From contig JAYZDF010000029.1 in assembly GCA_036337945.1 (NCBI GenBank), positions 19,040 through 83,039 on the forward strand: a stretch of DNA of 64,000 nucleotides, read 5' to 3'. Under the pieces are notes generated by a model that was not told where the DNA came from, did not search any database, and was given only the letters and a program-made list of their open reading frames with translations. This DNA comes from Myxococcota bacterium (lineage in GTDB: Bacteria; Myxococcota; Kuafuiibacteriia; Kuafuiibacteriales; Kuafuiibacteriaceae). The translations under genes and the position numbers were made by a program. Of this stretch, positions 1 through 64,000 are shown piece after piece; position 1 is the stretch's first letter, and each line of letters begins with the position of its first letter.

Positions 1-266
1 GAGGCTAAACAGGAAGCGGTCAAACACTCGCACCTGCCTATTTAGACACGTTGAGCTCTTTACGTGAACTAGAACCCTAGACAAAACGCCGAGGCAGTAG
101 TCAAAGAACCTACTTATAATCAAATGTAAGCAAACTAGATATAGGTGGCACCCTTCTTGACAGCACATCTGATAGGAGACAGTATGCTTACACCAAGCCC
201 AAACGGGGTATATAAACCCACACGAACGAGTTTCGGGCAAAACAGACAATAAAAAGGGATTATAAA

Positions 267-467
267 ATGGCGAATACTGACAAACGAAAGCAATCACTCT
301 ATTTCCCCGAGGAAATGCTCAAAGAAATTCAGGATGAAGCGAATCGACAAGATCGCTCATTATCGTGGATTGTTCAGCAGGCCTGGCGAATCGCTCGCTC
401 TGAAATTATGCGCTTCCCATCTGTAAATGACGTACTAGAAGCCGGCCAGAACAAAAACGACGGCTAG
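267..467 (+). CDS. small ribbon-helix-helix (CopG/Arc-like) DNA-binding protein
   Basis: A 66 aa ORF. A beta-strand-like stretch KQSLYFPEEML is followed by two helices (LKEIQDEANRQ, SLSWIVQQAWRIAR), the typical RHH layout. It sits alone after an AT-rich upstream region. Confidence 0.4.
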   Translation: MANTDKRKQSLYFPEEMLKEIQDEANRQDRSLSWIVQQAWRIARSEIMRFPSVNDVLEAGQNKNDG

Positions 468-660
468 CGCCGTATCAAAGCTACCAAATTCAAATCTAAT
501 TTTTTTCGGGATAACCTCGGTCATATGACCAGGCGATGGACTCGTGAGGCCTACTCGTCATGCGTCCCGCCTTCTAACCGCATAGAACCGTCTGCACTGG
601 ACTTTCCGCACCACAGATATTCTTACCGCGACTTGTGTTTACGAGCTTGAGACAGCGTTA

Positions 661-1551
661 CTAATTTCCTGCCAACTTAATCTCACCGACGTGCTCGAAA
701 GGTAGGGTCGCGAAATCGAGTTCAAGCTCGCCGGTAACTTTGTAGTTGATGAGCTTAGAGGACAGGAGCTCTTTCACTTCCTTTTTGCCGTAACTGCTTT
801 CATCGAGAACCGTCGTCAGTTCGTACTCTTTAGCACCTGATCCGACCACTCGAATGCCGATCGCAGCCTGTTCCGACTTAATCTCTTTGCCGTTCAGTTC
901 GAGGGTGTACTCGACCCCACCGATTGATACAGCAAATACGTTTTCATTGATGAGTCGCAAGAATAGGGAAACATCGATGCCCGCTTTTCCATAGCGAGCG
1001 GCTTGAGCGTCATGCACCACGAATTTTGGAATAGAGGGTGTAGCAACCTCACTTTGTCGACTAAAGTTAACTTTCGAACCGTCTTCGAGAGTGATGACTC
1101 CACTCAAGACAATGGGAAGGGTCCCCCGCTCAATCGCTGCCAAGTATGCTTTCGTTTCCTCTGGGAAAGGTATTTCTTGTCGAAAAGAGATCTCATGCTG
1201 TGCTCCTGGACCGAGCTGCTTCTTTGGCGTCATTGCGCCGGTAAGAACGCCTGCGATTTCTTTTGTATCGATACTGTAGTTGACTGCTTCGATCGACACT
1301 GGCGCGGACATTGGATTTTGTACGTTGAGGATGACTTCAACAGCTGTCTTACGTAGGCTGACTGCGACAGGCATAACCCGTTCAACCTCAATATTGACCG
1401 TTGAAGCCACTTTCGGTTTTTGTGGACCTGCGCAGGCAATAGCGCTGCCAAGTAGACAAAGTGTTAGTCCTTTTAATTTCATGGATATAATTCCTTTTTC
1501 CTTATTCACAGTTCTTGAGTTCTCTACATTGCGTTTCGGTACATTCGCCAT
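661..1551 (-). CDS. lipoprotein with tandem LEA_2/WHy-like (late embryogenesis abundant type 2) domains
   Basis: N-terminal signal/lipobox (LLGSAIAC). Two repeats show the LEA_2-like pattern: V..NPN-like core (ILNVQNPMSAPVSIEAVNYSI...G....PG..H.ISF). Domain assignment is by pattern only. Confidence 0.4.
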   Translation of the reverse strand: MANVPKRNVENSRTVNKEKGIISMKLKGLTLCLLGSAIACAGPQKPKVASTVNIEVERVMPVAVSLRKTAVEVILNVQNPMSAPVSIEAVNYSIDTKEIAGVLTGAMTPKKQLGPGAQHEISFRQEIPFPEETKAYLAAIERGTLPIVLSGVITLEDGSKVNFSRQSEVATPSIPKFVVHDAQAARYGKAGIDVSLFLRLINENVFAVSIGGVEYTLELNGKEIKSEQAAIGIRVVGSGAKEYELTTVLDESSYGKKEVKELLSSKLINYKVTGELELDFATLPFEHVGEIKLAGN

Positions 1552-2221
1552 CTGCGGTACCTACACAGGCATCACAGATCTGATACGTTTGTCCTGAAGT
1601 GTCAGTAAATTTTGTATAGCCATAGCCCGGAACCAGCGTAAAGCGAGCGATCGCTGAGCCTCTTTGGCTGCTCAGCTCTATTGCTGTCTTAGTCATTCCA
1701 TCATGGGTTACTGCAGTGGCATCCGTATTAATGACTGTCCATTGGTGGTCTTCCGCCATTCCATCTTTCGGTGTGGCATTGGTCTTGAATATCGACTCAG
1801 CAAATTCCACAGCCATCATATCCGCACCATATTGGAACTTGCCGACGAGTGGGAGCGGGTCCTCTGTGTATGAGCGAATTTCCGCCATTGTTCCTCGGCC
1901 ATCTTGCTCTCTCGCAATTCGCAACTCAGCTGGAGTCGAAACGTCGAAGTATTCCTCTCGCGCAGCATCACCGCTATCTGACAGCCATTCCCGTTCGTAA
2001 AGTGAGCGACCTGCTATCGCAGTTGTGTTCGGACCGCTGACGCTCATGTTTAGGTAAGTCCGAGTTCCACTTCGGCGATACCTCCAACAATTTCCATCTA
2101 CGAGGCCCATGAATTGCCGAATCTCGTCACCACTCGGTATCATTTCTTCCGGTGGTGCTGGGGGATCGCAAGCGAGAATGAAAACGCTCGCTAAGGTGAA
2201 AATCCTGTATACTTCCTTCAT
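1502..2221 (-). CDS. putative lipoprotein, Cys-rich C-terminus, function unknown
   Basis: N-terminal signal peptide with lipobox (FILAC). The C-terminal stretch ICDACVGTADGECTETQCRELKNCE is Cys-rich. It overlaps the upstream gene end by about 50 nt, so the true start may lie downstream. Confidence 0.3.
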   Translation of the reverse strand: MKEVYRIFTLASVFILACDPPAPPEEMIPSGDEIRQFMGLVDGNCWRYRRSGTRTYLNMSVSGPNTTAIAGRSLYEREWLSDSGDAAREEYFDVSTPAELRIAREQDGRGTMAEIRSYTEDPLPLVGKFQYGADMMAVEFAESIFKTNATPKDGMAEDHQWTVINTDATAVTHDGMTKTAIELSSQRGSAIARFTLVPGYGYTKFTDTSGQTYQICDACVGTADGECTETQCRELKNCE

Positions 2222-2304
2222 TGAGCCGGACTCTAGTGGAAATGTTCTGTAATGTGCAATGCTCTCTTCATTTGACAGGCTAAGTTCCTGCAGGCACAGC
2301 TAGT

Positions 2305-3159
2305 TTGTTCATGGTCGATGAGCAGAAAACAGCAAATGAAGAAGCGAGCGACGCGTGCAACGCGCAGGGCATCGCCGCTGCAGAGCGAAAGTGGTACAGT
2401 CAGGCGATCGAGTGCTTCGAAAAAGCTATCGAGCTCGACCCAAAATCAGCCCATGCCCATGACAACCTAGCATCAGTATACGGCGAACTCGGGCAGCTCG
2501 AACAAGCGATGAATCACTATCTTCAAGCCCTCAAAATCGACGGAGATAATCCTACCGCCCATTACAATTTGGCATGCTTTCTTGCGACATACGGAGAAAC
2601 ATTGGCCGTCGAGCAATTCCAGACGACGCTCGAACTGCAACCCGACTACCCAGATGCTCACGTGAACCTTGGTTTATGTCTCGTCGACAAAGGCGAACAT
2701 GAAGCAGCTCTGGATGCCTTCAAGAACGCTTATGCCCTCAATCCAGACGATATGGAGTGCCTTCAAGAACTGGCCGCAACGCTTATTGATTTGGGTGAAT
2801 ATGCCGAAGCGATCAGACACTTAAAGGCAGTCGTTAAAGCAAGTCCTAGTGACGTTGACGCATGGATAGACCTTGGAGTCGCACAATCCGAACAGGGTTT
2901 TTATGCGGAGGCCGAGACCGCCTTTCTTCAAGCCAAACAAAACGGTCCTGATGATATTCTGGCGCTTTATCACCTTGCCGCCCTCTACGCAGCTTGGGAA
3001 AGGCAAGAAGAAGCGATCGAAGAACTAAAGATCGCAGGAACGCTCGATCCTCTTCAGGTTCTTGAATGGGCAGAATCAGATCGAGTCTTCGACGAGATTC
3101 GTTCGACCCAACAATATGTTGCGTGGAGACACTCACTTCAACCTTCTGCACGAACCTAA
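2305..3159 (+). CDS. TPR-repeat protein
   Basis: Multiple 34-aa TPR-like repeats (A..Y..A...G....A...Y..AL..DP), e.g. AHDNLASVYGELGQLEQAMNHYLQALKIDGDNPTAHYNLA. Confidence 0.6.
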   Translation: MFMVDEQKTANEEASDACNAQGIAAAERKWYSQAIECFEKAIELDPKSAHAHDNLASVYGELGQLEQAMNHYLQALKIDGDNPTAHYNLACFLATYGETLAVEQFQTTLELQPDYPDAHVNLGLCLVDKGEHEAALDAFKNAYALNPDDMECLQELAATLIDLGEYAEAIRHLKAVVKASPSDVDAWIDLGVAQSEQGFYAEAETAFLQAKQNGPDDILALYHLAALYAAWERQEEAIEELKIAGTLDPLQVLEWAESDRVFDEIRSTQQYVAWRHSLQPSART

Positions 3160-3356
3160 TGCAGCGCATACCTCTGCCTGGTAAAAACCCTTGTCAAAGT
3201 GCGTCGATACATGTCAGAATCGACGCGTAATGACCCAAATATGCTCCTTCTGGCGCCGGTCTGAGTTTAGCGCCCTACATATTGTGGTATTAAATCGCAG
3301 CAACCCCAACAGAGTGTTGCAAACGTAATTTGTGAAAGGTACACGAGCGTCTCCGA

Positions 3357-6300
3357 ATGAAAATCAAGCGACTAGAAATCCATGGCTTTAAGAGCTTCGC
3401 CGACAGAACCGTTCTGAATTTTGGCGAAGGGATCACAGGCGTTCTTGGCCCGAATGGATGCGGCAAATCGAATATCGTTGATGCACTGCGTTGGTGCATG
3501 GGCGAACAATCCGCAAAGCACCTAAGGGGTGGCGCGATGGACGACGTCATTTTCGCTGGGTCGGAATCCAGAGGCCCTATGGGAATGGCAGAGGTTACTA
3601 TCGCATTTAAAAACGATGGCACGAACTGCCCTCCGGAGTACAAGGAGCTGTCGGAAATTAGCATTACCCGTCAACTTTTCCGTGATGGCACGTCTAACTA
3701 CATGGTCAATAAGCTCCCGGCACGCCTTCGAGATATCAATGAATTGTTTCTAGGAACAGGTATCGGTCGGAATTCATACGCGATCATCGAGCAGGGACGA
3801 ATTGGTCTGGTTGTAACATCGAAGCCAGACGACCGGCGCGCACTCATTGAGGATGCCGCAGGTATCTCGAAATATAAACTCAGGCGACGGCAAGCAGAAC
3901 GTAAACTTGATGCTACTCACCAAAATCTTCTTCGCGTCACAGACATTATTACCGAACTCAAGAAGCGGATAGGAACGCTAGAGCGACAAGCAAAAAAAGC
4001 CGAAAAATACAAAGCCATCAAGACAGAGCTTCGAGAACTTGAGCTGTGCGCGGCAGTACATCGCCATCTTGAGCTATCGTCACTTTCAGGACTTTCTCGG
4101 ATCATCGTAAATGACAAGAAACAAGAGATAGGTGATCAAGAAGAGTATATTCTCAGCGAGGAACTTCGCATCGATGAGGCCAAAGATAAGCTCGCCGAGG
4201 AAGAAGAAGAGCTCCGAGCGACAGAATCACGGCTTCGTGAACTAGAGCAGAGCTTGGCCGTCGGAGAAAAAAACGTAGAGCACCTCGAGCGAGAACTTAC
4301 CGGTCTCGAAGCACGACTTGTGGAAGCCAAGGCGGAACGTTCTTCTCTGGAAAATCAGGTCATAGATGCCAGAACCGAACGAGAAGAACTGTCTGAAGTC
4401 GCAGACAAACTCGAGAACAGCGAAGGTAACGAAGCGCAGGAACTTGAGCAAAAAGTGGATGAGCTTGCCGCTCTAGAAAAGGAAATCAGCGATCTCGATT
4501 CAAATCTCGAAGCCCAAAAGCACCAATTGATCAGGTGTCTTACCGAGATTGCTCAAAACGAGAAAGACCTCGAAAACAATATTTCAAAGCTCAGAAGCTT
4601 CGACGAGCGCTTAGAAAAACTATCGGCAGAGAAATCCGAATTGAGTAAATTATCGCTCGACGTCTCGAAAGATCTCGAAACGACCACCAAAAAACTAGAC
4701 CAAAACCGGCAGCTTATTTTTTCAATTGATGGTCAAAAAGAAGCACAACAAGCGCAGCTGCATAAAGATCAGACTGATTACGCGGAGAACGAAAAAGAAC
4801 TTCGCGCGCAGCTCGAAGAAATGATGGACCACCGCTCGCGGTTGAACTCACTTCAGACCATTCGAGCAAATTACGAAGGGTGCGCAGACGGCGTTCGCGC
4901 GGTCATGCAGCGTAGACAAGAAGAAACGGAAGTTGAGAAACTTCACGGCCTAGTTGCCGATGTACTCACAACCGAACAGCGGTTCGAGACCGCAATCGAA
5001 GCGGTTCTTGGAGAGCGACTTCAGTACGTTATTGTTGATACGCAGTCGGATGGCGTCGAATCCATCGGTTATCTTCGGGAGGCCAGCCAAGGCCGCTCAA
5101 GCTTTATTCCTCTCGACCTTCGAGAGGACCACGTATCCTGGGCGCCTCGCAATTCGAGTCGACCACCTGGTGAATCGATAAGTGACCGCCCTCCCCCTGA
5201 GGAAATACAACAAGCAGCGCTTGAAGCACAGGCCGCTCTGCTCGAAAAGCCGAAGACAGATGTAGCGACAAGCATTCCTTCTTTACTGCCTCACCCCGAA
5301 GCCATTTGGGATGAGGAAATCGACATATGGCCCAACCTAGAAGCCGATGGAGTCTGCGGGAAGATGGTCGACCTTGTAGAGGCCAAACCTGGATTTGAAC
5401 AAGTGGCGCGAGTACTACTGGGAGATGTTGTTATTGTCGACGATCTCGAGAGCGCGCAAAACCTATGGCTGAGTAACGGACACAGAAAAACACTAGTAAC
5501 ACTCGATGGGATTGTCCTTGATCCCGTAGGAGTAATCACTGGCGGCTCGACCGACGGTATCTCCACGGGAATGATGGCACAAAAGCGAGAAATCGAAGAA
5601 CTCGTCGCTCGAATCCAAGAGCTGGAGACCGGAACGAGTATAAGACAGACTAAACAAGCAAAGCTTAAATCGAAAATAAGCAAAACCGAAGCTTCGTTGA
5701 AGCAGCTATCTCGAACTAAGCATGAAGAAGAACTCGCATTCGTTAGGCTCGAAAAAGATCAAAAGCTTCACCGTGACGCACTAGATATGCACAAGCGTTC
5801 TGTTGAGAAAATTCAAGACGAACGAGACGGCATAGAATCGAAACGAAAAGAATGCGCAGAAGAGCTAGAGCTCGCCAACTCAAGGGCTGAAACACTAGCG
5901 GAAGCCCGGCAGGATGCAGAAACAAAAATTCAGTCTGCGACCGACGAGTTCGCGAAGTCGAAAACTCGTGCACAACTACTTGCAGATCTCGTAACGGAAC
6001 TGAAAGTCACCGTTGCAGCGAATACTGAAAAACGTGAAAACTCACGACGAAGCGTAAGCAGGATTGATGCCCTCATCCGAGAACTTTCGGCGCGCATAGA
6101 AAGGCTCGGCAGCAACGTGGAGTCAGGAAAATCAGAAGCTGAAACTCTAAAAGAGACCATCAAAGAGGCCTATTCACAGGGAACCGAAACAACAGGCCTC
6201 GCCGAAACGCAAAAAGAAAAATACGAACTCTCTGCGAAAGCGTACAAGGAACATTCCGCCAAAGTCCGCGAAGAAGAAAACGAAATCCGAACGAAACGTT

Positions 6301-7133
6301 CCGCGATCGACACGCTGAAAGATGCAATGAACGACGCAAACATTAAGTTACGTGAGTACGAAGTTTCGCTGGAAGCACTCCACGATCAAATCTTTGACCG
6401 TTACCAATTAGAGGTAATGGATATAGTCCACGATTATCATCTATCTCCTCGGCAAAGCGAAGAAGCGCAAAAGCATCGCGAAGAACTCCGGAAAAAGATT
6501 GAAAAAATGGGCGAAATCAATCTTACGGCAATTCGAGAATTTGAAGAAGTCAAAGAGCGCTACGATTTCTTGTATGCGCAGGAACAAGACTTACAAGATG
6601 CGATATCTCAACTTAGAGCCGCGATTAAGAAAATTGACGTCACGAGCAAAGACCGGTTCCTCAAGGCGTTCGATTTGGTTAAAGAAAAGTTTGAGCTTGT
6701 TTTCCCACGGCTGTTCAACGGAGGAAGAGCAACACTTCTCATCACGGACCCGAGTAATCCACTAGAATCCGGGATTGAGATGATGGCCCAACCACCAGGT
6801 AAGAAACTACAAACTGTAAATCTTCTGTCTGGTGGAGAAAAAGCGTTAACTGCTATTTCTCTAATCTTCAGTATCTTCCTGATCAAACCAACACCGTTCT
6901 GCTTATTGGACGAGGTTGACGCGCCACTTGATGACGCGAATGTGGGGCGATACAACGAGATGGTCAAAGATATGGCTCAGCTGTCCCAATTTATTTTGAT
7001 CACGCACAACAAGCGTACAATGGAAATTCCTGATCGGCTCTACGGTGTAACGATGGAAGAACCTGGAATTTCTAAGCTTGTTGGTGTCGACCTCAAGCGC
7101 AAACAAAAACCAGCCGTAAAGGCGGCGTCATAG
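3357..7133 (+). CDS. smc: chromosome segregation protein SMC
   Basis: N-terminal Walker A (GPNGCGKSNIVDALRWCMGEQSAKHLR), long coiled coils, a hinge, and the C-terminal ABC signature LSGGEKALTAISLIFSIF plus Walker B LLDEVDAPLD. Length is 1258 aa. Confidence 0.9.
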   Translation: MKIKRLEIHGFKSFADRTVLNFGEGITGVLGPNGCGKSNIVDALRWCMGEQSAKHLRGGAMDDVIFAGSESRGPMGMAEVTIAFKNDGTNCPPEYKELSEISITRQLFRDGTSNYMVNKLPARLRDINELFLGTGIGRNSYAIIEQGRIGLVVTSKPDDRRALIEDAAGISKYKLRRRQAERKLDATHQNLLRVTDIITELKKRIGTLERQAKKAEKYKAIKTELRELELCAAVHRHLELSSLSGLSRIIVNDKKQEIGDQEEYILSEELRIDEAKDKLAEEEEELRATESRLRELEQSLAVGEKNVEHLERELTGLEARLVEAKAERSSLENQVIDARTEREELSEVADKLENSEGNEAQELEQKVDELAALEKEISDLDSNLEAQKHQLIRCLTEIAQNEKDLENNISKLRSFDERLEKLSAEKSELSKLSLDVSKDLETTTKKLDQNRQLIFSIDGQKEAQQAQLHKDQTDYAENEKELRAQLEEMMDHRSRLNSLQTIRANYEGCADGVRAVMQRRQEETEVEKLHGLVADVLTTEQRFETAIEAVLGERLQYVIVDTQSDGVESIGYLREASQGRSSFIPLDLREDHVSWAPRNSSRPPGESISDRPPPEEIQQAALEAQAALLEKPKTDVATSIPSLLPHPEAIWDEEIDIWPNLEADGVCGKMVDLVEAKPGFEQVARVLLGDVVIVDDLESAQNLWLSNGHRKTLVTLDGIVLDPVGVITGGSTDGISTGMMAQKREIEELVARIQELETGTSIRQTKQAKLKSKISKTEASLKQLSRTKHEEELAFVRLEKDQKLHRDALDMHKRSVEKIQDERDGIESKRKECAEELELANSRAETLAEARQDAETKIQSATDEFAKSKTRAQLLADLVTELKVTVAANTEKRENSRRSVSRIDALIRELSARIERLGSNVESGKSEAETLKETIKEAYSQGTETTGLAETQKEKYELSAKAYKEHSAKVREEENEIRTKRSAIDTLKDAMNDANIKLREYEVSLEALHDQIFDRYQLEVMDIVHDYHLSPRQSEEAQKHREELRKKIEKMGEINLTAIREFEEVKERYDFLYAQEQDLQDAISQLRAAIKKIDVTSKDRFLKAFDLVKEKFELVFPRLFNGGRATLLITDPSNPLESGIEMMAQPPGKKLQTVNLLSGGEKALTAISLIFSIFLIKPTPFCLLDEVDAPLDDANVGRYNEMVKDMAQLSQFILITHNKRTMEIPDRLYGVTMEEPGISKLVGVDLKRKQKPAVKAAS

Positions 7134-7142
7134 TCGATAGTT

Positions 7143-8603
7143 TTAGAGGTAGTTTTCTAACTCCTTCTTGTATTTGTTCATTACTCTCCTGAAATTCGAG
7201 CGGTCCAGACCGGCCTTGCGAGCAGCCTCAGAGATATTCCCCCCTGCCCCCCTCAATAAACCACTGACATATTCTAATTCGAAACGTCGAACTGCTTTCT
7301 TTTTAGCGTCTGCAAAATTCAGCCCCAAATCAACTCCATGGCCAGAAGGAGGCGGCGGCGGGATTGACATCGCGACGGAGTTTCCTGTTTGTTCACGGAA
7401 TGACGTGGACAAGTCTTGCAGTTTCACAGAAGAGCCTTTCGCGAGAACAACAGCGGCCTCAATGACATTTTCAAGCTCGCGAACATTACCAGGCCAATCG
7501 TATTCAACAAATGCAGTCATGACCTCGGATTCAAAGTCATGTAGTTCCTTTGAAGACCGTTCACTATATTTGGCGAGAAAATGCTTCGCTAACAGAGGAA
7601 TATCTGACTTCCTCTTTCTCAATGGAGGCAACTGTAGAGGTATGACATTTAGTCGGTAATACAGGTCATTTCTAAAAGAGCCATCTTCCACAGACGACAA
7701 TAAATCAACATTTGTTGCAGCAATCACTCGCACATCAACTTTCCGTGGAGCGCTCTCTCCTACTCTGGTAATTTCTGCTTCTTGCAAAACGCGAAGTAAG
7801 CGAATCTGGGCCGATGACGTCATCTCGCCGATTTCGTCCAGAAATATGGTGCCGCCGTTAGCTGCTTCGAAATGTCCTATTCGAGTTTGATTCGCACCCG
7901 TAAAAGCGCCCTTCACATGACCAAAGAGTTCAGACTCCAATAGCGCCTCGGGAATAGCGCCACAATGAACAGGAATCATTGGCCCTTCATTCCGCTGACT
8001 TCTTCGATGTATTGCCCGAGCGATGAGTTCTTTACCTGTTCCTGATTCTCCTTGAATCAGAACAGATGCGTCAGAAGGTGCAACGCTCTCAATAATATCA
8101 AAAACCTGGTTCATTGCTGACGAACGACCTATGAGGTCTTCGAACTTTTCAGACATTGCAACGTGGCGTTCTAAGAAGTCATTTCGAAGACGAAGATTGT
8201 AGCGGTCAAGCGAGTTACGAACCGAGTTTTCTACATAGGCGTCGCTTTCGAAAGGACGTTTGAGCCAGGTGAAAGGAGGTTTACGAGACGAAGTGCCACC
8301 ACCATCTAGCGAAGATGAGAGCATAATAACTTCGGCTTGAGGTGACACTTCATCAAAATATCGACACAACATCTGACCGTTCATCGATTCTAAATCCTCG
8401 GAAAATATGGCCAACTGAAAATCACTCGCTGCAGCTCTTCCTATCGCCTCCGAAGCGCTTTGGCATTTCACAGCATCGCAATTAGCCTTTTCAACAATCT
8501 CTGTGAGCCGGTTCAATTCCGTCAAATCATTACTGACAATTAGAGCGCGGTGTTTTTTCGCGACTGCATTCACGAAAAACGAGGGACGCGGAGCATTAGA
8601 CAC
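7143..8603 (-). CDS. sigma-54-dependent Fis-family response regulator (NtrC-like)
   Basis: N-terminal receiver-like domain. The AAA+ sigma-54 activator domain carries GESGTGKE, ESELFGH (GAFTGA loop present: KGAFTGA) and a C-terminal HTH (NISEAARKAGLDRSNFRRVMNKY). Its stop overlaps the start of the upstream histidine kinase by 8 nt. Confidence 0.85.
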   Translation of the reverse strand: MSNAPRPSFFVNAVAKKHRALIVSNDLTELNRLTEIVEKANCDAVKCQSASEAIGRAAASDFQLAIFSEDLESMNGQMLCRYFDEVSPQAEVIMLSSSLDGGGTSSRKPPFTWLKRPFESDAYVENSVRNSLDRYNLRLRNDFLERHVAMSEKFEDLIGRSSAMNQVFDIIESVAPSDASVLIQGESGTGKELIARAIHRRSQRNEGPMIPVHCGAIPEALLESELFGHVKGAFTGANQTRIGHFEAANGGTIFLDEIGEMTSSAQIRLLRVLQEAEITRVGESAPRKVDVRVIAATNVDLLSSVEDGSFRNDLYYRLNVIPLQLPPLRKRKSDIPLLAKHFLAKYSERSSKELHDFESEVMTAFVEYDWPGNVRELENVIEAAVVLAKGSSVKLQDLSTSFREQTGNSVAMSIPPPPPSGHGVDLGLNFADAKKKAVRRFELEYVSGLLRGAGGNISEAARKAGLDRSNFRRVMNKYKKELENYL

Positions 8604-10239
8604 GGGCCTCCTCCAGATCAGCTAAGCGGAACTTACCGGTTGCCTCGCCAACTGGAAGTTCGATTATGAAACGAGTTCCCTCTCCGACTTCTGACTCTAC
8701 CGATATCTTCCCTCGATGCTTCGTCACAATCTGATGGCAAATCGACAATCCTAGACCACTCCCTAATTTATTCTCACTTTTGGTCGTAAAGAATGGTTCA
8801 AACAAATGTCTTAGATTCTGTTTACTGATTCCTGAACCATTATCCTGAATTATGACCGTAACAAACGAGCGGTTCGTCTCGTCATTTTTCGAACCCTCAC
8901 GAATCTTGATTTGAATAAGTCCCTCTGATTTCGGAAGCGAGTGATATGCGTTTTGTAATAAATTGCGAAAAAGTTGATGGAGGAGCGCAACATCACCCCG
9001 TATGGGAGTGAGATTCTCATCGATCTCACAATCTATCTGTGCAGTGGTGCCATAATCGCGAATAAAAATACGAACGACTTCTTCTACGATTTCATCCACC
9101 TGAATAGATTCTTTGTGAAGTTTCGCAGAACCATGAACGAAAGAACGAAGAGAATCGATAATGCGGCGACATCGATCAGCACTCACCTCAATGTCATGCA
9201 GCACCTCAAGACCATCGTCGTTATCTACCAACTCTTCACGAAGTGATTCCGTCAGGAGCTTGATCGATGCCAGCGGGGAATTGACCTCGTGAGCCACTCC
9301 ACCGACAAACAAGCCTAAAGAAGCAAGCTTCTCGCTTTGGTGTAATTTCGCCTCTAGTTCTCTTTCCTCGGTAACATCGCGGTAATAACAGACGAAACTG
9401 TCTTTCTCGACATACCTTTCATCGGGATCACTGATAGGCATCGGATATGACCAAACATGAAGCATTCTGTTATGTCTGGCTTCAATATCTACACCCCGCG
9501 CAGAGCTATCTCCCTGCGTCATTGGGCACTTTTCACATGGTTCAGAAGTTCCCGCGACTAACTCAAAGCATTTCTTGCCGGGAACCTGACTTACAGGAAG
9601 TTGCGAATGATCTGCATAAGCCAAGTTGGCCCGAAGCACCTCGTGTTCGGAGGAAATAATCGCTACAGGATCAACAATGGCATCAAAGGTTCTTTCCCAG
9701 ACGACCTTCGCATTGAGTAATTGTTGCGTTCGATGGGCGATCTTTGCGTCCACCGAGTGACTCATGTTTTCTAGTTGCTGAGCCTGGGAATGAGCTAATT
9801 TGCGAAGTTCTATGTTTTCGCGACGTAATTCAAAACGCTGAAACGCTGCTAATAGTTGTTCGTTCAGGTCGTGCCTCGTCCAAGGCGTATTCAAAATTCC
9901 GTACGTCGGTTCGAAGGCAGACAGAGTGGGCAAGTCTGACGCGCTGCACATCAGCAGACCCTGCGTGGTCGGCCAGTCGTTATGAACGACCTCTAAAAAC
10001 TCAATGCCACTCTCGTGCCCTAGGTCAAGGCCGCAAAGAACCACACCAATGCTCTGAAGCTCTAGTAGTTCTTTCGCGGTTCGAGCGGAATCTGTGACTA
10101 TCATCTCGAACTTGCGCTGATTAAGATCAGATTCCAAGGATCGTAAGACCTTTTTATCTCGATGAACAACTAGCAAGCTCGCCGCAGGTAAAGCATTCAA
10201 CGACTCGAAAGGTTTGGATTTTCGTTCTAAGTTGCCCAA
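8596..10239 (-). CDS. sensor histidine kinase with N-terminal receiver-like domain and PAS domain
   Basis: H-box (HEVNSPLASI), N/G boxes (LLQNAYHS; DNGSGI; GSGLGLSICHQIV) and an N-terminal REC-like segment. It is co-oriented with and overlaps the NtrC-like regulator. Confidence 0.8.
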   Translation of the reverse strand: MGNLERKSKPFESLNALPAASLLVVHRDKKVLRSLESDLNQRKFEMIVTDSARTAKELLELQSIGVVLCGLDLGHESGIEFLEVVHNDWPTTQGLLMCSASDLPTLSAFEPTYGILNTPWTRHDLNEQLLAAFQRFELRRENIELRKLAHSQAQQLENMSHSVDAKIAHRTQQLLNAKVVWERTFDAIVDPVAIISSEHEVLRANLAYADHSQLPVSQVPGKKCFELVAGTSEPCEKCPMTQGDSSARGVDIEARHNRMLHVWSYPMPISDPDERYVEKDSFVCYYRDVTEERELEAKLHQSEKLASLGLFVGGVAHEVNSPLASIKLLTESLREELVDNDDGLEVLHDIEVSADRCRRIIDSLRSFVHGSAKLHKESIQVDEIVEEVVRIFIRDYGTTAQIDCEIDENLTPIRGDVALLHQLFRNLLQNAYHSLPKSEGLIQIKIREGSKNDETNRSFVTVIIQDNGSGISKQNLRHLFEPFFTTKSENKLGSGLGLSICHQIVTKHRGKISVESEVGEGTRFIIELPVGEATGKFRLADLEEARV

Positions 10240-10249
10240 GCGGGTCTAA

Positions 10250-11359
10250 ATGTACCCACCCAAGAGATTTTTCGCACCCCCTAGGTTAACTCCTCTCCGA
10301 CAACTCACACATGCCCCATGCCGGACAAATATGGTAGTTGAACAGTTGATGCGGAGGAGCGGGACAGCGTTAACGGTCGCATATACGTGGCTTACTACAT
10401 GCTTCATTGCCACCCACAGCTTCGCTTATGGTGTTCCGGACAGCGCAGGGAAACCCAACACTCAAGAGCGGATTTTACTCGTGCTCACTAACCAAATTAG
10501 ACAATCACCGCACGACTGGCCAGATTGGGATACCAGCTTATCCCCGGACACCTCTCTTGTTCCTCTCACTGAACAATCTAACCTGTTCGACGCTGCGAGG
10601 TATCACGCAGATGATATGGCCGACCATAACCATTTCGCTCACGAAAGCTCCGACGGGACTCCATTTTCCTCGAGAATCCAAAGGTACTTCCAAGGCGCGT
10701 CGGGTGAAAACATCTACAAGAGCACAAATATAGACCCCTACGCAGCAATGACAGCGTGGATGAACTCAGAAGGTCACCGCATCAATATTCTACGACCTGA
10801 ATGGCGTCTACTCGGGACGGGCTATGCGCTAGAGGGCCGTTTTCATTATTACGTCCAAAATTTTGGTCGCTCGGGAGGCATGACTACGCCACTCATTCCC
10901 GCCGCCGTCGCTTACTCCCTCGACTCAGGTACAATTCGAGTTCTTGCTAATTATTACGACGAAACCAAAAATGACCCTGTAAAATTAGAGGTCAGCGTGG
11001 GAGCTCGCTGTATTGAGCTTACGAACGCTACTGGCGCAAAAGGCAACCGTACGTACCAGAGCGACCAGACAACGCCTAATACCTGTGCGGAAGTGGTATT
11101 TCACGCGACAAGCGCGAGCGGAGCAATTTTTCGATATCCATCGTCTGGCGCACTACTGGTCGGCAATGATTGCGATAAAGAGTTTCAAGTCACTGCTCCG
11201 GCTGCGGATGCTTGTCTCACTTCCGCCAGCGGTTCCTCTGCGACTTACATTGATGCAGAAGCCGGAGGTTGCCGAAATTTCGCAGCAGACCTAACCAGGC
11301 TAGACACCTTTCTGGTAATTCTTGGACCGCTTATTTTGATTCGACGTCGCCGGCGCTAA
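10250..11359 (+). CDS. secreted CAP/SCP/PR1-like domain protein
   Basis: CAP-domain motifs (HYTQVVW-like: the context HNHFAHESSDGTP... GHRINIL.. W..LGTGYA). A signal peptide follows internal Met28/Met34 (ALTVAYTWLTTCFIATHSFAYG), so the true start is probably around 10331-10349. Confidence 0.55.
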   Translation: MYPPKRFFAPPRLTPLRQLTHAPCRTNMVVEQLMRRSGTALTVAYTWLTTCFIATHSFAYGVPDSAGKPNTQERILLVLTNQIRQSPHDWPDWDTSLSPDTSLVPLTEQSNLFDAARYHADDMADHNHFAHESSDGTPFSSRIQRYFQGASGENIYKSTNIDPYAAMTAWMNSEGHRINILRPEWRLLGTGYALEGRFHYYVQNFGRSGGMTTPLIPAAVAYSLDSGTIRVLANYYDETKNDPVKLEVSVGARCIELTNATGAKGNRTYQSDQTTPNTCAEVVFHATSASGAIFRYPSSGALLVGNDCDKEFQVTAPAADACLTSASGSSATYIDAEAGGCRNFAADLTRLDTFLVILGPLILIRRRRR

Positions 11360-11380
11360 ACGGTTTCATTCATTGTACAC

Positions 11381-12604
11381 TTGACCCGCTCGCTCATCTC
11401 AGCGATGCCTCGAATCGGATTCAATATGGCAAACACTGATGTAGGCGCAATCGTATTTGGAGTACTCGCAGCAGGCTTCATGCTGCTGATGATTCTGGCA
11501 CTGCGAAAGGTACTCAATAAGGGCGATTCTGCGAAGGCTATAGATGCAGAGTCATCTTCACCCGCTATAGAGGATGGCCTGAGTGAGGAAGAATCTACAG
11601 ACGAAATAGAGCAAGACGACGAGCCCTCTTTGGAAGCTGCAAAGCCCCAGCTCGAAGAACATACTGAGACGGATGCAGAAGAAACGTTAGAGTCTTCGCA
11701 AGAAGCAATGAATCGCGGTCTTGAAAAGACGCGTAAGGGCTTCATGAGTCGGCTCAAAGGCGCATTATTTGGCGGTAAAGCCATCGATGACGACCTTATT
11801 GATGAACTTGAAGAAATTCTCGTGACCTCAGATCTTGGGATTCACACGACCCAGAAGCTACTAGAGGGTGTACGTAACGAGCTCTCAAAGGCCGAACTCG
11901 CCGATGCCGACCTTATCCAAAATCACCTAAAGGAGAAAATACGCGAAATATTGGGTGAAAAAGCTCCTGAATTTAAGCATTCCGACGGCCCAACGGTCGT
12001 CATGGTGATCGGTGTCAATGGCGTAGGTAAAACAACCACGATTGGGAAAGTTGCGGCCCGTATGAATCGTGGTGGGTCAAAACTCATCCTTGCCGCCGGA
12101 GATACGTTTCGAGCGGCAGCCGTTGAGCAACTCGGTATATGGGCAGAAAGAAGTAATTCAAAGCTTGTACGTGGCCCAGATAATTCGGATCCAAGTGCTG
12201 TGATGTTCGAGGCCGTTCAAGCCGCGCAAGCAGACAAAGTTGACTATTGTATCGCAGACACCGCTGGCCGGCTCCACACGAAGATTAACTTGATGGAAGA
12301 ACTCAAGAAGGTGCGTCGTGTCATGGGGAAAGCGATGGACGGTGCTCCCCACGAGACGATTCTCGTCATTGATGCGACCACCGGGCAAAACGGGATCGCA
12401 CAGGCCAAAAAGTTCTCAGAAGCGGTGCCCATCGACTCGATTGCACTGACAAAACTCGATGGGACAGCTAAGGGCGGAGTCGTCGTCGCCATCTGCGACG
12501 CCCTTGGGATTCCAGTCCGCTATGTTGGCGTAGGTGAAGGCATCGACGACCTTCGTGACTTCGACCCAGATGAATTCGTCAATGCGCTTTTCTCTAACGA
12601 ATAA
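11381..12604 (+). CDS. ftsY: signal recognition particle receptor FtsY
   Basis: An acidic N-terminal region is followed by the NG domain with the GTPase motifs GVNGVGKTTTIGK, DTAGR and TKLDG. A hydrophobic N-terminal segment (after an internal Met at about 11426) suggests a membrane anchor. Confidence 0.9.
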   Translation: MTRSLISAMPRIGFNMANTDVGAIVFGVLAAGFMLLMILALRKVLNKGDSAKAIDAESSSPAIEDGLSEEESTDEIEQDDEPSLEAAKPQLEEHTETDAEETLESSQEAMNRGLEKTRKGFMSRLKGALFGGKAIDDDLIDELEEILVTSDLGIHTTQKLLEGVRNELSKAELADADLIQNHLKEKIREILGEKAPEFKHSDGPTVVMVIGVNGVGKTTTIGKVAARMNRGGSKLILAAGDTFRAAAVEQLGIWAERSNSKLVRGPDNSDPSAVMFEAVQAAQADKVDYCIADTAGRLHTKINLMEELKKVRRVMGKAMDGAPHETILVIDATTGQNGIAQAKKFSEAVPIDSIALTKLDGTAKGGVVVAICDALGIPVRYVGVGEGIDDLRDFDPDEFVNALFSNE

Positions 12605-12664
12605 CCTCGATTTAATCAGACTGGCATTGACGGCCCCCAAGTGACTTCGTAAAGTGCGGTTGGA

Positions 12665-13057
12665 ATGGTTGGTTCTCCACAGATTAGCGAGAAAAAGAGT
12701 CGAGACAAAAGGAACGTAAAAGTTGAGCTATATGGCCAACGGTTCTCAATTCGTACAGACGATGACGAGGAATACATTCAGAAGCTGTCGAACCACATCA
12801 ATCGGAAAATGCAGGAGATACGCAACGCAACAGGCCGCGTGGAAACCAGTCAAATTGCGCTACTCGCTCTCCTTGAAATGAGCGATACATTATTTCGAGA
12901 GCGAGCGAAGGTAGAGCAGCTGCGGGGAGAAGTAATGACAAAATCCAACACTCTGCTGCAGGCGATAGACGAAATATCTAACACTCTTGAACTTACCGAA
13001 GATGCCGCGGTAGCGGTTGCTTCAGCCGGAATTACTGGCAGAACCAATAAAAAATAG
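12665..13057 (+). CDS. zapA: cell division protein ZapA
   Basis: Small protein with a ZapA-like N-terminus (VKVELYGQRFSIRTDDDEEYIQKLSNHINRKMQEI...ALLALLEMSDTLF) and a coiled-coil C-terminus. It is followed by a candidate 6S RNA and ygfA, the conserved synteny. Confidence 0.7.
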   Translation: MVGSPQISEKKSRDKRNVKVELYGQRFSIRTDDDEEYIQKLSNHINRKMQEIRNATGRVETSQIALLALLEMSDTLFRERAKVEQLRGEVMTKSNTLLQAIDEISNTLELTEDAAVAVASAGITGRTNKK

Positions 13058-13094
13058 CGCCAAGGATGTCTTCAGAAGCCATTGGTTTTATTGG

Positions 13095-13345
13095 GTAACG
13101 GCCTGTGCCTGCCAACGTTTTTTAAATCAACCATTGATTCGCTTCAAAGTCGGATGCATACTTTAGGTCCCTGCTGGGTATCGATCACGGTCCTACATTG
13201 GGAACCGTAGAGACTTTATAGGGAGAGGTTCCTTCCGACGCCGCACGGACTACCCATGAGGTAGAGGTAGGTTGCCGGGATCACTTCGCCCACCTGCTGA
13301 GCGCAGGTTCCTCGTAGTATCAGTGCGGTACTTAGGCAGGGGTTA
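13095..13345 (+). ncRNA. ssrS: candidate 6S RNA (ssrS)
   Basis: A non-coding gap of about 290 nt lies between zapA and the 5-formyl-THF cyclo-ligase (ygfA homolog). This is the conserved zapA-ssrS-ygfA context. Distal complementary segments (cctgcc at 13108-13113 with ggcagg at 13335-13340) are compatible with a long closing stem. Boundaries are approximate. Confidence 0.45.
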
Positions 13346-13352
13346 TTTCTTC

Positions 13353-13943
13353 ATGGCTCAACCAGATGTCGAGAAAGCCGCATTTCGGACTCATGCTCGC
13401 AATCAACGAGTGGCCATTTCAAAAGAGCAGAGAAAGGTCGCCAGCGAGCTCGCCTGCAAACATCTCATGAGGTCGAACCTCTGGGCCTCAATTAGCTCGA
13501 TCGCTCTATATGCGGCATATGGAAGCGAGATCGACCCCCTCCCCCTCGAACAAGAGGCGACAAGCAGCGGTAAACGAATATTCTACCCTCGCGTGACTGG
13601 CGACAAACTTGAGTTTGCTGAGTCAAACTATAGCGATTTGACGAAGGGCTTTGCCGCAATTTTTGAGCCGACTGGGCCGCCTGTCGCATTACGCGACATT
13701 GACCTGGTAATCGTGCCCGGACTTGCTTTTGGTCCTCAAGGACAAAGGCTAGGTTCAGGTCGTGGTTTTTATGACCGAAGTCTCAATGGTGATGTTCTGA
13801 CAATTGGAATGGCATTTCACCAGCAAATCAGTAGTCAAGTTCCTACTCTTCCACATGACGTGCGAATGCAAGGAATCCTCACTGACAAGGGATTCACACT
13901 TGAGCCTTCAATCAAAGCAGATAGCGGGCTACACTCCGAGTAG
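13353..13943 (+). CDS. ygfA: 5-formyltetrahydrofolate cyclo-ligase
   Basis: 5-FCL family pattern (LYAAYGSEIDP...RIFYPRV...DLVIVPGLAFGPQGQRLGSGRGFYDR). The ORF track starts at 13272, but Met28 (MAQPDVEK, 13353) is the likelier start given the upstream ncRNA. Confidence 0.75.
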   Translation: MAQPDVEKAAFRTHARNQRVAISKEQRKVASELACKHLMRSNLWASISSIALYAAYGSEIDPLPLEQEATSSGKRIFYPRVTGDKLEFAESNYSDLTKGFAAIFEPTGPPVALRDIDLVIVPGLAFGPQGQRLGSGRGFYDRSLNGDVLTIGMAFHQQISSQVPTLPHDVRMQGILTDKGFTLEPSIKADSGLHSE

Positions 13944-13952
13944 CCGGGATAA

Positions 13953-15425
13953 ATGATGCAGTCACTCAGTCATGAAAATGGGAAAGAATCCGCGATAACT
14001 CTTATTGGCGTAGCCCCTGAATCGAAAAACATGAGTCGACTCAGTGATCAGTTAGACGCACAGGCATTTCTCCCTGATCACGCCTCACTTCTTGCCGCTT
14101 GCAATAACAGCTCAAAGCCCATCGTGATGGTGCTCCCGGCCCACAAGCCTTGGCTTATCCTGAAAGCCGCAAGGCATCCCAACGTTTTGCGTCTTGTCGT
14201 TTTTTACACCCACCAATCCAGCCCATCACGAATCAAACAAGCCCTTACCCGAGCCGCCTTCGCCCTCGTCGACCAGACTATCGTTTGGAGCATCGACGAG
14301 ATCACCTCGGCCGTTAGATCTGGCGCGGACCCTGATCGGATTATTTCCGCGCAACAAACAAACATTGTAGCGCATATACTCGACGAACAGCCCAGGCGTG
14401 CTCAGTCTGAAGCCGCCGCAAGCTTTGGTCTCGACGTCGCTGAAATGACTGGCACCATCCGATTACTCGAAAAGCTTTCCCCAGACAAAGGTGTAAACGT
14501 CATCAATTATCACCGAATCCTTCCTCCCGACGAACACCGAAGATACACGCGACCGCAGCAAGCCCTAGCCTCTCCCATATTCGAAATCCAACTCGAAGAA
14601 TTCGCTAATAGGGATGGTTTCGTCGACCTTGAAAATGTCAGAGATCGAAGCGCCGAGGGCAGCACAGGAATAACATTCGATGATGGTTACGAAGATAACT
14701 TTCGTGTCGCATTACCAGCGCTAAAAAAATGGTCTGTTCCAGCCTGGATTTTCGTCGTAACAGGCCAAGTCGGTAACGCTAACTCGTTATGGTGGGATTA
14801 CATAGGAGACGCACTTTTCGCGCTATGGGAGCAGAAGTCTGCGGAGCTCGAGCACCCGTCTCTACCCATACAATGTGGAGAGCTTTTGAAAACGCGTTCG
14901 ACCTTACAGGCCCGCAGACTCATTTCCGAAATTCTAACTGAACTTAACGCCACAAACGAGCACACCAGAAAAGACGTTTCAGATGTTTTGCGAAAGCTGT
15001 CAGGCCACAGCGAGCAGTCCACGATGCTCTCGTGGGAACAGGTTAAGGAGATGCACGCCTCTGGGATTCAGTTCGGGTCACATACGAGAAATCACGTCTG
15101 CCTCGACGAACTTTCCAGCAAAACGGCGAAGGAAGAAGTCCGAAGTGGGCAAGAAGACCTTGAGAAAGTTTTAGGGGACCGTGCCAAAAAGAGCGTTGCC
15201 TTACCACGTGGAAAACTCGGGCCTTTCACCGAAGAGACACTAAGGGAAGAAGGTTTCGAATCAGTGATGACAACAATTGCAGGTGTAAATAGAAGCTCTG
15301 ATAAATCACTGTTCGTTCTAAGGCGTGATGGAAAAATGCTCACTCTGCGCGGACGTCATCATCCTGCAAAAATGCGACTTGAATTATCTGGATGGCTCGA
15401 CCGTGCGCGGCAACTGCTTCGCTAG
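13953..15425 (+). CDS. polysaccharide deacetylase (NodB-homology) family protein with N-terminal extension of unknown function
   Basis: The C-terminal half has NodB-type motifs (ITFDDGYEDNF; H..HVCLDELS). The N-terminal extension of about 230 aa has no recognisable domain. Confidence 0.6.
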   Translation: MMQSLSHENGKESAITLIGVAPESKNMSRLSDQLDAQAFLPDHASLLAACNNSSKPIVMVLPAHKPWLILKAARHPNVLRLVVFYTHQSSPSRIKQALTRAAFALVDQTIVWSIDEITSAVRSGADPDRIISAQQTNIVAHILDEQPRRAQSEAAASFGLDVAEMTGTIRLLEKLSPDKGVNVINYHRILPPDEHRRYTRPQQALASPIFEIQLEEFANRDGFVDLENVRDRSAEGSTGITFDDGYEDNFRVALPALKKWSVPAWIFVVTGQVGNANSLWWDYIGDALFALWEQKSAELEHPSLPIQCGELLKTRSTLQARRLISEILTELNATNEHTRKDVSDVLRKLSGHSEQSTMLSWEQVKEMHASGIQFGSHTRNHVCLDELSSKTAKEEVRSGQEDLEKVLGDRAKKSVALPRGKLGPFTEETLREEGFESVMTTIAGVNRSSDKSLFVLRRDGKMLTLRGRHHPAKMRLELSGWLDRARQLLR

Positions 15426-15437
15426 GATACTGTTCGT

Positions 15438-16253
15438 TTACCTATCGAGTACAAAAGTAACAGGCACAGGAATCCACATCCCTACAACCGCACCGTCTTG
15501 TATAGCGGGCCTAAATCGCCAGTTTTTCTTCGCGTGCCGGACGGCGCTTTCGTCGCAGCCGTACCCAATCCCCTTGAGGATCTTCACTTTTTCAACGCGT
15601 CCGCTGGCCCCCACGTAAACTCGCAGCATCACACGCCCTTCGATATCGTTTTTGCGGGCCTCTTCCGGATACGGGGGCACACGATCGAATTCGGACGTTA
15701 TGAACTCTGGCGGGCTGTCTTCAAGATCGCCTCTCCCGGGCCCTTTTCCATTACCCGATGCAGGAGCGACTCTCTCCGTCGTTTTACTCCCCGGCGCCAA
15801 AGTATCGTCGGTTGGATCAGCGAACATATTTCCGCCACCGTCAATCGCTCTCGCGGCCACGCCACCCCCCATGACGGTTGAGGACATGTCGACCGAAAAG
15901 CCCATCGGTGGAGGTTGTGGCTTTGGCGGTGGAGGCTCATTACTAGGCGCCGGCTCTGCTTTTGGTTGTGCCTTGTTTTTCCTGACTGGCACACGTGGTT
16001 TTTTCTTTTTGACTTGAGCCGTCTTTACCTTGGGTTTGGGTTTGGGTTTTGGCTTAGGAGGCTCAGCAGGTTTTGGAGGGTCCGGTGCCTTCTTGACTAC
16101 TGGTTTTGGAGGCTTGGGTTTCGTGTTCACAATTTTCATGCGAACCTTCTTTGGACGAGGTACTTTTTCGCGTGCCTCAATATCATTGGCCATAAGCAAG
16201 ATAACGCCATGCAGAAGGACACTCGCGAGTGTTGCAATGCCTATAGACTTCAA
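15438..16253 (-). CDS. tonB: energy transducer TonB
   Basis: N-terminal TM helix, a proline/lysine-rich spacer (PKPPKPVVKKAPDPPKPAEPPKPKPKPKPK) and a C-terminal TonB domain (PPYPEEARKNDIEGRVMLRVYVGASGRVEKVKILKGIGYGCDESAVRHAKKNWRFRPA). Confidence 0.8.
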   Translation of the reverse strand: MKSIGIATLASVLLHGVILLMANDIEAREKVPRPKKVRMKIVNTKPKPPKPVVKKAPDPPKPAEPPKPKPKPKPKVKTAQVKKKKPRVPVRKNKAQPKAEPAPSNEPPPPKPQPPPMGFSVDMSSTVMGGGVAARAIDGGGNMFADPTDDTLAPGSKTTERVAPASGNGKGPGRGDLEDSPPEFITSEFDRVPPYPEEARKNDIEGRVMLRVYVGASGRVEKVKILKGIGYGCDESAVRHAKKNWRFRPAIQDGAVVGMWIPVPVTFVLDR

Positions 16254-16255
16254 AC

Positions 16256-16714
16256 CTACTCCGCTTTCTCTGGGGTTGCTTCGTCGATTTCTTCTGACGC
16301 TGGATCACTAAAATCAGCTTGTGTATTTAACGCAAATTTCGTGATTCCTTCCGTCTTTATTAAGTCGATCAGACCCACAACACGTTCGTGTTTCACGGAG
16401 CCATCAGCTGCAATAATCGCTTCTAGGTCCTCGAGCGTATCTTTTTTCTCACGAATGAACTCTTTGAGAGCTGCTTCATCAACTTTCTTGTTGTTCAAAT
16501 AGATATCGCCTTGTTTCGTAATCACCAAGGCAAGTTGTGATTGGGCAGTCTCTTCCGCAGAAGCCGCCCTGGGTAGGTCAACCTTGATCGCTGGCGTGAC
16601 AATGTAGCTTGCCGTCATCATAAAGATGATCAGCAGAACCAGAACAATATCTACAAGCGGCGTGATGTTGATGCCGGTGATCGCATCTTCATCGTCGTCT
16701 TGAACCCCAGCCAT
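16256..16714 (-). CDS. exbD: biopolymer transport protein ExbD/TolR
   Basis: ExbD/TolR signature (INITPLVDIVLVLLIIFMMT) on a single TM helix. It sits between exbB and tonB. Confidence 0.85.
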   Translation of the reverse strand: MAGVQDDDEDAITGINITPLVDIVLVLLIIFMMTASYIVTPAIKVDLPRAASAEETAQSQLALVITKQGDIYLNNKKVDEAALKEFIREKKDTLEDLEAIIAADGSVKHERVVGLIDLIKTEGITKFALNTQADFSDPASEEIDEATPEKAE

Positions 16715-16716
16715 TT

Positions 16717-17364
16717 CTAGTCGCCTCGCTTACACAGCGTATCCAGTCGTGCTGTAAGTGTGCGCTGAAGTCCGTCAGTACTCGAGATGAAGCCTTTGAC
16801 CTGCGCTTTGAAAAAATTGAATGCAACGACAGCAGGTAAAGCCACGGCCAACCCAACGGCCGTAGCAACCAGGGCCTCGGAAATGCCAGCCATTACCGCA
16901 GAGGCGCCGCCAGCCGCTTGCGATGGGTCAGACAAAGATAGATCTTGGAATGCCTTGATAATACCAAGAACAGTTCCAAGAAGTCCGATAAACGGCGCGT
17001 TATTACCAAGAGTTCCGAGAAATACCAGCCGGGACTCATACCTCGCTTTTTGCCGACCCAGTTCTGCTGACATCATTTCGCGAACGGCGTCAGGGCCCAA
17101 AGAAAGATGTTTGAGGCCAGTCGCAACCACTTGCGTCTCCATTCGATCCTGTTCTGACAACCAGGATGTCGCGTCTTCTATATGCCCGTCATCTAGCCGT
17201 TGACCGAGTTCAGCACCAACTTCTCTAACTTCCAATTTACGAGAGAAATAGAAGTATAGCCGCTCAAGCATGATCGCAATTGACACGATACTCAGGATGA
17301 CGAGTAGCCATAAAACCCATTCCGCACCTAAGAGCGCGAAAGCATTCATCGAACGTTCAAGCAT
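16717..17364 (-). CDS. exbB: MotA/TolQ/ExbB proton channel protein
   Basis: Three TM helices and the conserved C-terminal region (GLLGTVLGIIKAF...AGISEALVATAVGLAVALPAVVAFNFF). Confidence 0.85.
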   Translation of the reverse strand: MLERSMNAFALLGAEWVLWLLVILSIVSIAIMLERLYFYFSRKLEVREVGAELGQRLDDGHIEDATSWLSEQDRMETQVVATGLKHLSLGPDAVREMMSAELGRQKARYESRLVFLGTLGNNAPFIGLLGTVLGIIKAFQDLSLSDPSQAAGGASAVMAGISEALVATAVGLAVALPAVVAFNFFKAQVKGFISSTDGLQRTLTARLDTLCKRGD

Positions 17365-17462
17365 GGTTGGATACTCGCACCGACTGCAGCAAATACGTCA
17401 AGGCCGACTTGGTAATAATTGCAGGTATTTTCGAGTGACTCTGTAACCCGAGGTGTGTGGGT

Positions 17463-17723
17463 TTACGCGGCGTCTTCGGACGGACGCTTGTTGGGGTTGA
17501 TGGGAATGATGACGACACTCTCTTGTTCCTCAGGTTCTTCATACCGAGACTCTTCGTCATACGACGACGGAATAGGCTCCCGATAGACGGGAATCTCAAG
17601 ATGTATACGAGGCCGTGATGATTCTCGCTCGCGTTGCTCTTCCTCGCGCCTAATTGCATCTATTATGTAAGCATCTAGCATCTTTTCGTCCTCTACTTCG
17701 GCAAAACACCTAATAAGCACCAC
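17463..17723 (-). CDS. small acidic hypothetical protein
   Basis: An 86 aa ORF rich in Glu/Arg/Pro with no recognisable domain. It lies upstream of exbB on the same strand. An alternative-frame ORF (17357-17659) overlaps it and is less likely to be real. Confidence 0.3.
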   Translation of the reverse strand: MVLIRCFAEVEDEKMLDAYIIDAIRREEEQRERESSRPRIHLEIPVYREPIPSSYDEESRYEEPEEQESVVIIPINPNKRPSEDAA

Positions 17724-18096
17724 GGAAATTCGTTATGTCCTATATCGGTCCGCTTTCGTTTTTTGGTGACTCTTTTTCATCTCTCACTCAAAAAACGTCC
17801 CATTGACCCAATAAATTCCACCCGTCGGAGTGCTGTGACCAACTTCACATCAAGAGCGAAAAGTTCGCCCTCTATATTACTAGTCGGCCGTAGCCACGAA
17901 ACTGTGACCTAAAATCGGTAAAGGCACCAATTTTTGTCCGTCAAACAAATTTCTCGCCGGTTTACCCTTTTCGGGACGAGCGAGACATAGAGTGCCCTGA
18001 AATTTTCAATCATATGTCTCAACATGCGGTTTTTTTTGATTTTCTTTGGGTTAGCCCATAGCGAAGGAACAAAAATCGAGGTACGAGAACATCAAT
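17724..18096. promoter_or_regulatory. divergent intergenic region of about 370 nt upstream of the BMC operon
   Basis: A long AT-richer non-coding gap separates the minus-strand small ORF/exbB-exbD-tonB cluster from the plus-strand BMC operon. A ribosome-binding-site-like GAGG precedes the 18097 ATG. No specific operator was recognised. Confidence 0.3.
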
Positions 18097-18723
18097 ATGT
18101 CCCAAGGTGTGAAGCTCAGAGCCTACCAATTTCTCGATAGCCTGCAACCACAACTCACGTCGCATATTTGCACAACTTGCCGTGGGTATTTTCCGGTTCC
18201 AGGAATGGCGTCCCTATTCGTAGAGATCGCGCCGGGAATGGCCATCCATCGCCTGATCGACCGTGCCCTCAAAGCCACGGACGTTCAGCCTGCTACCTTG
18301 ATCGTGGAACGAGCGTTTGGGATGTTGGAGATTCATCACAACGATAAGGGCCAGGTCTTAGCTGCGGGCGCGGCAATCCTTGACCAACTGGGGGTATCCG
18401 AGACAGACCGCGTGAAGCCGCGCGTTGTATCGAATACCATTATTCGCTCTATCGAGCCTTACCATGCCATGATTGTTGATAAAATTCGTTTTGGTTCGAT
18501 GATCAGCCCGGGTGAATCGTTGTTAGTGATGGAGACACAACCCGCAGCATACGTTGCCTTCGCAGCGAACGAAGCTGAGAAAGCCGCGAATGTTACCCTC
18601 GTCGACGTAACACCATATGGTGCGTTCGGGCGACTTTACCTAGCTGGAGACGAAGCAGAAATCGACTCCGCTGCACAAGCCGCAGAAGCTGCCATTGCAA
18701 GCATCAGCGGAATAGAACAATAA
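18097..18723 (+). CDS. bacterial microcompartment shell protein, tandem-domain BMC-T, with ~35-aa N-terminal extension
   Basis: This 208 aa protein has two BMC-like segments ([25 protein letters not shown]...[11 protein letters not shown] and [31 protein letters not shown]...[26 protein letters not shown]). Both resemble BMC domain cores: an alpha/beta fold with a D/E-A-x-x-K-A helix. The subtype (permuted PduB/EutL-like versus PduT-like) cannot be decided by eye. Confidence 0.6.
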
Positions 18724-18759
18724 CCCAAATTTAAACTGTAACGATAAGAAGGAAGAACG

Positions 18760-19062
18760 ATGTCGGAAGCACTCGGAATGATCGAAACAAAAGGTTTCGT
18801 AGGAATGGTTGAAGCCTCAGATGCCATGGTTAAAGCAGCCAAGGTCGAACTCGTAGGTTATGAGAAGATTGGTGGAGGTTTCGTAACCTCAATCGTACGT
18901 GGCGATGTTGCAGCGGTGAAAGCAGCCGTAGAGGCAGGCGCGCGAGGCGCTGAACGCGTTGGCGAATTAGTGAGTGTTCATGTCATTCCACGCCCACACG
19001 CAAATATCGATGCCGCATTGCCGCTAGGTCGAGCACCTGCCGCATCAGGAAAAGGCAAGTAG
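18760..19062 (+). CDS. bacterial microcompartment hexamer shell protein BMC-H (PduA/EutM/CcmK family)
   Basis: It aligns nearly end-to-end by eye with PduA: [59 protein letters not shown]...VHVIPRPH. Confidence 0.9.
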
Positions 19063-19065
19063 AAC

Positions 19066-19359
19066 GTGCTCCTTGGCAAGGTCATTGGGACCGTCGTTGC
19101 CAGCAAGAAAGAACCTGAAATCGAAGGGCTAAAACTGCTCGTAGTGAAAGGTTCAGAGCTGGACGGACAAGCCAGCGGTCCAATTGTTGTTGCGGTAGAT
19201 GCCGTTGGTGCAGGCGTAGGCGAACTCGTTTTGTACGCAGCGGGCTCTTCGGCGCGTCAGACAATTCAAACCAAAGACAAGCCCGTGGACCATGTCGTCA
19301 TGGCGATTGTCGACCAAGTCGAGGTCGAAGGTTCACTGCTGTATAACAAAGATAACTAA
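19066..19359 (+). CDS. bacterial microcompartment vertex pentamer BMC-P (EutN/PduN/CcmL family)
   Basis: A 97 aa protein with the EutN-like pattern ([12 protein letters not shown]...LKLLVV.....[31 protein letters not shown]). Confidence 0.9.
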
Positions 19360-19378
19360 TCAAAGCGGGTCCCACTAA

Positions 19379-20842
19379 ATGGTTCAGATAGATGACGCAA
19401 AAATTGAAGAGATCGTGGGTAGGGTCGTCGATCGACTTGTAGGAAGTACTCCACCTTCTTCGTCGTCGGAGCCTTACTGTGCACCGGCTCCCCCAAAATA
19501 TGATCCAGGACCTGCTATTCATACCTCGGGTCTATCCGGTGTTTTCGGTGATCTTGACTCTGCGGTTGCTGCCGCTCACCGGGCGCACGCCGCCCTCGAA
19601 GCCTCTAGCTTAGAGCTACGGTTTAAAATCATCGAGGCTTTCCGGGATTGCGGTCGTCGAGAGGTCGCTAACCTCGCCCGAATGGCGGTTGAAGAGACCG
19701 GTCTTGGAAGATACGACGACAAGATAAATAAGAATCTGCTCGTTATTAATAAGACACCCGGGCCAGAGATTCTAAAGCCTGTTGCCGTATCCGGCGACAA
19801 CGGCCTCATGCTTACTGAACGTGCTGCATATGGCGTTATTGGCGCTATCACGCCGACGACCAACCCTACCGAGACGATCATTTGCAACGGCATTGGTATG
19901 TTATCGGGTGGTAATGCGGTGGTCTTCAACGTTCACCCAGGCGCGAAAAACGTTTGTAACTACCTCGTCGACAAGATCAACAAAGCAAGTGTTGCTGCTG
20001 GCGGGCCTGACAATCTAATTTGTAGCATTGGAGAGCCAACTATTCAGTCAGCGCAAGCCCTCATGACGCACGCAGGTATCCGACTATTGGTGGTTACTGG
20101 CGGACCTGGAGTCGTGAAAGCCGCCATGAAGTCAGGCAAACGAACTATTGCCGGAGGACCTGGCAATCCGCCCGTTGTAGTGGACGAGACGGCTGATATT
20201 CTTCGAGCAGCAAAAGGTATTGTCTCGGGCGGTAGCCTCGACAACTGCATTGTCTGTACGGCAGAAAAAGAGATTTTGGCCGTTGCTGAGATTGCTGACC
20301 TCCTAAAAAGGCAGATTTGTGAAAATGGTGGCTACGAAGTCAAAGGTCCGAACATCAGCAAGCTGCAGCGACTGGTTGTCGCTGAGGATGGCCTCCACCC
20401 GAACAAAGAATGGGTGGGTAAGGACGCCTCGAAGATTCTATCGGCGATCGGCATTACGCCGCCTAGTGGTGTGAGAACCATAATCGTAGAGGGCGATGAA
20501 CAAAGTCCCTTCGTGCAAGGAGAGTTACTCATGCCTGTGCTGGGCTTTGTTCGTGTCCCCAGTGCAGAAGAAGGCATAGCTATGGCCAAACGCGTCGAAC
20601 ATGGCTTTGGACATACTGCCGCGATGTACTCAACCAACATCAATAATCTTCACGCAATGGCTCGTTCCATCAATACCTCGATTTTCACAAAGAACGCGCC
20701 AACTTATGCCGGTCTTGGACTTGGAGGCGAAGGCTATACCTCCTTTACGATCGCCTCTCCGACCGGTGAAGGCCTCACTAATCCAATCCATTTCACACGC
20801 GAAAGACGATGCACACTAGTCGACTCATTCCGTATCATTTAG
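19379..20842 (+). CDS. CoA-acylating aldehyde dehydrogenase (PduP/EutE-like) with N-terminal encapsulation peptide
   Basis: ALDH fold with the catalytic-Cys motif SLDNCIVCTAEKE (compare FDNNLPCIAEKE in PduP) and the glycine-rich NAD site (GGPGNPPVVVDETADI). The N-terminus has a short amphipathic helix (DDAKIEEIVGRVVDRLVG), then a Ser/Pro-rich linker (STPPSSSSEPYCAPAPPKYDPGP), as in BMC encapsulation peptides. Confidence 0.9.
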   Translation: MVQIDDAKIEEIVGRVVDRLVGSTPPSSSSEPYCAPAPPKYDPGPAIHTSGLSGVFGDLDSAVAAAHRAHAALEASSLELRFKIIEAFRDCGRREVANLARMAVEETGLGRYDDKINKNLLVINKTPGPEILKPVAVSGDNGLMLTERAAYGVIGAITPTTNPTETIICNGIGMLSGGNAVVFNVHPGAKNVCNYLVDKINKASVAAGGPDNLICSIGEPTIQSAQALMTHAGIRLLVVTGGPGVVKAAMKSGKRTIAGGPGNPPVVVDETADILRAAKGIVSGGSLDNCIVCTAEKEILAVAEIADLLKRQICENGGYEVKGPNISKLQRLVVAEDGLHPNKEWVGKDASKILSAIGITPPSGVRTIIVEGDEQSPFVQGELLMPVLGFVRVPSAEEGIAMAKRVEHGFGHTAAMYSTNINNLHAMARSINTSIFTKNAPTYAGLGLGGEGYTSFTIASPTGEGLTNPIHFTRERRCTLVDSFRII

Positions 20843-21513
20843 CCTTCACCCTCCTCGTTTTTTCTGGTGTTGCCTGCAGCAGTGACCGATACGTCGGCTC
20901 CCTGGGCAAGTCAGGTATGTACGCAAACCGTGGTTATGGCGTTGTTATACAACTCAACGATCGTGACCTACTGAGTCGGTGGGAATATATCGACCCGCAC
21001 AAGATCGACATCTACAAGGAATCCGTTCGCCCTAGCCTCACCCAAGAAACGATAGATCTAAATGGTGATGGCACTCTTCATCACGACGAAGTTGTCGTGC
21101 AGTGGAAACCAAACTTCAGACTCGTTCATAAAGATGTCGCAACTTCTCGCATTGATCTTGGGGTAGATATTCTCGGGGGGCGAAATAAAGCTGCAGATTT
21201 TGGTGCCTATGTTCGAGCTACCGTGAAGAATGAATTTGGTGTCGAAACCAGCAAAGGAGATTGGAAGGCTTTACGGCTGGGCCCGGACTTTAGGGCGTAC
21301 TCAACCCGGCTCAAAGAAGATGGCCTATTACTCGCAGCCATCGATCAAGGTAACTTTTCTGCGGAAGAAGGCGCTGTGCGCCGACAAATTGTATGGGCTC
21401 GGCTGAAGTCATTAGAACTTACAGAGCAAGAAGAAAAGGATTTTGGATCATTTTTGCGCTCGCTGCTCCTGAATTCTAAGGCGGGAAGGCAAACAACCTG
21501 GGAGAAATATTGA
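20809..21513 (+). CDS. hypothetical protein encoded inside the BMC operon (possible signal peptide; EF-hand-like DxNxDG loop)
   Basis: A 234 aa protein with no family recognised. The N-terminus (MHTSRLIPYHLAFTLLVFSGVAC) looks like a signal or lipoprotein peptide. An alternative start at Met37 (20917) would remove it. It has a DLNGDGTL motif. Its start overlaps the AldDH stop by 34 nt. Its stop overlaps the downstream BMC-T start (ATGA). Confidence 0.35.
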   Translation: MHTSRLIPYHLAFTLLVFSGVACSSDRYVGSLGKSGMYANRGYGVVIQLNDRDLLSRWEYIDPHKIDIYKESVRPSLTQETIDLNGDGTLHHDEVVVQWKPNFRLVHKDVATSRIDLGVDILGGRNKAADFGAYVRATVKNEFGVETSKGDWKALRLGPDFRAYSTRLKEDGLLLAAIDQGNFSAEEGAVRRQIVWARLKSLELTEQEEKDFGSFLRSLLLNSKAGRQTTWEKY

Positions 21514-22121
21514 TTCAGTCTACGCCACTAATGGTCGACGGTGATGCCATCGCCGTTTTTGAAATAGCGTCAATTGCCCGTGGCGTTGTTGTATTGGATC
21601 AAATGGCAAAGCGTGCCTTCACTGAAATCATATCGTCTAAAACCGTCTCCCCTGGCAAATATCTCATTATTTTGACCGGGTCTGTTGCGGAAATAGAGGA
21701 AGCAAGTTTTGCCGCGCTTGAATCGATGCAAGATGATCACATCGACCATATTATCCTACGAGACCCTCACCCTCTTTTGCGAACAACCTTCGCAAATAAA
21801 CTCGAACCCAACTTCCGAGAGTCTGTTTCGATATGCGAATTTTTTACACTGAGTAGCACGATTCACGCGCTCGACGTAATTCTGAAGAGCTCCGGCGTTG
21901 AAGTTATTGAGTTACGTCTGGGCGCAGGGCTAGATGGTAAAGGAATCTTTACCGTAACAGGCTCTTTGGATACGATTGAAGCCGCATGTGACTTAGTAGA
22001 AAGTAATATTGACCATACGAAGATTCATCGCATTGAGAAGATTGCCCAAATCCACGAAGACCTGCCCAAGCATTTACTTGGCGCCGAGCTTCCCGCTTCG
22101 CGCGGCACACCGTCTAAATAG
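21510..22121 (+). CDS. bacterial microcompartment tandem-domain shell protein BMC-T, PduT-like, lacking the Fe-S ligand cysteine
   Basis: This 203 aa protein aligns by eye with PduT across both domains. Domain 1: AIAVFEIASIARGVVVLDQMAKRAFTEIISSKTVSPGKYLIILTGSVAEIEEA versus PduT [53 protein letters not shown]. Domain 2: HALDVILKSSGVEVIELRLGAGLDGKGIFTVTGSLDTIEAA. PduT Cys38 corresponds to Ser47 here (TCC at 21648-21650). Confidence 0.8.
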   Translation: MIQSTPLMVDGDAIAVFEIASIARGVVVLDQMAKRAFTEIISSKTVSPGKYLIILTGSVAEIEEASFAALESMQDDHIDHIILRDPHPLLRTTFANKLEPNFRESVSICEFFTLSSTIHALDVILKSSGVEVIELRLGAGLDGKGIFTVTGSLDTIEAACDLVESNIDHTKIHRIEKIAQIHEDLPKHLLGAELPASRGTPSK

Positions 22122-22323
22122 CGGAAACGGTTTTTCCGTGCACAAAAACTAAAAATGCCATCGATGGGCGTCGACTTCCTTCTCGCATCGCAAAGTGAAT
22201 AGCATCTAGACTCCAACCCAACGCGGCCATCTCATTGAGTTTCTCCTCAATGGTATCATCCGTTACGGTAGAGAGCTCGATAACCTTATAAGATGGATTG
22301 TCTTTCGTATCAGTCGTTGTCAC
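22114..22323 (-). CDS. DUF4177-like small protein
   Basis: A 69 aa protein with the pattern YKVIELS....D..EEKLNEMAALGWSL typical of DUF4177. It is the last gene of the minus-strand hem operon. Its 3' end overlaps the BMC-T 3' end by 8 nt in convergent orientation. Confidence 0.45.
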   Translation of the reverse strand: MTTTDTKDNPSYKVIELSTVTDDTIEEKLNEMAALGWSLDAIHFAMREGSRRPSMAFLVFVHGKTVSAI

Positions 22324-23047
22324 AGCTGCCCCCTACTTTATCGAGAAGAGCTTCAATCAGCAATTCAAGCTCTGGATTGGCTGGACAGACCAGGGAATTG
22401 AGCCCCAGTTTTTCGGCATGCTCTCTCGTATTTTGACCGATAACTCCTACAGTTCGATAGCTCAAATATCCAAGGGCCGTGTCATGAGAACGGAAGAAAG
22501 AGTCCAATGTTCGCCCAGAAAAAAACAGCACATCCGTTATCGCCGGATCTGGCAGAGCGTCATGTCTGCACATCTCAATGGAGTAGATGGCTAATGTACT
22601 GACCGTTACTCCTTGCTCTATGAGTGGCGACACAAAAGAAGCCTTCGCCTGTTTTGCTTGAGGGCAAAACACTCGCAATTCCTTCATGTCTGCCTCAGCC
22701 CTAGAGAACCAATCAAGGATGCCTTCTCCATCAAACCGGTCCGGCACAAAGATGTCTCGCTCTTGCAACCATTGCCGTGCGGCGGCAGCCGTACGTCCGC
22801 CCACTGCGAGTATTTTCACGTGTTGAGGAGGTACCACATGCTCAGTCTTCATATAGCGAACCGTGTTCGCAGAAGTGAGCACTAAATAATCAAAATCTTC
22901 CCAAGAAGGCCATGTAACGGAAATCCGACGTGTCTGTATGTACGGAATGACTTCAACTTCGGCTCCGTGTGCTTCCAAAAGTCGTGTGACTGCTATGGAC
23001 TGTTCTCTTTGTCGAGTAACAAGAACTTTTCTGCCTACTAAACTCAT
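22310..23047 (-). CDS. hemD: uroporphyrinogen-III synthase
   Basis: A 245 aa protein with the HemD-like two-lobe pattern (VLVTRQREQS..LLEAHGAEV..PYI; VLFFSGRTLDSF). It lies immediately downstream of hemC in the operon. Confidence 0.7.
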   Translation of the reverse strand: MSLVGRKVLVTRQREQSIAVTRLLEAHGAEVEVIPYIQTRRISVTWPSWEDFDYLVLTSANTVRYMKTEHVVPPQHVKILAVGGRTAAAARQWLQERDIFVPDRFDGEGILDWFSRAEADMKELRVFCPQAKQAKASFVSPLIEQGVTVSTLAIYSIEMCRHDALPDPAITDVLFFSGRTLDSFFRSHDTALGYLSYRTVGVIGQNTREHAEKLGLNSLVCPANPELELLIEALLDKVGGSCDND

Positions 23048-23967
23048 TTGTCTTTCAGCGAGGCCAACACATTGTCTGCGCCTTGTTCTAAAACAATATT
23101 CGCAACAGAAATCCCAACTGAGAGTGCATCACTGACTGGTCCTTTTGACTCGGCACGGTAAATTGTTTTTCCATCTAAACTCGCAACGAGTCCTTTGAGA
23201 TGAATCTCTGAACCGTCCACTGTGGCATGGCCCGCGATAGGAACTTGGCAGCCTCCTTCCAGCTTAGCCAAAAAGCCACGTTCACACTCAGCGCATGCCC
23301 GAGTGTCACGGTCATCTAACGCCGACACAATTGCGTTGGTATCGTCATCGTCGATTCTTGTTTCAACAGCGAGAATTCCTTGTCCGACTGCGGGCAAACA
23401 CATCTCTTGACTGATAATTTCGGAAACAAATTCTTCCATGCGCAACCGCTTTAGCCCCGCATACGCGAGAATGGTCCCATGCATGTTTTCTTCCTTCATC
23501 CGTCGGATTCTTGTTTGCACATTGCCTCGGATTGGAACAATCTCTAAATCCGGTCGGTGGTGGAGGAATTGCGCAGCTCGCCTCAAAGAAGATGTCCCTA
23601 TCCGCGCTCCTTTTGGTAACGTTTCAAAGGTGAATCCTTGTGGTGAAACAAGCGCATCTCTCGGGTCCTCTCGCTTCGGGTAAGCTGTGATCACGAGACC
23701 GTCCGGCAAGGTCGTTGGGACGTCTTTCAAGGAATGAACTGCAACCTGAGCTCGACCATCAAGAAGAGCATTCTCAATCTCTTTTACGAAAAGGTCTTTA
23801 CCGCCGACTTTAGACAGCGCCTTATCAAGTATTCGATCTCCTTTCGTGGTCATACCAAGCAATGACACTTCAAGACCAAGTTGAGCCTCTCTCATGAGCT
23901 GCGCAACGTGCTCTGCTTGCCAAAGCGCTAAAGGGCTCTCGCGAGTAGAAATACACTTCTTACTCAA
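23044..23967 (-). CDS. hemC: hydroxymethylbilane synthase (porphobilinogen deaminase)
   Basis: Strong HemC pattern (RESPLALWQAEHV...TKGDRILD..LSKVGGKDLFVKEIE.ALLDGRAQVAVHSLKDVPT; dipyrromethane cofactor Cys in GGCQVPIAGHA). Confidence 0.9.
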   Translation of the reverse strand: MSKKCISTRESPLALWQAEHVAQLMREAQLGLEVSLLGMTTKGDRILDKALSKVGGKDLFVKEIENALLDGRAQVAVHSLKDVPTTLPDGLVITAYPKREDPRDALVSPQGFTFETLPKGARIGTSSLRRAAQFLHHRPDLEIVPIRGNVQTRIRRMKEENMHGTILAYAGLKRLRMEEFVSEIISQEMCLPAVGQGILAVETRIDDDDTNAIVSALDDRDTRACAECERGFLAKLEGGCQVPIAGHATVDGSEIHLKGLVASLDGKTIYRAESKGPVSDALSVGISVANIVLEQGADNVLASLKDK

Positions 23968-25304
23968 GTTCCTGACTCCGATTTTTTGTTTATCGGTACA
24001 ACCGTAGCCGCGGGTTCTTGCTCAACATCGATAGATTCTTCGGAATCAGAGCTATCAACGCTCAGATCGAATAGTTTCTGCGTAAAATCAACGAAAGGCC
24101 CAGGGTCGCCCTGCTCGCCAGCTGAACGCAGTTGCTTGAGCACTGGATGAAGAAGTTTATTTGTCACCGCATTGGCTGTTGCATCGAGTTTGGAACCAGA
24201 TAGTACACCTCCGCGCCGAAGTTCCTCTTGAGCCAGTTTGAACGTTCGCTGTCGCAACGCTTTCACTGTCGGCACCACCAACTGTGCCCGGTTCCATTTC
24301 ACAAACTCTTCTAGTTCAGCGGCAATAAGTTGCTCAGCAGCTAACGCTTCTTTCGCTCGGCTCGCGCGGTTATCACGGATAACATCTTGCAGATCATCTA
24401 CATCGTACACGAAAACGTTTTCTAGTTCGTCTAACGCGGGATCGATATCGCGCGGCACAGCAATATCTACGAAAAGTATCGGACGGTATCTTCTGCGACG
24501 AACGACTCCGCTCATCATTCTCTTATCAACAATGTATTCAGGTGACGCGGTTGAAGAAATGACAATATCACAGTCCACCAATTGTTCGGCAATATCTGAG
24601 AGAGGATGTGCGTTACCGTCTACTTGAGCCGCCAACTCTTGCGCTCGCGCCAGTGAACGGTTGGCCACGCGAATTTCTTGAATACCCGAGTTTCGAAGGT
24701 GTTTCGCTGCAAGAACGGACATTTTCCCAGCACCGATGACCAAGACTTTTTTACCCGCTAAGCTATCAAAGATTTCTTTGCCAAGCTCAACCGCCGCAAA
24801 ACTCATAGAAACAGCGTTCTCCGCGATTCCGGTTTCCGTACGAACTCGTTTGGCGACATAGAATGCCTTCTCGAAGATTTTGTTCAGTTTAGGCCCGACG
24901 GTTCCGGTATTTCGCGCAAGTTGGTAGGCTTCTTTCACCTGCCCCAAGATCTGGGGCTCACCGACTACCATCGAATCTAAAGATGACGACACTCTGAACA
25001 AATGACTGAATGCATCGGGGCCGTAGTGTGTGTATAGATGAGGAGCAAGATCTTCTTCTGCAAGTCCGGTCTCTTTCGATACTTGCCCCCAAATACGTTT
25101 CACACAATCTTGCGCTAGGTCCGAGCAACACACGTAGAGTTCGACTCGATTACAGGTAGAAATGATGATAATTTGCTCTAAGGATTCAAGCTCTGAGAAA
25201 CGCCGAAGAGCAAGCTTCACCGGCGTGACCACTTTGGCCAAGGATTCTCGAACCTCTAAAGGCGCGGTGTGATGCGAAAGACCCGTGATAAAGAACCGAA
25301 CCAT
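23964..25304 (-). CDS. hemA: glutamyl-tRNA reductase
   Basis: HemA motifs (FFITGLSHHTAPLEVRE; STCNRVELY; NADPH site VLVIGAGKMS). The ORF track extends to 25463, but Met54 (MVRFF) at 25304 is the canonical start. It overlaps the stop of the upstream hemX/ccsA-like gene. Confidence 0.9.
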   Translation of the reverse strand: MVRFFITGLSHHTAPLEVRESLAKVVTPVKLALRRFSELESLEQIIIISTCNRVELYVCCSDLAQDCVKRIWGQVSKETGLAEEDLAPHLYTHYGPDAFSHLFRVSSSLDSMVVGEPQILGQVKEAYQLARNTGTVGPKLNKIFEKAFYVAKRVRTETGIAENAVSMSFAAVELGKEIFDSLAGKKVLVIGAGKMSVLAAKHLRNSGIQEIRVANRSLARAQELAAQVDGNAHPLSDIAEQLVDCDIVISSTASPEYIVDKRMMSGVVRRRRYRPILFVDIAVPRDIDPALDELENVFVYDVDDLQDVIRDNRASRAKEALAAEQLIAAELEEFVKWNRAQLVVPTVKALRQRTFKLAQEELRRGGVLSGSKLDATANAVTNKLLHPVLKQLRSAGEQGDPGPFVDFTQKLFDLSVDSSDSEESIDVEQEPAATVVPINKKSESGT

Positions 25305-26176
25305 TACACGACCTCCTGTCCGTGAACGGTTGTGCCAGTGACACCCAATCCGATAAAGGTCATCAAAATCGCAATTACGCAACAAATGGTCAACCAAGCC
25401 GCCTTGCGGCCTCTCCAACCGATGATCAGTCGTGCATAGAGCATCGCCGCGTACGTAACCCACACCGCCGCACTGACAACATTACGCGTGTCCCAGCTCC
25501 ATAAGTCGCCGGACGTAACCTTCCCGTAGACCATTCCGGAGATGATACCCAAGGTCATGAGAGGGAAACCGAATTTGAACAACCAAACGTTGACTCGGTC
25601 GAGTGCCTCAAGTGCCGGCAGTTGAGTCATACCTGTATTCGAACCCCAGCCGTCTCCCGTCCGTCGGGTTCCCGGCTTACCTTTGGACTTCTTGCGTTTC
25701 CTCTTTCTAATGCGTCGCTCCTGAAGCAAATATACAGAGGCCGTAATTCCGGCGACGACAAACGCTGAATCTCCGAGTAAGGCCATCCCAATGTGCGCAC
25801 TCAGCCAAATGGATTTTAGACTCTCAGGTGCTTCGGCAACGGACTTCAGGTTACTTGAAATAAGAACCATCAAACTTACAAGCGGCATAGCTAGCCACGC
25901 AACTTGCGGTACACCGCCCCGAAACGCCACGACGAGTGAGATTGAAAGCAGCAAAAAGCCAAATACCGATAGCGCATCGTGAGCATCTGCTAACGGAAAA
26001 GCGGATAGTTCGACCATCCGCCCCCCAACGGCAAGCGCGTGAAAGATGACCGAAGTAACAACCAACATCATCACTCGTTTCGCGCCCGAATCGGAAGGCC
26101 GCAAAATATGAAGAACTACCGCGAGTGTGCCTATCGCATACACAAGGGCGCTGAGCTGTAGTAAGGCAGTCGGCAT
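25304..26176 (-). CDS. cytochrome c assembly protein family (HemX/CcsA-like) membrane protein
   Basis: Polytopic membrane protein with a Trp-rich segment (WSWDTRNVVSAAVWVTYAAMLYARLIIGWRG) resembling the CcsA/ResC WWD region. It sits immediately upstream of hemA, as in hemAX operons. Confidence 0.65.
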   Translation of the reverse strand: MPTALLQLSALVYAIGTLAVVLHILRPSDSGAKRVMMLVVTSVIFHALAVGGRMVELSAFPLADAHDALSVFGFLLLSISLVVAFRGGVPQVAWLAMPLVSLMVLISSNLKSVAEAPESLKSIWLSAHIGMALLGDSAFVVAGITASVYLLQERRIRKRKRKKSKGKPGTRRTGDGWGSNTGMTQLPALEALDRVNVWLFKFGFPLMTLGIISGMVYGKVTSGDLWSWDTRNVVSAAVWVTYAAMLYARLIIGWRGRKAAWLTICCVIAILMTFIGLGVTGTTVHGQEVV

Positions 26177-26320
26177 AAGTATCGTTACATCAACAAAAGT
26201 GTCTCATGGGCCACAAATAGTGCAAACCCCTAATCCACAACTATTTTACCTCGATATGCTTCAAAGAGCGAAGAAGTAAAGACGTCGGAGGAATACTTTG
26301 GTACCCATCGGCTGTTCACG

Positions 26321-26671
26321 GTGTTGGACAGGAGGAACATTATGGCAAGTGAATCATTAGTCAATTTTGAAGAAAACAACTTCGACAGCGAAGTTCTCAA
26401 CTCAGAGATCCCAGTACTCGTAGACTTTTGGGCTCCTTGGTGTGCACCGTGTCGCGCAATCGCTCCAAGCGTCGAGGCACTCGCAGACGAATATGCTGGG
26501 AAGGTCAAAGTTGGTAAGCTGAATATTGACGATAATCCTACTATTCCAGGAAAGTACGGCATTCGTAGTATCCCAACCCTTTTGGTATTCAAGGGTGGCG
26601 ACGTGGTCGACCAACAGGTTGGCGGCGTTAACAAAGCAGCTATCGAAGGGATGATCAAAAAGGCACTCTAA
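26321..26671 (+). CDS. trxA: thioredoxin
   Basis: A 116 aa protein with a WCAPC active site in the thioredoxin context (VLVDFWAPWCAPCRAIAP...IRSIPTLLVFKGG). Confidence 0.85.
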   Translation: MLDRRNIMASESLVNFEENNFDSEVLNSEIPVLVDFWAPWCAPCRAIAPSVEALADEYAGKVKVGKLNIDDNPTIPGKYGIRSIPTLLVFKGGDVVDQQVGGVNKAAIEGMIKKAL

Positions 26672-26672
26672 A

Positions 26673-27188
26673 GTGTTTATTCTTGTATTTCTCGCAATCA
26701 TTATCGGTTTTGTGCTGATCGCTCTCATCGGAGCAACGTCACCTCCTGTAGAGCACCCCGATTTTACATCCGGTGCTGACCACGCGAACCTATTCGACCT
26801 GAGCGCAGACCAGCTGGGCCGCATCGTAGGACTCCTAATCAGCAAGATGGGTCTTGAACTTGATCGTGCTTCAGGTGGAAGCGGCGGTGAGGTGGAAATA
26901 TACGCAATTAACCCGACCCCGCTTACTGGTGGAAAGATACTTATCCACTGTCTTCCCGCACCGAGCGAAGATGGAAAAGTGAATGGATTACGCGTCGCCC
27001 AATTTATTCGTGCGACACGCAGCGCTTACGTATCGAAGGGGCTGCTTTTCACGACCGGTGATATTACGCCTGATGGACGACTTGAAGCAGAAGACAGCCC
27101 AGTCGAACTCTTCGACCGTATGCAGCTTGCTTCATTGATAGAGGAGCACATCGGCGAGCTTACGCCTGAGCTACTGTCCGAGCTGTAA
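26673..27188 (+). CDS. membrane-anchored restriction-endonuclease-like (Mrr-cat-like) protein
   Basis: An N-terminal TM helix is followed by a segment resembling the Mrr catalytic fold (GGEVEIYAIN...KILIHCL...AQFIRATRSAYVSKGLLFTTGDITPDG). The assignment is tentative. Confidence 0.35.
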   Translation: MFILVFLAIIIGFVLIALIGATSPPVEHPDFTSGADHANLFDLSADQLGRIVGLLISKMGLELDRASGGSGGEVEIYAINPTPLTGGKILIHCLPAPSEDGKVNGLRVAQFIRATRSAYVSKGLLFTTGDITPDGRLEAEDSPVELFDRMQLASLIEEHIGELTPELLSEL

Positions 27189-27195
27189 AGTACCT

Positions 27196-29598
27196 TTATT
27201 CTGCTGGCGGCGGAGTTCCTAGTCCACACAGCTCACGCACATTTTCATGATACCTTTGCGCAGTCCCTGCAGCTAAATAGCTCCTGCATGCGAGCTTAGC
27301 ATCGGGCTGCTGCATTGCCTCTAGCTTTGAGAGTGTACGAATGACCTGATACCAGCCATCGAGCTGCCCGAATTCGGCAGCCTTTTTGAAACATTTAATC
27401 GCAACGAGTTCTTCACCCAGTTTTTCCTTCAATTTGCCGTACTCCATCAGGACCTCAGCTTGAACATTGGTGGAATATCGAGTCATATTTTCGATGGCTT
27501 TTTCGAGAGACTTAAGGGCACCTTTCTCGTCGCTCATCGCGCGCATATAAACCGCTTGTTGGACCAAAGCGCGAACATGTTCGCTGCTACTTTTGACAAA
27601 CTCTTCATGGAACTTAGCACCCTCGGGAGATTTTCGTTGAGCGAGCATTCGTCCTTTCACCACGAGCGCATCAATATTCGAAGGATTGCCTTTTAGTACG
27701 ACCTCGAGGCGCTTTGATGCATCGTCATATTTCCTAGCCGCGATCTCTGCTTCGGCCACACCAATGAGAAACGCTGGGCGATTGGGCTCTAGTGATAGTG
27801 CTTGCTTGAGTGGCACAATCGCTTTTTCTGGCCTACCAAGCTTTAGAAGCCATTTTCCTTTGCCATATGGGAAGTCCGCGTTTTTTGGATCTTTTTCTAC
27901 CGCGTCTTTGTATGCAATTTCCGCCGCAGCATCTTCACCCGCCGAGCGAAGGACTTCACTTCGAGCATACTCTGCTAGCGCTCTGTTCTGCTCTGACACG
28001 TCTTTTGGGTACTTACGCAGAAACTCTCGAAACGCTTTGATGTCCTGATCACTCTGAGCCAATTGTCCGCGCTGAAGTCGAACGAGCGCTCTTTCGATGC
28101 GCGCCGTGGGGTGGTCTCCACCGCCGGCCATTTTCAGCGCCTTTGTATAATGAAATTCAGCTTTACCTAATCGGCCTGCTCTAAAATATGCTCTCGCGCT
28201 AAGCACCCGGGCTCGGATGCTAGAAGGCTGGCGCTTCGTAACCTTTATCAAGTGCTTTACGGCACGTTCGTAATTACCAATTTCTAATTCGGCAAGGCCG
28301 AGGGTCATTTCAGCGATGGAGGCCTCTCCGCCCTGCTCTGTGACTTGCTTTAGGTAAGGCCTAAGCGATTCATAAGCTTCTTGACCACCCTTCACCCGGT
28401 CTTCGTTTCCGTACAGAAGACGCAATCCCTTTGCGGCTTGAGTATAAGAGACATTCGGCGCGTGCTTTTCAGCGGACGCTAGCGTTTGGTCCAATTCGTT
28501 TACACGGGCAAAATCACCGTGTTCGCCCCACAAGATAGCGTACACCCTAGCTAAGTGACCAAGCGTTAATGGGTGCTTCGAATCATATTCTTGAATAATG
28601 CGTTCATAGGTCTTTGCAGCAGACTGGTAACCTCGAAAAGTATCCTGCTTTTCCGCACGCTTGCCCTGAACCGTAAGCTTCGCAATTTCTTCGGTCCGAT
28701 TTTTCTCATAAAACCGATACGCGACGATACCCCCGACCAGAATCAAACAAATGAAAACCAAAGCTACAGACAAAGCTGGGTTTCCTTTCTTTTCCCCCGT
28801 GTTAGCTACCTCATTTGCTAACGCCTCGAGTTCATCTTCTCCTTCTAGCTTTTGCCTTCCCATGGGCGCCACGCTGCCGTAGCCCGGAGGCGGCGTGGAA
28901 ATGGAGGGCGGCCCGAAAGAAACATAGCGAGGGTCAGCAGGAGCAACAGAGCCTGAACCTGCAGCCGTTCCAGAACCTGGAAACGCAGGCGGAATCGAGC
29001 CTGGATATGCAACCGGATTAGGGATGCCAGAAGCAACATCTGGAACAGGTAGATGCGACGGTGTTCGCGACGGAAAAGCGGGAGGCTGAGTCGGCATGTT
29101 TGGCGACACAGCAGCGACCGGAGGCGCGATTTCGACTCCTCTCTCCCTCAAAGCCTCCAAGATCTTTTCGTCATTCGGCAGCTTTTCGTAGATAAGTTTT
29201 AGATCGGCGACAGCACCGGCTTCATCCCCACTTTGCTGCCTAATTTCTGAACGGGCCCAAAGGTACTGTGTTTCTCCGGGGGTTGAAGCAATGACTCCAT
29301 CGAGGTGTTTAAGCGCGCGACTATATTTTTTCTGAGCACCATAAATCTTCGCGAGTAAAATCTGACCTGAAACTGAACCGGGCTGCGTCTTCAATCCTTT
29401 CTTGCAGACCACCATGGCCTCCATGTATCGACCAGCCTCCAGATAGGCTACGCACAAAGTTTCAAAGTCTCCAGACTTTGGATTTTGGGAAAAAGCGAGC
29501 TCCAAGTCTGCAATGGTAGAGGTGCCTCTTTTGGATCTGCGGCGCTCAGGAGTTGATGACGGTGCGCTGCTATTCGATGGATTCTCGGAATCTGACAT
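27196..29598 (-). CDS. large TPR-repeat protein with central TM segment and Pro-rich region
   Basis: An 800 aa protein with many TPR-like repeats at both ends, a Pro/Gly/Ser-rich low-complexity stretch and a hydrophobic helix (LSVALVFICLILVGGIVAY). Confidence 0.6.
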   Translation of the reverse strand: MSDSENPSNSSAPSSTPERRRSKRGTSTIADLELAFSQNPKSGDFETLCVAYLEAGRYMEAMVVCKKGLKTQPGSVSGQILLAKIYGAQKKYSRALKHLDGVIASTPGETQYLWARSEIRQQSGDEAGAVADLKLIYEKLPNDEKILEALRERGVEIAPPVAAVSPNMPTQPPAFPSRTPSHLPVPDVASGIPNPVAYPGSIPPAFPGSGTAAGSGSVAPADPRYVSFGPPSISTPPPGYGSVAPMGRQKLEGEDELEALANEVANTGEKKGNPALSVALVFICLILVGGIVAYRFYEKNRTEEIAKLTVQGKRAEKQDTFRGYQSAAKTYERIIQEYDSKHPLTLGHLARVYAILWGEHGDFARVNELDQTLASAEKHAPNVSYTQAAKGLRLLYGNEDRVKGGQEAYESLRPYLKQVTEQGGEASIAEMTLGLAELEIGNYERAVKHLIKVTKRQPSSIRARVLSARAYFRAGRLGKAEFHYTKALKMAGGGDHPTARIERALVRLQRGQLAQSDQDIKAFREFLRKYPKDVSEQNRALAEYARSEVLRSAGEDAAAEIAYKDAVEKDPKNADFPYGKGKWLLKLGRPEKAIVPLKQALSLEPNRPAFLIGVAEAEIAARKYDDASKRLEVVLKGNPSNIDALVVKGRMLAQRKSPEGAKFHEEFVKSSSEHVRALVQQAVYMRAMSDEKGALKSLEKAIENMTRYSTNVQAEVLMEYGKLKEKLGEELVAIKCFKKAAEFGQLDGWYQVIRTLSKLEAMQQPDAKLACRSYLAAGTAQRYHENVRELCGLGTPPPAE

Positions 29599-29828
29599 AT
29601 TTTACTTTCAGCCCAACTAACGCGTTAGTCGTACGTCTGAAATATCAGGACATGGATGGTTAGGTCAAAATCCCAGCGCTTAGAAATGACACCGATCTAC
29701 ACTTGTTTTTAGACCAACTCCTGCGAATACGCCCTACTCTCATCACGGCCTTGCGAGGATATAGAAGTTCTGTCAGACTTTGTTCCTAGAGGGCGATAGC
29801 TTATATTGTTCTCAAACCCAGGTAGTTT

Positions 29829-30035
29829 ATGGCTGTTCGTCCAAAAGGTCCCGTTGATAGGACCGCAAATATGTCACCCGCTCAACTTGAGATATGTAAA
29901 TCTGTCATTGATGCGACCGCAGTGATTACGAGCTCGATGGTTCAGGTCTCGAACGAGAAGAACCCTGCAAAAATTAGCGAAGCCTACAAAGTGATCTTTA
30001 AGTCCATTATGGAGACGGTGCGAAGCGCTGGATAA
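29829..30035 (+). CDS. small hypothetical protein
   Basis: A 68 aa ORF in an otherwise empty 430-nt gap. No homology recognised. Confidence 0.2.
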   Translation: MAVRPKGPVDRTANMSPAQLEICKSVIDATAVITSSMVQVSNEKNPAKISEAYKVIFKSIMETVRSAG

Positions 30036-30037
30036 CA

Positions 30038-30583
30038 CTAGTATACCCTGAAGTATTCCTCGATTTTCCGAAGCTTCGCGGGACCGATACCGCGAATTGC
30101 TCTCAGCTCCGCTAATTTTCTGATCGCGGGGACCTCTTTTTCATTTCGCCAAGCAGCAAACCTTTTAGATATAGTTCTTCCGATGCCAGGAACGATGGCG
30201 AGGTCTTTTGCAGACGCTCTATTGATGTCCATACGATCCCCTAACAACAAACGTCGAACTTGAGGTTTCGCTACCATGGATTTCCGCAGCTGACGTACCT
30301 GCTGTAACTCACGCTCCAAGAGTTCAGACTGGAGCCTTGCCTCATTGTCATGAGATATAAGCGCGAATAATGAAGCCGTCAGTAAAAGCAGCGCGCTCGC
30401 CAGAAGTCTTCGAATTTCAATGGGACTCAACAAATTTACGCGCTCATGCAGTCTAGGAATCGAGCGGCGAAGTCCGCTACTCTGCCAGACGAGCGGAACT
30501 TCTTTCTGAGGGCGAAAGATGTAACTCGAAGGCACGATGCAAAGAGCGCACCGCGAGTTCCGCGTACTTGTCTTCAATGACAA
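30038..30583 (-). CDS. ComEA-like helix-hairpin-helix DNA-binding protein
   Basis: C-terminal tandem HhH motifs (INRASAKDLAIVPGIGRTISKRF...LRAIRGIGPAKLRKIEEYF) and a TM helix. The annotated start overlaps lysC by about 100 nt, so the true start is probably internal. Confidence 0.55.
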   Translation of the reverse strand: MSLKTSTRNSRCALCIVPSSYIFRPQKEVPLVWQSSGLRRSIPRLHERVNLLSPIEIRRLLASALLLLTASLFALISHDNEARLQSELLERELQQVRQLRKSMVAKPQVRRLLLGDRMDINRASAKDLAIVPGIGRTISKRFAAWRNEKEVPAIRKLAELRAIRGIGPAKLRKIEEYFRVY

Positions 30584-31733
30584 CGCTAATTTTGATTTCG
30601 GAAGTCGAGATCATCTGGATATTAATGCGTTCGTCCGCAAGAATCTGAAACATTCGTGTCGCCACGCCCGCATGGCTTCTCATGCCAATCCCGACTACAG
30701 ACAGCTTAGCGATGGTGTCATCGTGCTCGACTCGTTCAATTCCGACCTCCGCTGCGAGTTTTTCCATCAGCTCCACGGCTCGAGACAGGTCAGAACGGGG
30801 CACCGTAAAGGTAAGATCAGTCTTCGTATCCTGTGATATGTTTTGAATAATCATATCAACAACAATTCCCGCATCTGACAGAGGCGTAAAACATTTCGTC
30901 GCGATGCCCGGGATATCTGGCACATTTCTAAGTGCGATTTTTGCTTCGTTTCGGTCACACGAAACGCCTGATACTAAAATGTGTTCCATATCTGAATCTT
31001 CCTCTGTTACTAATGTCCCTTGAGAGCGAGTGAAACTTGAACGAACCCGAAGTGGGACACCGTATTTCATTCCCATTTCGACACTTCTAATCTGTAAGAC
31101 TTTGGCCCCGGCGGATGCCATCTCTAACATCTCCTCGTAGGCAATCTTTTCCAAGCAACTTGCATCTCTGCAAATTCGTGGGTCTGCCGTATAGACCCCA
31201 TCGACGTCTGTATAGATATCACAAGCTCCCGACAATGCTGCGGCAATAGCGACGGCCGTCGTGTCTGAGCCACCTCTCCCTAAGGTCGTTACCTCTCCAG
31301 AGTCACTCGTACCCTGGAATCCTGCGGCAACAACCACCTCATCGTTCGCGAATGCTCTTTCAAAGGTCTCTGTATCGATACCTAGAATTCGAGCTCGAGT
31401 ATGATCCTCTGTCGTCTTCATACCCATTTGAAAGCCCAACAGTGAACGAGCGGGGACACCGCTCTCATTCAGAATCATCGCTAGCATCGCGGCGGACACT
31501 TGTTCTCCGGTTGCAACCATACAATCCAGTTCTCTTGGAGTTGGCGCCTTAACCGCTTTGTGCGCGAGTTCGAGCAATCGATTCGTTTCCCCGGACATCG
31601 CACTGACCACGACGACAAGATTCTTACCGCTCGCTTTCTCATCTCGTATTATCTCGGCAACGTTTCGCATTCTATCAAGGTCACCAACCGAGGTTCCGCC
31701 AAACTTGAGAACTAATGTCGATAAATCACTCAC
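30477..31733 (-). CDS. lysC: aspartate kinase
   Basis: Aspartokinase N-terminus (LVLKFGGTSVGDLDRMRNVAEII), catalytic core and C-terminal ACT domains. Confidence 0.9.
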   Translation of the reverse strand: MSDLSTLVLKFGGTSVGDLDRMRNVAEIIRDEKASGKNLVVVVSAMSGETNRLLELAHKAVKAPTPRELDCMVATGEQVSAAMLAMILNESGVPARSLLGFQMGMKTTEDHTRARILGIDTETFERAFANDEVVVAAGFQGTSDSGEVTTLGRGGSDTTAVAIAAALSGACDIYTDVDGVYTADPRICRDASCLEKIAYEEMLEMASAGAKVLQIRSVEMGMKYGVPLRVRSSFTRSQGTLVTEEDSDMEHILVSGVSCDRNEAKIALRNVPDIPGIATKCFTPLSDAGIVVDMIIQNISQDTKTDLTFTVPRSDLSRAVELMEKLAAEVGIERVEHDDTIAKLSVVGIGMRSHAGVATRMFQILADERINIQMISTSEIKISVVIEDKYAELAVRSLHRAFELHLSPSERSSARLAE

Positions 31734-31812
31734 CGTGCTGCAGCATAAACATCAAATGTTCCAAAGGGCTAGTGTAAGTGCCCTCATTTTCATTCCAGAC
31801 ATCCAGAGGTTC

Positions 31813-34350
31813 TTAGTCACCAAGCAAACGCTTGAGCGCGCCAATCTTTTTGCGGACCGCGGCTTCGTCCGCAGGTTTGCGAGCCAGCTCCAGATATTTT
31901 TCGTACGATTGCATAGCTTTTTTAGGTTGATTCAATCGACCATAGAACAAACCAAGCTGTTTATGCGCACAAGCGTTTTTAGGTTCCTTCGCGGAAAGCT
32001 TCAGAAGCGCTTTCACTCCTTCCTGGGGATAATTTAGGTGTTTCAGCGCTACGTCCTTACAAGACAGCGTTTTTTGCACTCTCTGAACCTTCTTGACCTC
32101 GCGTCGAGGCTTCTTATCGCCTCCTTGCTCCAAAGCTTGACGCCCGCGCTGAATAATCTTGGGCGAGAATTCTCGAGTTTCCATATCCCTCAAAAGAGAC
32201 TTGGCCAACTTTCTCTCATTGAGCGCAACCGCGGCGCGAAGTTCTCCCAGCGTCGCTCTTTCTAAAACCTCCGGGCTCACACCTTTTGAAAGTCTCGCTC
32301 GAACAAACTGCTGTTTTGAGCGCTCAAAGTCGGCAACTGCCAAAGATTTTTCTGCCGCTTCGAGCCAGGATTTTGCGGTTCGAGGTGCAACTAATCTCGG
32401 GATCGCAGCCTTGCTGTTCGAGCCAGCAGGCCCATTAGAACCCTTTGCGACAGGTCTGACCAATTGAGGAGCAGGAGTGGTCGCTATTGGCGTTTCAGCC
32501 ATCTGATTTGACAAACGTTTGCGGCCAATCAACAGCCCAATGGCAATGGCACAAAGAATAGCGCCCGCCATAATCGCAATCCGGTTCTGAAGCTTTCGAT
32601 TCGGTGCAGGTCGAACACCCAGGTTTTTCGCATCAATTTTGATATTCGGTCGGGGTTTTTTGCGCCCGCCCCCTTTTGCCCCGGCACGGCGTTTCTCCTG
32701 TTTTCGCTCTTGGACACCAAAGGTCCGTCGCGCGACAGCAGCGCTCGGCAGAGCCGAATTTGGCTCCTCAGAGCTCGGCGCACTCGACCATTCGGCTTTT
32801 TGACCTTGCCCTGCCTGATTATTTTTACGAGTTCGAACAATTTCTGTGGCGTCAGAAACGAAACCGGTGGCCCTAACCTGTTCGGTTCGTTCCAAGGTAC
32901 CAAAGTCGTCCGTCGACTCTTCGATCGATTCATTTTGACCGAGAAAGGCTTCAGACTCGCGAACTGTTTGCGCCCTAATACTGGCCTTCGGTTTCGTCAA
33001 AGACTCGGTGACTACAACTTGCTCGACCTGAGCGACGGCGTCACCAGCGGCCAGAGTTTCTTCCTCGGACATGGACCCATAGCGTTGAGAAGGAACAACA
33101 AGCGACGAGTTCCCTGGGGTAACGCTCTTACCTACCGACAAGTCTTGCAATGTCTGTTGATTCCGAATTTGTCGGGTCTGACGCTGTAACGCAGCATCAG
33201 GACGAGTTCCATCGGTTGGCTCTAAGTGACCAAACCGAACTTGTTGGGACGGATGAGTCGCTGTTGCAACCTCAGTCGCTGCGTTCTCCATCGCTGCTTG
33301 CAATGGCGCAGCAGGTGGCGCGGCGGCCACACCCGCCTTTGCGGGCTCTTTTCGTTCGAGACTGCCTGCAATCTCATCCAGCGCTTTCGCAATCGGCTCG
33401 GCCGACTCGAAACGATTGGCTGGGTCTTTTGCGAGCATTCTATCAAGAAGCTTCGACAAGTGTTTACCGGCAGATGTTTCTCGTTCCAACCTCCGATGCG
33501 CTTGCTTCGTAACGTTCGAGAGAATCTCCTTTACGGTCGAACCCAGAAATGGTCGCTCTCCGGTCAGCATAGTGTAAAGAAGCACACCGAGTGAGAACTG
33601 GTCCGCGCGTCCGTCGACTTCTCTCTGTTTTTCTTGCAGGCGTTCCGGCGCGAGATAGGACGGGGTGCCAAGAATATGACCGTGATTTGTCAGGCGTGTA
33701 CTCTCAGACTGGGCAATTCCAAAATCGATAAGCACAGCCTGACCACCCTCGCGAACAAAAATATTTGAGGGCTTTATGTCTCGATGAATAATCCCGCCCT
33801 TGTGAGCAACGGCCAGTGCTTCGGCTACATCACGCGTGATACGGACCGCCGTCGCGTCCGCAAGCTGCTTCTTTCGTCTCATCAGGGAGGCCAATGATTC
33901 ACCTTCCAGAAGCTCCATCACGTAGAAATAGATACAACCTGGACGGTAGATTTCTGCTCGGCTCATATTATCGGGCTCATGTCCGTAATCGAAGATTGTA
34001 ATAATTGCGGGATGTCTAAGACGTCCGACAATTTTGGTCTCACGGAGAAAACGCTGAATTGTTTCTTCCCTAATTTCTGGCTCTGACACCAGGTCAGGTT
34101 CTAATGTCTTGATTGCAACGAATCGTTCAATGTGCGGGTCCCATGCCTCATAAACAACACCCATACCTCCATGGCCCAACTCACCAAGAACCAAGTAACG
34201 CCCTAGCTTTAGTCTCTTTTCGGAATCCTCGGATCGCCCGCGGATGCGTTCAGATATCATCGACGGCAGCTCTGATAGCTCTATCCCCAATCGACTTAGC
34301 CGCTCATTGGAGCCTTTTGAATGGTTAGCTGACCCGGTCACAGACATCAT
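31813..34350 (-). CDS. serine/threonine protein kinase with C-terminal TPR region
   Basis: Hanks-type kinase motifs (GHGGMGVVYEA; VAIK; HRDIKPSNIF; DFGIA; SYLAPE). A long low-complexity linker with a TM segment is followed by a C-terminal TPR-like region. Confidence 0.85.
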   Translation of the reverse strand: MMSVTGSANHSKGSNERLSRLGIELSELPSMISERIRGRSEDSEKRLKLGRYLVLGELGHGGMGVVYEAWDPHIERFVAIKTLEPDLVSEPEIREETIQRFLRETKIVGRLRHPAIITIFDYGHEPDNMSRAEIYRPGCIYFYVMELLEGESLASLMRRKKQLADATAVRITRDVAEALAVAHKGGIIHRDIKPSNIFVREGGQAVLIDFGIAQSESTRLTNHGHILGTPSYLAPERLQEKQREVDGRADQFSLGVLLYTMLTGERPFLGSTVKEILSNVTKQAHRRLERETSAGKHLSKLLDRMLAKDPANRFESAEPIAKALDEIAGSLERKEPAKAGVAAAPPAAPLQAAMENAATEVATATHPSQQVRFGHLEPTDGTRPDAALQRQTRQIRNQQTLQDLSVGKSVTPGNSSLVVPSQRYGSMSEEETLAAGDAVAQVEQVVVTESLTKPKASIRAQTVRESEAFLGQNESIEESTDDFGTLERTEQVRATGFVSDATEIVRTRKNNQAGQGQKAEWSSAPSSEEPNSALPSAAVARRTFGVQERKQEKRRAGAKGGGRKKPRPNIKIDAKNLGVRPAPNRKLQNRIAIMAGAILCAIAIGLLIGRKRLSNQMAETPIATTPAPQLVRPVAKGSNGPAGSNSKAAIPRLVAPRTAKSWLEAAEKSLAVADFERSKQQFVRARLSKGVSPEVLERATLGELRAAVALNERKLAKSLLRDMETREFSPKIIQRGRQALEQGGDKKPRREVKKVQRVQKTLSCKDVALKHLNYPQEGVKALLKLSAKEPKNACAHKQLGLFYGRLNQPKKAMQSYEKYLELARKPADEAAVRKKIGALKRLLGD

Positions 34351-34387
34351 TATGGTAGGCCTACCCTATTCAAGGGTCAATGTATGA

Positions 34388-35335
34388 TTACAGCTTCAGG
34401 CGAATCGCCTTGTGAAAGTTGGAGAATCGGGCGGGAAGTCGACCTGGTTGTTCTCCGTCAATATCTAATAAAACGTTAGCCTCATCTCTAAAGGGGATTG
34501 CCTGAATCATTTTTCCGCGAGAAGAACGCACGCTTTGCCAGTGAATCGCGCGCCCAGCGTATAAATCGGAGGTCTTGAGCACTTCTTTCATACCTGCTCG
34601 AATCTGAGTCACTACATCGAATTCGCCGTCGTCAATCTTCGCATTGGGAGCCATATGCATCCCACCGCCAAAATATTGCCCATTAGCTATCGCAACCGTG
34701 ACAAGTGGTTCATCAACAAAGACTTCATCATCTACACTTACACGAACATGTTGGCGTCGGTATGAGGCGAGCGCGCGTAAAGTATTTATATAAAAGGAAA
34801 TGCGTCCACCGAGAGCCTTTGACCCTTTGTTGATTTTATCTGCCACCACTCCAGAAAGACCAAAACTCGCAATATTAAGAAAAGCCTGTCCTTTTGGTTG
34901 TCCTCGGTGGTCGACAAATTCGACCCAACCGAGATCACATGGCTGCGTCTTCTCTCCAGCTAAATGGGCGACAGACCCAGGAATAGTCCCGGGTAAATCA
35001 AACAATCGTGCAAAGTCGCCACCGGTTCCTGATCGTACCGCACCAATAATTATATCGTCTTTGACAAGTCGAGGATTACTGCCGTCTTTCTCGCTTTCAA
35101 ACAAGCCATTTACAACCTCGTTCATTGTGCCATCGCCACCTACAGACACAATCATTTCATAGCCGTCCATCACTGCTTGCTTTGACAAACGAGTCGCGTC
35201 GCCTGGGGCTTTCGTAAATGCGAAATCCCATTTCGTCAGAACTTTATTTAACGCTCGCTGTAGCTCCGGCCAATATCTTCCCGTCGCGCCACTTTGGCTC
35301 GCTGGATTAACAATTACGTAGGTAAAGTAACTCAT
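34388..35335 (-). CDS. diacylglycerol/lipid kinase family protein (YegS/BmrU-like)
   Basis: DAGK catalytic-domain pattern (YVIVNPASQSGATG...VSVGGDGTMNEVVNGL...GGDFARL). Confidence 0.75.
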   Translation of the reverse strand: MSYFTYVIVNPASQSGATGRYWPELQRALNKVLTKWDFAFTKAPGDATRLSKQAVMDGYEMIVSVGGDGTMNEVVNGLFESEKDGSNPRLVKDDIIIGAVRSGTGGDFARLFDLPGTIPGSVAHLAGEKTQPCDLGWVEFVDHRGQPKGQAFLNIASFGLSGVVADKINKGSKALGGRISFYINTLRALASYRRQHVRVSVDDEVFVDEPLVTVAIANGQYFGGGMHMAPNAKIDDGEFDVVTQIRAGMKEVLKTSDLYAGRAIHWQSVRSSRGKMIQAIPFRDEANVLLDIDGEQPGRLPARFSNFHKAIRLKL

Positions 35336-36537
35336 CAGAAGTCTTCCGTGTGCGCCGCAAGTATTTCCATTGCGTCAATGACTTTCTCTTTCGGTGCAAC
35401 TGAACGTAAGTGGGCAATACAGCGCGGACTGAAACTAGTTAGGCGGCTAGCATCAGACTGTCTGAGGGCAACAATCTTGGCCGAGGCCATCTCTCTTGCG
35501 GTATTCGGCCTTGTAATCGGTAGCAGACCTGCAGCGCCACAACAGTCATGCATATTTCCGGTCAGGTCGTTGAGTTCCCGAGGAATACTTCCCGTTGCCG
35601 AACTAATCAATGCATACTCCGTGCCTTTGCGCTGAAGACCATTTCGAGTGTGGCAGCACTCCGAAATAGCGAAATCTGCGAACTTTTTCGGAGAACCGGT
35701 ATCCTCACGCCCCTCAATCAACTCGCCATGTAGAAACTCAGTCACGGTCGAAATTTTCGTATCCAGCGTAACACCCATTTCGGGATAACGTTCAACAAAG
35801 GCGTGAGCGCACGCCGAGTCATGAACTATCACCGAATCTTCCTCAGACAACTTGGCGGCAACGCGTGTCGCATGCTCACGAAAGCTGTCCACATCGCCCG
35901 CCCACAAAAGAGGCAAACCGCAGCATTGCGCAGAAAGCTCACTCACTTTTACAGATTGGAGTCCATATTTCGAAACGACTCGGGCAAAGGCGCTAACACT
36001 TTCGGGCTGTTCCGCAATCGCAGAGCAACCCGCAAAGTAGAGGCTTTTATTTTCGTCATCTCTGGACGTTGTCGACGGCAAAAGCGAATCCGCGTGGCCC
36101 ATCAGTTCAGGAACTAGATCACGACCATATGGATTTCCGTTGATCGCAAACTTATCGCGTACTTCTACAACCTTCGGCGAAGCCAAGCCTGCATCTAATA
36201 CCCGTGCTCGACCTAGGGTGAGAATCGCCGGAACATCGTTGCTGTGCAAACAGACATCTGAACACGCACCGCAATGTGTACACAAGAATGGAAGCTCGGC
36301 GTAATCCTCAATCTTCGACCAACCGCGTTTTACAAAACCGCTGGCATTCACGAGATTCCAGGGTGTCGAGGTTTCTCGCCCCTCTGATTCTGCTACGGGA
36401 CAAGCCCAACGACAAAGCTTCGGGCATGTCATGCAAATGTCTATCTGCTGATCTTCTTGGTGAGAATCACCGCTTAGGATGGGCAAAGGACGCTTCACGA
36501 CTGCCTTCCTTTGAACATTCCACCAGGGTCTATGCAA
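35335..36537 (-). CDS. (Fe-S)-binding protein, GlcF/heterodisulfide-reductase-like
   Basis: Two ferredoxin-type Cys clusters (CMTCPKLCRWACP; CTHCGACSDVC) plus Cys-rich CCG-type segments. It overlaps the upstream FAD-oxidase gene. Confidence 0.7.
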   Translation of the reverse strand: MHRPWWNVQRKAVVKRPLPILSGDSHQEDQQIDICMTCPKLCRWACPVAESEGRETSTPWNLVNASGFVKRGWSKIEDYAELPFLCTHCGACSDVCLHSNDVPAILTLGRARVLDAGLASPKVVEVRDKFAINGNPYGRDLVPELMGHADSLLPSTTSRDDENKSLYFAGCSAIAEQPESVSAFARVVSKYGLQSVKVSELSAQCCGLPLLWAGDVDSFREHATRVAAKLSEEDSVIVHDSACAHAFVERYPEMGVTLDTKISTVTEFLHGELIEGREDTGSPKKFADFAISECCHTRNGLQRKGTEYALISSATGSIPRELNDLTGNMHDCCGAAGLLPITRPNTAREMASAKIVALRQSDASRLTSFSPRCIAHLRSVAPKEKVIDAMEILAAHTEDF

Positions 36538-39344
36538 GAGGAAATTGTCGCACCAATATCCGCGTAAGAAAGGGAGCTCGATGAACTACTAAACTCATCA
36601 TTCGCACTATACAGTCTTGTTCCTGATAACACCGAAGTTTTCTGTTCAAGCGCTAAATTCACCACGGATTGCCTCACGGGGCGGTCAGGAATCCTCACAA
36701 CCAACGTCATACCCTGAGCGGTCATAAAATCTAACCAGGCCTCTTCGGCTCCCAACATCATAACATCCGTATACAGATTGTGGACCTGGTCCCATGACGA
36801 CGCGAGTTCGACTACAGCATCAAACCGTCCACCGGTTACCGTAGATTCAGAAGTAATTATTTTCCGGCCTCCACACTCGGCAGCTAATGCCGCCATGTGA
36901 TTTTTTCGAACGTGAATGAGCTGTTCATGCTGAGCGTGAAGTATATAGAGTGCATCCCAATTTTCTTCGTGGCGAAGGATTCGCGCCGCGCCAATCCCAA
37001 GTGGAGACTTAGAGACTCTACGGCCAAACCGGATTGCCTCCTCAGCGTCATTGAAGCGGTATCCCACGGGCTCTGTGAATCGAGGAAGTTCTACTACCCT
37101 TAGGACTGCTCGCGTCATCACACCCCATCTTCCTGCGCCGCCGATAAATGCACGGTCAAGTTCAGGCCCAACAGCAGAACGCGGGACGGGACGAGTCTCA
37201 ACGACCGTGCCATCACACAACAGACCCCGCACAGCGACACAGACACCATCGAGATCTCCGAAGCCATTTGAACGACGTATAAAAGTATTGAATGCCAAGC
37301 CCGCTCCAATACTCCGGCCTAGGCAACGTGGATGAACATGCCCCAAGGTCAAACCTTGTTTGCGTAAGACTGCCTCAAGTTCATGAACAGCAATTCCCGC
37401 CTCAACCTCAACAAAGAGAGATTTCTTACTCAATCGGACGACACCATTTAAACCAGTCAAATCTAAATGCAAAGAACCCATGGGAGAGCGGAAACCAGTC
37501 TGATCACTACTTACGGTCACCTGTCGACGGTTCGCTTCCCGAAGCACGGCCGCAAGAGAATTTTCATCCGCTGCGCGAATTGAGGTTCGCCCTCCTTTCT
37601 TTATCACGTTGCTCGCACCAACCGCCGCCTGAATCTCCTCTGGCAACACGCGGCGAGTTTTTACTCGTGCATGAGAAGAATATGTGCGCCGAACTTTTTT
37701 CGCTTCTAGACCAAGCTTTCCGGGGTTCAATATCGCTTGAGGATCAAATCCGGCTTTGAGGGCCCGAAGCACAGTCATCCCGCCGCGGCCGTGTTCTTTT
37801 TCCATGGCGCTGCCCTTCAAAATGCCGATGCCGTGATGATGAGAGACTGTGCCGCCCGCATCATTCGCAGCAGGAAGTGCCGCTGCCCAAATACGATCGT
37901 AGCGCTCAAGAATTGTATTGGGATCACGAGGGTCCTCGGCTGCCCCAGCAAACGTAAAATAAATCGAACACCCATCTGGATATGCATGAGAGAAGTGAGC
38001 CATCACAAAAGCTTCTTTGCTTATTGCTCTACGAACCGATTGGTAGACAGGCAGTAGACGTTCCCAATTTGCCGCGACTTCCATCGTATCCGTGAACACG
38101 CCAGAAGCATATGCTTTTGATTGTTTGTACGAGACGTTGTGCCTGTTCGCCAACCAGTGTAAGCCTGGCGCCTCGCCCAGATCTTCTGCGCCCAACTCGG
38201 AACAAAGCGACATACCTATATCCATCTCAGACCGAATAAGACCAGACTGCCCCTCAAAGCCAAGAATCAACAAGCATTGCTCTGGCAAGGCATCGATTGC
38301 TCGATTCAATAAAAGGGGCGTCCCAACGACTGCGGAAACCGTCTTTCGAATCATCGCTTGCGCGAGCCGTCTGCCCAACCGGTTTTCCGCAAACTTTTCC
38401 GTCCGCAGGCGCGACTTGAGAATTTTTGAAAGATTTTCGAAGGAAAAAGCTTCTGAATTCTCGTCGCCTGCATCGCTTTTGCTGTGGCCTCTCCCGATAA
38501 AGGTATCTAGTGCGTCGTATAAGCGGACAACCGCCGGTTTCAGACCACTGCGAAGCATTCTCCGAATCGCAGTAATCCCTGCTTCAACGTTTGGAAAACG
38601 AAAGCCTCGAAATAGCCGAGACTCTGGGAACGGATGGATTCGCAAAGTTGCCGCTGTAATTGCTCCGAATACCCCCTCTGAGCCCATCATCAATGCGTTA
38701 TAGTTCACGGACAAGCCTGCTCTCGGCGCACTTGTGAGTCTTCGAACTCGCCCCGGAGACGCGGTCTCAAGACCAAGAACCATGTCTTCGATTTTGCCGT
38801 AGAAGGTAGACGTCTGTCCGGCACTGCGTGCCGCGAGCCAGCCTCCAAGTGTAGAGCACACGATGGAGGATGGAAAATGACCGAGAGTGTAACCGCGCTG
38901 ATTCAAGCGTCGCTCAAGTCGTTCACCTATGATGCCAGTTTCGACCTCAGCGCTAAGATTAATTTCATCTATTCGACGAATCGCTTTCATTCTCTTGAAG
39001 TCGATCGTAATTCCACCATCGACAGGACGTGCGCCACCACAAACGCCAGAGCCTGCTCCGTAGGGGACCACCGGAATCCCCAGCTCGGATGCAAGCAGTA
39101 AGATTTTGCTCACCTCTTCGGCCGTCTCAGGCCATACTATACAAGCAGGGGAAGCAGGGATCATGCCAGCTCTCATTTGGATCAGGTCACGTGGCCAACA
39201 ATCACGCGAATATGCAAAACGGTCACTTTCCGATGCGGACACGGCGTGCGCTCCGACAATCCTTGCAAGCTTGACCAATAACGGTGGGCTCGCAGATGAA
39301 AATGGAAGATTAGTCATTTCCACCGTAAATAAAGCCCGAGACAA
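36495..39344 (-). CDS. fused double FAD-linked oxidase (GlcD-like + GlcE-like halves)
   Basis: A 949 aa protein with two PCMH-type FAD-binding modules (first: VVPYGAGSGVCGG; second half repeats the fold). The C-terminal oxidase domain ends around HHHGIG. Confidence 0.7.
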   Translation of the reverse strand: MSRALFTVEMTNLPFSSASPPLLVKLARIVGAHAVSASESDRFAYSRDCWPRDLIQMRAGMIPASPACIVWPETAEEVSKILLLASELGIPVVPYGAGSGVCGGARPVDGGITIDFKRMKAIRRIDEINLSAEVETGIIGERLERRLNQRGYTLGHFPSSIVCSTLGGWLAARSAGQTSTFYGKIEDMVLGLETASPGRVRRLTSAPRAGLSVNYNALMMGSEGVFGAITAATLRIHPFPESRLFRGFRFPNVEAGITAIRRMLRSGLKPAVVRLYDALDTFIGRGHSKSDAGDENSEAFSFENLSKILKSRLRTEKFAENRLGRRLAQAMIRKTVSAVVGTPLLLNRAIDALPEQCLLILGFEGQSGLIRSEMDIGMSLCSELGAEDLGEAPGLHWLANRHNVSYKQSKAYASGVFTDTMEVAANWERLLPVYQSVRRAISKEAFVMAHFSHAYPDGCSIYFTFAGAAEDPRDPNTILERYDRIWAAALPAANDAGGTVSHHHGIGILKGSAMEKEHGRGGMTVLRALKAGFDPQAILNPGKLGLEAKKVRRTYSSHARVKTRRVLPEEIQAAVGASNVIKKGGRTSIRAADENSLAAVLREANRRQVTVSSDQTGFRSPMGSLHLDLTGLNGVVRLSKKSLFVEVEAGIAVHELEAVLRKQGLTLGHVHPRCLGRSIGAGLAFNTFIRRSNGFGDLDGVCVAVRGLLCDGTVVETRPVPRSAVGPELDRAFIGGAGRWGVMTRAVLRVVELPRFTEPVGYRFNDAEEAIRFGRRVSKSPLGIGAARILRHEENWDALYILHAQHEQLIHVRKNHMAALAAECGGRKIITSESTVTGGRFDAVVELASSWDQVHNLYTDVMMLGAEEAWLDFMTAQGMTLVVRIPDRPVRQSVVNLALEQKTSVLSGTRLYSANDEFSSSSSSLSYADIGATISSCIDPGGMFKGRQS

Positions 39345-39474
39345 ACTGAGAGTCCAGTGCCACCTATGCAGCGCGTCAAATATATGGCTTCCGGGCCCAA
39401 ATGTACGGTCCTAGCCCGGTGGAATACCAAGGCCTCGGTTTGCAAATAGGAGCGTCTCTAGTAGAGCCATAGAT

Positions 39475-41001
39475 GTGATATTTATTGACGGACAAGGCCT
39501 GACTATTGAGCAGGTTGCCGACGTGGCCTACCAAGAGGTGCTCGTTCAGCTCGATCCTTCAGCCGAAGCAAGAGTACGCCGTGCCCGCGCTTTAGTTGAT
39601 TCCTATGCGAGGAGCGGTAACGCGGTCTATGGGATCAATACCGGGTTCGGATATCTCAAAAACGTCCGAATCGAGAATGACCAACTCGATATCCTGCAAC
39701 TAAACCTAATTCGGAGTCATGCGGTCGGCGTTGGCGCACCCTTGAGCGAGGCCCAGACCCGGGCACTGATGGTTCTTCGGGCTAACGTTCTTGCTACAGG
39801 ACGCTCAGGCGTACACTTGGAGACATTGACGCTCCTTCTAGATCTGCTCAATCACAAAATCCACCCCGTCATCCCCTGTAAAGGAAGTGTGGGTGCTTCT
39901 GGAGACCTTGCACCGCTAGCGCATCTCGCTCTTACTATGATCGGTGAAGGCACGGTCGTTTACAAAGGAAAGGAAGTACCCAGTATAGAAGCTCTGCAAG
40001 CTGAGAACCTGAGCCCGATTAGGCCGGGCCCTAAAGAAGGCCTGTGTTTAGTCAATGGAACGCAAGCCATGAGCGCTTTGGCCTGTCTCGCAATAATAGA
40101 AGCAGAAAATCTATGCTTGGAAGCGGACATAATAGGCGCAGCTAGTGTAGAAGGACGAAGAGGAACCGCAACCGCATTCGAGGCACTAATCCACAATAGC
40201 CGACCGCATCCAGGCCAACGCGAATCAGCCCGTCATCTCCGACAACTCCTAGACTCAAGCGAAATTGCACAGAGTCATGAAGATTGTGACAGCATTCAAG
40301 ACCCTTACAGTCTTCGATGTATGCCTCAGGTTCATGGAGCTGTCCGAGACGTGATCCAAAACGTGAGACGAACGGTCGAAATCGAGATAAACTCCGCCAC
40401 TGACAACCCCTTGGTTTTTGCAGAGGAGAATGAAGGAGACCGCCTTATTTCTGGTGGAAACTTCCACGGACAGCCGCTCGCATTTGCTATGGACTTTCTC
40501 GCGATCGCTGTCTCCGAGCTGGCCTCAATTTCAGAGCGTCGAGTCGAACAACTCATCGACCCAGCACTCAGTGGATTACCGGCGTTTCTGCTGGAGACAT
40601 CGGGACTCAACTCAGGATTCATGATGGCTCAAGTCACCGCAGCAAGTCTCGTCAACGAGAATAAAGTTTTATGCACGCCGGCTTCCGTCGACTCTATACC
40701 AACTAGTGCAAACCAGGAAGACCACGTTTCAATGGGAATGACTTCCGCTCGAAAAGCGCTTGAAGTCATTGAAAATACCCGTTTCTGCCTAGCAATCGAA
40801 ATGTTGTGCGCTTGCCAGGCAATCGACCTCATCAAATTGAAACCGGGTGTCGGGGTACAAGCAGCCTATGATACATTACGAAGCAAAGTGAAAGAACTAC
40901 AAGAAGACCGCGTGCTTCACCAAGACATTGACGCTGCGACCGAACTACTCGCCCGTGGGGAAGTAAGAGCAGCGGTATCAAAGGCCCTGACAAATAAGTG
41001 A
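39475..41001 (+). CDS. hutH: histidine ammonia-lyase
   Basis: MIO-forming ASG triad (GSVGASGDLAPLAHLA). Ser-His at the substrate-selectivity position (IRSHAVG) is typical of HAL rather than PAL/TAL. Confidence 0.85.
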   Translation: MIFIDGQGLTIEQVADVAYQEVLVQLDPSAEARVRRARALVDSYARSGNAVYGINTGFGYLKNVRIENDQLDILQLNLIRSHAVGVGAPLSEAQTRALMVLRANVLATGRSGVHLETLTLLLDLLNHKIHPVIPCKGSVGASGDLAPLAHLALTMIGEGTVVYKGKEVPSIEALQAENLSPIRPGPKEGLCLVNGTQAMSALACLAIIEAENLCLEADIIGAASVEGRRGTATAFEALIHNSRPHPGQRESARHLRQLLDSSEIAQSHEDCDSIQDPYSLRCMPQVHGAVRDVIQNVRRTVEIEINSATDNPLVFAEENEGDRLISGGNFHGQPLAFAMDFLAIAVSELASISERRVEQLIDPALSGLPAFLLETSGLNSGFMMAQVTAASLVNENKVLCTPASVDSIPTSANQEDHVSMGMTSARKALEVIENTRFCLAIEMLCACQAIDLIKLKPGVGVQAAYDTLRSKVKELQEDRVLHQDIDAATELLARGEVRAAVSKALTNK

Positions 41002-41010
41002 GATTTCTTC

Positions 41011-42294
41011 ATGCATCAAGCCAATCATGCATTCAAAGTCGTCTATCGCTCGTTGCGAAAACTCAATGAAGACCACCAGTCACACATCACGCACGGCGGT
41101 ATTCTCGTTCCCAAGCCCCGTGAGATACCAGCCGTAAACACAATCTGCCTTCTTCGCCTTGAACTCCCTAGCGGTGCGTATTTCGATTTCCCTTCCCGAG
41201 TAGTTCACCAGCTACCAGGTCAAGGTTTCATCGCCGCGTTCGAACCAGGCGCGTCAAACAGTCAGCATGCACTCGACGAGCTCATTCTTACAGAAGACTT
41301 CAAAGCAGCACTACGAAACGAAGCTAGCATTGAGCTCATAGACACAGAAGTTGAAAAGTTTGATCCTGAGGAAAGCAGTCGCAACTCCGCCGACGAACTT
41401 GGTGACGACACCTTAGATGATGACACCGACCAGAGAGTAACGGCGGCTCTCTCAGAGGAAATGACGGCGGCACAGGCAAACGCGAACGAGTCAGCAAAGA
41501 TAGCCAATCCGGTCCCTGGTGAAACATTGATTGTATACGTCGTCAACTTTGCCACGCTCCTAGACTTCATTCCTCACACCGAAGACTACTCAACCAATTC
41601 AATCATTACACTCAACGTGCCCAATGAAACAGCAAAGCCAGGAACGGCGTCCGAAGTTCGCATTAATCTACCCGGCAAAAACACTTTTCAAATATTTGGT
41701 CGAATTAAGTCCGTTGAAGCGCACAAGGTAACCATCAATGTAAACTCCGATGACCCAAACTTTATCGGAGCCATACATTTTCCACGAACGATGCGTGGTC
41801 AAAAACGACTTGCGAGCGAACAAGAGGCGCATCGTGCGCCAATAAAAATCACTCGCATGCAAACAGAGATTGCCAGTAACGACGAAGAAAAAATGCCGTT
41901 ACGTCGTCGACTCCAGCGAATGACAATGGATGACAAGATAAATCTCGCCCTGTCAGGCGATCGTGAAGCTCGAATGGCTTTAGCAACGGATGGCAACAAA
42001 GCCATTCATCATTACCTTTTGAAGAATGCCAAGATCTCTATGGATGAAATCGTAATGATGGCACGATTGGCTACTCTGAATCCTGATGTCCTGAAAAAAA
42101 TCGCCGAAAATCCAGCCTACACGCAAAATCCTCAAGTCGTTAAGAACCTTGTCTTCAACCCTAAAACGCCTGCAAAAAATGCGGTTCGCCTCATTGATCG
42201 TTTGCCACGAAACGTTTTGAACATGATTGCCAAGCGCCCCAGTATGAATCGAGCTCTCGTCGCTGCAGCTCAGAAGAAACTTGGCCGCAAATAG
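41011..42294 (+). CDS. hypothetical protein (possible degenerate PilZ-like N-terminal modules; C-terminal helical repeats)
   Basis: A 427 aa protein starting 10 nt after hutH. It has two beta-rich modules and a C-terminal region with repeated helical units (NPDVLKKIAENPAYTQNPQVVKNLVFNPKTP). No confident family. Confidence 0.3.
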   Translation: MHQANHAFKVVYRSLRKLNEDHQSHITHGGILVPKPREIPAVNTICLLRLELPSGAYFDFPSRVVHQLPGQGFIAAFEPGASNSQHALDELILTEDFKAALRNEASIELIDTEVEKFDPEESSRNSADELGDDTLDDDTDQRVTAALSEEMTAAQANANESAKIANPVPGETLIVYVVNFATLLDFIPHTEDYSTNSIITLNVPNETAKPGTASEVRINLPGKNTFQIFGRIKSVEAHKVTINVNSDDPNFIGAIHFPRTMRGQKRLASEQEAHRAPIKITRMQTEIASNDEEKMPLRRRLQRMTMDDKINLALSGDREARMALATDGNKAIHHYLLKNAKISMDEIVMMARLATLNPDVLKKIAENPAYTQNPQVVKNLVFNPKTPAKNAVRLIDRLPRNVLNMIAKRPSMNRALVAAAQKKLGRK

Positions 42295-42326
42295 AACAGA
42301 CCTATTCTGCAAGAAGAGTAACGAGC

Positions 42327-44183
42327 CTAGTCTAGTTCTACAGGAGGAGCGGACTCAATGAAGACCTCACCAAGTTGTTTGTCATCCACTGGAGTTGGAC
42401 ATTGAGTCATAAGACATGTTCCGCGCTGGGTTTTTGGGAACGGAATCACATCGCGTAGTGAGGTAGCTCCAGAAAGAAGCATCGCAATCCGGTCCATCCC
42501 TGCAGCGATACCCGCATGCGGAGGTGCACCGTACGAAAGCGCATCGAGTAGGAAACCAAACTTTTCTCGCTTTTCCTCGTCAGAAATACCGAGCGCCTCG
42601 AAGACTTTGCGTTGGACATCAGCGTCATGAATACGCACTGAACCACCGGCAATTTCATTACCATTGAGGACCAGGTCGTAGGCTCGAGCTTTACAAGATG
42701 CGGGATCACTCACGAGACGATCAACATCCTCGTCGCGCGGACACGTAAACGGGTGATGGGCAGCTGCGTATGAGTCCGTCGCATCATCGTATTCAAAAAC
42801 AGGGAATTCAGTTACCCAGAGAATCTCCCAGCGAGAGTTATCAATCAGATCAAACTTGCGTCCAAGCAAGAGACGAAGGTGATTCAATACAGTGTGAACA
42901 AGCTTCGGCGCACCGAATTGAAACAAAATCAAGTCACCTTCCTGACCACCAACTGCATCGTTTATCGCGCTTCGAAGGTCATCAGAGATAACTTTGGCGA
43001 ACGGCGACTGAGTCCAATTACCCGCCTCACCTATTTTGGCACGTCCAAGGCCGCGGGCACCAACACTCTTGCCCTCTTTCTCGAGTTTATCCAAGTCGGA
43101 GCGGCTGAGTTTGTGCTCTTTTGGAACACGCATAGCCTTGATCATCCCTCCCGTTTCAAGTGTTTGGTTGAAGAAAGGAACGCCTCCGCCTTCGTGTTTG
43201 GCAATCAAGTCTGTCAGAACAGTGTGTTCTAGGCCGAAACGTAGATCAGGCTTATCGCTCCCGAAGCGACGCATCGCTTCATCGTATGTCATCACCGGAA
43301 ACTTCTCGGGAAGATCAACGTCAATAACGTTCTTGAATACTCGGCGCATTACAGTTTCCATGACGAAATGCACGTCGTCCATGTCCGCGAATGCCAACTC
43401 TAAATCGATCTGGGTAAATTCGGGTTGTCGATCTTGCCGCAGGTCTTCATCACGAAAACATTTCGTAATCTGAAAATAGCGATCAAAACCAGAAATCATG
43501 AACAATTGCTTATAGAGCTGGGGGCTCTCGGCGAGCGCGTAAAAGGAGCCCGGCGTAAGTCTGGAGGGAACGATAAAGTTTCGAGCGCCGCCCGGGGTGT
43601 ATTTCACCATGTACGGCGTCTCTAGCTCAAGAAAACCGAGCTCGTGCAAGGTTTGTCTCGCCGTCTGACTAATCTGTGAACGAATCAGAAAGTTGTTCTG
43701 AACTTTGGGGCGACGTAAATCTAGGTATCGGTATCTAAGTCGCTTCTCCTCAGAAGTATCAATTTCGTCGTCCACGAGGAACGGCGGAGTCAGACTCTGA
43801 TTGAAGACTGTTATATAAGACGCTACCACTTCAATCTCACCCGTGGGTAGATTAGGATTCTTATTTTCGCCGCGAGAACGAACTTTACCGACTACTCCTA
43901 CAACCCATTCTGACCGTAGTCGGTCAGCGATTTCGTGACATTTCGGGTCTATCGATTGGTCAAAAACAATCTGAGCAAGTCCTGTGCGATCACGTAAATC
44001 GATAAAGACGGCACCACCAAGGTCACGGTACGAGTGAACCCAACCCATCAGAACTACTTCGTCGTCTATGTTGGTTGCGCGAAGATCGCCACACATGTGG
44101 CTACGTTTAAGATCGCGAACCAGTTCAGGTCCTTCCATGTGAGGGACAGGACCGCGTTCTTCTACTTCTGTAGTTTCACTCAT
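42327..44183 (-). CDS. aspS: aspartate--tRNA ligase
   Basis: N-terminal anticodon-binding OB fold (VLMGWVHSYRDLGGAVFIDLRDRTG) and class II motifs (FQIDLELAF; GGSVRIHD...; GxGxDR in GIAAGMDRIAM). Confidence 0.95.
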   Translation of the reverse strand: MSETTEVEERGPVPHMEGPELVRDLKRSHMCGDLRATNIDDEVVLMGWVHSYRDLGGAVFIDLRDRTGLAQIVFDQSIDPKCHEIADRLRSEWVVGVVGKVRSRGENKNPNLPTGEIEVVASYITVFNQSLTPPFLVDDEIDTSEEKRLRYRYLDLRRPKVQNNFLIRSQISQTARQTLHELGFLELETPYMVKYTPGGARNFIVPSRLTPGSFYALAESPQLYKQLFMISGFDRYFQITKCFRDEDLRQDRQPEFTQIDLELAFADMDDVHFVMETVMRRVFKNVIDVDLPEKFPVMTYDEAMRRFGSDKPDLRFGLEHTVLTDLIAKHEGGGVPFFNQTLETGGMIKAMRVPKEHKLSRSDLDKLEKEGKSVGARGLGRAKIGEAGNWTQSPFAKVISDDLRSAINDAVGGQEGDLILFQFGAPKLVHTVLNHLRLLLGRKFDLIDNSRWEILWVTEFPVFEYDDATDSYAAAHHPFTCPRDEDVDRLVSDPASCKARAYDLVLNGNEIAGGSVRIHDADVQRKVFEALGISDEEKREKFGFLLDALSYGAPPHAGIAAGMDRIAMLLSGATSLRDVIPFPKTQRGTCLMTQCPTPVDDKQLGEVFIESAPPVELD

Positions 44184-44308
44184 GACACCCTGCGCCTAAC
44201 GCGACGGCTATGGTGGGTCAACGCAAGAAGAACACTCAGAAGCAGGGATTCTGCATATATCCAGAGCCAGCACGCATGGCATCCAGGGTTTTGTGATATA
44301 TTCTTCAG

Positions 44309-44590
44309 GTGGGAAACATATGGTCAGTCTATGACAAGGATGGTCGCTTAGTGTTAGGAATCAGCGATGAACCTGGCATATTCAATTTCGCCAAACCTCC
44401 CGCTGACGAGGTAGACCCCGTCGAGTGCGAATTTGGAACCTTTCAGTGCTATGACGTTCGAGTAGAATCGCAATTTCTAAGCTTATTGGACTCTATGCAT
44501 GACTTAGAAATGTTTTTTGAGGCCCTGCTTGATCAGGGGTACAACATCGTTGCAGGACAGCCCCGCCCCGGACACTTCGCGCGTTTATAG
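44309..44590 (+). CDS. small hypothetical protein
   Basis: A 93 aa ORF with no recognised domain. It is divergent from aspS. Confidence 0.3.
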   Translation: MGNIWSVYDKDGRLVLGISDEPGIFNFAKPPADEVDPVECEFGTFQCYDVRVESQFLSLLDSMHDLEMFFEALLDQGYNIVAGQPRPGHFARL

Positions 44591-44602
44591 TTCAGAACGA
44601 CG

Positions 44603-45661
44603 CTATTCTTTGCTGGCTTGTCTTTTTTTGTAGTCTGAAGGCCTAATCCCTCGACTAGCTACTTTCTTAACGGGTGCTTTTTTCTTAGAACCAGCGCGCG
44701 GGTGAGCCGATTTCTCAGCTTTTTGAGACTCTGATCTTCTGTTGTATTTCGTCTCCTCTCCGCGAGCCTTGAAGCGTTTCTTCTTCTCATTCTTTTTCTT
44801 ATTCGCAGCAGGTTTGGGGTGAGAGAGTCTTTGCTCTCCTGGCAAAGCACCTTTGCGACGACGAGCAGTACCAAGTTTGCGCCCCTCCGCTGCCATTACA
44901 TATTCGGGCTGCTTGGGGATAGAACGGGACATCCCAACCATTCTGTACAACGCTGTTAGCTCCGACGAGGTCAAATAACGATACTGACCAGGCCGAAGTT
45001 TGTCACAATCCACATGCGAAAAGCTCGTACGAACAACACGCAAAGGGCGATGCCCGATAGCCTCACACATCCGGCGAACCTGGCGCTTTTTACCTTCGGT
45101 AAGAATAACCTCAATCCATGATCGGCGAGGTAAAGTTTCAATCACATCGACGAGTGCCGGTTTGGTTTTGCCATCTTCAAGCTGAATTCCCTCTCGAAGA
45201 CGATCTAAAGCTGTGGAGGATGGGATACCCCCCACCTTCACATAATAAGACTTCGGAACCTTATATCGAGGATGAAGCAGCCGATTTGCTAACTCACCGT
45301 CCGTGGTCATCAGTAAGACGCCCTCGGTCGGATAATCGAGGCGGCCTACAGGAACCAAACGAAACGGCTCGTTCTTTATTAAATCTGCCACAGTTTCTCG
45401 GCCTTGAGGGTCTGACATCGTCGTCATAACGTCTGCGGGTTTATTGAGAACGATTGTCACCTTGTCCTGAAACTCAGCAATGAGCTTGCCTCGAACCATG
45501 ACTTGATCTGATTGCGGATCCACGAGCAAGCCAGCTTCTTCAACGACTCGACCATTTACTTTCACCTGACCCGCTTGAACAAGAGCATCTGCACCGCGCC
45601 GGGAAGAAACGCCGGCTCTAGCCAAAAATTTATTGATCCTAATTTGTTCTTGCTTGGCCAC
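44603..45661 (-). CDS. rluB: 23S rRNA pseudouridine synthase RluB, with Lys/Arg-rich C-terminal tail
   Basis: S4 domain (RINKFLARAGVSSRRGADALV) and the RsuA/RluB catalytic motif (PVGRLDYPTEGVLLMTTDGELA). The C-terminal tail of about 90 aa is basic. Confidence 0.85.
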   Translation of the reverse strand: MAKQEQIRINKFLARAGVSSRRGADALVQAGQVKVNGRVVEEAGLLVDPQSDQVMVRGKLIAEFQDKVTIVLNKPADVMTTMSDPQGRETVADLIKNEPFRLVPVGRLDYPTEGVLLMTTDGELANRLLHPRYKVPKSYYVKVGGIPSSTALDRLREGIQLEDGKTKPALVDVIETLPRRSWIEVILTEGKKRQVRRMCEAIGHRPLRVVRTSFSHVDCDKLRPGQYRYLTSSELTALYRMVGMSRSIPKQPEYVMAAEGRKLGTARRRKGALPGEQRLSHPKPAANKKKNEKKKRFKARGEETKYNRRSESQKAEKSAHPRAGSKKKAPVKKVASRGIRPSDYKKRQASKE

Positions 45662-45663
45662 AG

Positions 45664-46509
45664 CTAGCTCGTCGCCTGTTCTCGCGCAGGTTCTTCTTCT
45701 GGACTATTAGAAGGTTCCTTGGCTGAATTTTCCTCCGACGAAGACTTCGGTTTTTCACCTGACTCTTTCGATTTGGCGTCAAGCATGGACGAGGTGCTTT
45801 GTCGCACAGAGTCGGCTTGTTTAAGGGCTTCGTCGAGCTCATCGAGATCTGGGTCGTGGTCGCGATCAACTAGGAATTCAACTTTTCCAGCTAAGTCTTG
45901 GAGTGTGTTCGTTGGTTCAGGTTCATACAGCTCATCGACCTGTTGCTGGTGGGCAGGGTCAAGCTCGTGATATTCTCTGAGGCTAGGTAAGGCAGAAAGT
46001 GACCGAAGCCCAAACAGTTCTAAGAACGCTCTAGTCGTGCCGTAAAGCAAAGGACGGCCAACTTCATCCTTCTTACCAAGAATTCTGACTAAGTCTCGCT
46101 CCAGAAGCGCTTTGAGTGTGCTTCCCACATCTACACCACGCACGTTCTCAATCTCGGGTTTTGTACAAGGCTGACGGTAAGCAATAATAGCCAATGTTTC
46201 GAGCGCAGCTTTGGTAAGACGTTGAGGCCTCATTGCCAATAATCTTCGAATATATTGCGCGTTCTCTGAAGTCGTCCGCATTTGAAGACCACCGGCAACT
46301 TCATCGACTCGAACACCTTGACCGATTTTTCGCTCAGCGTTGTCATAATTCGCTTTTAGAGATTCTATGGCCGCTCGAATCTTTTCCTCTTTGGTGTTCT
46401 TATCTTCACCTTGGATGACTTCGACAAGGCGCGCCACGGGTAAAGGTTCCGAGGACACGAGCAACATCGATTCAATGATTGAGCACAGTCTTGATTCATT
46501 CAAAGCCAT
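45664..46509 (-). CDS. scpB: segregation and condensation protein B
   Basis: ScpB winged-helix pattern (IIESMLLVSSEPLPVARLVEV...; ITKPEIENVRGVDVGSTLKALLERDLV). An acidic C-terminal tail. Confidence 0.85.
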   Translation of the reverse strand: MALNESRLCSIIESMLLVSSEPLPVARLVEVIQGEDKNTKEEKIRAAIESLKANYDNAERKIGQGVRVDEVAGGLQMRTTSENAQYIRRLLAMRPQRLTKAALETLAIIAYRQPCTKPEIENVRGVDVGSTLKALLERDLVRILGKKDEVGRPLLYGTTRAFLELFGLRSLSALPSLREYHELDPAHQQQVDELYEPEPTNTLQDLAGKVEFLVDRDHDPDLDELDEALKQADSVRQSTSSMLDAKSKESGEKPKSSSEENSAKEPSNSPEEEPAREQATS

Positions 46510-46527
46510 AAACTTTTCCTATTTTCC

Positions 46528-47505
46528 CTATACGAAAGATTCAGATTCAACGTTCAAAAGATCATTGGGAGGGGTATTGCCCGTCAACACCAGGACGATA
46601 TTTCCCGCAGCAGGTTCATCTTCTCCCTCAGAGCTCTCATCTGGTTCTTCAATCTCAATTTTTATAACCTTGGTTCTCGCCATTTCCAAAATAGCAATAA
46701 ACGTCAAGACGATCATCTGCCGTGTTTTGACGTCTTTGAGCAGGTCCCAAAAGGTGAAGCGATTACCGTGTTTTTTACCGTAGGTAATCGCATGCAGGAC
46801 ACGGTCTGAAACCGTACCAGGGTCTGCATCTACCGAGTGCTGAAGCTCAGGCTCTAAGCGACTCAGGATTTCAGCCATTGTGTCTACAAGTTTGAATATA
46901 TTCCCACTACGTAAGCCAGGGTCAAAATCCTCGTCGGTGCTGAGAAGCTCGGGAGTCCGAGCAAACACGTCACGGTTTAGCTGGTCTAAGTCGGCCAAGT
47001 CATCCGCCGCATCGCGATATTTTTGATATTCCAAAAGGCGCCTAACCAAATCGGCGCGGGGGTCACCCTGCTCTTCTTCTGTCTCTTCAACGGGAACACC
47101 TTCTTCTGGCGGAAGAAGCATCTTGGATTTGATATGAGCAAGTTCCGCCGCCATCACTAAAAACTCCGCCGCTACATCAATCGGAAGCGAGCTCAAATTT
47201 TCGATCATCTCGATATACTTTTCAGTGATGAAGGCGATTGGAATATCAAGAATTTCAATCTCGTGTTTCCGGATGAGAAACAGAAGCAAGTCGAGAGGTC
47301 CTGCGAAATCAGTCAATTCAACTTGAAATATTTCGTGGGTTGAAGCCTCTGCCAGTGTGTAGGCTTTCGGGATTCTAACCGGCGAACGTAGCTTGTCACC
47401 AAGGACCCGTTCGATCTCGCTGGCTTCCTCTTCGGGGCCCTTGTCTGCATCAGCAGCAGACTCGGGCGGCTCAGGAAGCTCTGAATTTTCTGTAGGTGAA
47501 TTCAC
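46528..47505 (-). CDS. scpA: segregation and condensation protein A
   Basis: ScpA pattern (VELTDFAGPLDLLLFLIRKHEIEILDIPIAFITEKYIEMI). It is adjacent to scpB. Confidence 0.8.
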   Translation of the reverse strand: MNSPTENSELPEPPESAADADKGPEEEASEIERVLGDKLRSPVRIPKAYTLAEASTHEIFQVELTDFAGPLDLLLFLIRKHEIEILDIPIAFITEKYIEMIENLSSLPIDVAAEFLVMAAELAHIKSKMLLPPEEGVPVEETEEEQGDPRADLVRRLLEYQKYRDAADDLADLDQLNRDVFARTPELLSTDEDFDPGLRSGNIFKLVDTMAEILSRLEPELQHSVDADPGTVSDRVLHAITYGKKHGNRFTFWDLLKDVKTRQMIVLTFIAILEMARTKVIKIEIEEPDESSEGEDEPAAGNIVLVLTGNTPPNDLLNVESESFV

Positions 47506-47559
47506 GAACTCGCCAGACGAACCATATGCAGGGAACTAAGGCAAGTGAGCAGTGCGTCC

Positions 47560-48204
47560 CTAGCCAAAAAGGCTGCGCATGCTGCTGAAAATGAATCCGA
47601 TGAGGAGTGAGGAAGGCTTTGAAATTATGGTTCCTCCCAGCATGATCACGACCAAAAACGCCATGGGACCCGCTTTTTGAATGGAATCCAGAATACCGTC
47701 ACCCCTCGGACCCATGACCCAAGCGAAAACTTTGGAGCCATCCAATGGTGGAACAGGAATGAGATTGAAGAAGAACAAGATCACATTTAACTGCACCATT
47801 TGCAATAAAAGCATATAAAACGGTGAGTTACTGCTCAAAGGTAACGCGAAGAATAGTGCTCCAGAAATGAAGGCCATGATGAAGTTCGCCAAGGGCCCCG
47901 CAAAAGCGATAATCGCCTCTCCGGCGCGAAGGGTGTATTTTCGAGTCAGTCTACTTGGAATATAAGGGACTGGCTTCCCCCAGCCAAAGACGCCTCCACC
48001 GACGAGGCTAAAAAAAATAGGCAAGGCAATGGTGCCCATAGGGTCGGCGTGAGCCAGAGGGTTGAGCGTCAGGCGACCTTCCCTAGCCGCGTGATCATCT
48101 CCCAATTTGTAGGCAGCGAGAGCATGTGCATATTCATGGACAGCGACTGACAAGAGTAGTGTGATCACAGTCAGGGCAATCCTTAGTATTGTATTCGATT
48201 CCAT
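47560..48204 (-). CDS. site-2 protease family (M50) membrane metalloprotease
   Basis: HExxH in a TM helix (VAVHEYAHALAA) and a second motif region with polytopic hydrophobic segments. Confidence 0.65.
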   Translation of the reverse strand: MESNTILRIALTVITLLLSVAVHEYAHALAAYKLGDDHAAREGRLTLNPLAHADPMGTIALPIFFSLVGGGVFGWGKPVPYIPSRLTRKYTLRAGEAIIAFAGPLANFIMAFISGALFFALPLSSNSPFYMLLLQMVQLNVILFFFNLIPVPPLDGSKVFAWVMGPRGDGILDSIQKAGPMAFLVVIMLGGTIISKPSSLLIGFIFSSMRSLFG

Positions 48205-48311
48205 CAGTATCCCTATGAACGCGTTGAAGCATTGATCTGCTTCTTAGCTCCCATTCGGCGCCTTTACCCGCCAATTGTCAACCGAGCAAAAGAGCTTGTT
48301 GGAACGAACGG

Positions 48312-49931
48312 ATGCCACCGTCTCGTTCCTATGGTATTCCGCAGCATATGGCGGAAAACCGGCTGACCTCACCTGCTAAACCATTGAACTTGGCGTATTC
48401 ATTCCTTCACAAGCATATTGACGAGGGTCGATCCGATAAAACCGCCCTTTACGTCGACTACCCTGATGGCGCGACAGTCGCGATGACCTATGGGGAGCTG
48501 TCGAAGTATTCCGCCCAGATAGGTCACGAACTGCGAGCTCGAGGAATCGGGCTTGAGGACAGAGTCTTCATTATCCTAGATGATAACGAAGATTGGGCCG
48601 CGAGCTTCTTCGGCGCACTGGGAGTTGGCGCCACATGTATGTTCCTCAATACCAAAGTAACATCTGAAGAAATTGGTTTTTACCTCGAGGATAGTCGCGC
48701 AAAAGCGGTCATCACAAATGCAGCGGTTGCTGAGCGAATGCCGTCCAACTCCGGTCGCTTGAAAACAACGCTCATCATCGACAACGACGAAACCAAAGCC
48801 GCCATACGGCAACACTCGGATGAACCTGCTCTCGAAGCGACAACCGAAGAAGACTTTGCCATTTGGCTCTATTCGAGCGGTTCAACCGGCGCGCCAAAGG
48901 CGGCGGTTCATCGTGCCCGGGACTTCATCTATAACACCGAACGTTACGCCAAAGAGATTCTGGAGATGAAGGAATCGGATGTTACGCTTTCGGTGCCCAA
49001 GTTATTTTTTGGATACGCCACCGGAAGCAACCTAATGTTTCCATTTTATTTTGGAGGCTCAGCTATCCTATTCCCTGACCGCCCTACACCACCTCGGCTC
49101 TTCGACTTGATTGAAAAATATAAAGCAACGGTCTTGATCAATGTCCCTACAATGATTGCACAAATGGCTAATCTTTATGAGCAAGAGGACTTCAACGTTT
49201 CATCCTTGCGCTGCGTCACATCGGCCGGCGAAGCACTTCCGCCAGAACTTTATGAACGATGGATGAAAGGACCCGGAGTCGAAATTCTGGATGGTATCGG
49301 TAGCGCCGAAATGTTCCACGTTTTTATCAGTGCTCGTTTTGGAGAGGTTAAAAAAGGTAGCCTCGGTACTATAGTTCCAGGGTATGAAGCGAAAATCATG
49401 AACAGTGATGGACGAGAGTGCGAACCCGGCGAAGTTGGAACCTTGTGGATTGGAGGCGGAAGTTCAGCAGCCTTCTACTGGCAAAGAGCAGAAAAATCGA
49501 GAGATGTGCTTCAAGGCTACTGGGTAATCACGGGCGACCAGTTTGAGAAGGATCAAGACGGATACTACTTCTACCGAGGCAGGGCCGATGACCTCATGAA
49601 GATTGGTGGACGATGGCTCGCACCCCAAGAAATTGAGGATGCGCTCACTCGCCACGATGCCGTAGCAGAGGCAGGTGCCTCAAGCTACAAACACGAAGGC
49701 CTCCTCAAGCCTATGGCTTTCGTCATTCTTCGCGAAGGACACGAAGCCAGCGAAGACCTCGCCAAAACACTTTCAGACCATGTCGCCGCAACAACGAAGC
49801 CGTACAAAGCACCCCGTTTTATCGAATTCATCGCGGAATTACCAAGAGGTGACCGAGATAAACTCGACCGAAAAGCGCTCAAGACCAACGCCGCTGTCGC
49901 CGCGCAAGCGCGTGGTTTGGTCACGGAGTAA
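48312..49931 (+). CDS. AMP-dependent synthetase/ligase (aryl/benzoate-CoA-ligase-like)
   Basis: AMP-binding motif (WLYSSGSTGAPKAAVH), A5-A8 motifs (GYGATG-like FFGYATGSN; YRGRADDLMKIGGRWLAPQEIE) and an A10 Lys near the C-terminus. Confidence 0.8.
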   Translation: MPPSRSYGIPQHMAENRLTSPAKPLNLAYSFLHKHIDEGRSDKTALYVDYPDGATVAMTYGELSKYSAQIGHELRARGIGLEDRVFIILDDNEDWAASFFGALGVGATCMFLNTKVTSEEIGFYLEDSRAKAVITNAAVAERMPSNSGRLKTTLIIDNDETKAAIRQHSDEPALEATTEEDFAIWLYSSGSTGAPKAAVHRARDFIYNTERYAKEILEMKESDVTLSVPKLFFGYATGSNLMFPFYFGGSAILFPDRPTPPRLFDLIEKYKATVLINVPTMIAQMANLYEQEDFNVSSLRCVTSAGEALPPELYERWMKGPGVEILDGIGSAEMFHVFISARFGEVKKGSLGTIVPGYEAKIMNSDGRECEPGEVGTLWIGGGSSAAFYWQRAEKSRDVLQGYWVITGDQFEKDQDGYYFYRGRADDLMKIGGRWLAPQEIEDALTRHDAVAEAGASSYKHEGLLKPMAFVILREGHEASEDLAKTLSDHVAATTKPYKAPRFIEFIAELPRGDRDKLDRKALKTNAAVAAQARGLVTE

Positions 49932-49933
49932 TT

Positions 49934-50695
49934 ATGAAACTCGCTGAACTCAATTTTACTCAAACGAAAGCTGTTCTTGAGGAAGGCGCAATCGCCCTTT
50001 GGCCGACAGGCTCCACAGAAGCGCACGGGCCGCACTTGCCGCTAAATACAGATGTGATCATTGCGGAGGAGACCTGTCATCGAAGCGTAGAAAAGCTCAA
50101 GTCAGAAACCGGCTATAACGTGCTAATTTTACCGCCTCTTGCCTTCACCGTGACCGATTTTGCGGGGCCATTTTCCGGGACACTTTCTATGCCAAGAGCG
50201 TCGACGGTCAATTATGTACGGGACGTGTTGCTCGCTACCGCCGGACAAGGTTTCAAGGCGGTTTGTATGGTCAACGCCCACCTTGAACCAGCCCACCGCT
50301 TCGCTTTACGCGATGCGGTAAAACAGGCAGAAGCTGAGGCCGCCTGTCCTCTCGGACTGGCGGATCCCGCAGACGCACGCTTCGCCCAAACGCTAACAGC
50401 TGAATTCGCCTCAGGAAGCTGCCACGCAGGACAGTACGAAACCTCACTGATTATGGCGGCTCGACCCGACCTGGTAGCTGAAGATGTGCGCCGAAAGCTC
50501 GCTGATAACCCCGTCGAACTCATTACGGAAATCAAAGCTGGCGCAACCAATTTTCTCGAAGCCGGAGCCGTCGACGCCTACTGCGGCTTCCCGAAAGAAG
50601 CGACCGTCGAAGAAGGAAATACAAGCTACGAGCGTCTTGCGGAAATCGTCACACAAGTCATCAAAGAACTACTTGACCAAAAACCAGTAAAATAA
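49934..50695 (+). CDS. creatininase-family (creatinine amidohydrolase/MftE/ArfB-like) protein
   Basis: Creatininase-fold signature (ALWPTGSTEAHGPHLPLNTDVIIAEE ... VNAHLEP). It starts 2 nt after the ligase stop. Confidence 0.7.
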   Translation: MKLAELNFTQTKAVLEEGAIALWPTGSTEAHGPHLPLNTDVIIAEETCHRSVEKLKSETGYNVLILPPLAFTVTDFAGPFSGTLSMPRASTVNYVRDVLLATAGQGFKAVCMVNAHLEPAHRFALRDAVKQAEAEAACPLGLADPADARFAQTLTAEFASGSCHAGQYETSLIMAARPDLVAEDVRRKLADNPVELITEIKAGATNFLEAGAVDAYCGFPKEATVEEGNTSYERLAEIVTQVIKELLDQKPVK

Positions 50696-50707
50696 TGGAG
50701 TCCAGGC

Positions 50708-51670
50708 ATGAGCATTGAAGAAGCCGTCAAACAACAACTTAGTGAAACCGTAAAAGGCACAGACTTTGAAAAGTTAGGCGAGAAATACCAAGGTAAAGTT
50801 AGAGACGTTTACCAAACAGAGGATCAACTCATCATCGTCACGACCGATCGCGTAAGCGCATTCGATCACGTGCTGGGAACAATTCCTTTCAAGGGACAAA
50901 TTCTCAACGCAATCGCCGCACATGGCTTCGAACAAACAAAAGACATTGCCCAAAACCACGTCGTATCGATTCCAGATCCCAACGTTCTTATCGCGAAGAA
51001 GGCCAAGCCTTACGCGGTCGAATTCATTATCCGAGGGTACATTACTGGCTCACTTTGGCGCGATTACCAATCCGGGAAAGCCGACGCTTACGGTATCGAT
51101 TTCGGTGCCGGTCTTAAGAAAGACCAAGCATTTGCTTCTCCCATTATGACGCCGTCGACTAAGGCGGAACTAGGCATGCACGATGAACCGATCTCCAAAG
51201 CAGCCATCGTCGAACGCGGCTTGATGACTCAAGAACAACTGGACGAAGCAGAAGATATTGCTTTGAAGCTGTACGCACGCGGCGTTGAGCTGGCTGCGAA
51301 ACAAGGTCTTATTCTCGTCGACACGAAGTATGAGATGGGGCTGGATGCCGATGGAAAATTGACCGTCATCGACGAAATTCACACACCCGACTCATCTCGG
51401 TTCTGGATCGCTGACCAATACGAGAGCCGATTTGCCGCCGGCGAATCTCAGGCTATGCTCGACAAAGAAAACCTGCGGCAGTGGCTCATCGAGACCCACG
51501 GTTTCTCTGGCGACGGGACTCCACCCGCCTTAGATGACGCAATCCGAACAGAACTTGCTTGTAAATACGCTGACTTATACCAGCGCTTGACCGGAACGGA
51601 ATTTAGCCCTACCCTTGGAGACCCATCGGAGCGTATGCGCGCCAATCTCGCGAAAGCAAATCTTCTCTAG
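50708..51670 (+). CDS. purC: phosphoribosylaminoimidazole-succinocarboxamide synthase (long form)
   Basis: SAICAR synthetase motifs (YQGKVRDVY; IIVTTDRVSAFD; LVDTKYEMG). Confidence 0.9.
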   Translation: MSIEEAVKQQLSETVKGTDFEKLGEKYQGKVRDVYQTEDQLIIVTTDRVSAFDHVLGTIPFKGQILNAIAAHGFEQTKDIAQNHVVSIPDPNVLIAKKAKPYAVEFIIRGYITGSLWRDYQSGKADAYGIDFGAGLKKDQAFASPIMTPSTKAELGMHDEPISKAAIVERGLMTQEQLDEAEDIALKLYARGVELAAKQGLILVDTKYEMGLDADGKLTVIDEIHTPDSSRFWIADQYESRFAAGESQAMLDKENLRQWLIETHGFSGDGTPPALDDAIRTELACKYADLYQRLTGTEFSPTLGDPSERMRANLAKANLL

Positions 51671-51676
51671 TTTCGA

Positions 51677-52060
51677 TTGACACTGAACACAGTTTCAGTA
51701 TACGGTTCATACATGGCGGTTCGAAGTGTTGCCAGCTTCCCCTTTAAGTACGAGCCACCGTTCCCTTGGCGCGGTCCGCGCCCAATTGTTGAGGCGACTC
51801 GTTTCGACCGAATGACCACGGTCACAATTGGGCGTAGGACTATCGCCGTCGACGCCGGCAATTGGCTCGTTCAGTCGGATGATGGCGAACTTACCACCCT
51901 CAGTGATTCCGTTTTTCGTCGTTGGTATCAGCCCGTCAGTAGTGAAGGAAAAAGAGCACTGAATCCCAATGACCCCTTCCCGAAAGGTCCGCGGCGCAAA
52001 CGACGAAAGCGTCCAAAACACGATCGGCCATCCAGCGCTCAACGGACCTTGAAGCTTTAA
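51677..52060 (+). CDS. hypothetical protein with basic C-terminus
   Basis: A 127 aa ORF that probably starts at internal Met13. No domain recognised. Confidence 0.3.
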   Translation: MTLNTVSVYGSYMAVRSVASFPFKYEPPFPWRGPRPIVEATRFDRMTTVTIGRRTIAVDAGNWLVQSDDGELTTLSDSVFRRWYQPVSSEGKRALNPNDPFPKGPRRKRRKRPKHDRPSSAQRTLKL

Positions 52061-52091
52061 TATCGAAGCCTAAGTATGTTACAGCCTCGTT

Positions 52092-52790
52092 ATGTGCGGA
52101 CGATACGTAATTCATAGCGCACCCGAACAAGTAAGAAACGTCTTCGGTGTATCTGAGGCACCTCGGGTGAACGCCAATTACAATGTATCGGTCGGTCAAA
52201 GCTCTGCAATCGTGAGGCGCACTGCCGCTGGGTCGCGGGAAATCGCATACATGCGCTGGGGCCTCATTCCGCATTGGTCCAAAGACTCTCGAATCGCGTT
52301 TCAATGCTTCAACGCCCGAAGCGAAACGGTCGACCAAAAACCGGCCTTCCGTGACGCTTTTGAAAATAGTCGATGCCTCGTAATCAGCAACGGCTTCTAC
52401 GAATGGGAAAAGACGAGTAAAAACGAAAAGACGCCCTACTTCTTTCATTTCAAAGACCAAAGATTATTCGCATATGCCGGCCTTTGGTCGAAAAACTTAC
52501 AACTCGCCGCACCGATTGAAACCTTCAGTGTAGTCACCACCGAAGCCAACGAGCTACTCACTCGCTTCCATCCCCGAATGCCGGTCATCTTGAGAGAGGA
52601 GGACTTCGGCCTTTGGCTCGACCCAAAGATCAAAAACCGAGAAGCTCTAGAGCATTTGTTCAAGCCCTATATCTCTGAGGAGATGGCCGTCCATCAAGTC
52701 CACCCGCGAGTGAACTCAGTTAAGAACCAAGGCCCCGACTTGATGCAAGCCTATGAGCCTCCGCCACCGGTGCAAGGCAGTTTGTTTTAG
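52092..52790 (+). CDS. SOS-response-associated peptidase (SRAP/YedK family) abasic-site processing protein
   Basis: N-terminal catalytic MCGRY, then the SRAP pattern (RYNVSVGQ...RWGLIPHW...AFQCFNARSET...SFRDAFE..RCLVISNGFYEW). Confidence 0.85.
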   Translation: MCGRYVIHSAPEQVRNVFGVSEAPRVNANYNVSVGQSSAIVRRTAAGSREIAYMRWGLIPHWSKDSRIAFQCFNARSETVDQKPAFRDAFENSRCLVISNGFYEWEKTSKNEKTPYFFHFKDQRLFAYAGLWSKNLQLAAPIETFSVVTTEANELLTRFHPRMPVILREEDFGLWLDPKIKNREALEHLFKPYISEEMAVHQVHPRVNSVKNQGPDLMQAYEPPPPVQGSLF

Positions 52791-52807
52791 GAGCAGAGAC
52801 GTGATTG

Positions 52808-54124
52808 CTACTCAGCAGTTGCCAAAGCGCGGTCAATAATCTCATCGACGTTAGACAAGTGACGTCGGATATCAAAACATTGGTCCAGCTCTTCTTCGGT
52901 CACGTGCTGCATGAGTTCTTCGTCAGCAGCCAAGGCTTCTTTGAAAGAGATGCCTTCTTTCCAAACACGCATCGCGTTTCGCTGCACGATGACATACGCC
53001 GCCTGGCGTTCCATACCGCGTTCCGCGAGCACCAAGAGTAAGGGCTGAGAGAATACCAAGCCTTTCATCTTGTCGATGTTCTTCTGCATATTCTCAGGAT
53101 ACACGTTGAGACCCTCGACTAGCTTACGAACCCGGCGAAGCATAAAGACCGCCGTAATCGTTGAGTCCGGACCAATCACGCGCTCGACGGAGGAATGCGA
53201 AATATCGCGTTCGTGCCAAAGCGCGACGTTCTCCATAGACGCGTCGGCCCAAGAGCGCATCAAGCGCGCTAAGCCCGTGAGGTTTTCGCTCAAAATTGGA
53301 TTCCGTTTGTGCGGCATCGCGCTTGAGCCTTTTTGACCCTTACGAAACGGCTCCTCGGCTTCGTAGACTTCCGTCCGCTGCAAATGCCGAATCTCGACGG
53401 CGAAACGTTCAATCGCCGCGCCCAAAAGTGCGAGGCTCGAGAAGAGTTGTGCGTGGCGGTCTCGAGGAACGACTTGGGTAGCCACTGGCTCAACTTTGAG
53501 GCCCATATCTTCCAAGGCTGCCGCCTCAATTTTAGGTGCTAAGTGCGCTGAAGTGCCGACTGCACCGGACAGCTTCCCGTATCGGATTTCTTCCAGGGCC
53601 GTGGCGATTCGTTTCTTGCTACGACCGAGCTCTGCATACCAAGAAGCCATGAACAGACCGAAGGTGATAGGTTCCGCGTGAATCCCATGGGTCCGGCCCA
53701 TCATCGGCGTATGTCGATGTTCTTCGACGCGAACTTTTGCGGCCTCCATCAAAATGTCGACCTCTTTGAGAATAAGTTCTGTGGCTTCGACCAAGAGTAA
53801 CGCGAAGGACGTATCCAAAACGTCAGACGAAGTCAGACCGTAGTGAATATGACGGGAGGCAGGTCCAGCTACTTCTTCGAACGCTGTCAAAAAAGCGATC
53901 ACATCGTGGTGCGTGACTTTTTCGATTTCCAAAGCGCGATCGGCTAAACTTTGGAAGTCACAGCCTTCGGCTGCTTTTTCCAAAATAGCCAAGTCATCTT
54001 TAGGAATAAGGCCTTCAGCCTCAGTTGCGCGTGCGCACGCCATTTCAACCTTCAGCCAGGTACGCATACGGTGCGCATCTTGCCAGAGCGCACCAATGTC
54101 TTCGGGAGTATATCTAGGAATCAT
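52808..54124 (-). CDS. purB: adenylosuccinate lyase
   Basis: PurB pattern (MIPRYTPEDIGALW; HYGLTSSDVLDT; fumarate-lyase signature GSSAMPHKRNP). Confidence 0.9.
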   Translation of the reverse strand: MIPRYTPEDIGALWQDAHRMRTWLKVEMACARATEAEGLIPKDDLAILEKAAEGCDFQSLADRALEIEKVTHHDVIAFLTAFEEVAGPASRHIHYGLTSSDVLDTSFALLLVEATELILKEVDILMEAAKVRVEEHRHTPMMGRTHGIHAEPITFGLFMASWYAELGRSKKRIATALEEIRYGKLSGAVGTSAHLAPKIEAAALEDMGLKVEPVATQVVPRDRHAQLFSSLALLGAAIERFAVEIRHLQRTEVYEAEEPFRKGQKGSSAMPHKRNPILSENLTGLARLMRSWADASMENVALWHERDISHSSVERVIGPDSTITAVFMLRRVRKLVEGLNVYPENMQKNIDKMKGLVFSQPLLLVLAERGMERQAAYVIVQRNAMRVWKEGISFKEALAADEELMQHVTEEELDQCFDIRRHLSNVDEIIDRALATAE

Positions 54125-54129
54125 TTTGT

Positions 54130-57100
54130 TTACTTCGGATTAGCACAGCAGCGGAAGCCAAGCATCTCGCTACTATATTTCTTCTTTTTCTTTTTTCGAG
54201 CTGCACAGCGACTATCGTATCCCGGGCGGTCAGCCGCCCCACCCTTGACGACCATACCACTACCCCAGGAAGTAGAGGTCCATTCAGCCACATTTCCGGC
54301 CATATCAAGAACACCGTATCCTGAACGACAAGCCTTAAAACTTCCGCTCTTTTGAACGGTTCTGTCGTTTCCTTCCTCATCTTCGGTAGCGCATGAGTCA
54401 GAACTCCAAGCGTTACCGTAAGGGTAGCGAATATTTCTTGGGCCAGAGCATGCTTTTTCCCATTCTTCTTCGGTGCACAAACGTTTCCCTCGACGTTTAC
54501 AGCTTCGCTCTGCTCGAGCGTAAGAAACGCGTGTTGTGGGCGTTCGCTTTTTGCCGTTTGGATATTCGTAATAGTCAACGCAGAACGCGGCGACATCTAC
54601 TTGCTTGACGCCAAGGTCACCAAAGTTTCGCTCCGGATCATTGGCAGCTGAACCCTGACGGAATCTGCCCGCTTTAACCAAAACCATACCTCTAGGACAC
54701 TCAGGGTCTTTATTTGCCGCCGCAATCGCAGCAGCTTTCTTGGCTTCTTCACGCTTTGCCCGTTCAGCCGCTCTTCGTTCTTCAGCTCTCTGACGTGCTT
54801 CTTCGTTGGCACGACGACGTTCTTCAGCTCGCTCTTTGGCCCGTTCCGTCCGCTCTCGCTGTTTCTCTGCGCGCTCTTCACGCAAAGCGGCTCGGCGTTC
54901 CTCTTGCAACCGTCTTTCCTCTGCTAGGCGTTCGGCAGCTTTTCGCTCACGTTCGCGGTTAGACTCGGCTCGTCGTCGCGCTTCTTCTTGCTTCGCTCGA
55001 TTTTCAGCTTCAGTTTTTTCCCGCTCTCTGGCTGCAATTTCTGCACGTGCCGCCTCGTCAGCCTCGCGTTGCTTTTCCTCTTTGAGTTTGCGAGCAGCGA
55101 CCGCCGCCGCTTCATCTCGAGCCCGGGATTCTGCCGCAGCAGCAGCCTTCGCTTCTTCCTCCGCTTTTCGCTTACGATCGGCTTCAGCAGCCGCAGCCTT
55201 TTGGGCTTCAAGCTCTGCTGCCGCCGCTTTTTCCGCGGCCTCTTGAGCCTTACGTGCTTTTATGTCTTCATCCTCAACGGATTTTCGCGCAACCGTTTCC
55301 TTTTTAGAGATCTGCTCGATCGTATTTGTCAGAGCGTCTATTTGCTTTTGATTTTGTTGCCATTGCAAAAAGAATATCAGGGCGAATAAGGCCAAAAAGC
55401 CACCAGCAATCACTATCAACGCGTTATTCTTTTGGGGTTGCTGAACCGGTGGTGGCGCAAACGACGGGGCAGGAATCGAACCGCTGGAGTTCGTATTTTC
55501 AAAGCCCATCGTCGGATTACGAATGGCGCTCATTCGGGGGCGCGTCGCCGGTCTAGCCTTTGGTTTACGCACTGGAGACGACATCCGCGGCCCTCCTTGG
55601 GGCTGAGGAGGAGGTGGTACTGCAGAAGGACGAGTTCTAGGTTTAGTCGTTGGTTTATCAGACATTACTTCGTCACGCTTTTCTAATAGTTCAGGCGGCA
55701 TTTTCTCCGCTTCTGTCGGCCCCTCTGCCGGTCGCAACCGCTGCCTGCTCACCAGAGGGTTGTTGGGTTTTTCATCGCCAGTACTGTCTTCGCTGCCGGT
55801 TTCAATCACGTCATTAGGAAGACCGCTCGACCAGGCCTCGGTCGCTTCATCTTCGTCGTCTTGTTCATATTCGCTAGGTTCGACTAATGCATCATTAGCT
55901 TTGGACGTCTCGGGAGCTTCTTCTTCGTCGTCAATAATCTGCGGCGTGCCTGCTTGCTCTTCTTCGATATCTGCAAGTGACAAGACATTAGTGGCCTTAG
56001 GGTCCGCAATCAGTTCGATTTCAGACTCATTGAGTTCTTCAGGCTCTTCAACACTGTTTGCTGCTTCATTCGTTGATAGATCTGAAGAATCCTCCCCTTC
56101 CGCTAACGGAGGAATTTCTAAGCTACTCGCAACCACTTCCGCGCTCACGCTGCCCGTTGATGAGTCTTCAATCATTGCGTCATCAATGGACTCAAAACGC
56201 CCGGTGCCCGGTTCAGGTTCACCCTTCTTCGCAATAGGAGTATTGGATGCAAGCACTGCAGAGCTTCCGGGGGGCGGAGGCGGTTTTGGTTTAGGTGTAG
56301 TGCTCGCACCAGTTGGCACGCTGGAAGCCCCTCCACTTTCAACCACTTCCCGGAATGCGTTGTACATAGCACCGGCTGATTTGTAGCGGTCTTTTGGCGT
56401 ACGAGCGATACAACGCTTAATGACCCTAGTTATATTTGCGTCGACACCATTGGAATTCAGACCATCCGACTTTCCATCTTCATAAACCTGACCAGTCAAC
56501 ATTTCCCAAACAATGACACCCAGGCTATACAGGTCGACGCGTTTATTTAAATCTCGCACTTCGAGACGTACTTCCGGTGCGTAGTAATTGAAATTTACCT
56601 TCCGAGCTTTTTGAATGGCTAAGAATGGTTTACGTGGTAACGCTTTCAAAACTCCAAAGTCCGTGATCTTCAGTAATTCGGGAAGAACAATGACATTGTC
56701 TGGTTTTAGGTTACCGTGAAATGTGAAGCGGTGAGCGTAGTCGAGCGCTTGGCAGAGTTGATTGAGGAGCGGTTCTACCTCTTCCACTGTGAAAAGTTGC
56801 TCTTTTGAGCGTCTCAGATCGATGATTTTTCGTAGCGGCAAACCATCGAGATATTGCATACTCGCAAAAACGCGATCACCGTCATGGCCTTCATCAAAAA
56901 TCCGAACGATATTTTGGTGGCTAAGTTTTCGAGCTGTTTTTATCTCTTTGCTAAAAAGCTTTTTTTCATCTGCGGTTTGGACGAGTTTTGCGTTGATAAC
57001 TTTGACCGCAACTTCGACATCAATCTCTTGATCGTGCGCTCGGTAAACAACACCTGCGCCTCCTGAACCGAGAATATCTTGAACTTCGTATCGGCCACCG

Positions 57101-57285
57101 ATAACGTCGCCCACTTTATGGACAACACCAGACAGCCGACTACGCGTTTTTTGCCTTTCTCTCAATTCGTCGAGAGAGGGTATGCTAGTGCTTGCACCAC
57201 CTGCTAACTGCGCGCCGCATTTCCAGCATTTATCCGCGCCATCCTTGACTTGACTACCACATCGATAACAGAGCACTGATGTCAT
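54130..57285 (-). CDS. serine/threonine protein kinase fused to a C-terminal formylglycine-generating-enzyme (FGE/sulfatase-modifying) domain
   Basis: N-terminal Zn-ribbon (CYRCGSQVKDGADKCWKCG). Hanks kinase motifs (GSGGAGVVYRA; VAVK; HGNLKPDNVIV; DFGV). A long acidic/Pro-rich linker, a TM helix and a highly charged E/R/A/K coiled-coil follow. The C-terminus has an FGE-sulfatase pattern (RLPTEEEWE.A; GNVAEWT; GGAA....RCAAR; GFRC). Confidence 0.8.
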   Translation of the reverse strand: MTSVLCYRCGSQVKDGADKCWKCGAQLAGGASTSIPSLDELRERQKTRSRLSGVVHKVGDVIGGRYEVQDILGSGGAGVVYRAHDQEIDVEVAVKVINAKLVQTADEKKLFSKEIKTARKLSHQNIVRIFDEGHDGDRVFASMQYLDGLPLRKIIDLRRSKEQLFTVEEVEPLLNQLCQALDYAHRFTFHGNLKPDNVIVLPELLKITDFGVLKALPRKPFLAIQKARKVNFNYYAPEVRLEVRDLNKRVDLYSLGVIVWEMLTGQVYEDGKSDGLNSNGVDANITRVIKRCIARTPKDRYKSAGAMYNAFREVVESGGASSVPTGASTTPKPKPPPPPGSSAVLASNTPIAKKGEPEPGTGRFESIDDAMIEDSSTGSVSAEVVASSLEIPPLAEGEDSSDLSTNEAANSVEEPEELNESEIELIADPKATNVLSLADIEEEQAGTPQIIDDEEEAPETSKANDALVEPSEYEQDDEDEATEAWSSGLPNDVIETGSEDSTGDEKPNNPLVSRQRLRPAEGPTEAEKMPPELLEKRDEVMSDKPTTKPRTRPSAVPPPPQPQGGPRMSSPVRKPKARPATRPRMSAIRNPTMGFENTNSSGSIPAPSFAPPPVQQPQKNNALIVIAGGFLALFALIFFLQWQQNQKQIDALTNTIEQISKKETVARKSVEDEDIKARKAQEAAEKAAAAELEAQKAAAAEADRKRKAEEEAKAAAAAESRARDEAAAVAARKLKEEKQREADEAARAEIAAREREKTEAENRAKQEEARRRAESNRERERKAAERLAEERRLQEERRAALREERAEKQRERTERAKERAEERRRANEEARQRAEERRAAERAKREEAKKAAAIAAANKDPECPRGMVLVKAGRFRQGSAANDPERNFGDLGVKQVDVAAFCVDYYEYPNGKKRTPTTRVSYARAERSCKRRGKRLCTEEEWEKACSGPRNIRYPYGNAWSSDSCATEDEEGNDRTVQKSGSFKACRSGYGVLDMAGNVAEWTSTSWGSGMVVKGGAADRPGYDSRCAARKKKKKKYSSEMLGFRCCANPK

Positions 57286-57395
57286 CCTCCGCCTAGCTTT
57301 TCCAACCTATCATTGCAAACTCAATGATTCCCGCGTTCTAGACGCGATACTGACTAACCTTCATTGAGATGGAAATCCATACGTCTTTCGACAGT

Positions 57396-57836
57396 TTACT
57401 TCCCGGTATGACCAAAACCGCCTTCACCTCTCTCTGTTTGCGCCAAAGAGGTGACGAGCTCGACCATAGCTTGCTCAACTTTTGCGATCACAAGCTGCGC
57501 AATTCGGTCCTCGACCTTTACTTCGTAAGGGTTTTTTCCATGATTAATGAGTAAGACTTTAACCTCGCCTCGATAGTCCGAGTCGATAGTCCCTGGCGCA
57601 TTCAACACCGTCACCCCGTGCTTGAAAGCCAATCCTGACCGTGGACGCACCTGAGCTTCGAATCCGGGAGGGATCTCAATACTGAGTCCGGTTCCAACCG
57701 CGGCCCACGCGCCAGGGTCGAGCGTCAATGACTCTGCCGCATGAAGATCCATTCCAGCAGCTTCCTCACTTTGATAGCGAGGAAGCGGCAACAAAGGTCT
57801 ACCTGGAAGAGGTTTGATCTTTATGGAAAGACTCAA
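57396..57836 (-). CDS. dut: dUTP diphosphatase
   Basis: dUTPase motifs (AAGMDLHA; [27 protein letters not shown]). Confidence 0.9.
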
Positions 57837-59992
57837 TCTGAGGCTTCCTCACCAAGCGCAGCTTTTCGTGAAAGTCTGATCTTCCCGTTACGATCAATGC
57901 TCAAGCATTTAACAAGAACCTCATCGCCTTCTCGGACCACGTCCTCGACATTGTCTACCCGCTTATCAGCCAGCTCTGAAATATGAACGAGGCCATCCGT
58001 ACCTGGGAAGATTTCTACGAACGCACCGAAATCCATGATCTTACGTACGTTACCAAGATAAATCTTATCGACCTCTGGTTCTCTCGTAATATCTTTCACC
58101 ATTCGAATCGCACGATCAGCGAGTTCTGGCTCATTGGAGGCAATGTTGACCGTACCATCGTCTTCTACATTGATAGCAACACCGGTCTTCGCAACGATGT
58201 CTTTGATCACTTTGCCACCAGGTCCGATAATATCTTTGATACGTTCGGGCTTAATCTTGAGAACCGTAATGCGAGGCGCCCAGCGAGAGAGGTCATCTCT
58301 TGGTTGGTCAATCACTTTGCCCATCTCTTTCAAAATATGCAGACGACCTGCTTTCGCTTGCTCTAGAGCACTCTCTAAGACTTCACGACTGACGCCTTCC
58401 ATCTTAATGTCCATTTGAACAGCCGTGATACCATTTTCAGTTCCGCATACCTTGAAATCCATGTCACCAAGGTGATCTTCATCGCCAAGGATATCGGACA
58501 ATATCGCAATGTCTTTCCCTTGTTCGATCAAACCCATAGCAATGCCCGCGGTGGGTGCCTTCAAAGGAACACCAGCATCGAGCATTGAAAGTGTCGCACC
58601 GCATACTGATGCCATGGACGAAGAGCCATTGGACTCCGTGATTTCTGAAACAATACGAATGGTGTACGGAAATTCCTCTGCTGAAGGGATTAAGGTGCTC
58701 ACGGCACGTTCTGCCAAAGCGCCGTGTCCGATTTCTCTTCGGCCAGGAGATCTCAGGAACTTCACTTCACCTACTGAATAAGGAGGGAAGTTATAGTGGA
58801 GGAGGAAACGTTTGAAGGAACTACCTTGAAGGTCTTCAAGTTTTTGCTCATCCTGCTTCGTACCCAAAGTACAGGTAATGATACCTTGAGTCTCTCCACG
58901 CTGAAACAGCCCAGAACCATGTACACGAGGCAAGAAACCAACATGGCAAGAGATGTCACGAATTTCATCATGTTTACGACCATCGATACGTGTCTTTTCA
59001 TCCACGATCATTTTTCGAACCATGTTGTATTTCAAATCACCAAAAGCTTCTTTAGCGAGACCTTGTTTGGCCGCCCAATCCTCTTCAGATAATTCTTCCG
59101 CAACTTTCTCCATGGTGGCTGATTTCACAGCATCAATTTGCGCATAACGCGCTAGTTTCTCGGGGATAGTTACTGCCGCTCGAAGGTCATCGCTTGCAAT
59201 CTTAGCTACCAGTGCTTCGAGGTCCTCATCTTTCGGTTTCTCGGGCGCAACTCTTTTCTCAAGCCCCAACTCCGCTTGGACTTCTTCTTGGATATCCAAG
59301 AGAGGCTGACAACTCTCGTGGGCAAACAGAAGCGCGTCCACAATAATATTTTCTGCCAGTTGATGAGCACCACCCTCAACCATAGTGATGGCTTTACGGC
59401 TGCAAGAGACGAATAAATCTAGATCGGATTTTTCCGCCTCTTCAAAAGTTGGATTCGCAATCAACTGACCATCAACCCGGCCGACACGGACTGCCGCGAT
59501 AGGTCCAGCGAAAGGAATATTAGACATCATCAATGCCATAGAAGTTCCATTCAAAGCACAAACGTCTGATGGATGATCGGGGTCATAGCTTAGAACGGTT
59601 GCGATAACCTGCGTTTCACATCGCCACATTTCCGGGAACAAGGGACGAATCGAGCGATCGAGTATTCGTGATGTCAATGTTTCGTGGTCACGTGGTCGCG
59701 CTTCTCGCTTAAAGAAGCCGCCAGGGATTTTACCTGCGGCATACGTTTTCTCGATATAGTCACAGGTTAAAGGTAAAAAGTTCACGCCTTCTCGCGCGCT
59801 CTTACCTGCGCATACTGTTACTAAGACAACGGAGTCACCAAAGGCGACGAGCACAGAGCCATCGGCTTGTTTCGCAACGTGTCCCATGTCGAAGAAGAAT
59901 GTTTTTCCTCCGACCTCTATTTTCTTTTGTGTGTGTTTCATTTTTCTATCTCTCTTTCTTCCTATAGTTCTGAACAAAATTGTCTGTGACAC
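57833..59992 (-). CDS. pnp: polyribonucleotide nucleotidyltransferase (PNPase)
   Basis: Two RNase PH domains, a KH domain ([26 protein letters not shown]) and an S1 domain ([15 protein letters not shown]). It is 719 aa long and overlaps dut by 4 nt. Confidence 0.95.
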
Positions 59993-60327
59993 ATACGAAT
60001 ACGCATGCGCGTCTCACACGCTCAGCTAAGAATGGTCTTGAAACTGGTAGATTGAAGCGTCTCGACACCATCTAGGACGAACATTCGTCGGTGGATCGAG
60101 CAATGAGCTAAACGACAAAATCAGTTTCGGTTCGGATGGCTCGTCAGAAGACCAAAATAATCAAACCGCTCAGCCCATTGCGCGACCAACCGACAAAATT
60201 CAGTGGCTCGCTTGATGCAGTCATCATTGACCATTAGCCTCCTCAGGTCCAGTCCGAGTTAACCAAAACCATTCACTCCGCCCTGGTGCAAAGCACCTAT
60301 ACAAGCGGATATACTGAGTGGTTTTAG

Positions 60328-60597
60328 CTACTTACGGAGGCCTAAGGCGCCGATCAATTTTTTATATCGGTCGGTGTCCTCTCCGGCGAGGTACTTAAGT
60401 AGTCGACGACGTCGACCTACCATTTTGAGTAGGCCACGACGGCTGTGGTGATCTTTATGGTTTGACCCAAAATGAGATTGTAGTCCGTTAATACGTGCTG
60501 TGAGGAGCGCAATTTGTACTTCTGGGCTCCCAGTATCATTAGGTTTAGTTCCGTATTTTTCGATAATTTCCGCTTTTTCGGCTTGTCGTAATGCCAT
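60328..60597 (-). CDS. rpsO: 30S ribosomal protein S15
   Basis: An 89 aa protein with the S15 signature ([23 protein letters not shown]...[23 protein letters not shown]). Confidence 0.95.
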
Positions 60598-60677
60598 GTC
60601 TTGAATTTCCTTCGGTTCTATTCTTACTTTCTATTCTCGTTAGAGTGGTGGGACCCTAGTGTCCTGACCCGAGCCTG

Positions 60678-61622
60678 TCAATGAACTTGATCACCTGAAT
60701 TGAATACACATGCATACCTCAAGAGCCCTAATCCGGGTTTCCACCTACTGATTACTGTAACTACGTAAGCCATCGCGCATAACCGGCCTTGAGGATTCGT
60801 TAGGCGAACCAGTTCCCCTGCCCCAATACTATTCATCGAGTCCTCCAAGATATGCTCTGGCATCAATGCTCGCCCAAATGAGACCTCGCTCTCTCCCTTA
60901 GAAGTAATTGCAACTTCCTTCACGTGTTCTACCGCCGATTCTATGGGTCTAAGATCCTCGGATGAAACCTCTTCCAAAGAAACGGCGTTCGCTACGGAGA
61001 ACGAACCAACACTGGTTCGATGTAAACTCGTGAGATGCGCAGGAACACCAAGAGCATCCCCTATTTGAACAGCGAGACTTCGGATATAGGTGCCTTTGGA
61101 TACTACGGTGTCTATATGGATGGTCGGCCAGTTATCCTGCCATAGACAAAGCGCTTTGACATGAACCACTCGGGTCGGTAACTCGACTTCTTCACCTTTC
61201 CTGGCCTTCTTATAAAGTCGCTGCCCGTCGACCTTTACCGCTGAGTAGGCTGGAACCTTTTGATGGATTTCGCCTGTCAACGAACTCAGAACCTCTGGCA
61301 ACTTTTCCCGTAATTCCGGAGCAACTTCTTTGCTTTCGACGATCTCTCCTTCGGAGTCATAAGTCGTCGTAGATTGCCCGAGAAGCACAGTGCCGCGATA
61401 ACTCTTTTCACTACTCTCCACGAACTGAGACAAGCGCGTAGCGTGTCCCACAGTGAGCACCATCAATCCTGTGGCAAGTGGATCCAACGTTCCTGTATGA
61501 CCAATGCGGCGCTCCCCTATTTTCCGGCGAACTTGTTGCACAACATCGTGGCTACTCATCCCCTTCGGTTTATTTATCAGTATAATCCCGGAGAACTTGG
61601 GCGGGAGACGTTTTCTACCCAT
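60678..61622 (-). CDS. truB: tRNA pseudouridine(55) synthase TruB
   Basis: TruB catalytic motif (GIILINKPKGMSSHDVV...GHTGTLDPLATGLMVL) and a PUA-like C-terminus. The ORF track extends to 61661, but Met14 (61622) is the more likely start. Confidence 0.9.
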   Translation of the reverse strand: MGRKRLPPKFSGIILINKPKGMSSHDVVQQVRRKIGERRIGHTGTLDPLATGLMVLTVGHATRLSQFVESSEKSYRGTVLLGQSTTTYDSEGEIVESKEVAPELREKLPEVLSSLTGEIHQKVPAYSAVKVDGQRLYKKARKGEEVELPTRVVHVKALCLWQDNWPTIHIDTVVSKGTYIRSLAVQIGDALGVPAHLTSLHRTSVGSFSVANAVSLEEVSSEDLRPIESAVEHVKEVAITSKGESEVSFGRALMPEHILEDSMNSIGAGELVRLTNPQGRLCAMAYVVTVISRWKPGLGLLRYACVFNSGDQVH

Positions 61623-62061
61623 CGTAAGACTCGGTGTGTACCTCATCTTCCATCGAGACATCAGCGTCAGTTTCGCGACTCACTTCGTTTAGAAGCCGCT
61701 GAATTTTCGCACCTTCTACGATACTGCCATCAAGTTCAAACCGAACCTGAGGAGTATAACGCATCGTGAGTTCTCGTCCGACTTGTCGCTGTATTTCCTT
61801 GGAAGCAGAACTTAGACCCTGAATAACTTGTTCTTGTACTTCAGCGTCATCCGAAAACACAGACACGTAGGCAATCGCATGTTGAAGGTCAGGCGTCACT
61901 CTTACTTCCGTGACTGTTGTTAGGGCGAGAGACAAACGTGGCTCTTTGATACTTCCTTGAGTCAGAATTCCACTGATGATCTTCCTGATCACTTCACCCA
62001 CCTTAGCTGGACGCGAGGATGGACCTTGATGTTGGTTATTTTTCGACCTTCTTCGACTCAT
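61615..62061 (-). CDS. rbfA: ribosome-binding factor A
   Basis: RbfA pattern (RLSLALTTVTEVRVTPDLQHAIAYV). It sits between truB and infB. Confidence 0.8.
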   Translation of the reverse strand: MSRRRSKNNQHQGPSSRPAKVGEVIRKIISGILTQGSIKEPRLSLALTTVTEVRVTPDLQHAIAYVSVFSDDAEVQEQVIQGLSSASKEIQRQVGRELTMRYTPQVRFELDGSIVEGAKIQRLLNEVSRETDADVSMEDEVHTESYDG

Positions 62062-62075
62062 GGATAGGCTCCTTC

Positions 62076-62369
62076 TTACAAATGGATTATTTCAAAACTT
62101 GATTCGAGAACTTCAGCTGTTCCCAGATTGTCTTCATGAATATGGTCTAAAACCTTGTCTAGAATCGAGTTAACTAAACCGTGCTCATTAGAAACTACAG
62201 AAATCCCAATCGTAGCTACGTTATGACGGTCGTTTTCCGCGACCTCGGCAACGGATACCTTAAACCGATTGCGCACTCTTTCGCAGCAACGGCGAACGAC
62301 GCCCCGTTTCTCTTTGAGTGATTGCGCCATCGGAATCGAAAGGCGAACTTTCATGCAGCCGACGATCAC
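62076..62369 (-). CDS. DUF503-family protein
   Basis: A small protein of about 97 aa between infB and rbfA. This is the common position of DUF503 in nusA-infB operons. Confidence 0.55.
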   Translation of the reverse strand: MIVGCMKVRLSIPMAQSLKEKRGVVRRCCERVRNRFKVSVAEVAENDRHNVATIGISVVSNEHGLVNSILDKVLDHIHEDNLGTAEVLESSFEIIHL

Positions 62370-62375
62370 AGCAAC

Positions 62376-64000
62376 CTATAGACGAACTTCCTCACCACTT
62401 GCTACTGGTTCATCCAGCACGGCAGCGACTTCTTCCATCTCGAAGGATTCAATAATATCACCTTCTTTGAGGTCATTGAATTTCTCAACGCCCATACCGC
62501 ATTCAAACCCTTCTTTGACTTCTTTGACATCGTCTTTGAAGCGCTTCAAACTCGACAATTTTCCGGTGTAAATCTCTTTACTATCTCGCAGGACGCGAAT
62601 CTGTGATGACCGCGATACGATACCATCGACAATCGCACAACCAGCCACTGTGCCAACTTTTGGCACGCTGAAAGTCTGTCGAATTTCTGCACGACCCAGG
62701 TACTTCTCGCGAGTAACCGGCGACAACATACCCTGCATCGCCAGTTTTACTTCATCGACACATTCATAAATAACGCTGTAGGTCTTTATCTCAATTCCAC
62801 CGAGCGCTCGTGCTGCTTTGATTGCCTTTGTATCTGGCCGAACGCCGAAACCTACCACGAGGGCCTCGGACGCTGATGCAAACTCAATATCGGATTCAAC
62901 GATTGCGCCAACACCGCCAGAAATAACTCGAACACCCACTTTCTTAGTGCTGAGCGATTCCAAGCTGTTGCGCAGAGCTTCGACTGAACCTTGAACATCC
63001 GCCTTGATAATAATCTTGAGCTCTTTCTGTTCACCTGCGTTGAGTTTTGAGAACAAATCTTCCAAGGACACTTTGCTCTGCCTGGAGTTTTCTGATTCTC
63101 GCCGTAATTCCTCACGGTGAGCCGCGATCTTACGAGCGGCATCCAAGCTCTTGGCAACACGGAACTCATCTCCTGGAGCAGGTACGGCGTTGAGGCCAAG
63201 AATTTGGACAGGAACCGACGGACCGGCAGATTTCACACGCTCGCCTTTATCGTTGAGAAGCGCGCGAACCTTACCTATGGCCTCGCCAGCAATCACTGCA
63301 TCCCCAACTTTGAGTGTCCCCTCTTGAACAAGGACCGTCGCCACTGAACCGCGGCCCTTGTGGACCTCACCTTCGACAACGTGCCCTGTCGCCGAGAGCG
63401 TCGGGTTCGCCTTCAATTCCATAATTTCAGATTGAAGCGCTATCTGCTCTAAAAGTTCATCGAGACCATCACCTGTTTTCGCAGAGATTTTTCGACTGAG
63501 AATATCGCCACCCCATTCTTCAACGAGGAGTCCGTGTGAAGAAAGCTGTTGTAAGACGCGATCAGGATTAGCCTCTGGTTTGTCCATCTTGTTGATTGCA
63601 ACAATGATTGGAACATCTGCGCCCTTCGCATGTTCGATCGCCTCAAGTGTTTGAGGCATCACGCCATCGTCAGCCGCCACGACAAGGATAACGATCTCAG
63701 TAATATTTGCGCCGCGGGCACGCATCGCAGTAAACGCCTTGTGACCAGGAGTATCCAGAAATGTAATCAATCCTTTAGATGTGTTTACCTGGTAGCCAGC
63801 GATAGCCTGAGTAATACCGCCCGCTTCTCCGTCAGCTACGCGTGCATGACGAATTCTATCGAGCAGCGACGTCTTACCGTGGTCTACATGACCCATAACG
63901 GTAACAACCGGTGCTCTAAGGACGGCATCTGGGTCTTCTTTCGCCTTAGCTTCATCGAGGCTGACGCCTTCAAGCTTTTCTTCGACGTTGAAGACTTTCG
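62376..64000 (-). CDS. infB: translation initiation factor IF-2 (C-terminal two-thirds; gene continues beyond window end)
   Basis: G-domain motifs (GHVDHGKTSLLD; DTPGH; NKMD) and C-terminal beta-barrels. The reading frame stays open to the window edge, so the gene is partial. Confidence 0.95.
   Translation of the reverse strand, partial: KVFNVEEKLEGVSLDEAKAKEDPDAVLRAPVVTVMGHVDHGKTSLLDRIRHARVADGEAGGITQAIAGYQVNTSKGLITFLDTPGHKAFTAMRARGANITEIVILVVAADDGVMPQTLEAIEHAKGADVPIIVAINKMDKPEANPDRVLQQLSSHGLLVEEWGGDILSRKISAKTGDGLDELLEQIALQSEIMELKANPTLSATGHVVEGEVHKGRGSVATVLVQEGTLKVGDAVIAGEAIGKVRALLNDKGERVKSAGPSVPVQILGLNAVPAPGDEFRVAKSLDAARKIAAHREELRRESENSRQSKVSLEDLFSKLNAGEQKELKIIIKADVQGSVEALRNSLESLSTKKVGVRVISGGVGAIVESDIEFASASEALVVGFGVRPDTKAIKAARALGGIEIKTYSVIYECVDEVKLAMQGMLSPVTREKYLGRAEIRQTFSVPKVGTVAGCAIVDGIVSRSSQIRVLRDSKEIYTGKLSSLKRFKDDVKEVKEGFECGMGVEKFNDLKEGDIIESFEMEEVAAVLDEPVASGEEVRL

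Follow-up and report, generated by a model that had tools for sequence, protein, structure and literature searches.

The window, that is, the whole 64-kb stretch of DNA that was analysed, stems from a metagenome-assembled genome (MAG) of a Myxococcota bacterium with a G+C content of ~50%; its nearest relative was obtained from a JGI metagenome. The forward strand of the window carries an operon with the gene order BMC-T(dp)-BMC-H-BMC-P-aldehyde dehydrogenase-(X)-BMC-T, which is abbreviated as T2-H-P-AldDH-(X)-T1 in the following. The first gene (18097..18723, + strand) encodes a permuted tandem-BMC protein of the double-stacking, CsoS1D/CcmP-like type. It is the orthologue of HO-5816 (BMC-T2), which is also its top PDB match over the full length (5V74, E 4.5e-82, 278 bits), and the corresponding protein of a related locus, L001, contains CsoS1D_N and BMC domains. 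It is followed by the genes for a BMC-H hexamer shell protein (18760..19062, +; PF00936, E 4.7e-30), whose top natural PDB match is HO-5815 (5DJB, E 9e-46, 158 bits), and a BMC-P pentamer vertex protein (19066..19359, +; PF03319, E 1e-27), which finds its best PDB match in the pentamer protein of 5V74, a Haliangium shell (E 3.7e-32, 114 bits). The sole recognisable enzyme of the operon is a microcompartment-type aldehyde dehydrogenase (19379..20842, +), which reaches 626 bits against the NF011927 model with its cutoff of 403 and also matches PF00171. Weaker matches to models of acetylating acetaldehyde dehydrogenases were obtained as well, and the enzyme is predicted to be CoA-acylating.

Downstream of the dehydrogenase lies gene X (20809..21513, +), which overlaps both of its neighbours and encodes a protein of 234 amino acids that begins with a stretch similar to a lipoprotein signal peptide and contains an EF-hand-like loop; no Pfam or NCBIfam match was found for it. 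The last shell gene (21510..22121, +) codes for a BMC-T(S) shell protein of 203 amino acids and is flanked by gene X and hemD. Its TTG start codon shares 4 nt (TTGA) with the stop codon of gene X, and the same 4-nt start/stop overlap is present in the related loci L001 and L002, where the BMC-T protein is called as a 203-aa or 200-aa product. The protein is identical to NCBI entry MEE2901620.1, annotated as 'BMC domain-containing protein [Myxococcota bacterium]'.

Apart from the operon, the window is made up of ordinary core chromosome and contains genes for SMC, FtsY, ZapA, TonB/ExbBD, hemA/C/D and AspRS as well as ScpA/B, PNPase, TruB, RbfA and IF-2. Pfam scans of the larger ORFs revealed no PduS/MNdh-like protein in the 64-kb window, and neither an alcohol dehydrogenase nor a phosphotransacylase is encoded there. 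The single Fer4-type ORF of the window codes for a GlcF-like protein with CCG/Fer4_8 domains, which is located ~14 kb off beside a FAD-linked oxidase. A scan for Fe-S dicluster motifs, which served as a proxy for PduS, returned the GlcF-like protein in the window and a 646-aa ORF in another related locus (L007). Rfam detected no RNA family anywhere in the window, the 440 bp upstream of the operon included.

The operon was assigned to the Haliangium-type (HO) loci because the three shell proteins other than BMC-T(S) match Haliangium shell proteins best in the PDB. This locus type was defined in a catalogue of BMC loci, in which ~40 further genomes are listed, its presence in myxobacteria is reported and its function is called enigmatic (PMC8217296). 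In line with this assignment, orthologues of HO-5816, HO-5815, BMC-P and HO-5812 are clustered with the aldehyde dehydrogenase, the pore position of BMC-T1 is occupied by a serine, and the host belongs to the Myxococcota. All HO loci are said to encode a BMC-P triplet (PMC8217296); however, only one BMC-P gene is present in the window, where tblastn detected neither extra shell genes nor a satellite locus. In type I HO loci, two further BMC-P genes are found in a satellite locus together with an aldolase (PMC8217296), and the two missing BMC-P genes may likewise be encoded beyond the window, in a satellite locus of this kind.

Domain architecture and pore loop of the BMC-T(S) protein

PF00936 was matched in two stretches of the BMC-T(S) protein (E 2e-23, Pfam), which points to tandem, non-permuted BMC domains. 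The original prediction that the protein aligns with PduT over both BMC domains holds, as residues 13-187 align to positions 4-180 of the 182 positions of TIGR02526, the NCBIfam model for PduT. However, the score of 92.4 bits misses the equivalog cutoff of 250.3 bits, and the PduT-like identity that had been proposed along with the alignment had to be abandoned. In a phmmer search against the PDB, the best match was the cysteine-bearing 3NWG with 83 bits, and Haliangium BMC-T1 reached 79.5 bits. Since these sequence scores are nearly equal, synteny and the ranking of folds were used to call orthology, and both indicate that the protein is very probably the orthologue of Haliangium BMC-T1 (HO-5812) in a shell of the HO type.

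The AF2 monomer, which was predicted from a 70-sequence alignment with a pLDDT of 92.2 and a pTM of 0.87, shows the beta-alpha-beta-beta-alpha-beta pattern twice. In a Foldseek comparison with the PDB, structures of Haliangium BMC-T1 (5DIH, 6N0F, 5DII and 6N06) were ranked on top with TM scores of 0.78-0.87, and PduT of Salmonella and Citrobacter (3N79, 3PAC) followed lower with 0.62-0.69; all top matches are BMC-T(S) structures. A run with three concatenated copies, performed on the single sequence without an alignment, gave a pLDDT of 45.7 and a pTM of 0.26, too low for the model to be used. The arrangement as a pseudo-hexameric trimer with Ser47 on the threefold axis is instead inferred by homology to 5DIH/5DII and 6N06.

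The pore loop of domain 1 consists of T45-V46-S47-P48-G49-K50-Y51 (21642..21662, +) and is supported by phmmer alignments, the AF2 model and conservation among orthologues. In the monomer model, Ser47 is the last residue of the strand 39-47 and lies just before the hairpin turn at P48-G49, the position at which BMC-domain proteins have their central-pore loop. It had been proposed that Ser47, encoded by TCC at 21648-21650 within the motif TVSPGKY, stands where PduT has its Cys38, and this was borne out by the phmmer alignments, in which residues 10-73 are gap-free against the PDB chains 3NWG, 5DIH and 5DII. Ser47 stands opposite the cysteine of 'KPVCPGKY' in 3NWG, opposite Ser55 of 'SRPVSSGKH' in 5DIH, the wild-type BMC-T1 of H. 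ochraceum, and opposite the engineered cysteine of 'SRPVCSGKH' in its S55C variant 5DII. The position is therefore equivalent to both PduT Cys38 and Haliangium BMC-T1 Ser55.

A different placement of the cysteine ligand would be conceivable if a nearby cysteine took the Cys38 position or if another cysteine of domain 1 reached the threefold axis. No such cysteine takes the position in the gap-free alignment, and domain 1, which was read as a whole, contains no cysteine. Likewise, the CP(G/S)K motif is not present in the protein, which has S47-P-G-K instead. The counterpart of the pore loop in domain 2, G140-L141-D142-G143-K144 (21927..21941, +), was read from the sequence and lacks cysteine, too. 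The only two cysteines of the protein, C109 and C160, both belong to domain 2, where the AF2 monomer places C109 in the first strand and C160 in a helix, and neither of them in a pore loop.

Conservation of the pore residue

Related loci were collected by a scan of species-representative genomes and by exact look-ups, which yielded 34 loci (L001-L034). The MAGs carry the labels Myxococcota, Myxococcales, Kofleriaceae or 'Deltaproteobacteria', except for two with only the labels 'bacterium' and Siculibacillus sp. A scan of genome contigs with the BMC-T(S) protein as the single query found no relative. The loci were retrieved via a closer alignment (A2), and one of its two patterns contains 'SPG' and can thus by itself not discriminate between serine and cysteine; most Kofleriaceae loci, however, carry 'SGGKH' and were consequently retrieved by the other pattern. 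Searching with six proteins of the window (tblastn), the order T2-H-P-AldDH-(X)-T1 was found to recur in 33 loci; all loci of sufficient length share it, with L004 and L005 as exceptions. In these two, ~4.5 kb separate the T2-H pair from the AldDH-T1 pair, and a BMC-P was not detected. Gene X is kept in place in L001-L003 and L006-L013 and absent from the loci of the Kofleriaceae type, and is thus clade-specific; the window accordingly represents one marine clade with an extra conserved gene inside the operon.

Identity to the proteins of the window is 80-89% for BMC-H, 59-83% for T2, 58-76% for BMC-P and 54-76% for the aldehyde dehydrogenase, and drops to 33-53% for T1, which is therefore the fastest-evolving shell gene. 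Despite this divergence, Ser47 is invariant in the T1 orthologues (33/33 distinct sequences), and it is among the ~30 positions that are kept in at least 95% of them. The domain-2 residues G143 and K144 are conserved to the same extent (at least 95%); position 142, by comparison, is variable and can be D, S, T, A or G. In L027, the motif SRPVSSGKHL is that of Haliangium BMC-T1. The codons equivalent to that of Ser47 are TCG (21), TCC (8) and AGC (6), and the use of both serine codon families argues for long-term selection for serine rather than a recent accident. Throughout the Haliangium-type clade, purifying selection has maintained the serine over the long term. In the T1 clade, no position holds a conserved cysteine, many orthologues are devoid of any cysteine, and C109 and C160 are confined to the closest relatives.

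Among 91 homologues from a word-index search, none has a cysteine at the pore position (0/91), and threonine is found in three closer metagenomic homologues. As this search is possibly biased towards 'SPGK' words, residue frequencies were taken from an exhaustive HMMER search, which covered 1.84 billion cluster representatives without a word index and gave 926 relatives at E ≤0.001. Among the best 150 of these 926, which are ranked by similarity to a serine-bearing query and whose proportions are hence not family-wide frequencies, the pore residue is Ser in 65, Cys in 35, His in 16, Thr in 15 and Glu in 8 sequences, and more rarely Gln (4), Asn (3), Asp (2), Pro (1) or Met (1); with the query counted, Ser rises to 66 of 151. 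Judged from these sequences, the pore cysteine is one state among several and serine is ordinary for the family. A previous study came to the conclusion that the motif CP(G/S)K is retained universally in those BMC-T(S) proteins whose genes neighbour MNdh/PduS, and that the cysteine of the pore lacks conservation in those encoded elsewhere, for example in the BMC-T of Haliangium ochraceum (Sutter et al. 2024, PMC11626177). Of the proposal that the protein is of the PduT type with its cysteine replaced by serine, the part concerning a serine at the cysteine position thus stands; a derived replacement, however, is at odds with the invariance of the serine within the clade. In BMC-T1 proteins of the Haliangium type, a conserved serine at the pore is the normal situation, and the observation is correct but ordinary.

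A probable cluster-free pore and its alternatives

Taken together, we consider the protein to be a BMC-T1 tile of the Haliangium type with a most likely cluster-free, hydroxyl-lined pore, and assign a probability of about 85% to this reading as a whole. By homology, three protomers would assemble into a pseudo-hexameric, single-layer tile, which would take its place next to BMC-H in the facets of the shell. The beta-hairpin loops of the first domains (V-S-P-G-K) would meet at the threefold axis, so that three Ser47 hydroxyls would line the central pore, and as a thiolate ligand is missing, the pore most likely does not hold a [4Fe-4S] cluster. The tile would then have a structural role in the facets, and its pore, small and polar, would let through small metabolites at most, but would not conduct electrons. 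It is tempting to speculate that larger cofactors might cross the shell via the CsoS1D-like BMC-T(dp) tile, as the pores of such proteins have been described as large and gated (PMC8217296).

The suggestion that the pore is probably free of a cluster had already been made in the original prediction and gains support from homology to the pair 5DIH, with its serine, and 5DII, with S55C and a cluster. As described in PMC6696605 and in the PDB titles, a [4Fe-4S] cluster is coordinated at the threefold axis of 5DII by the three Cys55 residues of the S55C variant; wild-type Haliangium BMC-T1 carries Ser55, and cluster binding needed the engineered S55C exchange. The absence of a cluster from the protein described here, which is argued from homology at a single residue, is accordingly stated as most likely. 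A cluster-free pore would also fit an operon without a PduS/MNdh flavo-iron-sulfur partner that could supply electrons. With no cysteine motif, no MNdh/PduS neighbour and a low PduT score, neither the sequence nor the genomic context provides a basis for a function as an electron conduit.

The degree of conservation of Ser47 could have a more specific cause. Its place among the conserved positions of T1, which evolves faster than the three other shell proteins, the occurrence of threonine as the sole substitute among the word-index homologues and the use of both serine codon families would agree with a pore Ser/Thr that works as a selectivity filter through specific hydrogen bonds, or as a regulatory site, for the substrate of HO compartments. 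However, the conservation could be accounted for just as well by packing around the threefold axis, and HO compartments have no known substrate (PMC8217296), so that we regard this explanation as possible but rather doubtful. It is clearly less probable still that the Ser/Thr ring is such a substrate-specific filter or regulatory site and that, in addition, the compartment of the marine clade is linked to the envelope or to calcium via gene X.

Alternatively, the protein might be a true PduT/BMC-T(SE) orthologue that has recently lost the cluster ligand in this lineage and would now be a degenerate electron-conduit tile. The alignment of the PduT model TIGR02526 over both domains, the cysteine-bearing 3NWG as best PDB sequence match and the fact that TCC is one nucleotide away from TGC are compatible with such a loss. 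It is nevertheless very improbable: the score of 92 bits is far from the equivalog cutoff of 250, the serine in all orthologues at 33-53% identity, encoded by both codon families, speaks for an old state under selection, the word-index homologues are without a pore cysteine, PduS/MNdh was not found in the window, and Haliangium BMC-T1 ranks above PduT by fold.

Ser or Asp occasionally ligate Fe-S clusters, and Asp142 lies in the domain-2 loop beside the conserved G143-K144; the trimer could thus in principle bind a metal or an Fe-S cluster via Cys109, Cys160, Asp142 or the serine hydroxyls. This is the least probable explanation, since Cys109 and Cys160 are restricted to the closest relatives in a clade with many cysteine-free members and are located in a strand and a helix outside the pore loops, position 142 varies, and Haliangium BMC-T1 took up a cluster only after the S55C exchange (PMC6696605).

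Comparison with known systems

The Haliangium-type BMC-T1 tile described here shares most of its features with HO-5812. Both proteins have tandem, non-permuted BMC domains with a pore serine in the motif V-S-(P/S)-G-K, both are encoded downstream of an aldehyde dehydrogenase, within operons whose BMC-T(dp), BMC-H and BMC-P genes are orthologous, and both come from Myxococcota. Furthermore, the best structural match of the protein is 5DIH, and BMC-T1 is present in the assembled shell of 6N06. However, the two proteins are only ~33-35% identical, the motif reads SPGKY here and SSGKH in HO-5812, and unlike the Haliangium locus, the clade of the window has gene X inserted after the gene for the dehydrogenase and before that for BMC-T. 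The pore serine of Haliangium BMC-T1 as such is already known, as it is stated in the 2024 study on MNdh and BMC-T(SE) (PMC11626177), and the engineering of the S55C Fe-S shell protein started from it.

The main locus of HO compartments lacks a recognisable module for NAD+ recycling, having neither an alcohol dehydrogenase nor MNdh/BMC-T(SE). Several other BMC locus types are likewise devoid of both recycling systems, and the question of how NAD+ and CoA are recycled arises there as well (PMC11626177).

With PduT and other BMC-T(SE) proteins (3N79, 3PAC and 3NWG from Desulfitobacterium), the protein has the tandem BMC-T(S) fold and a loop around x-P-G-K in common. In contrast to these, it lacks the cysteine of CP(G/S)K and an adjacent MNdh/PduS, stays far below the TIGR02526 cutoff and is a poorer match in fold (TM 0.62-0.69). 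The pore motif itself is most closely mirrored by the C38S variant of PduT (3N79) and by designed cages (4NWN, 8T6N), and TISPGKF of 4NWN aligns with TVSPGKY. Those proteins, however, are engineered mutants of a cluster-binding protein, whereas the serine of the Haliangium-type protein is natural and conserved.

Shell gene divergence and chromosomal setting

The four shell genes of the microcompartment operon evolve at very different rates, as revealed by a comparison of the operon (18097..22121) with the related loci L002-L034, which carry a Haliangium-type microcompartment operon. BMC-H is the most conserved of them (80-89% identity), followed by BMC-T(dp) with 59-83% and BMC-P with 58-76%, and identities for the single-layer trimer BMC-T(S) (21510..22121, forward strand) reach just 33-53%. 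BMC-T(S) is thus by far the least constrained tile, except for a few positions, among them the pore serine (Ser47). In a more distant BMC-T subclade (homologs P0065-P0070 and P0076-P0087; loci L004 and L005), this serine lies within the motif C-R-P-V-S-P-G-K, whose conserved cysteine is located four residues upstream of the pore serine, at query position 43. In L004 and L005, unrelated genes encoding a MutH-like protein and a response regulator separate the BMC-T(dp)-BMC-H pair from the pair formed by the aldehyde dehydrogenase and BMC-T(S) genes.

The entire neighborhood of the operon (13272..27188) is conserved in L001, L002 and L006, and comprises, in this order, genes for a 5-FTHF cyclo-ligase, a polysaccharide deacetylase and TonB/ExbD/ExbB, the microcompartment operon, hemD/hemC/hemA and a cytochrome c assembly protein. 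Since this arrangement persists among relatives with a BMC-T identity of just about 50%, the microcompartment locus appears to be a vertically inherited core-genome feature of this lineage rather than a mobile island.

Gene X, a clade-specific component of the operon

Gene X (20809..21513, forward strand; NCBI locus tag VYC39_04785) encodes a protein of 234 amino acids without a family match in Pfam and NCBIfam and overlaps with the preceding aldehyde dehydrogenase gene by 34 nt and with the following BMC-T gene by 4 nt. All loci of the clade to which the window belongs have gene X at this place in the operon; Kofleriaceae-type loci lack it. The copy in the near-identical locus L001 (about 9300..10004) is 88% identical, and identities range from 29 to 35% in L002, L003 and L006-L013.

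The conserved N-terminus consists of MHxxRxxPYxL, a hydrophobic stretch and A-C-S/G-S, and thereby resembles a lipoprotein signal peptide; a microcompartment operon would be an odd place for an exported lipoprotein. On the JGI contig, the start of gene X was called 36 codons late, and the lipoprotein-like signal is therefore lost from the annotation. Residues 83-94 (about 21055..21090) form a predicted canonical EF-hand-type calcium-binding loop, DLNGDGTLHHDE. The L002 copy (7288..8004), with 33% identity, retains this loop as DIDGDGILTLTE. The sole match in the PDB, a weak one (E 0.097), is a sarcoplasmic calcium-binding protein.

Kinases and an iron-sulfur protein elsewhere in the window

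In a 1051-aa protein (54130..57285, reverse strand), a Ser/Thr protein kinase domain at the N-terminus is joined to an FGE-sulfatase (formylglycine-generating enzyme-like) domain at the C-terminus, and a second large Ser/Thr kinase is encoded at 31813..34350. Genes for an FAD-linked oxidase and, following it, a GlcF-like Fe-S protein are located at 35335..39344 (reverse strand). The oxidase (949 aa) matches FAD_binding_4 in two stretches and could perhaps be a GlcD/GlcE-like fusion. The GlcF-like protein, which contains CCG and Fer4_8 domains, is encoded 14 kb away from the microcompartment operon; it carries the only Fe-S dicluster motif of the window and has no relationship to PduS, the flavo-iron-sulfur dehydrogenase partner of cluster-bearing PduT-type trimers.
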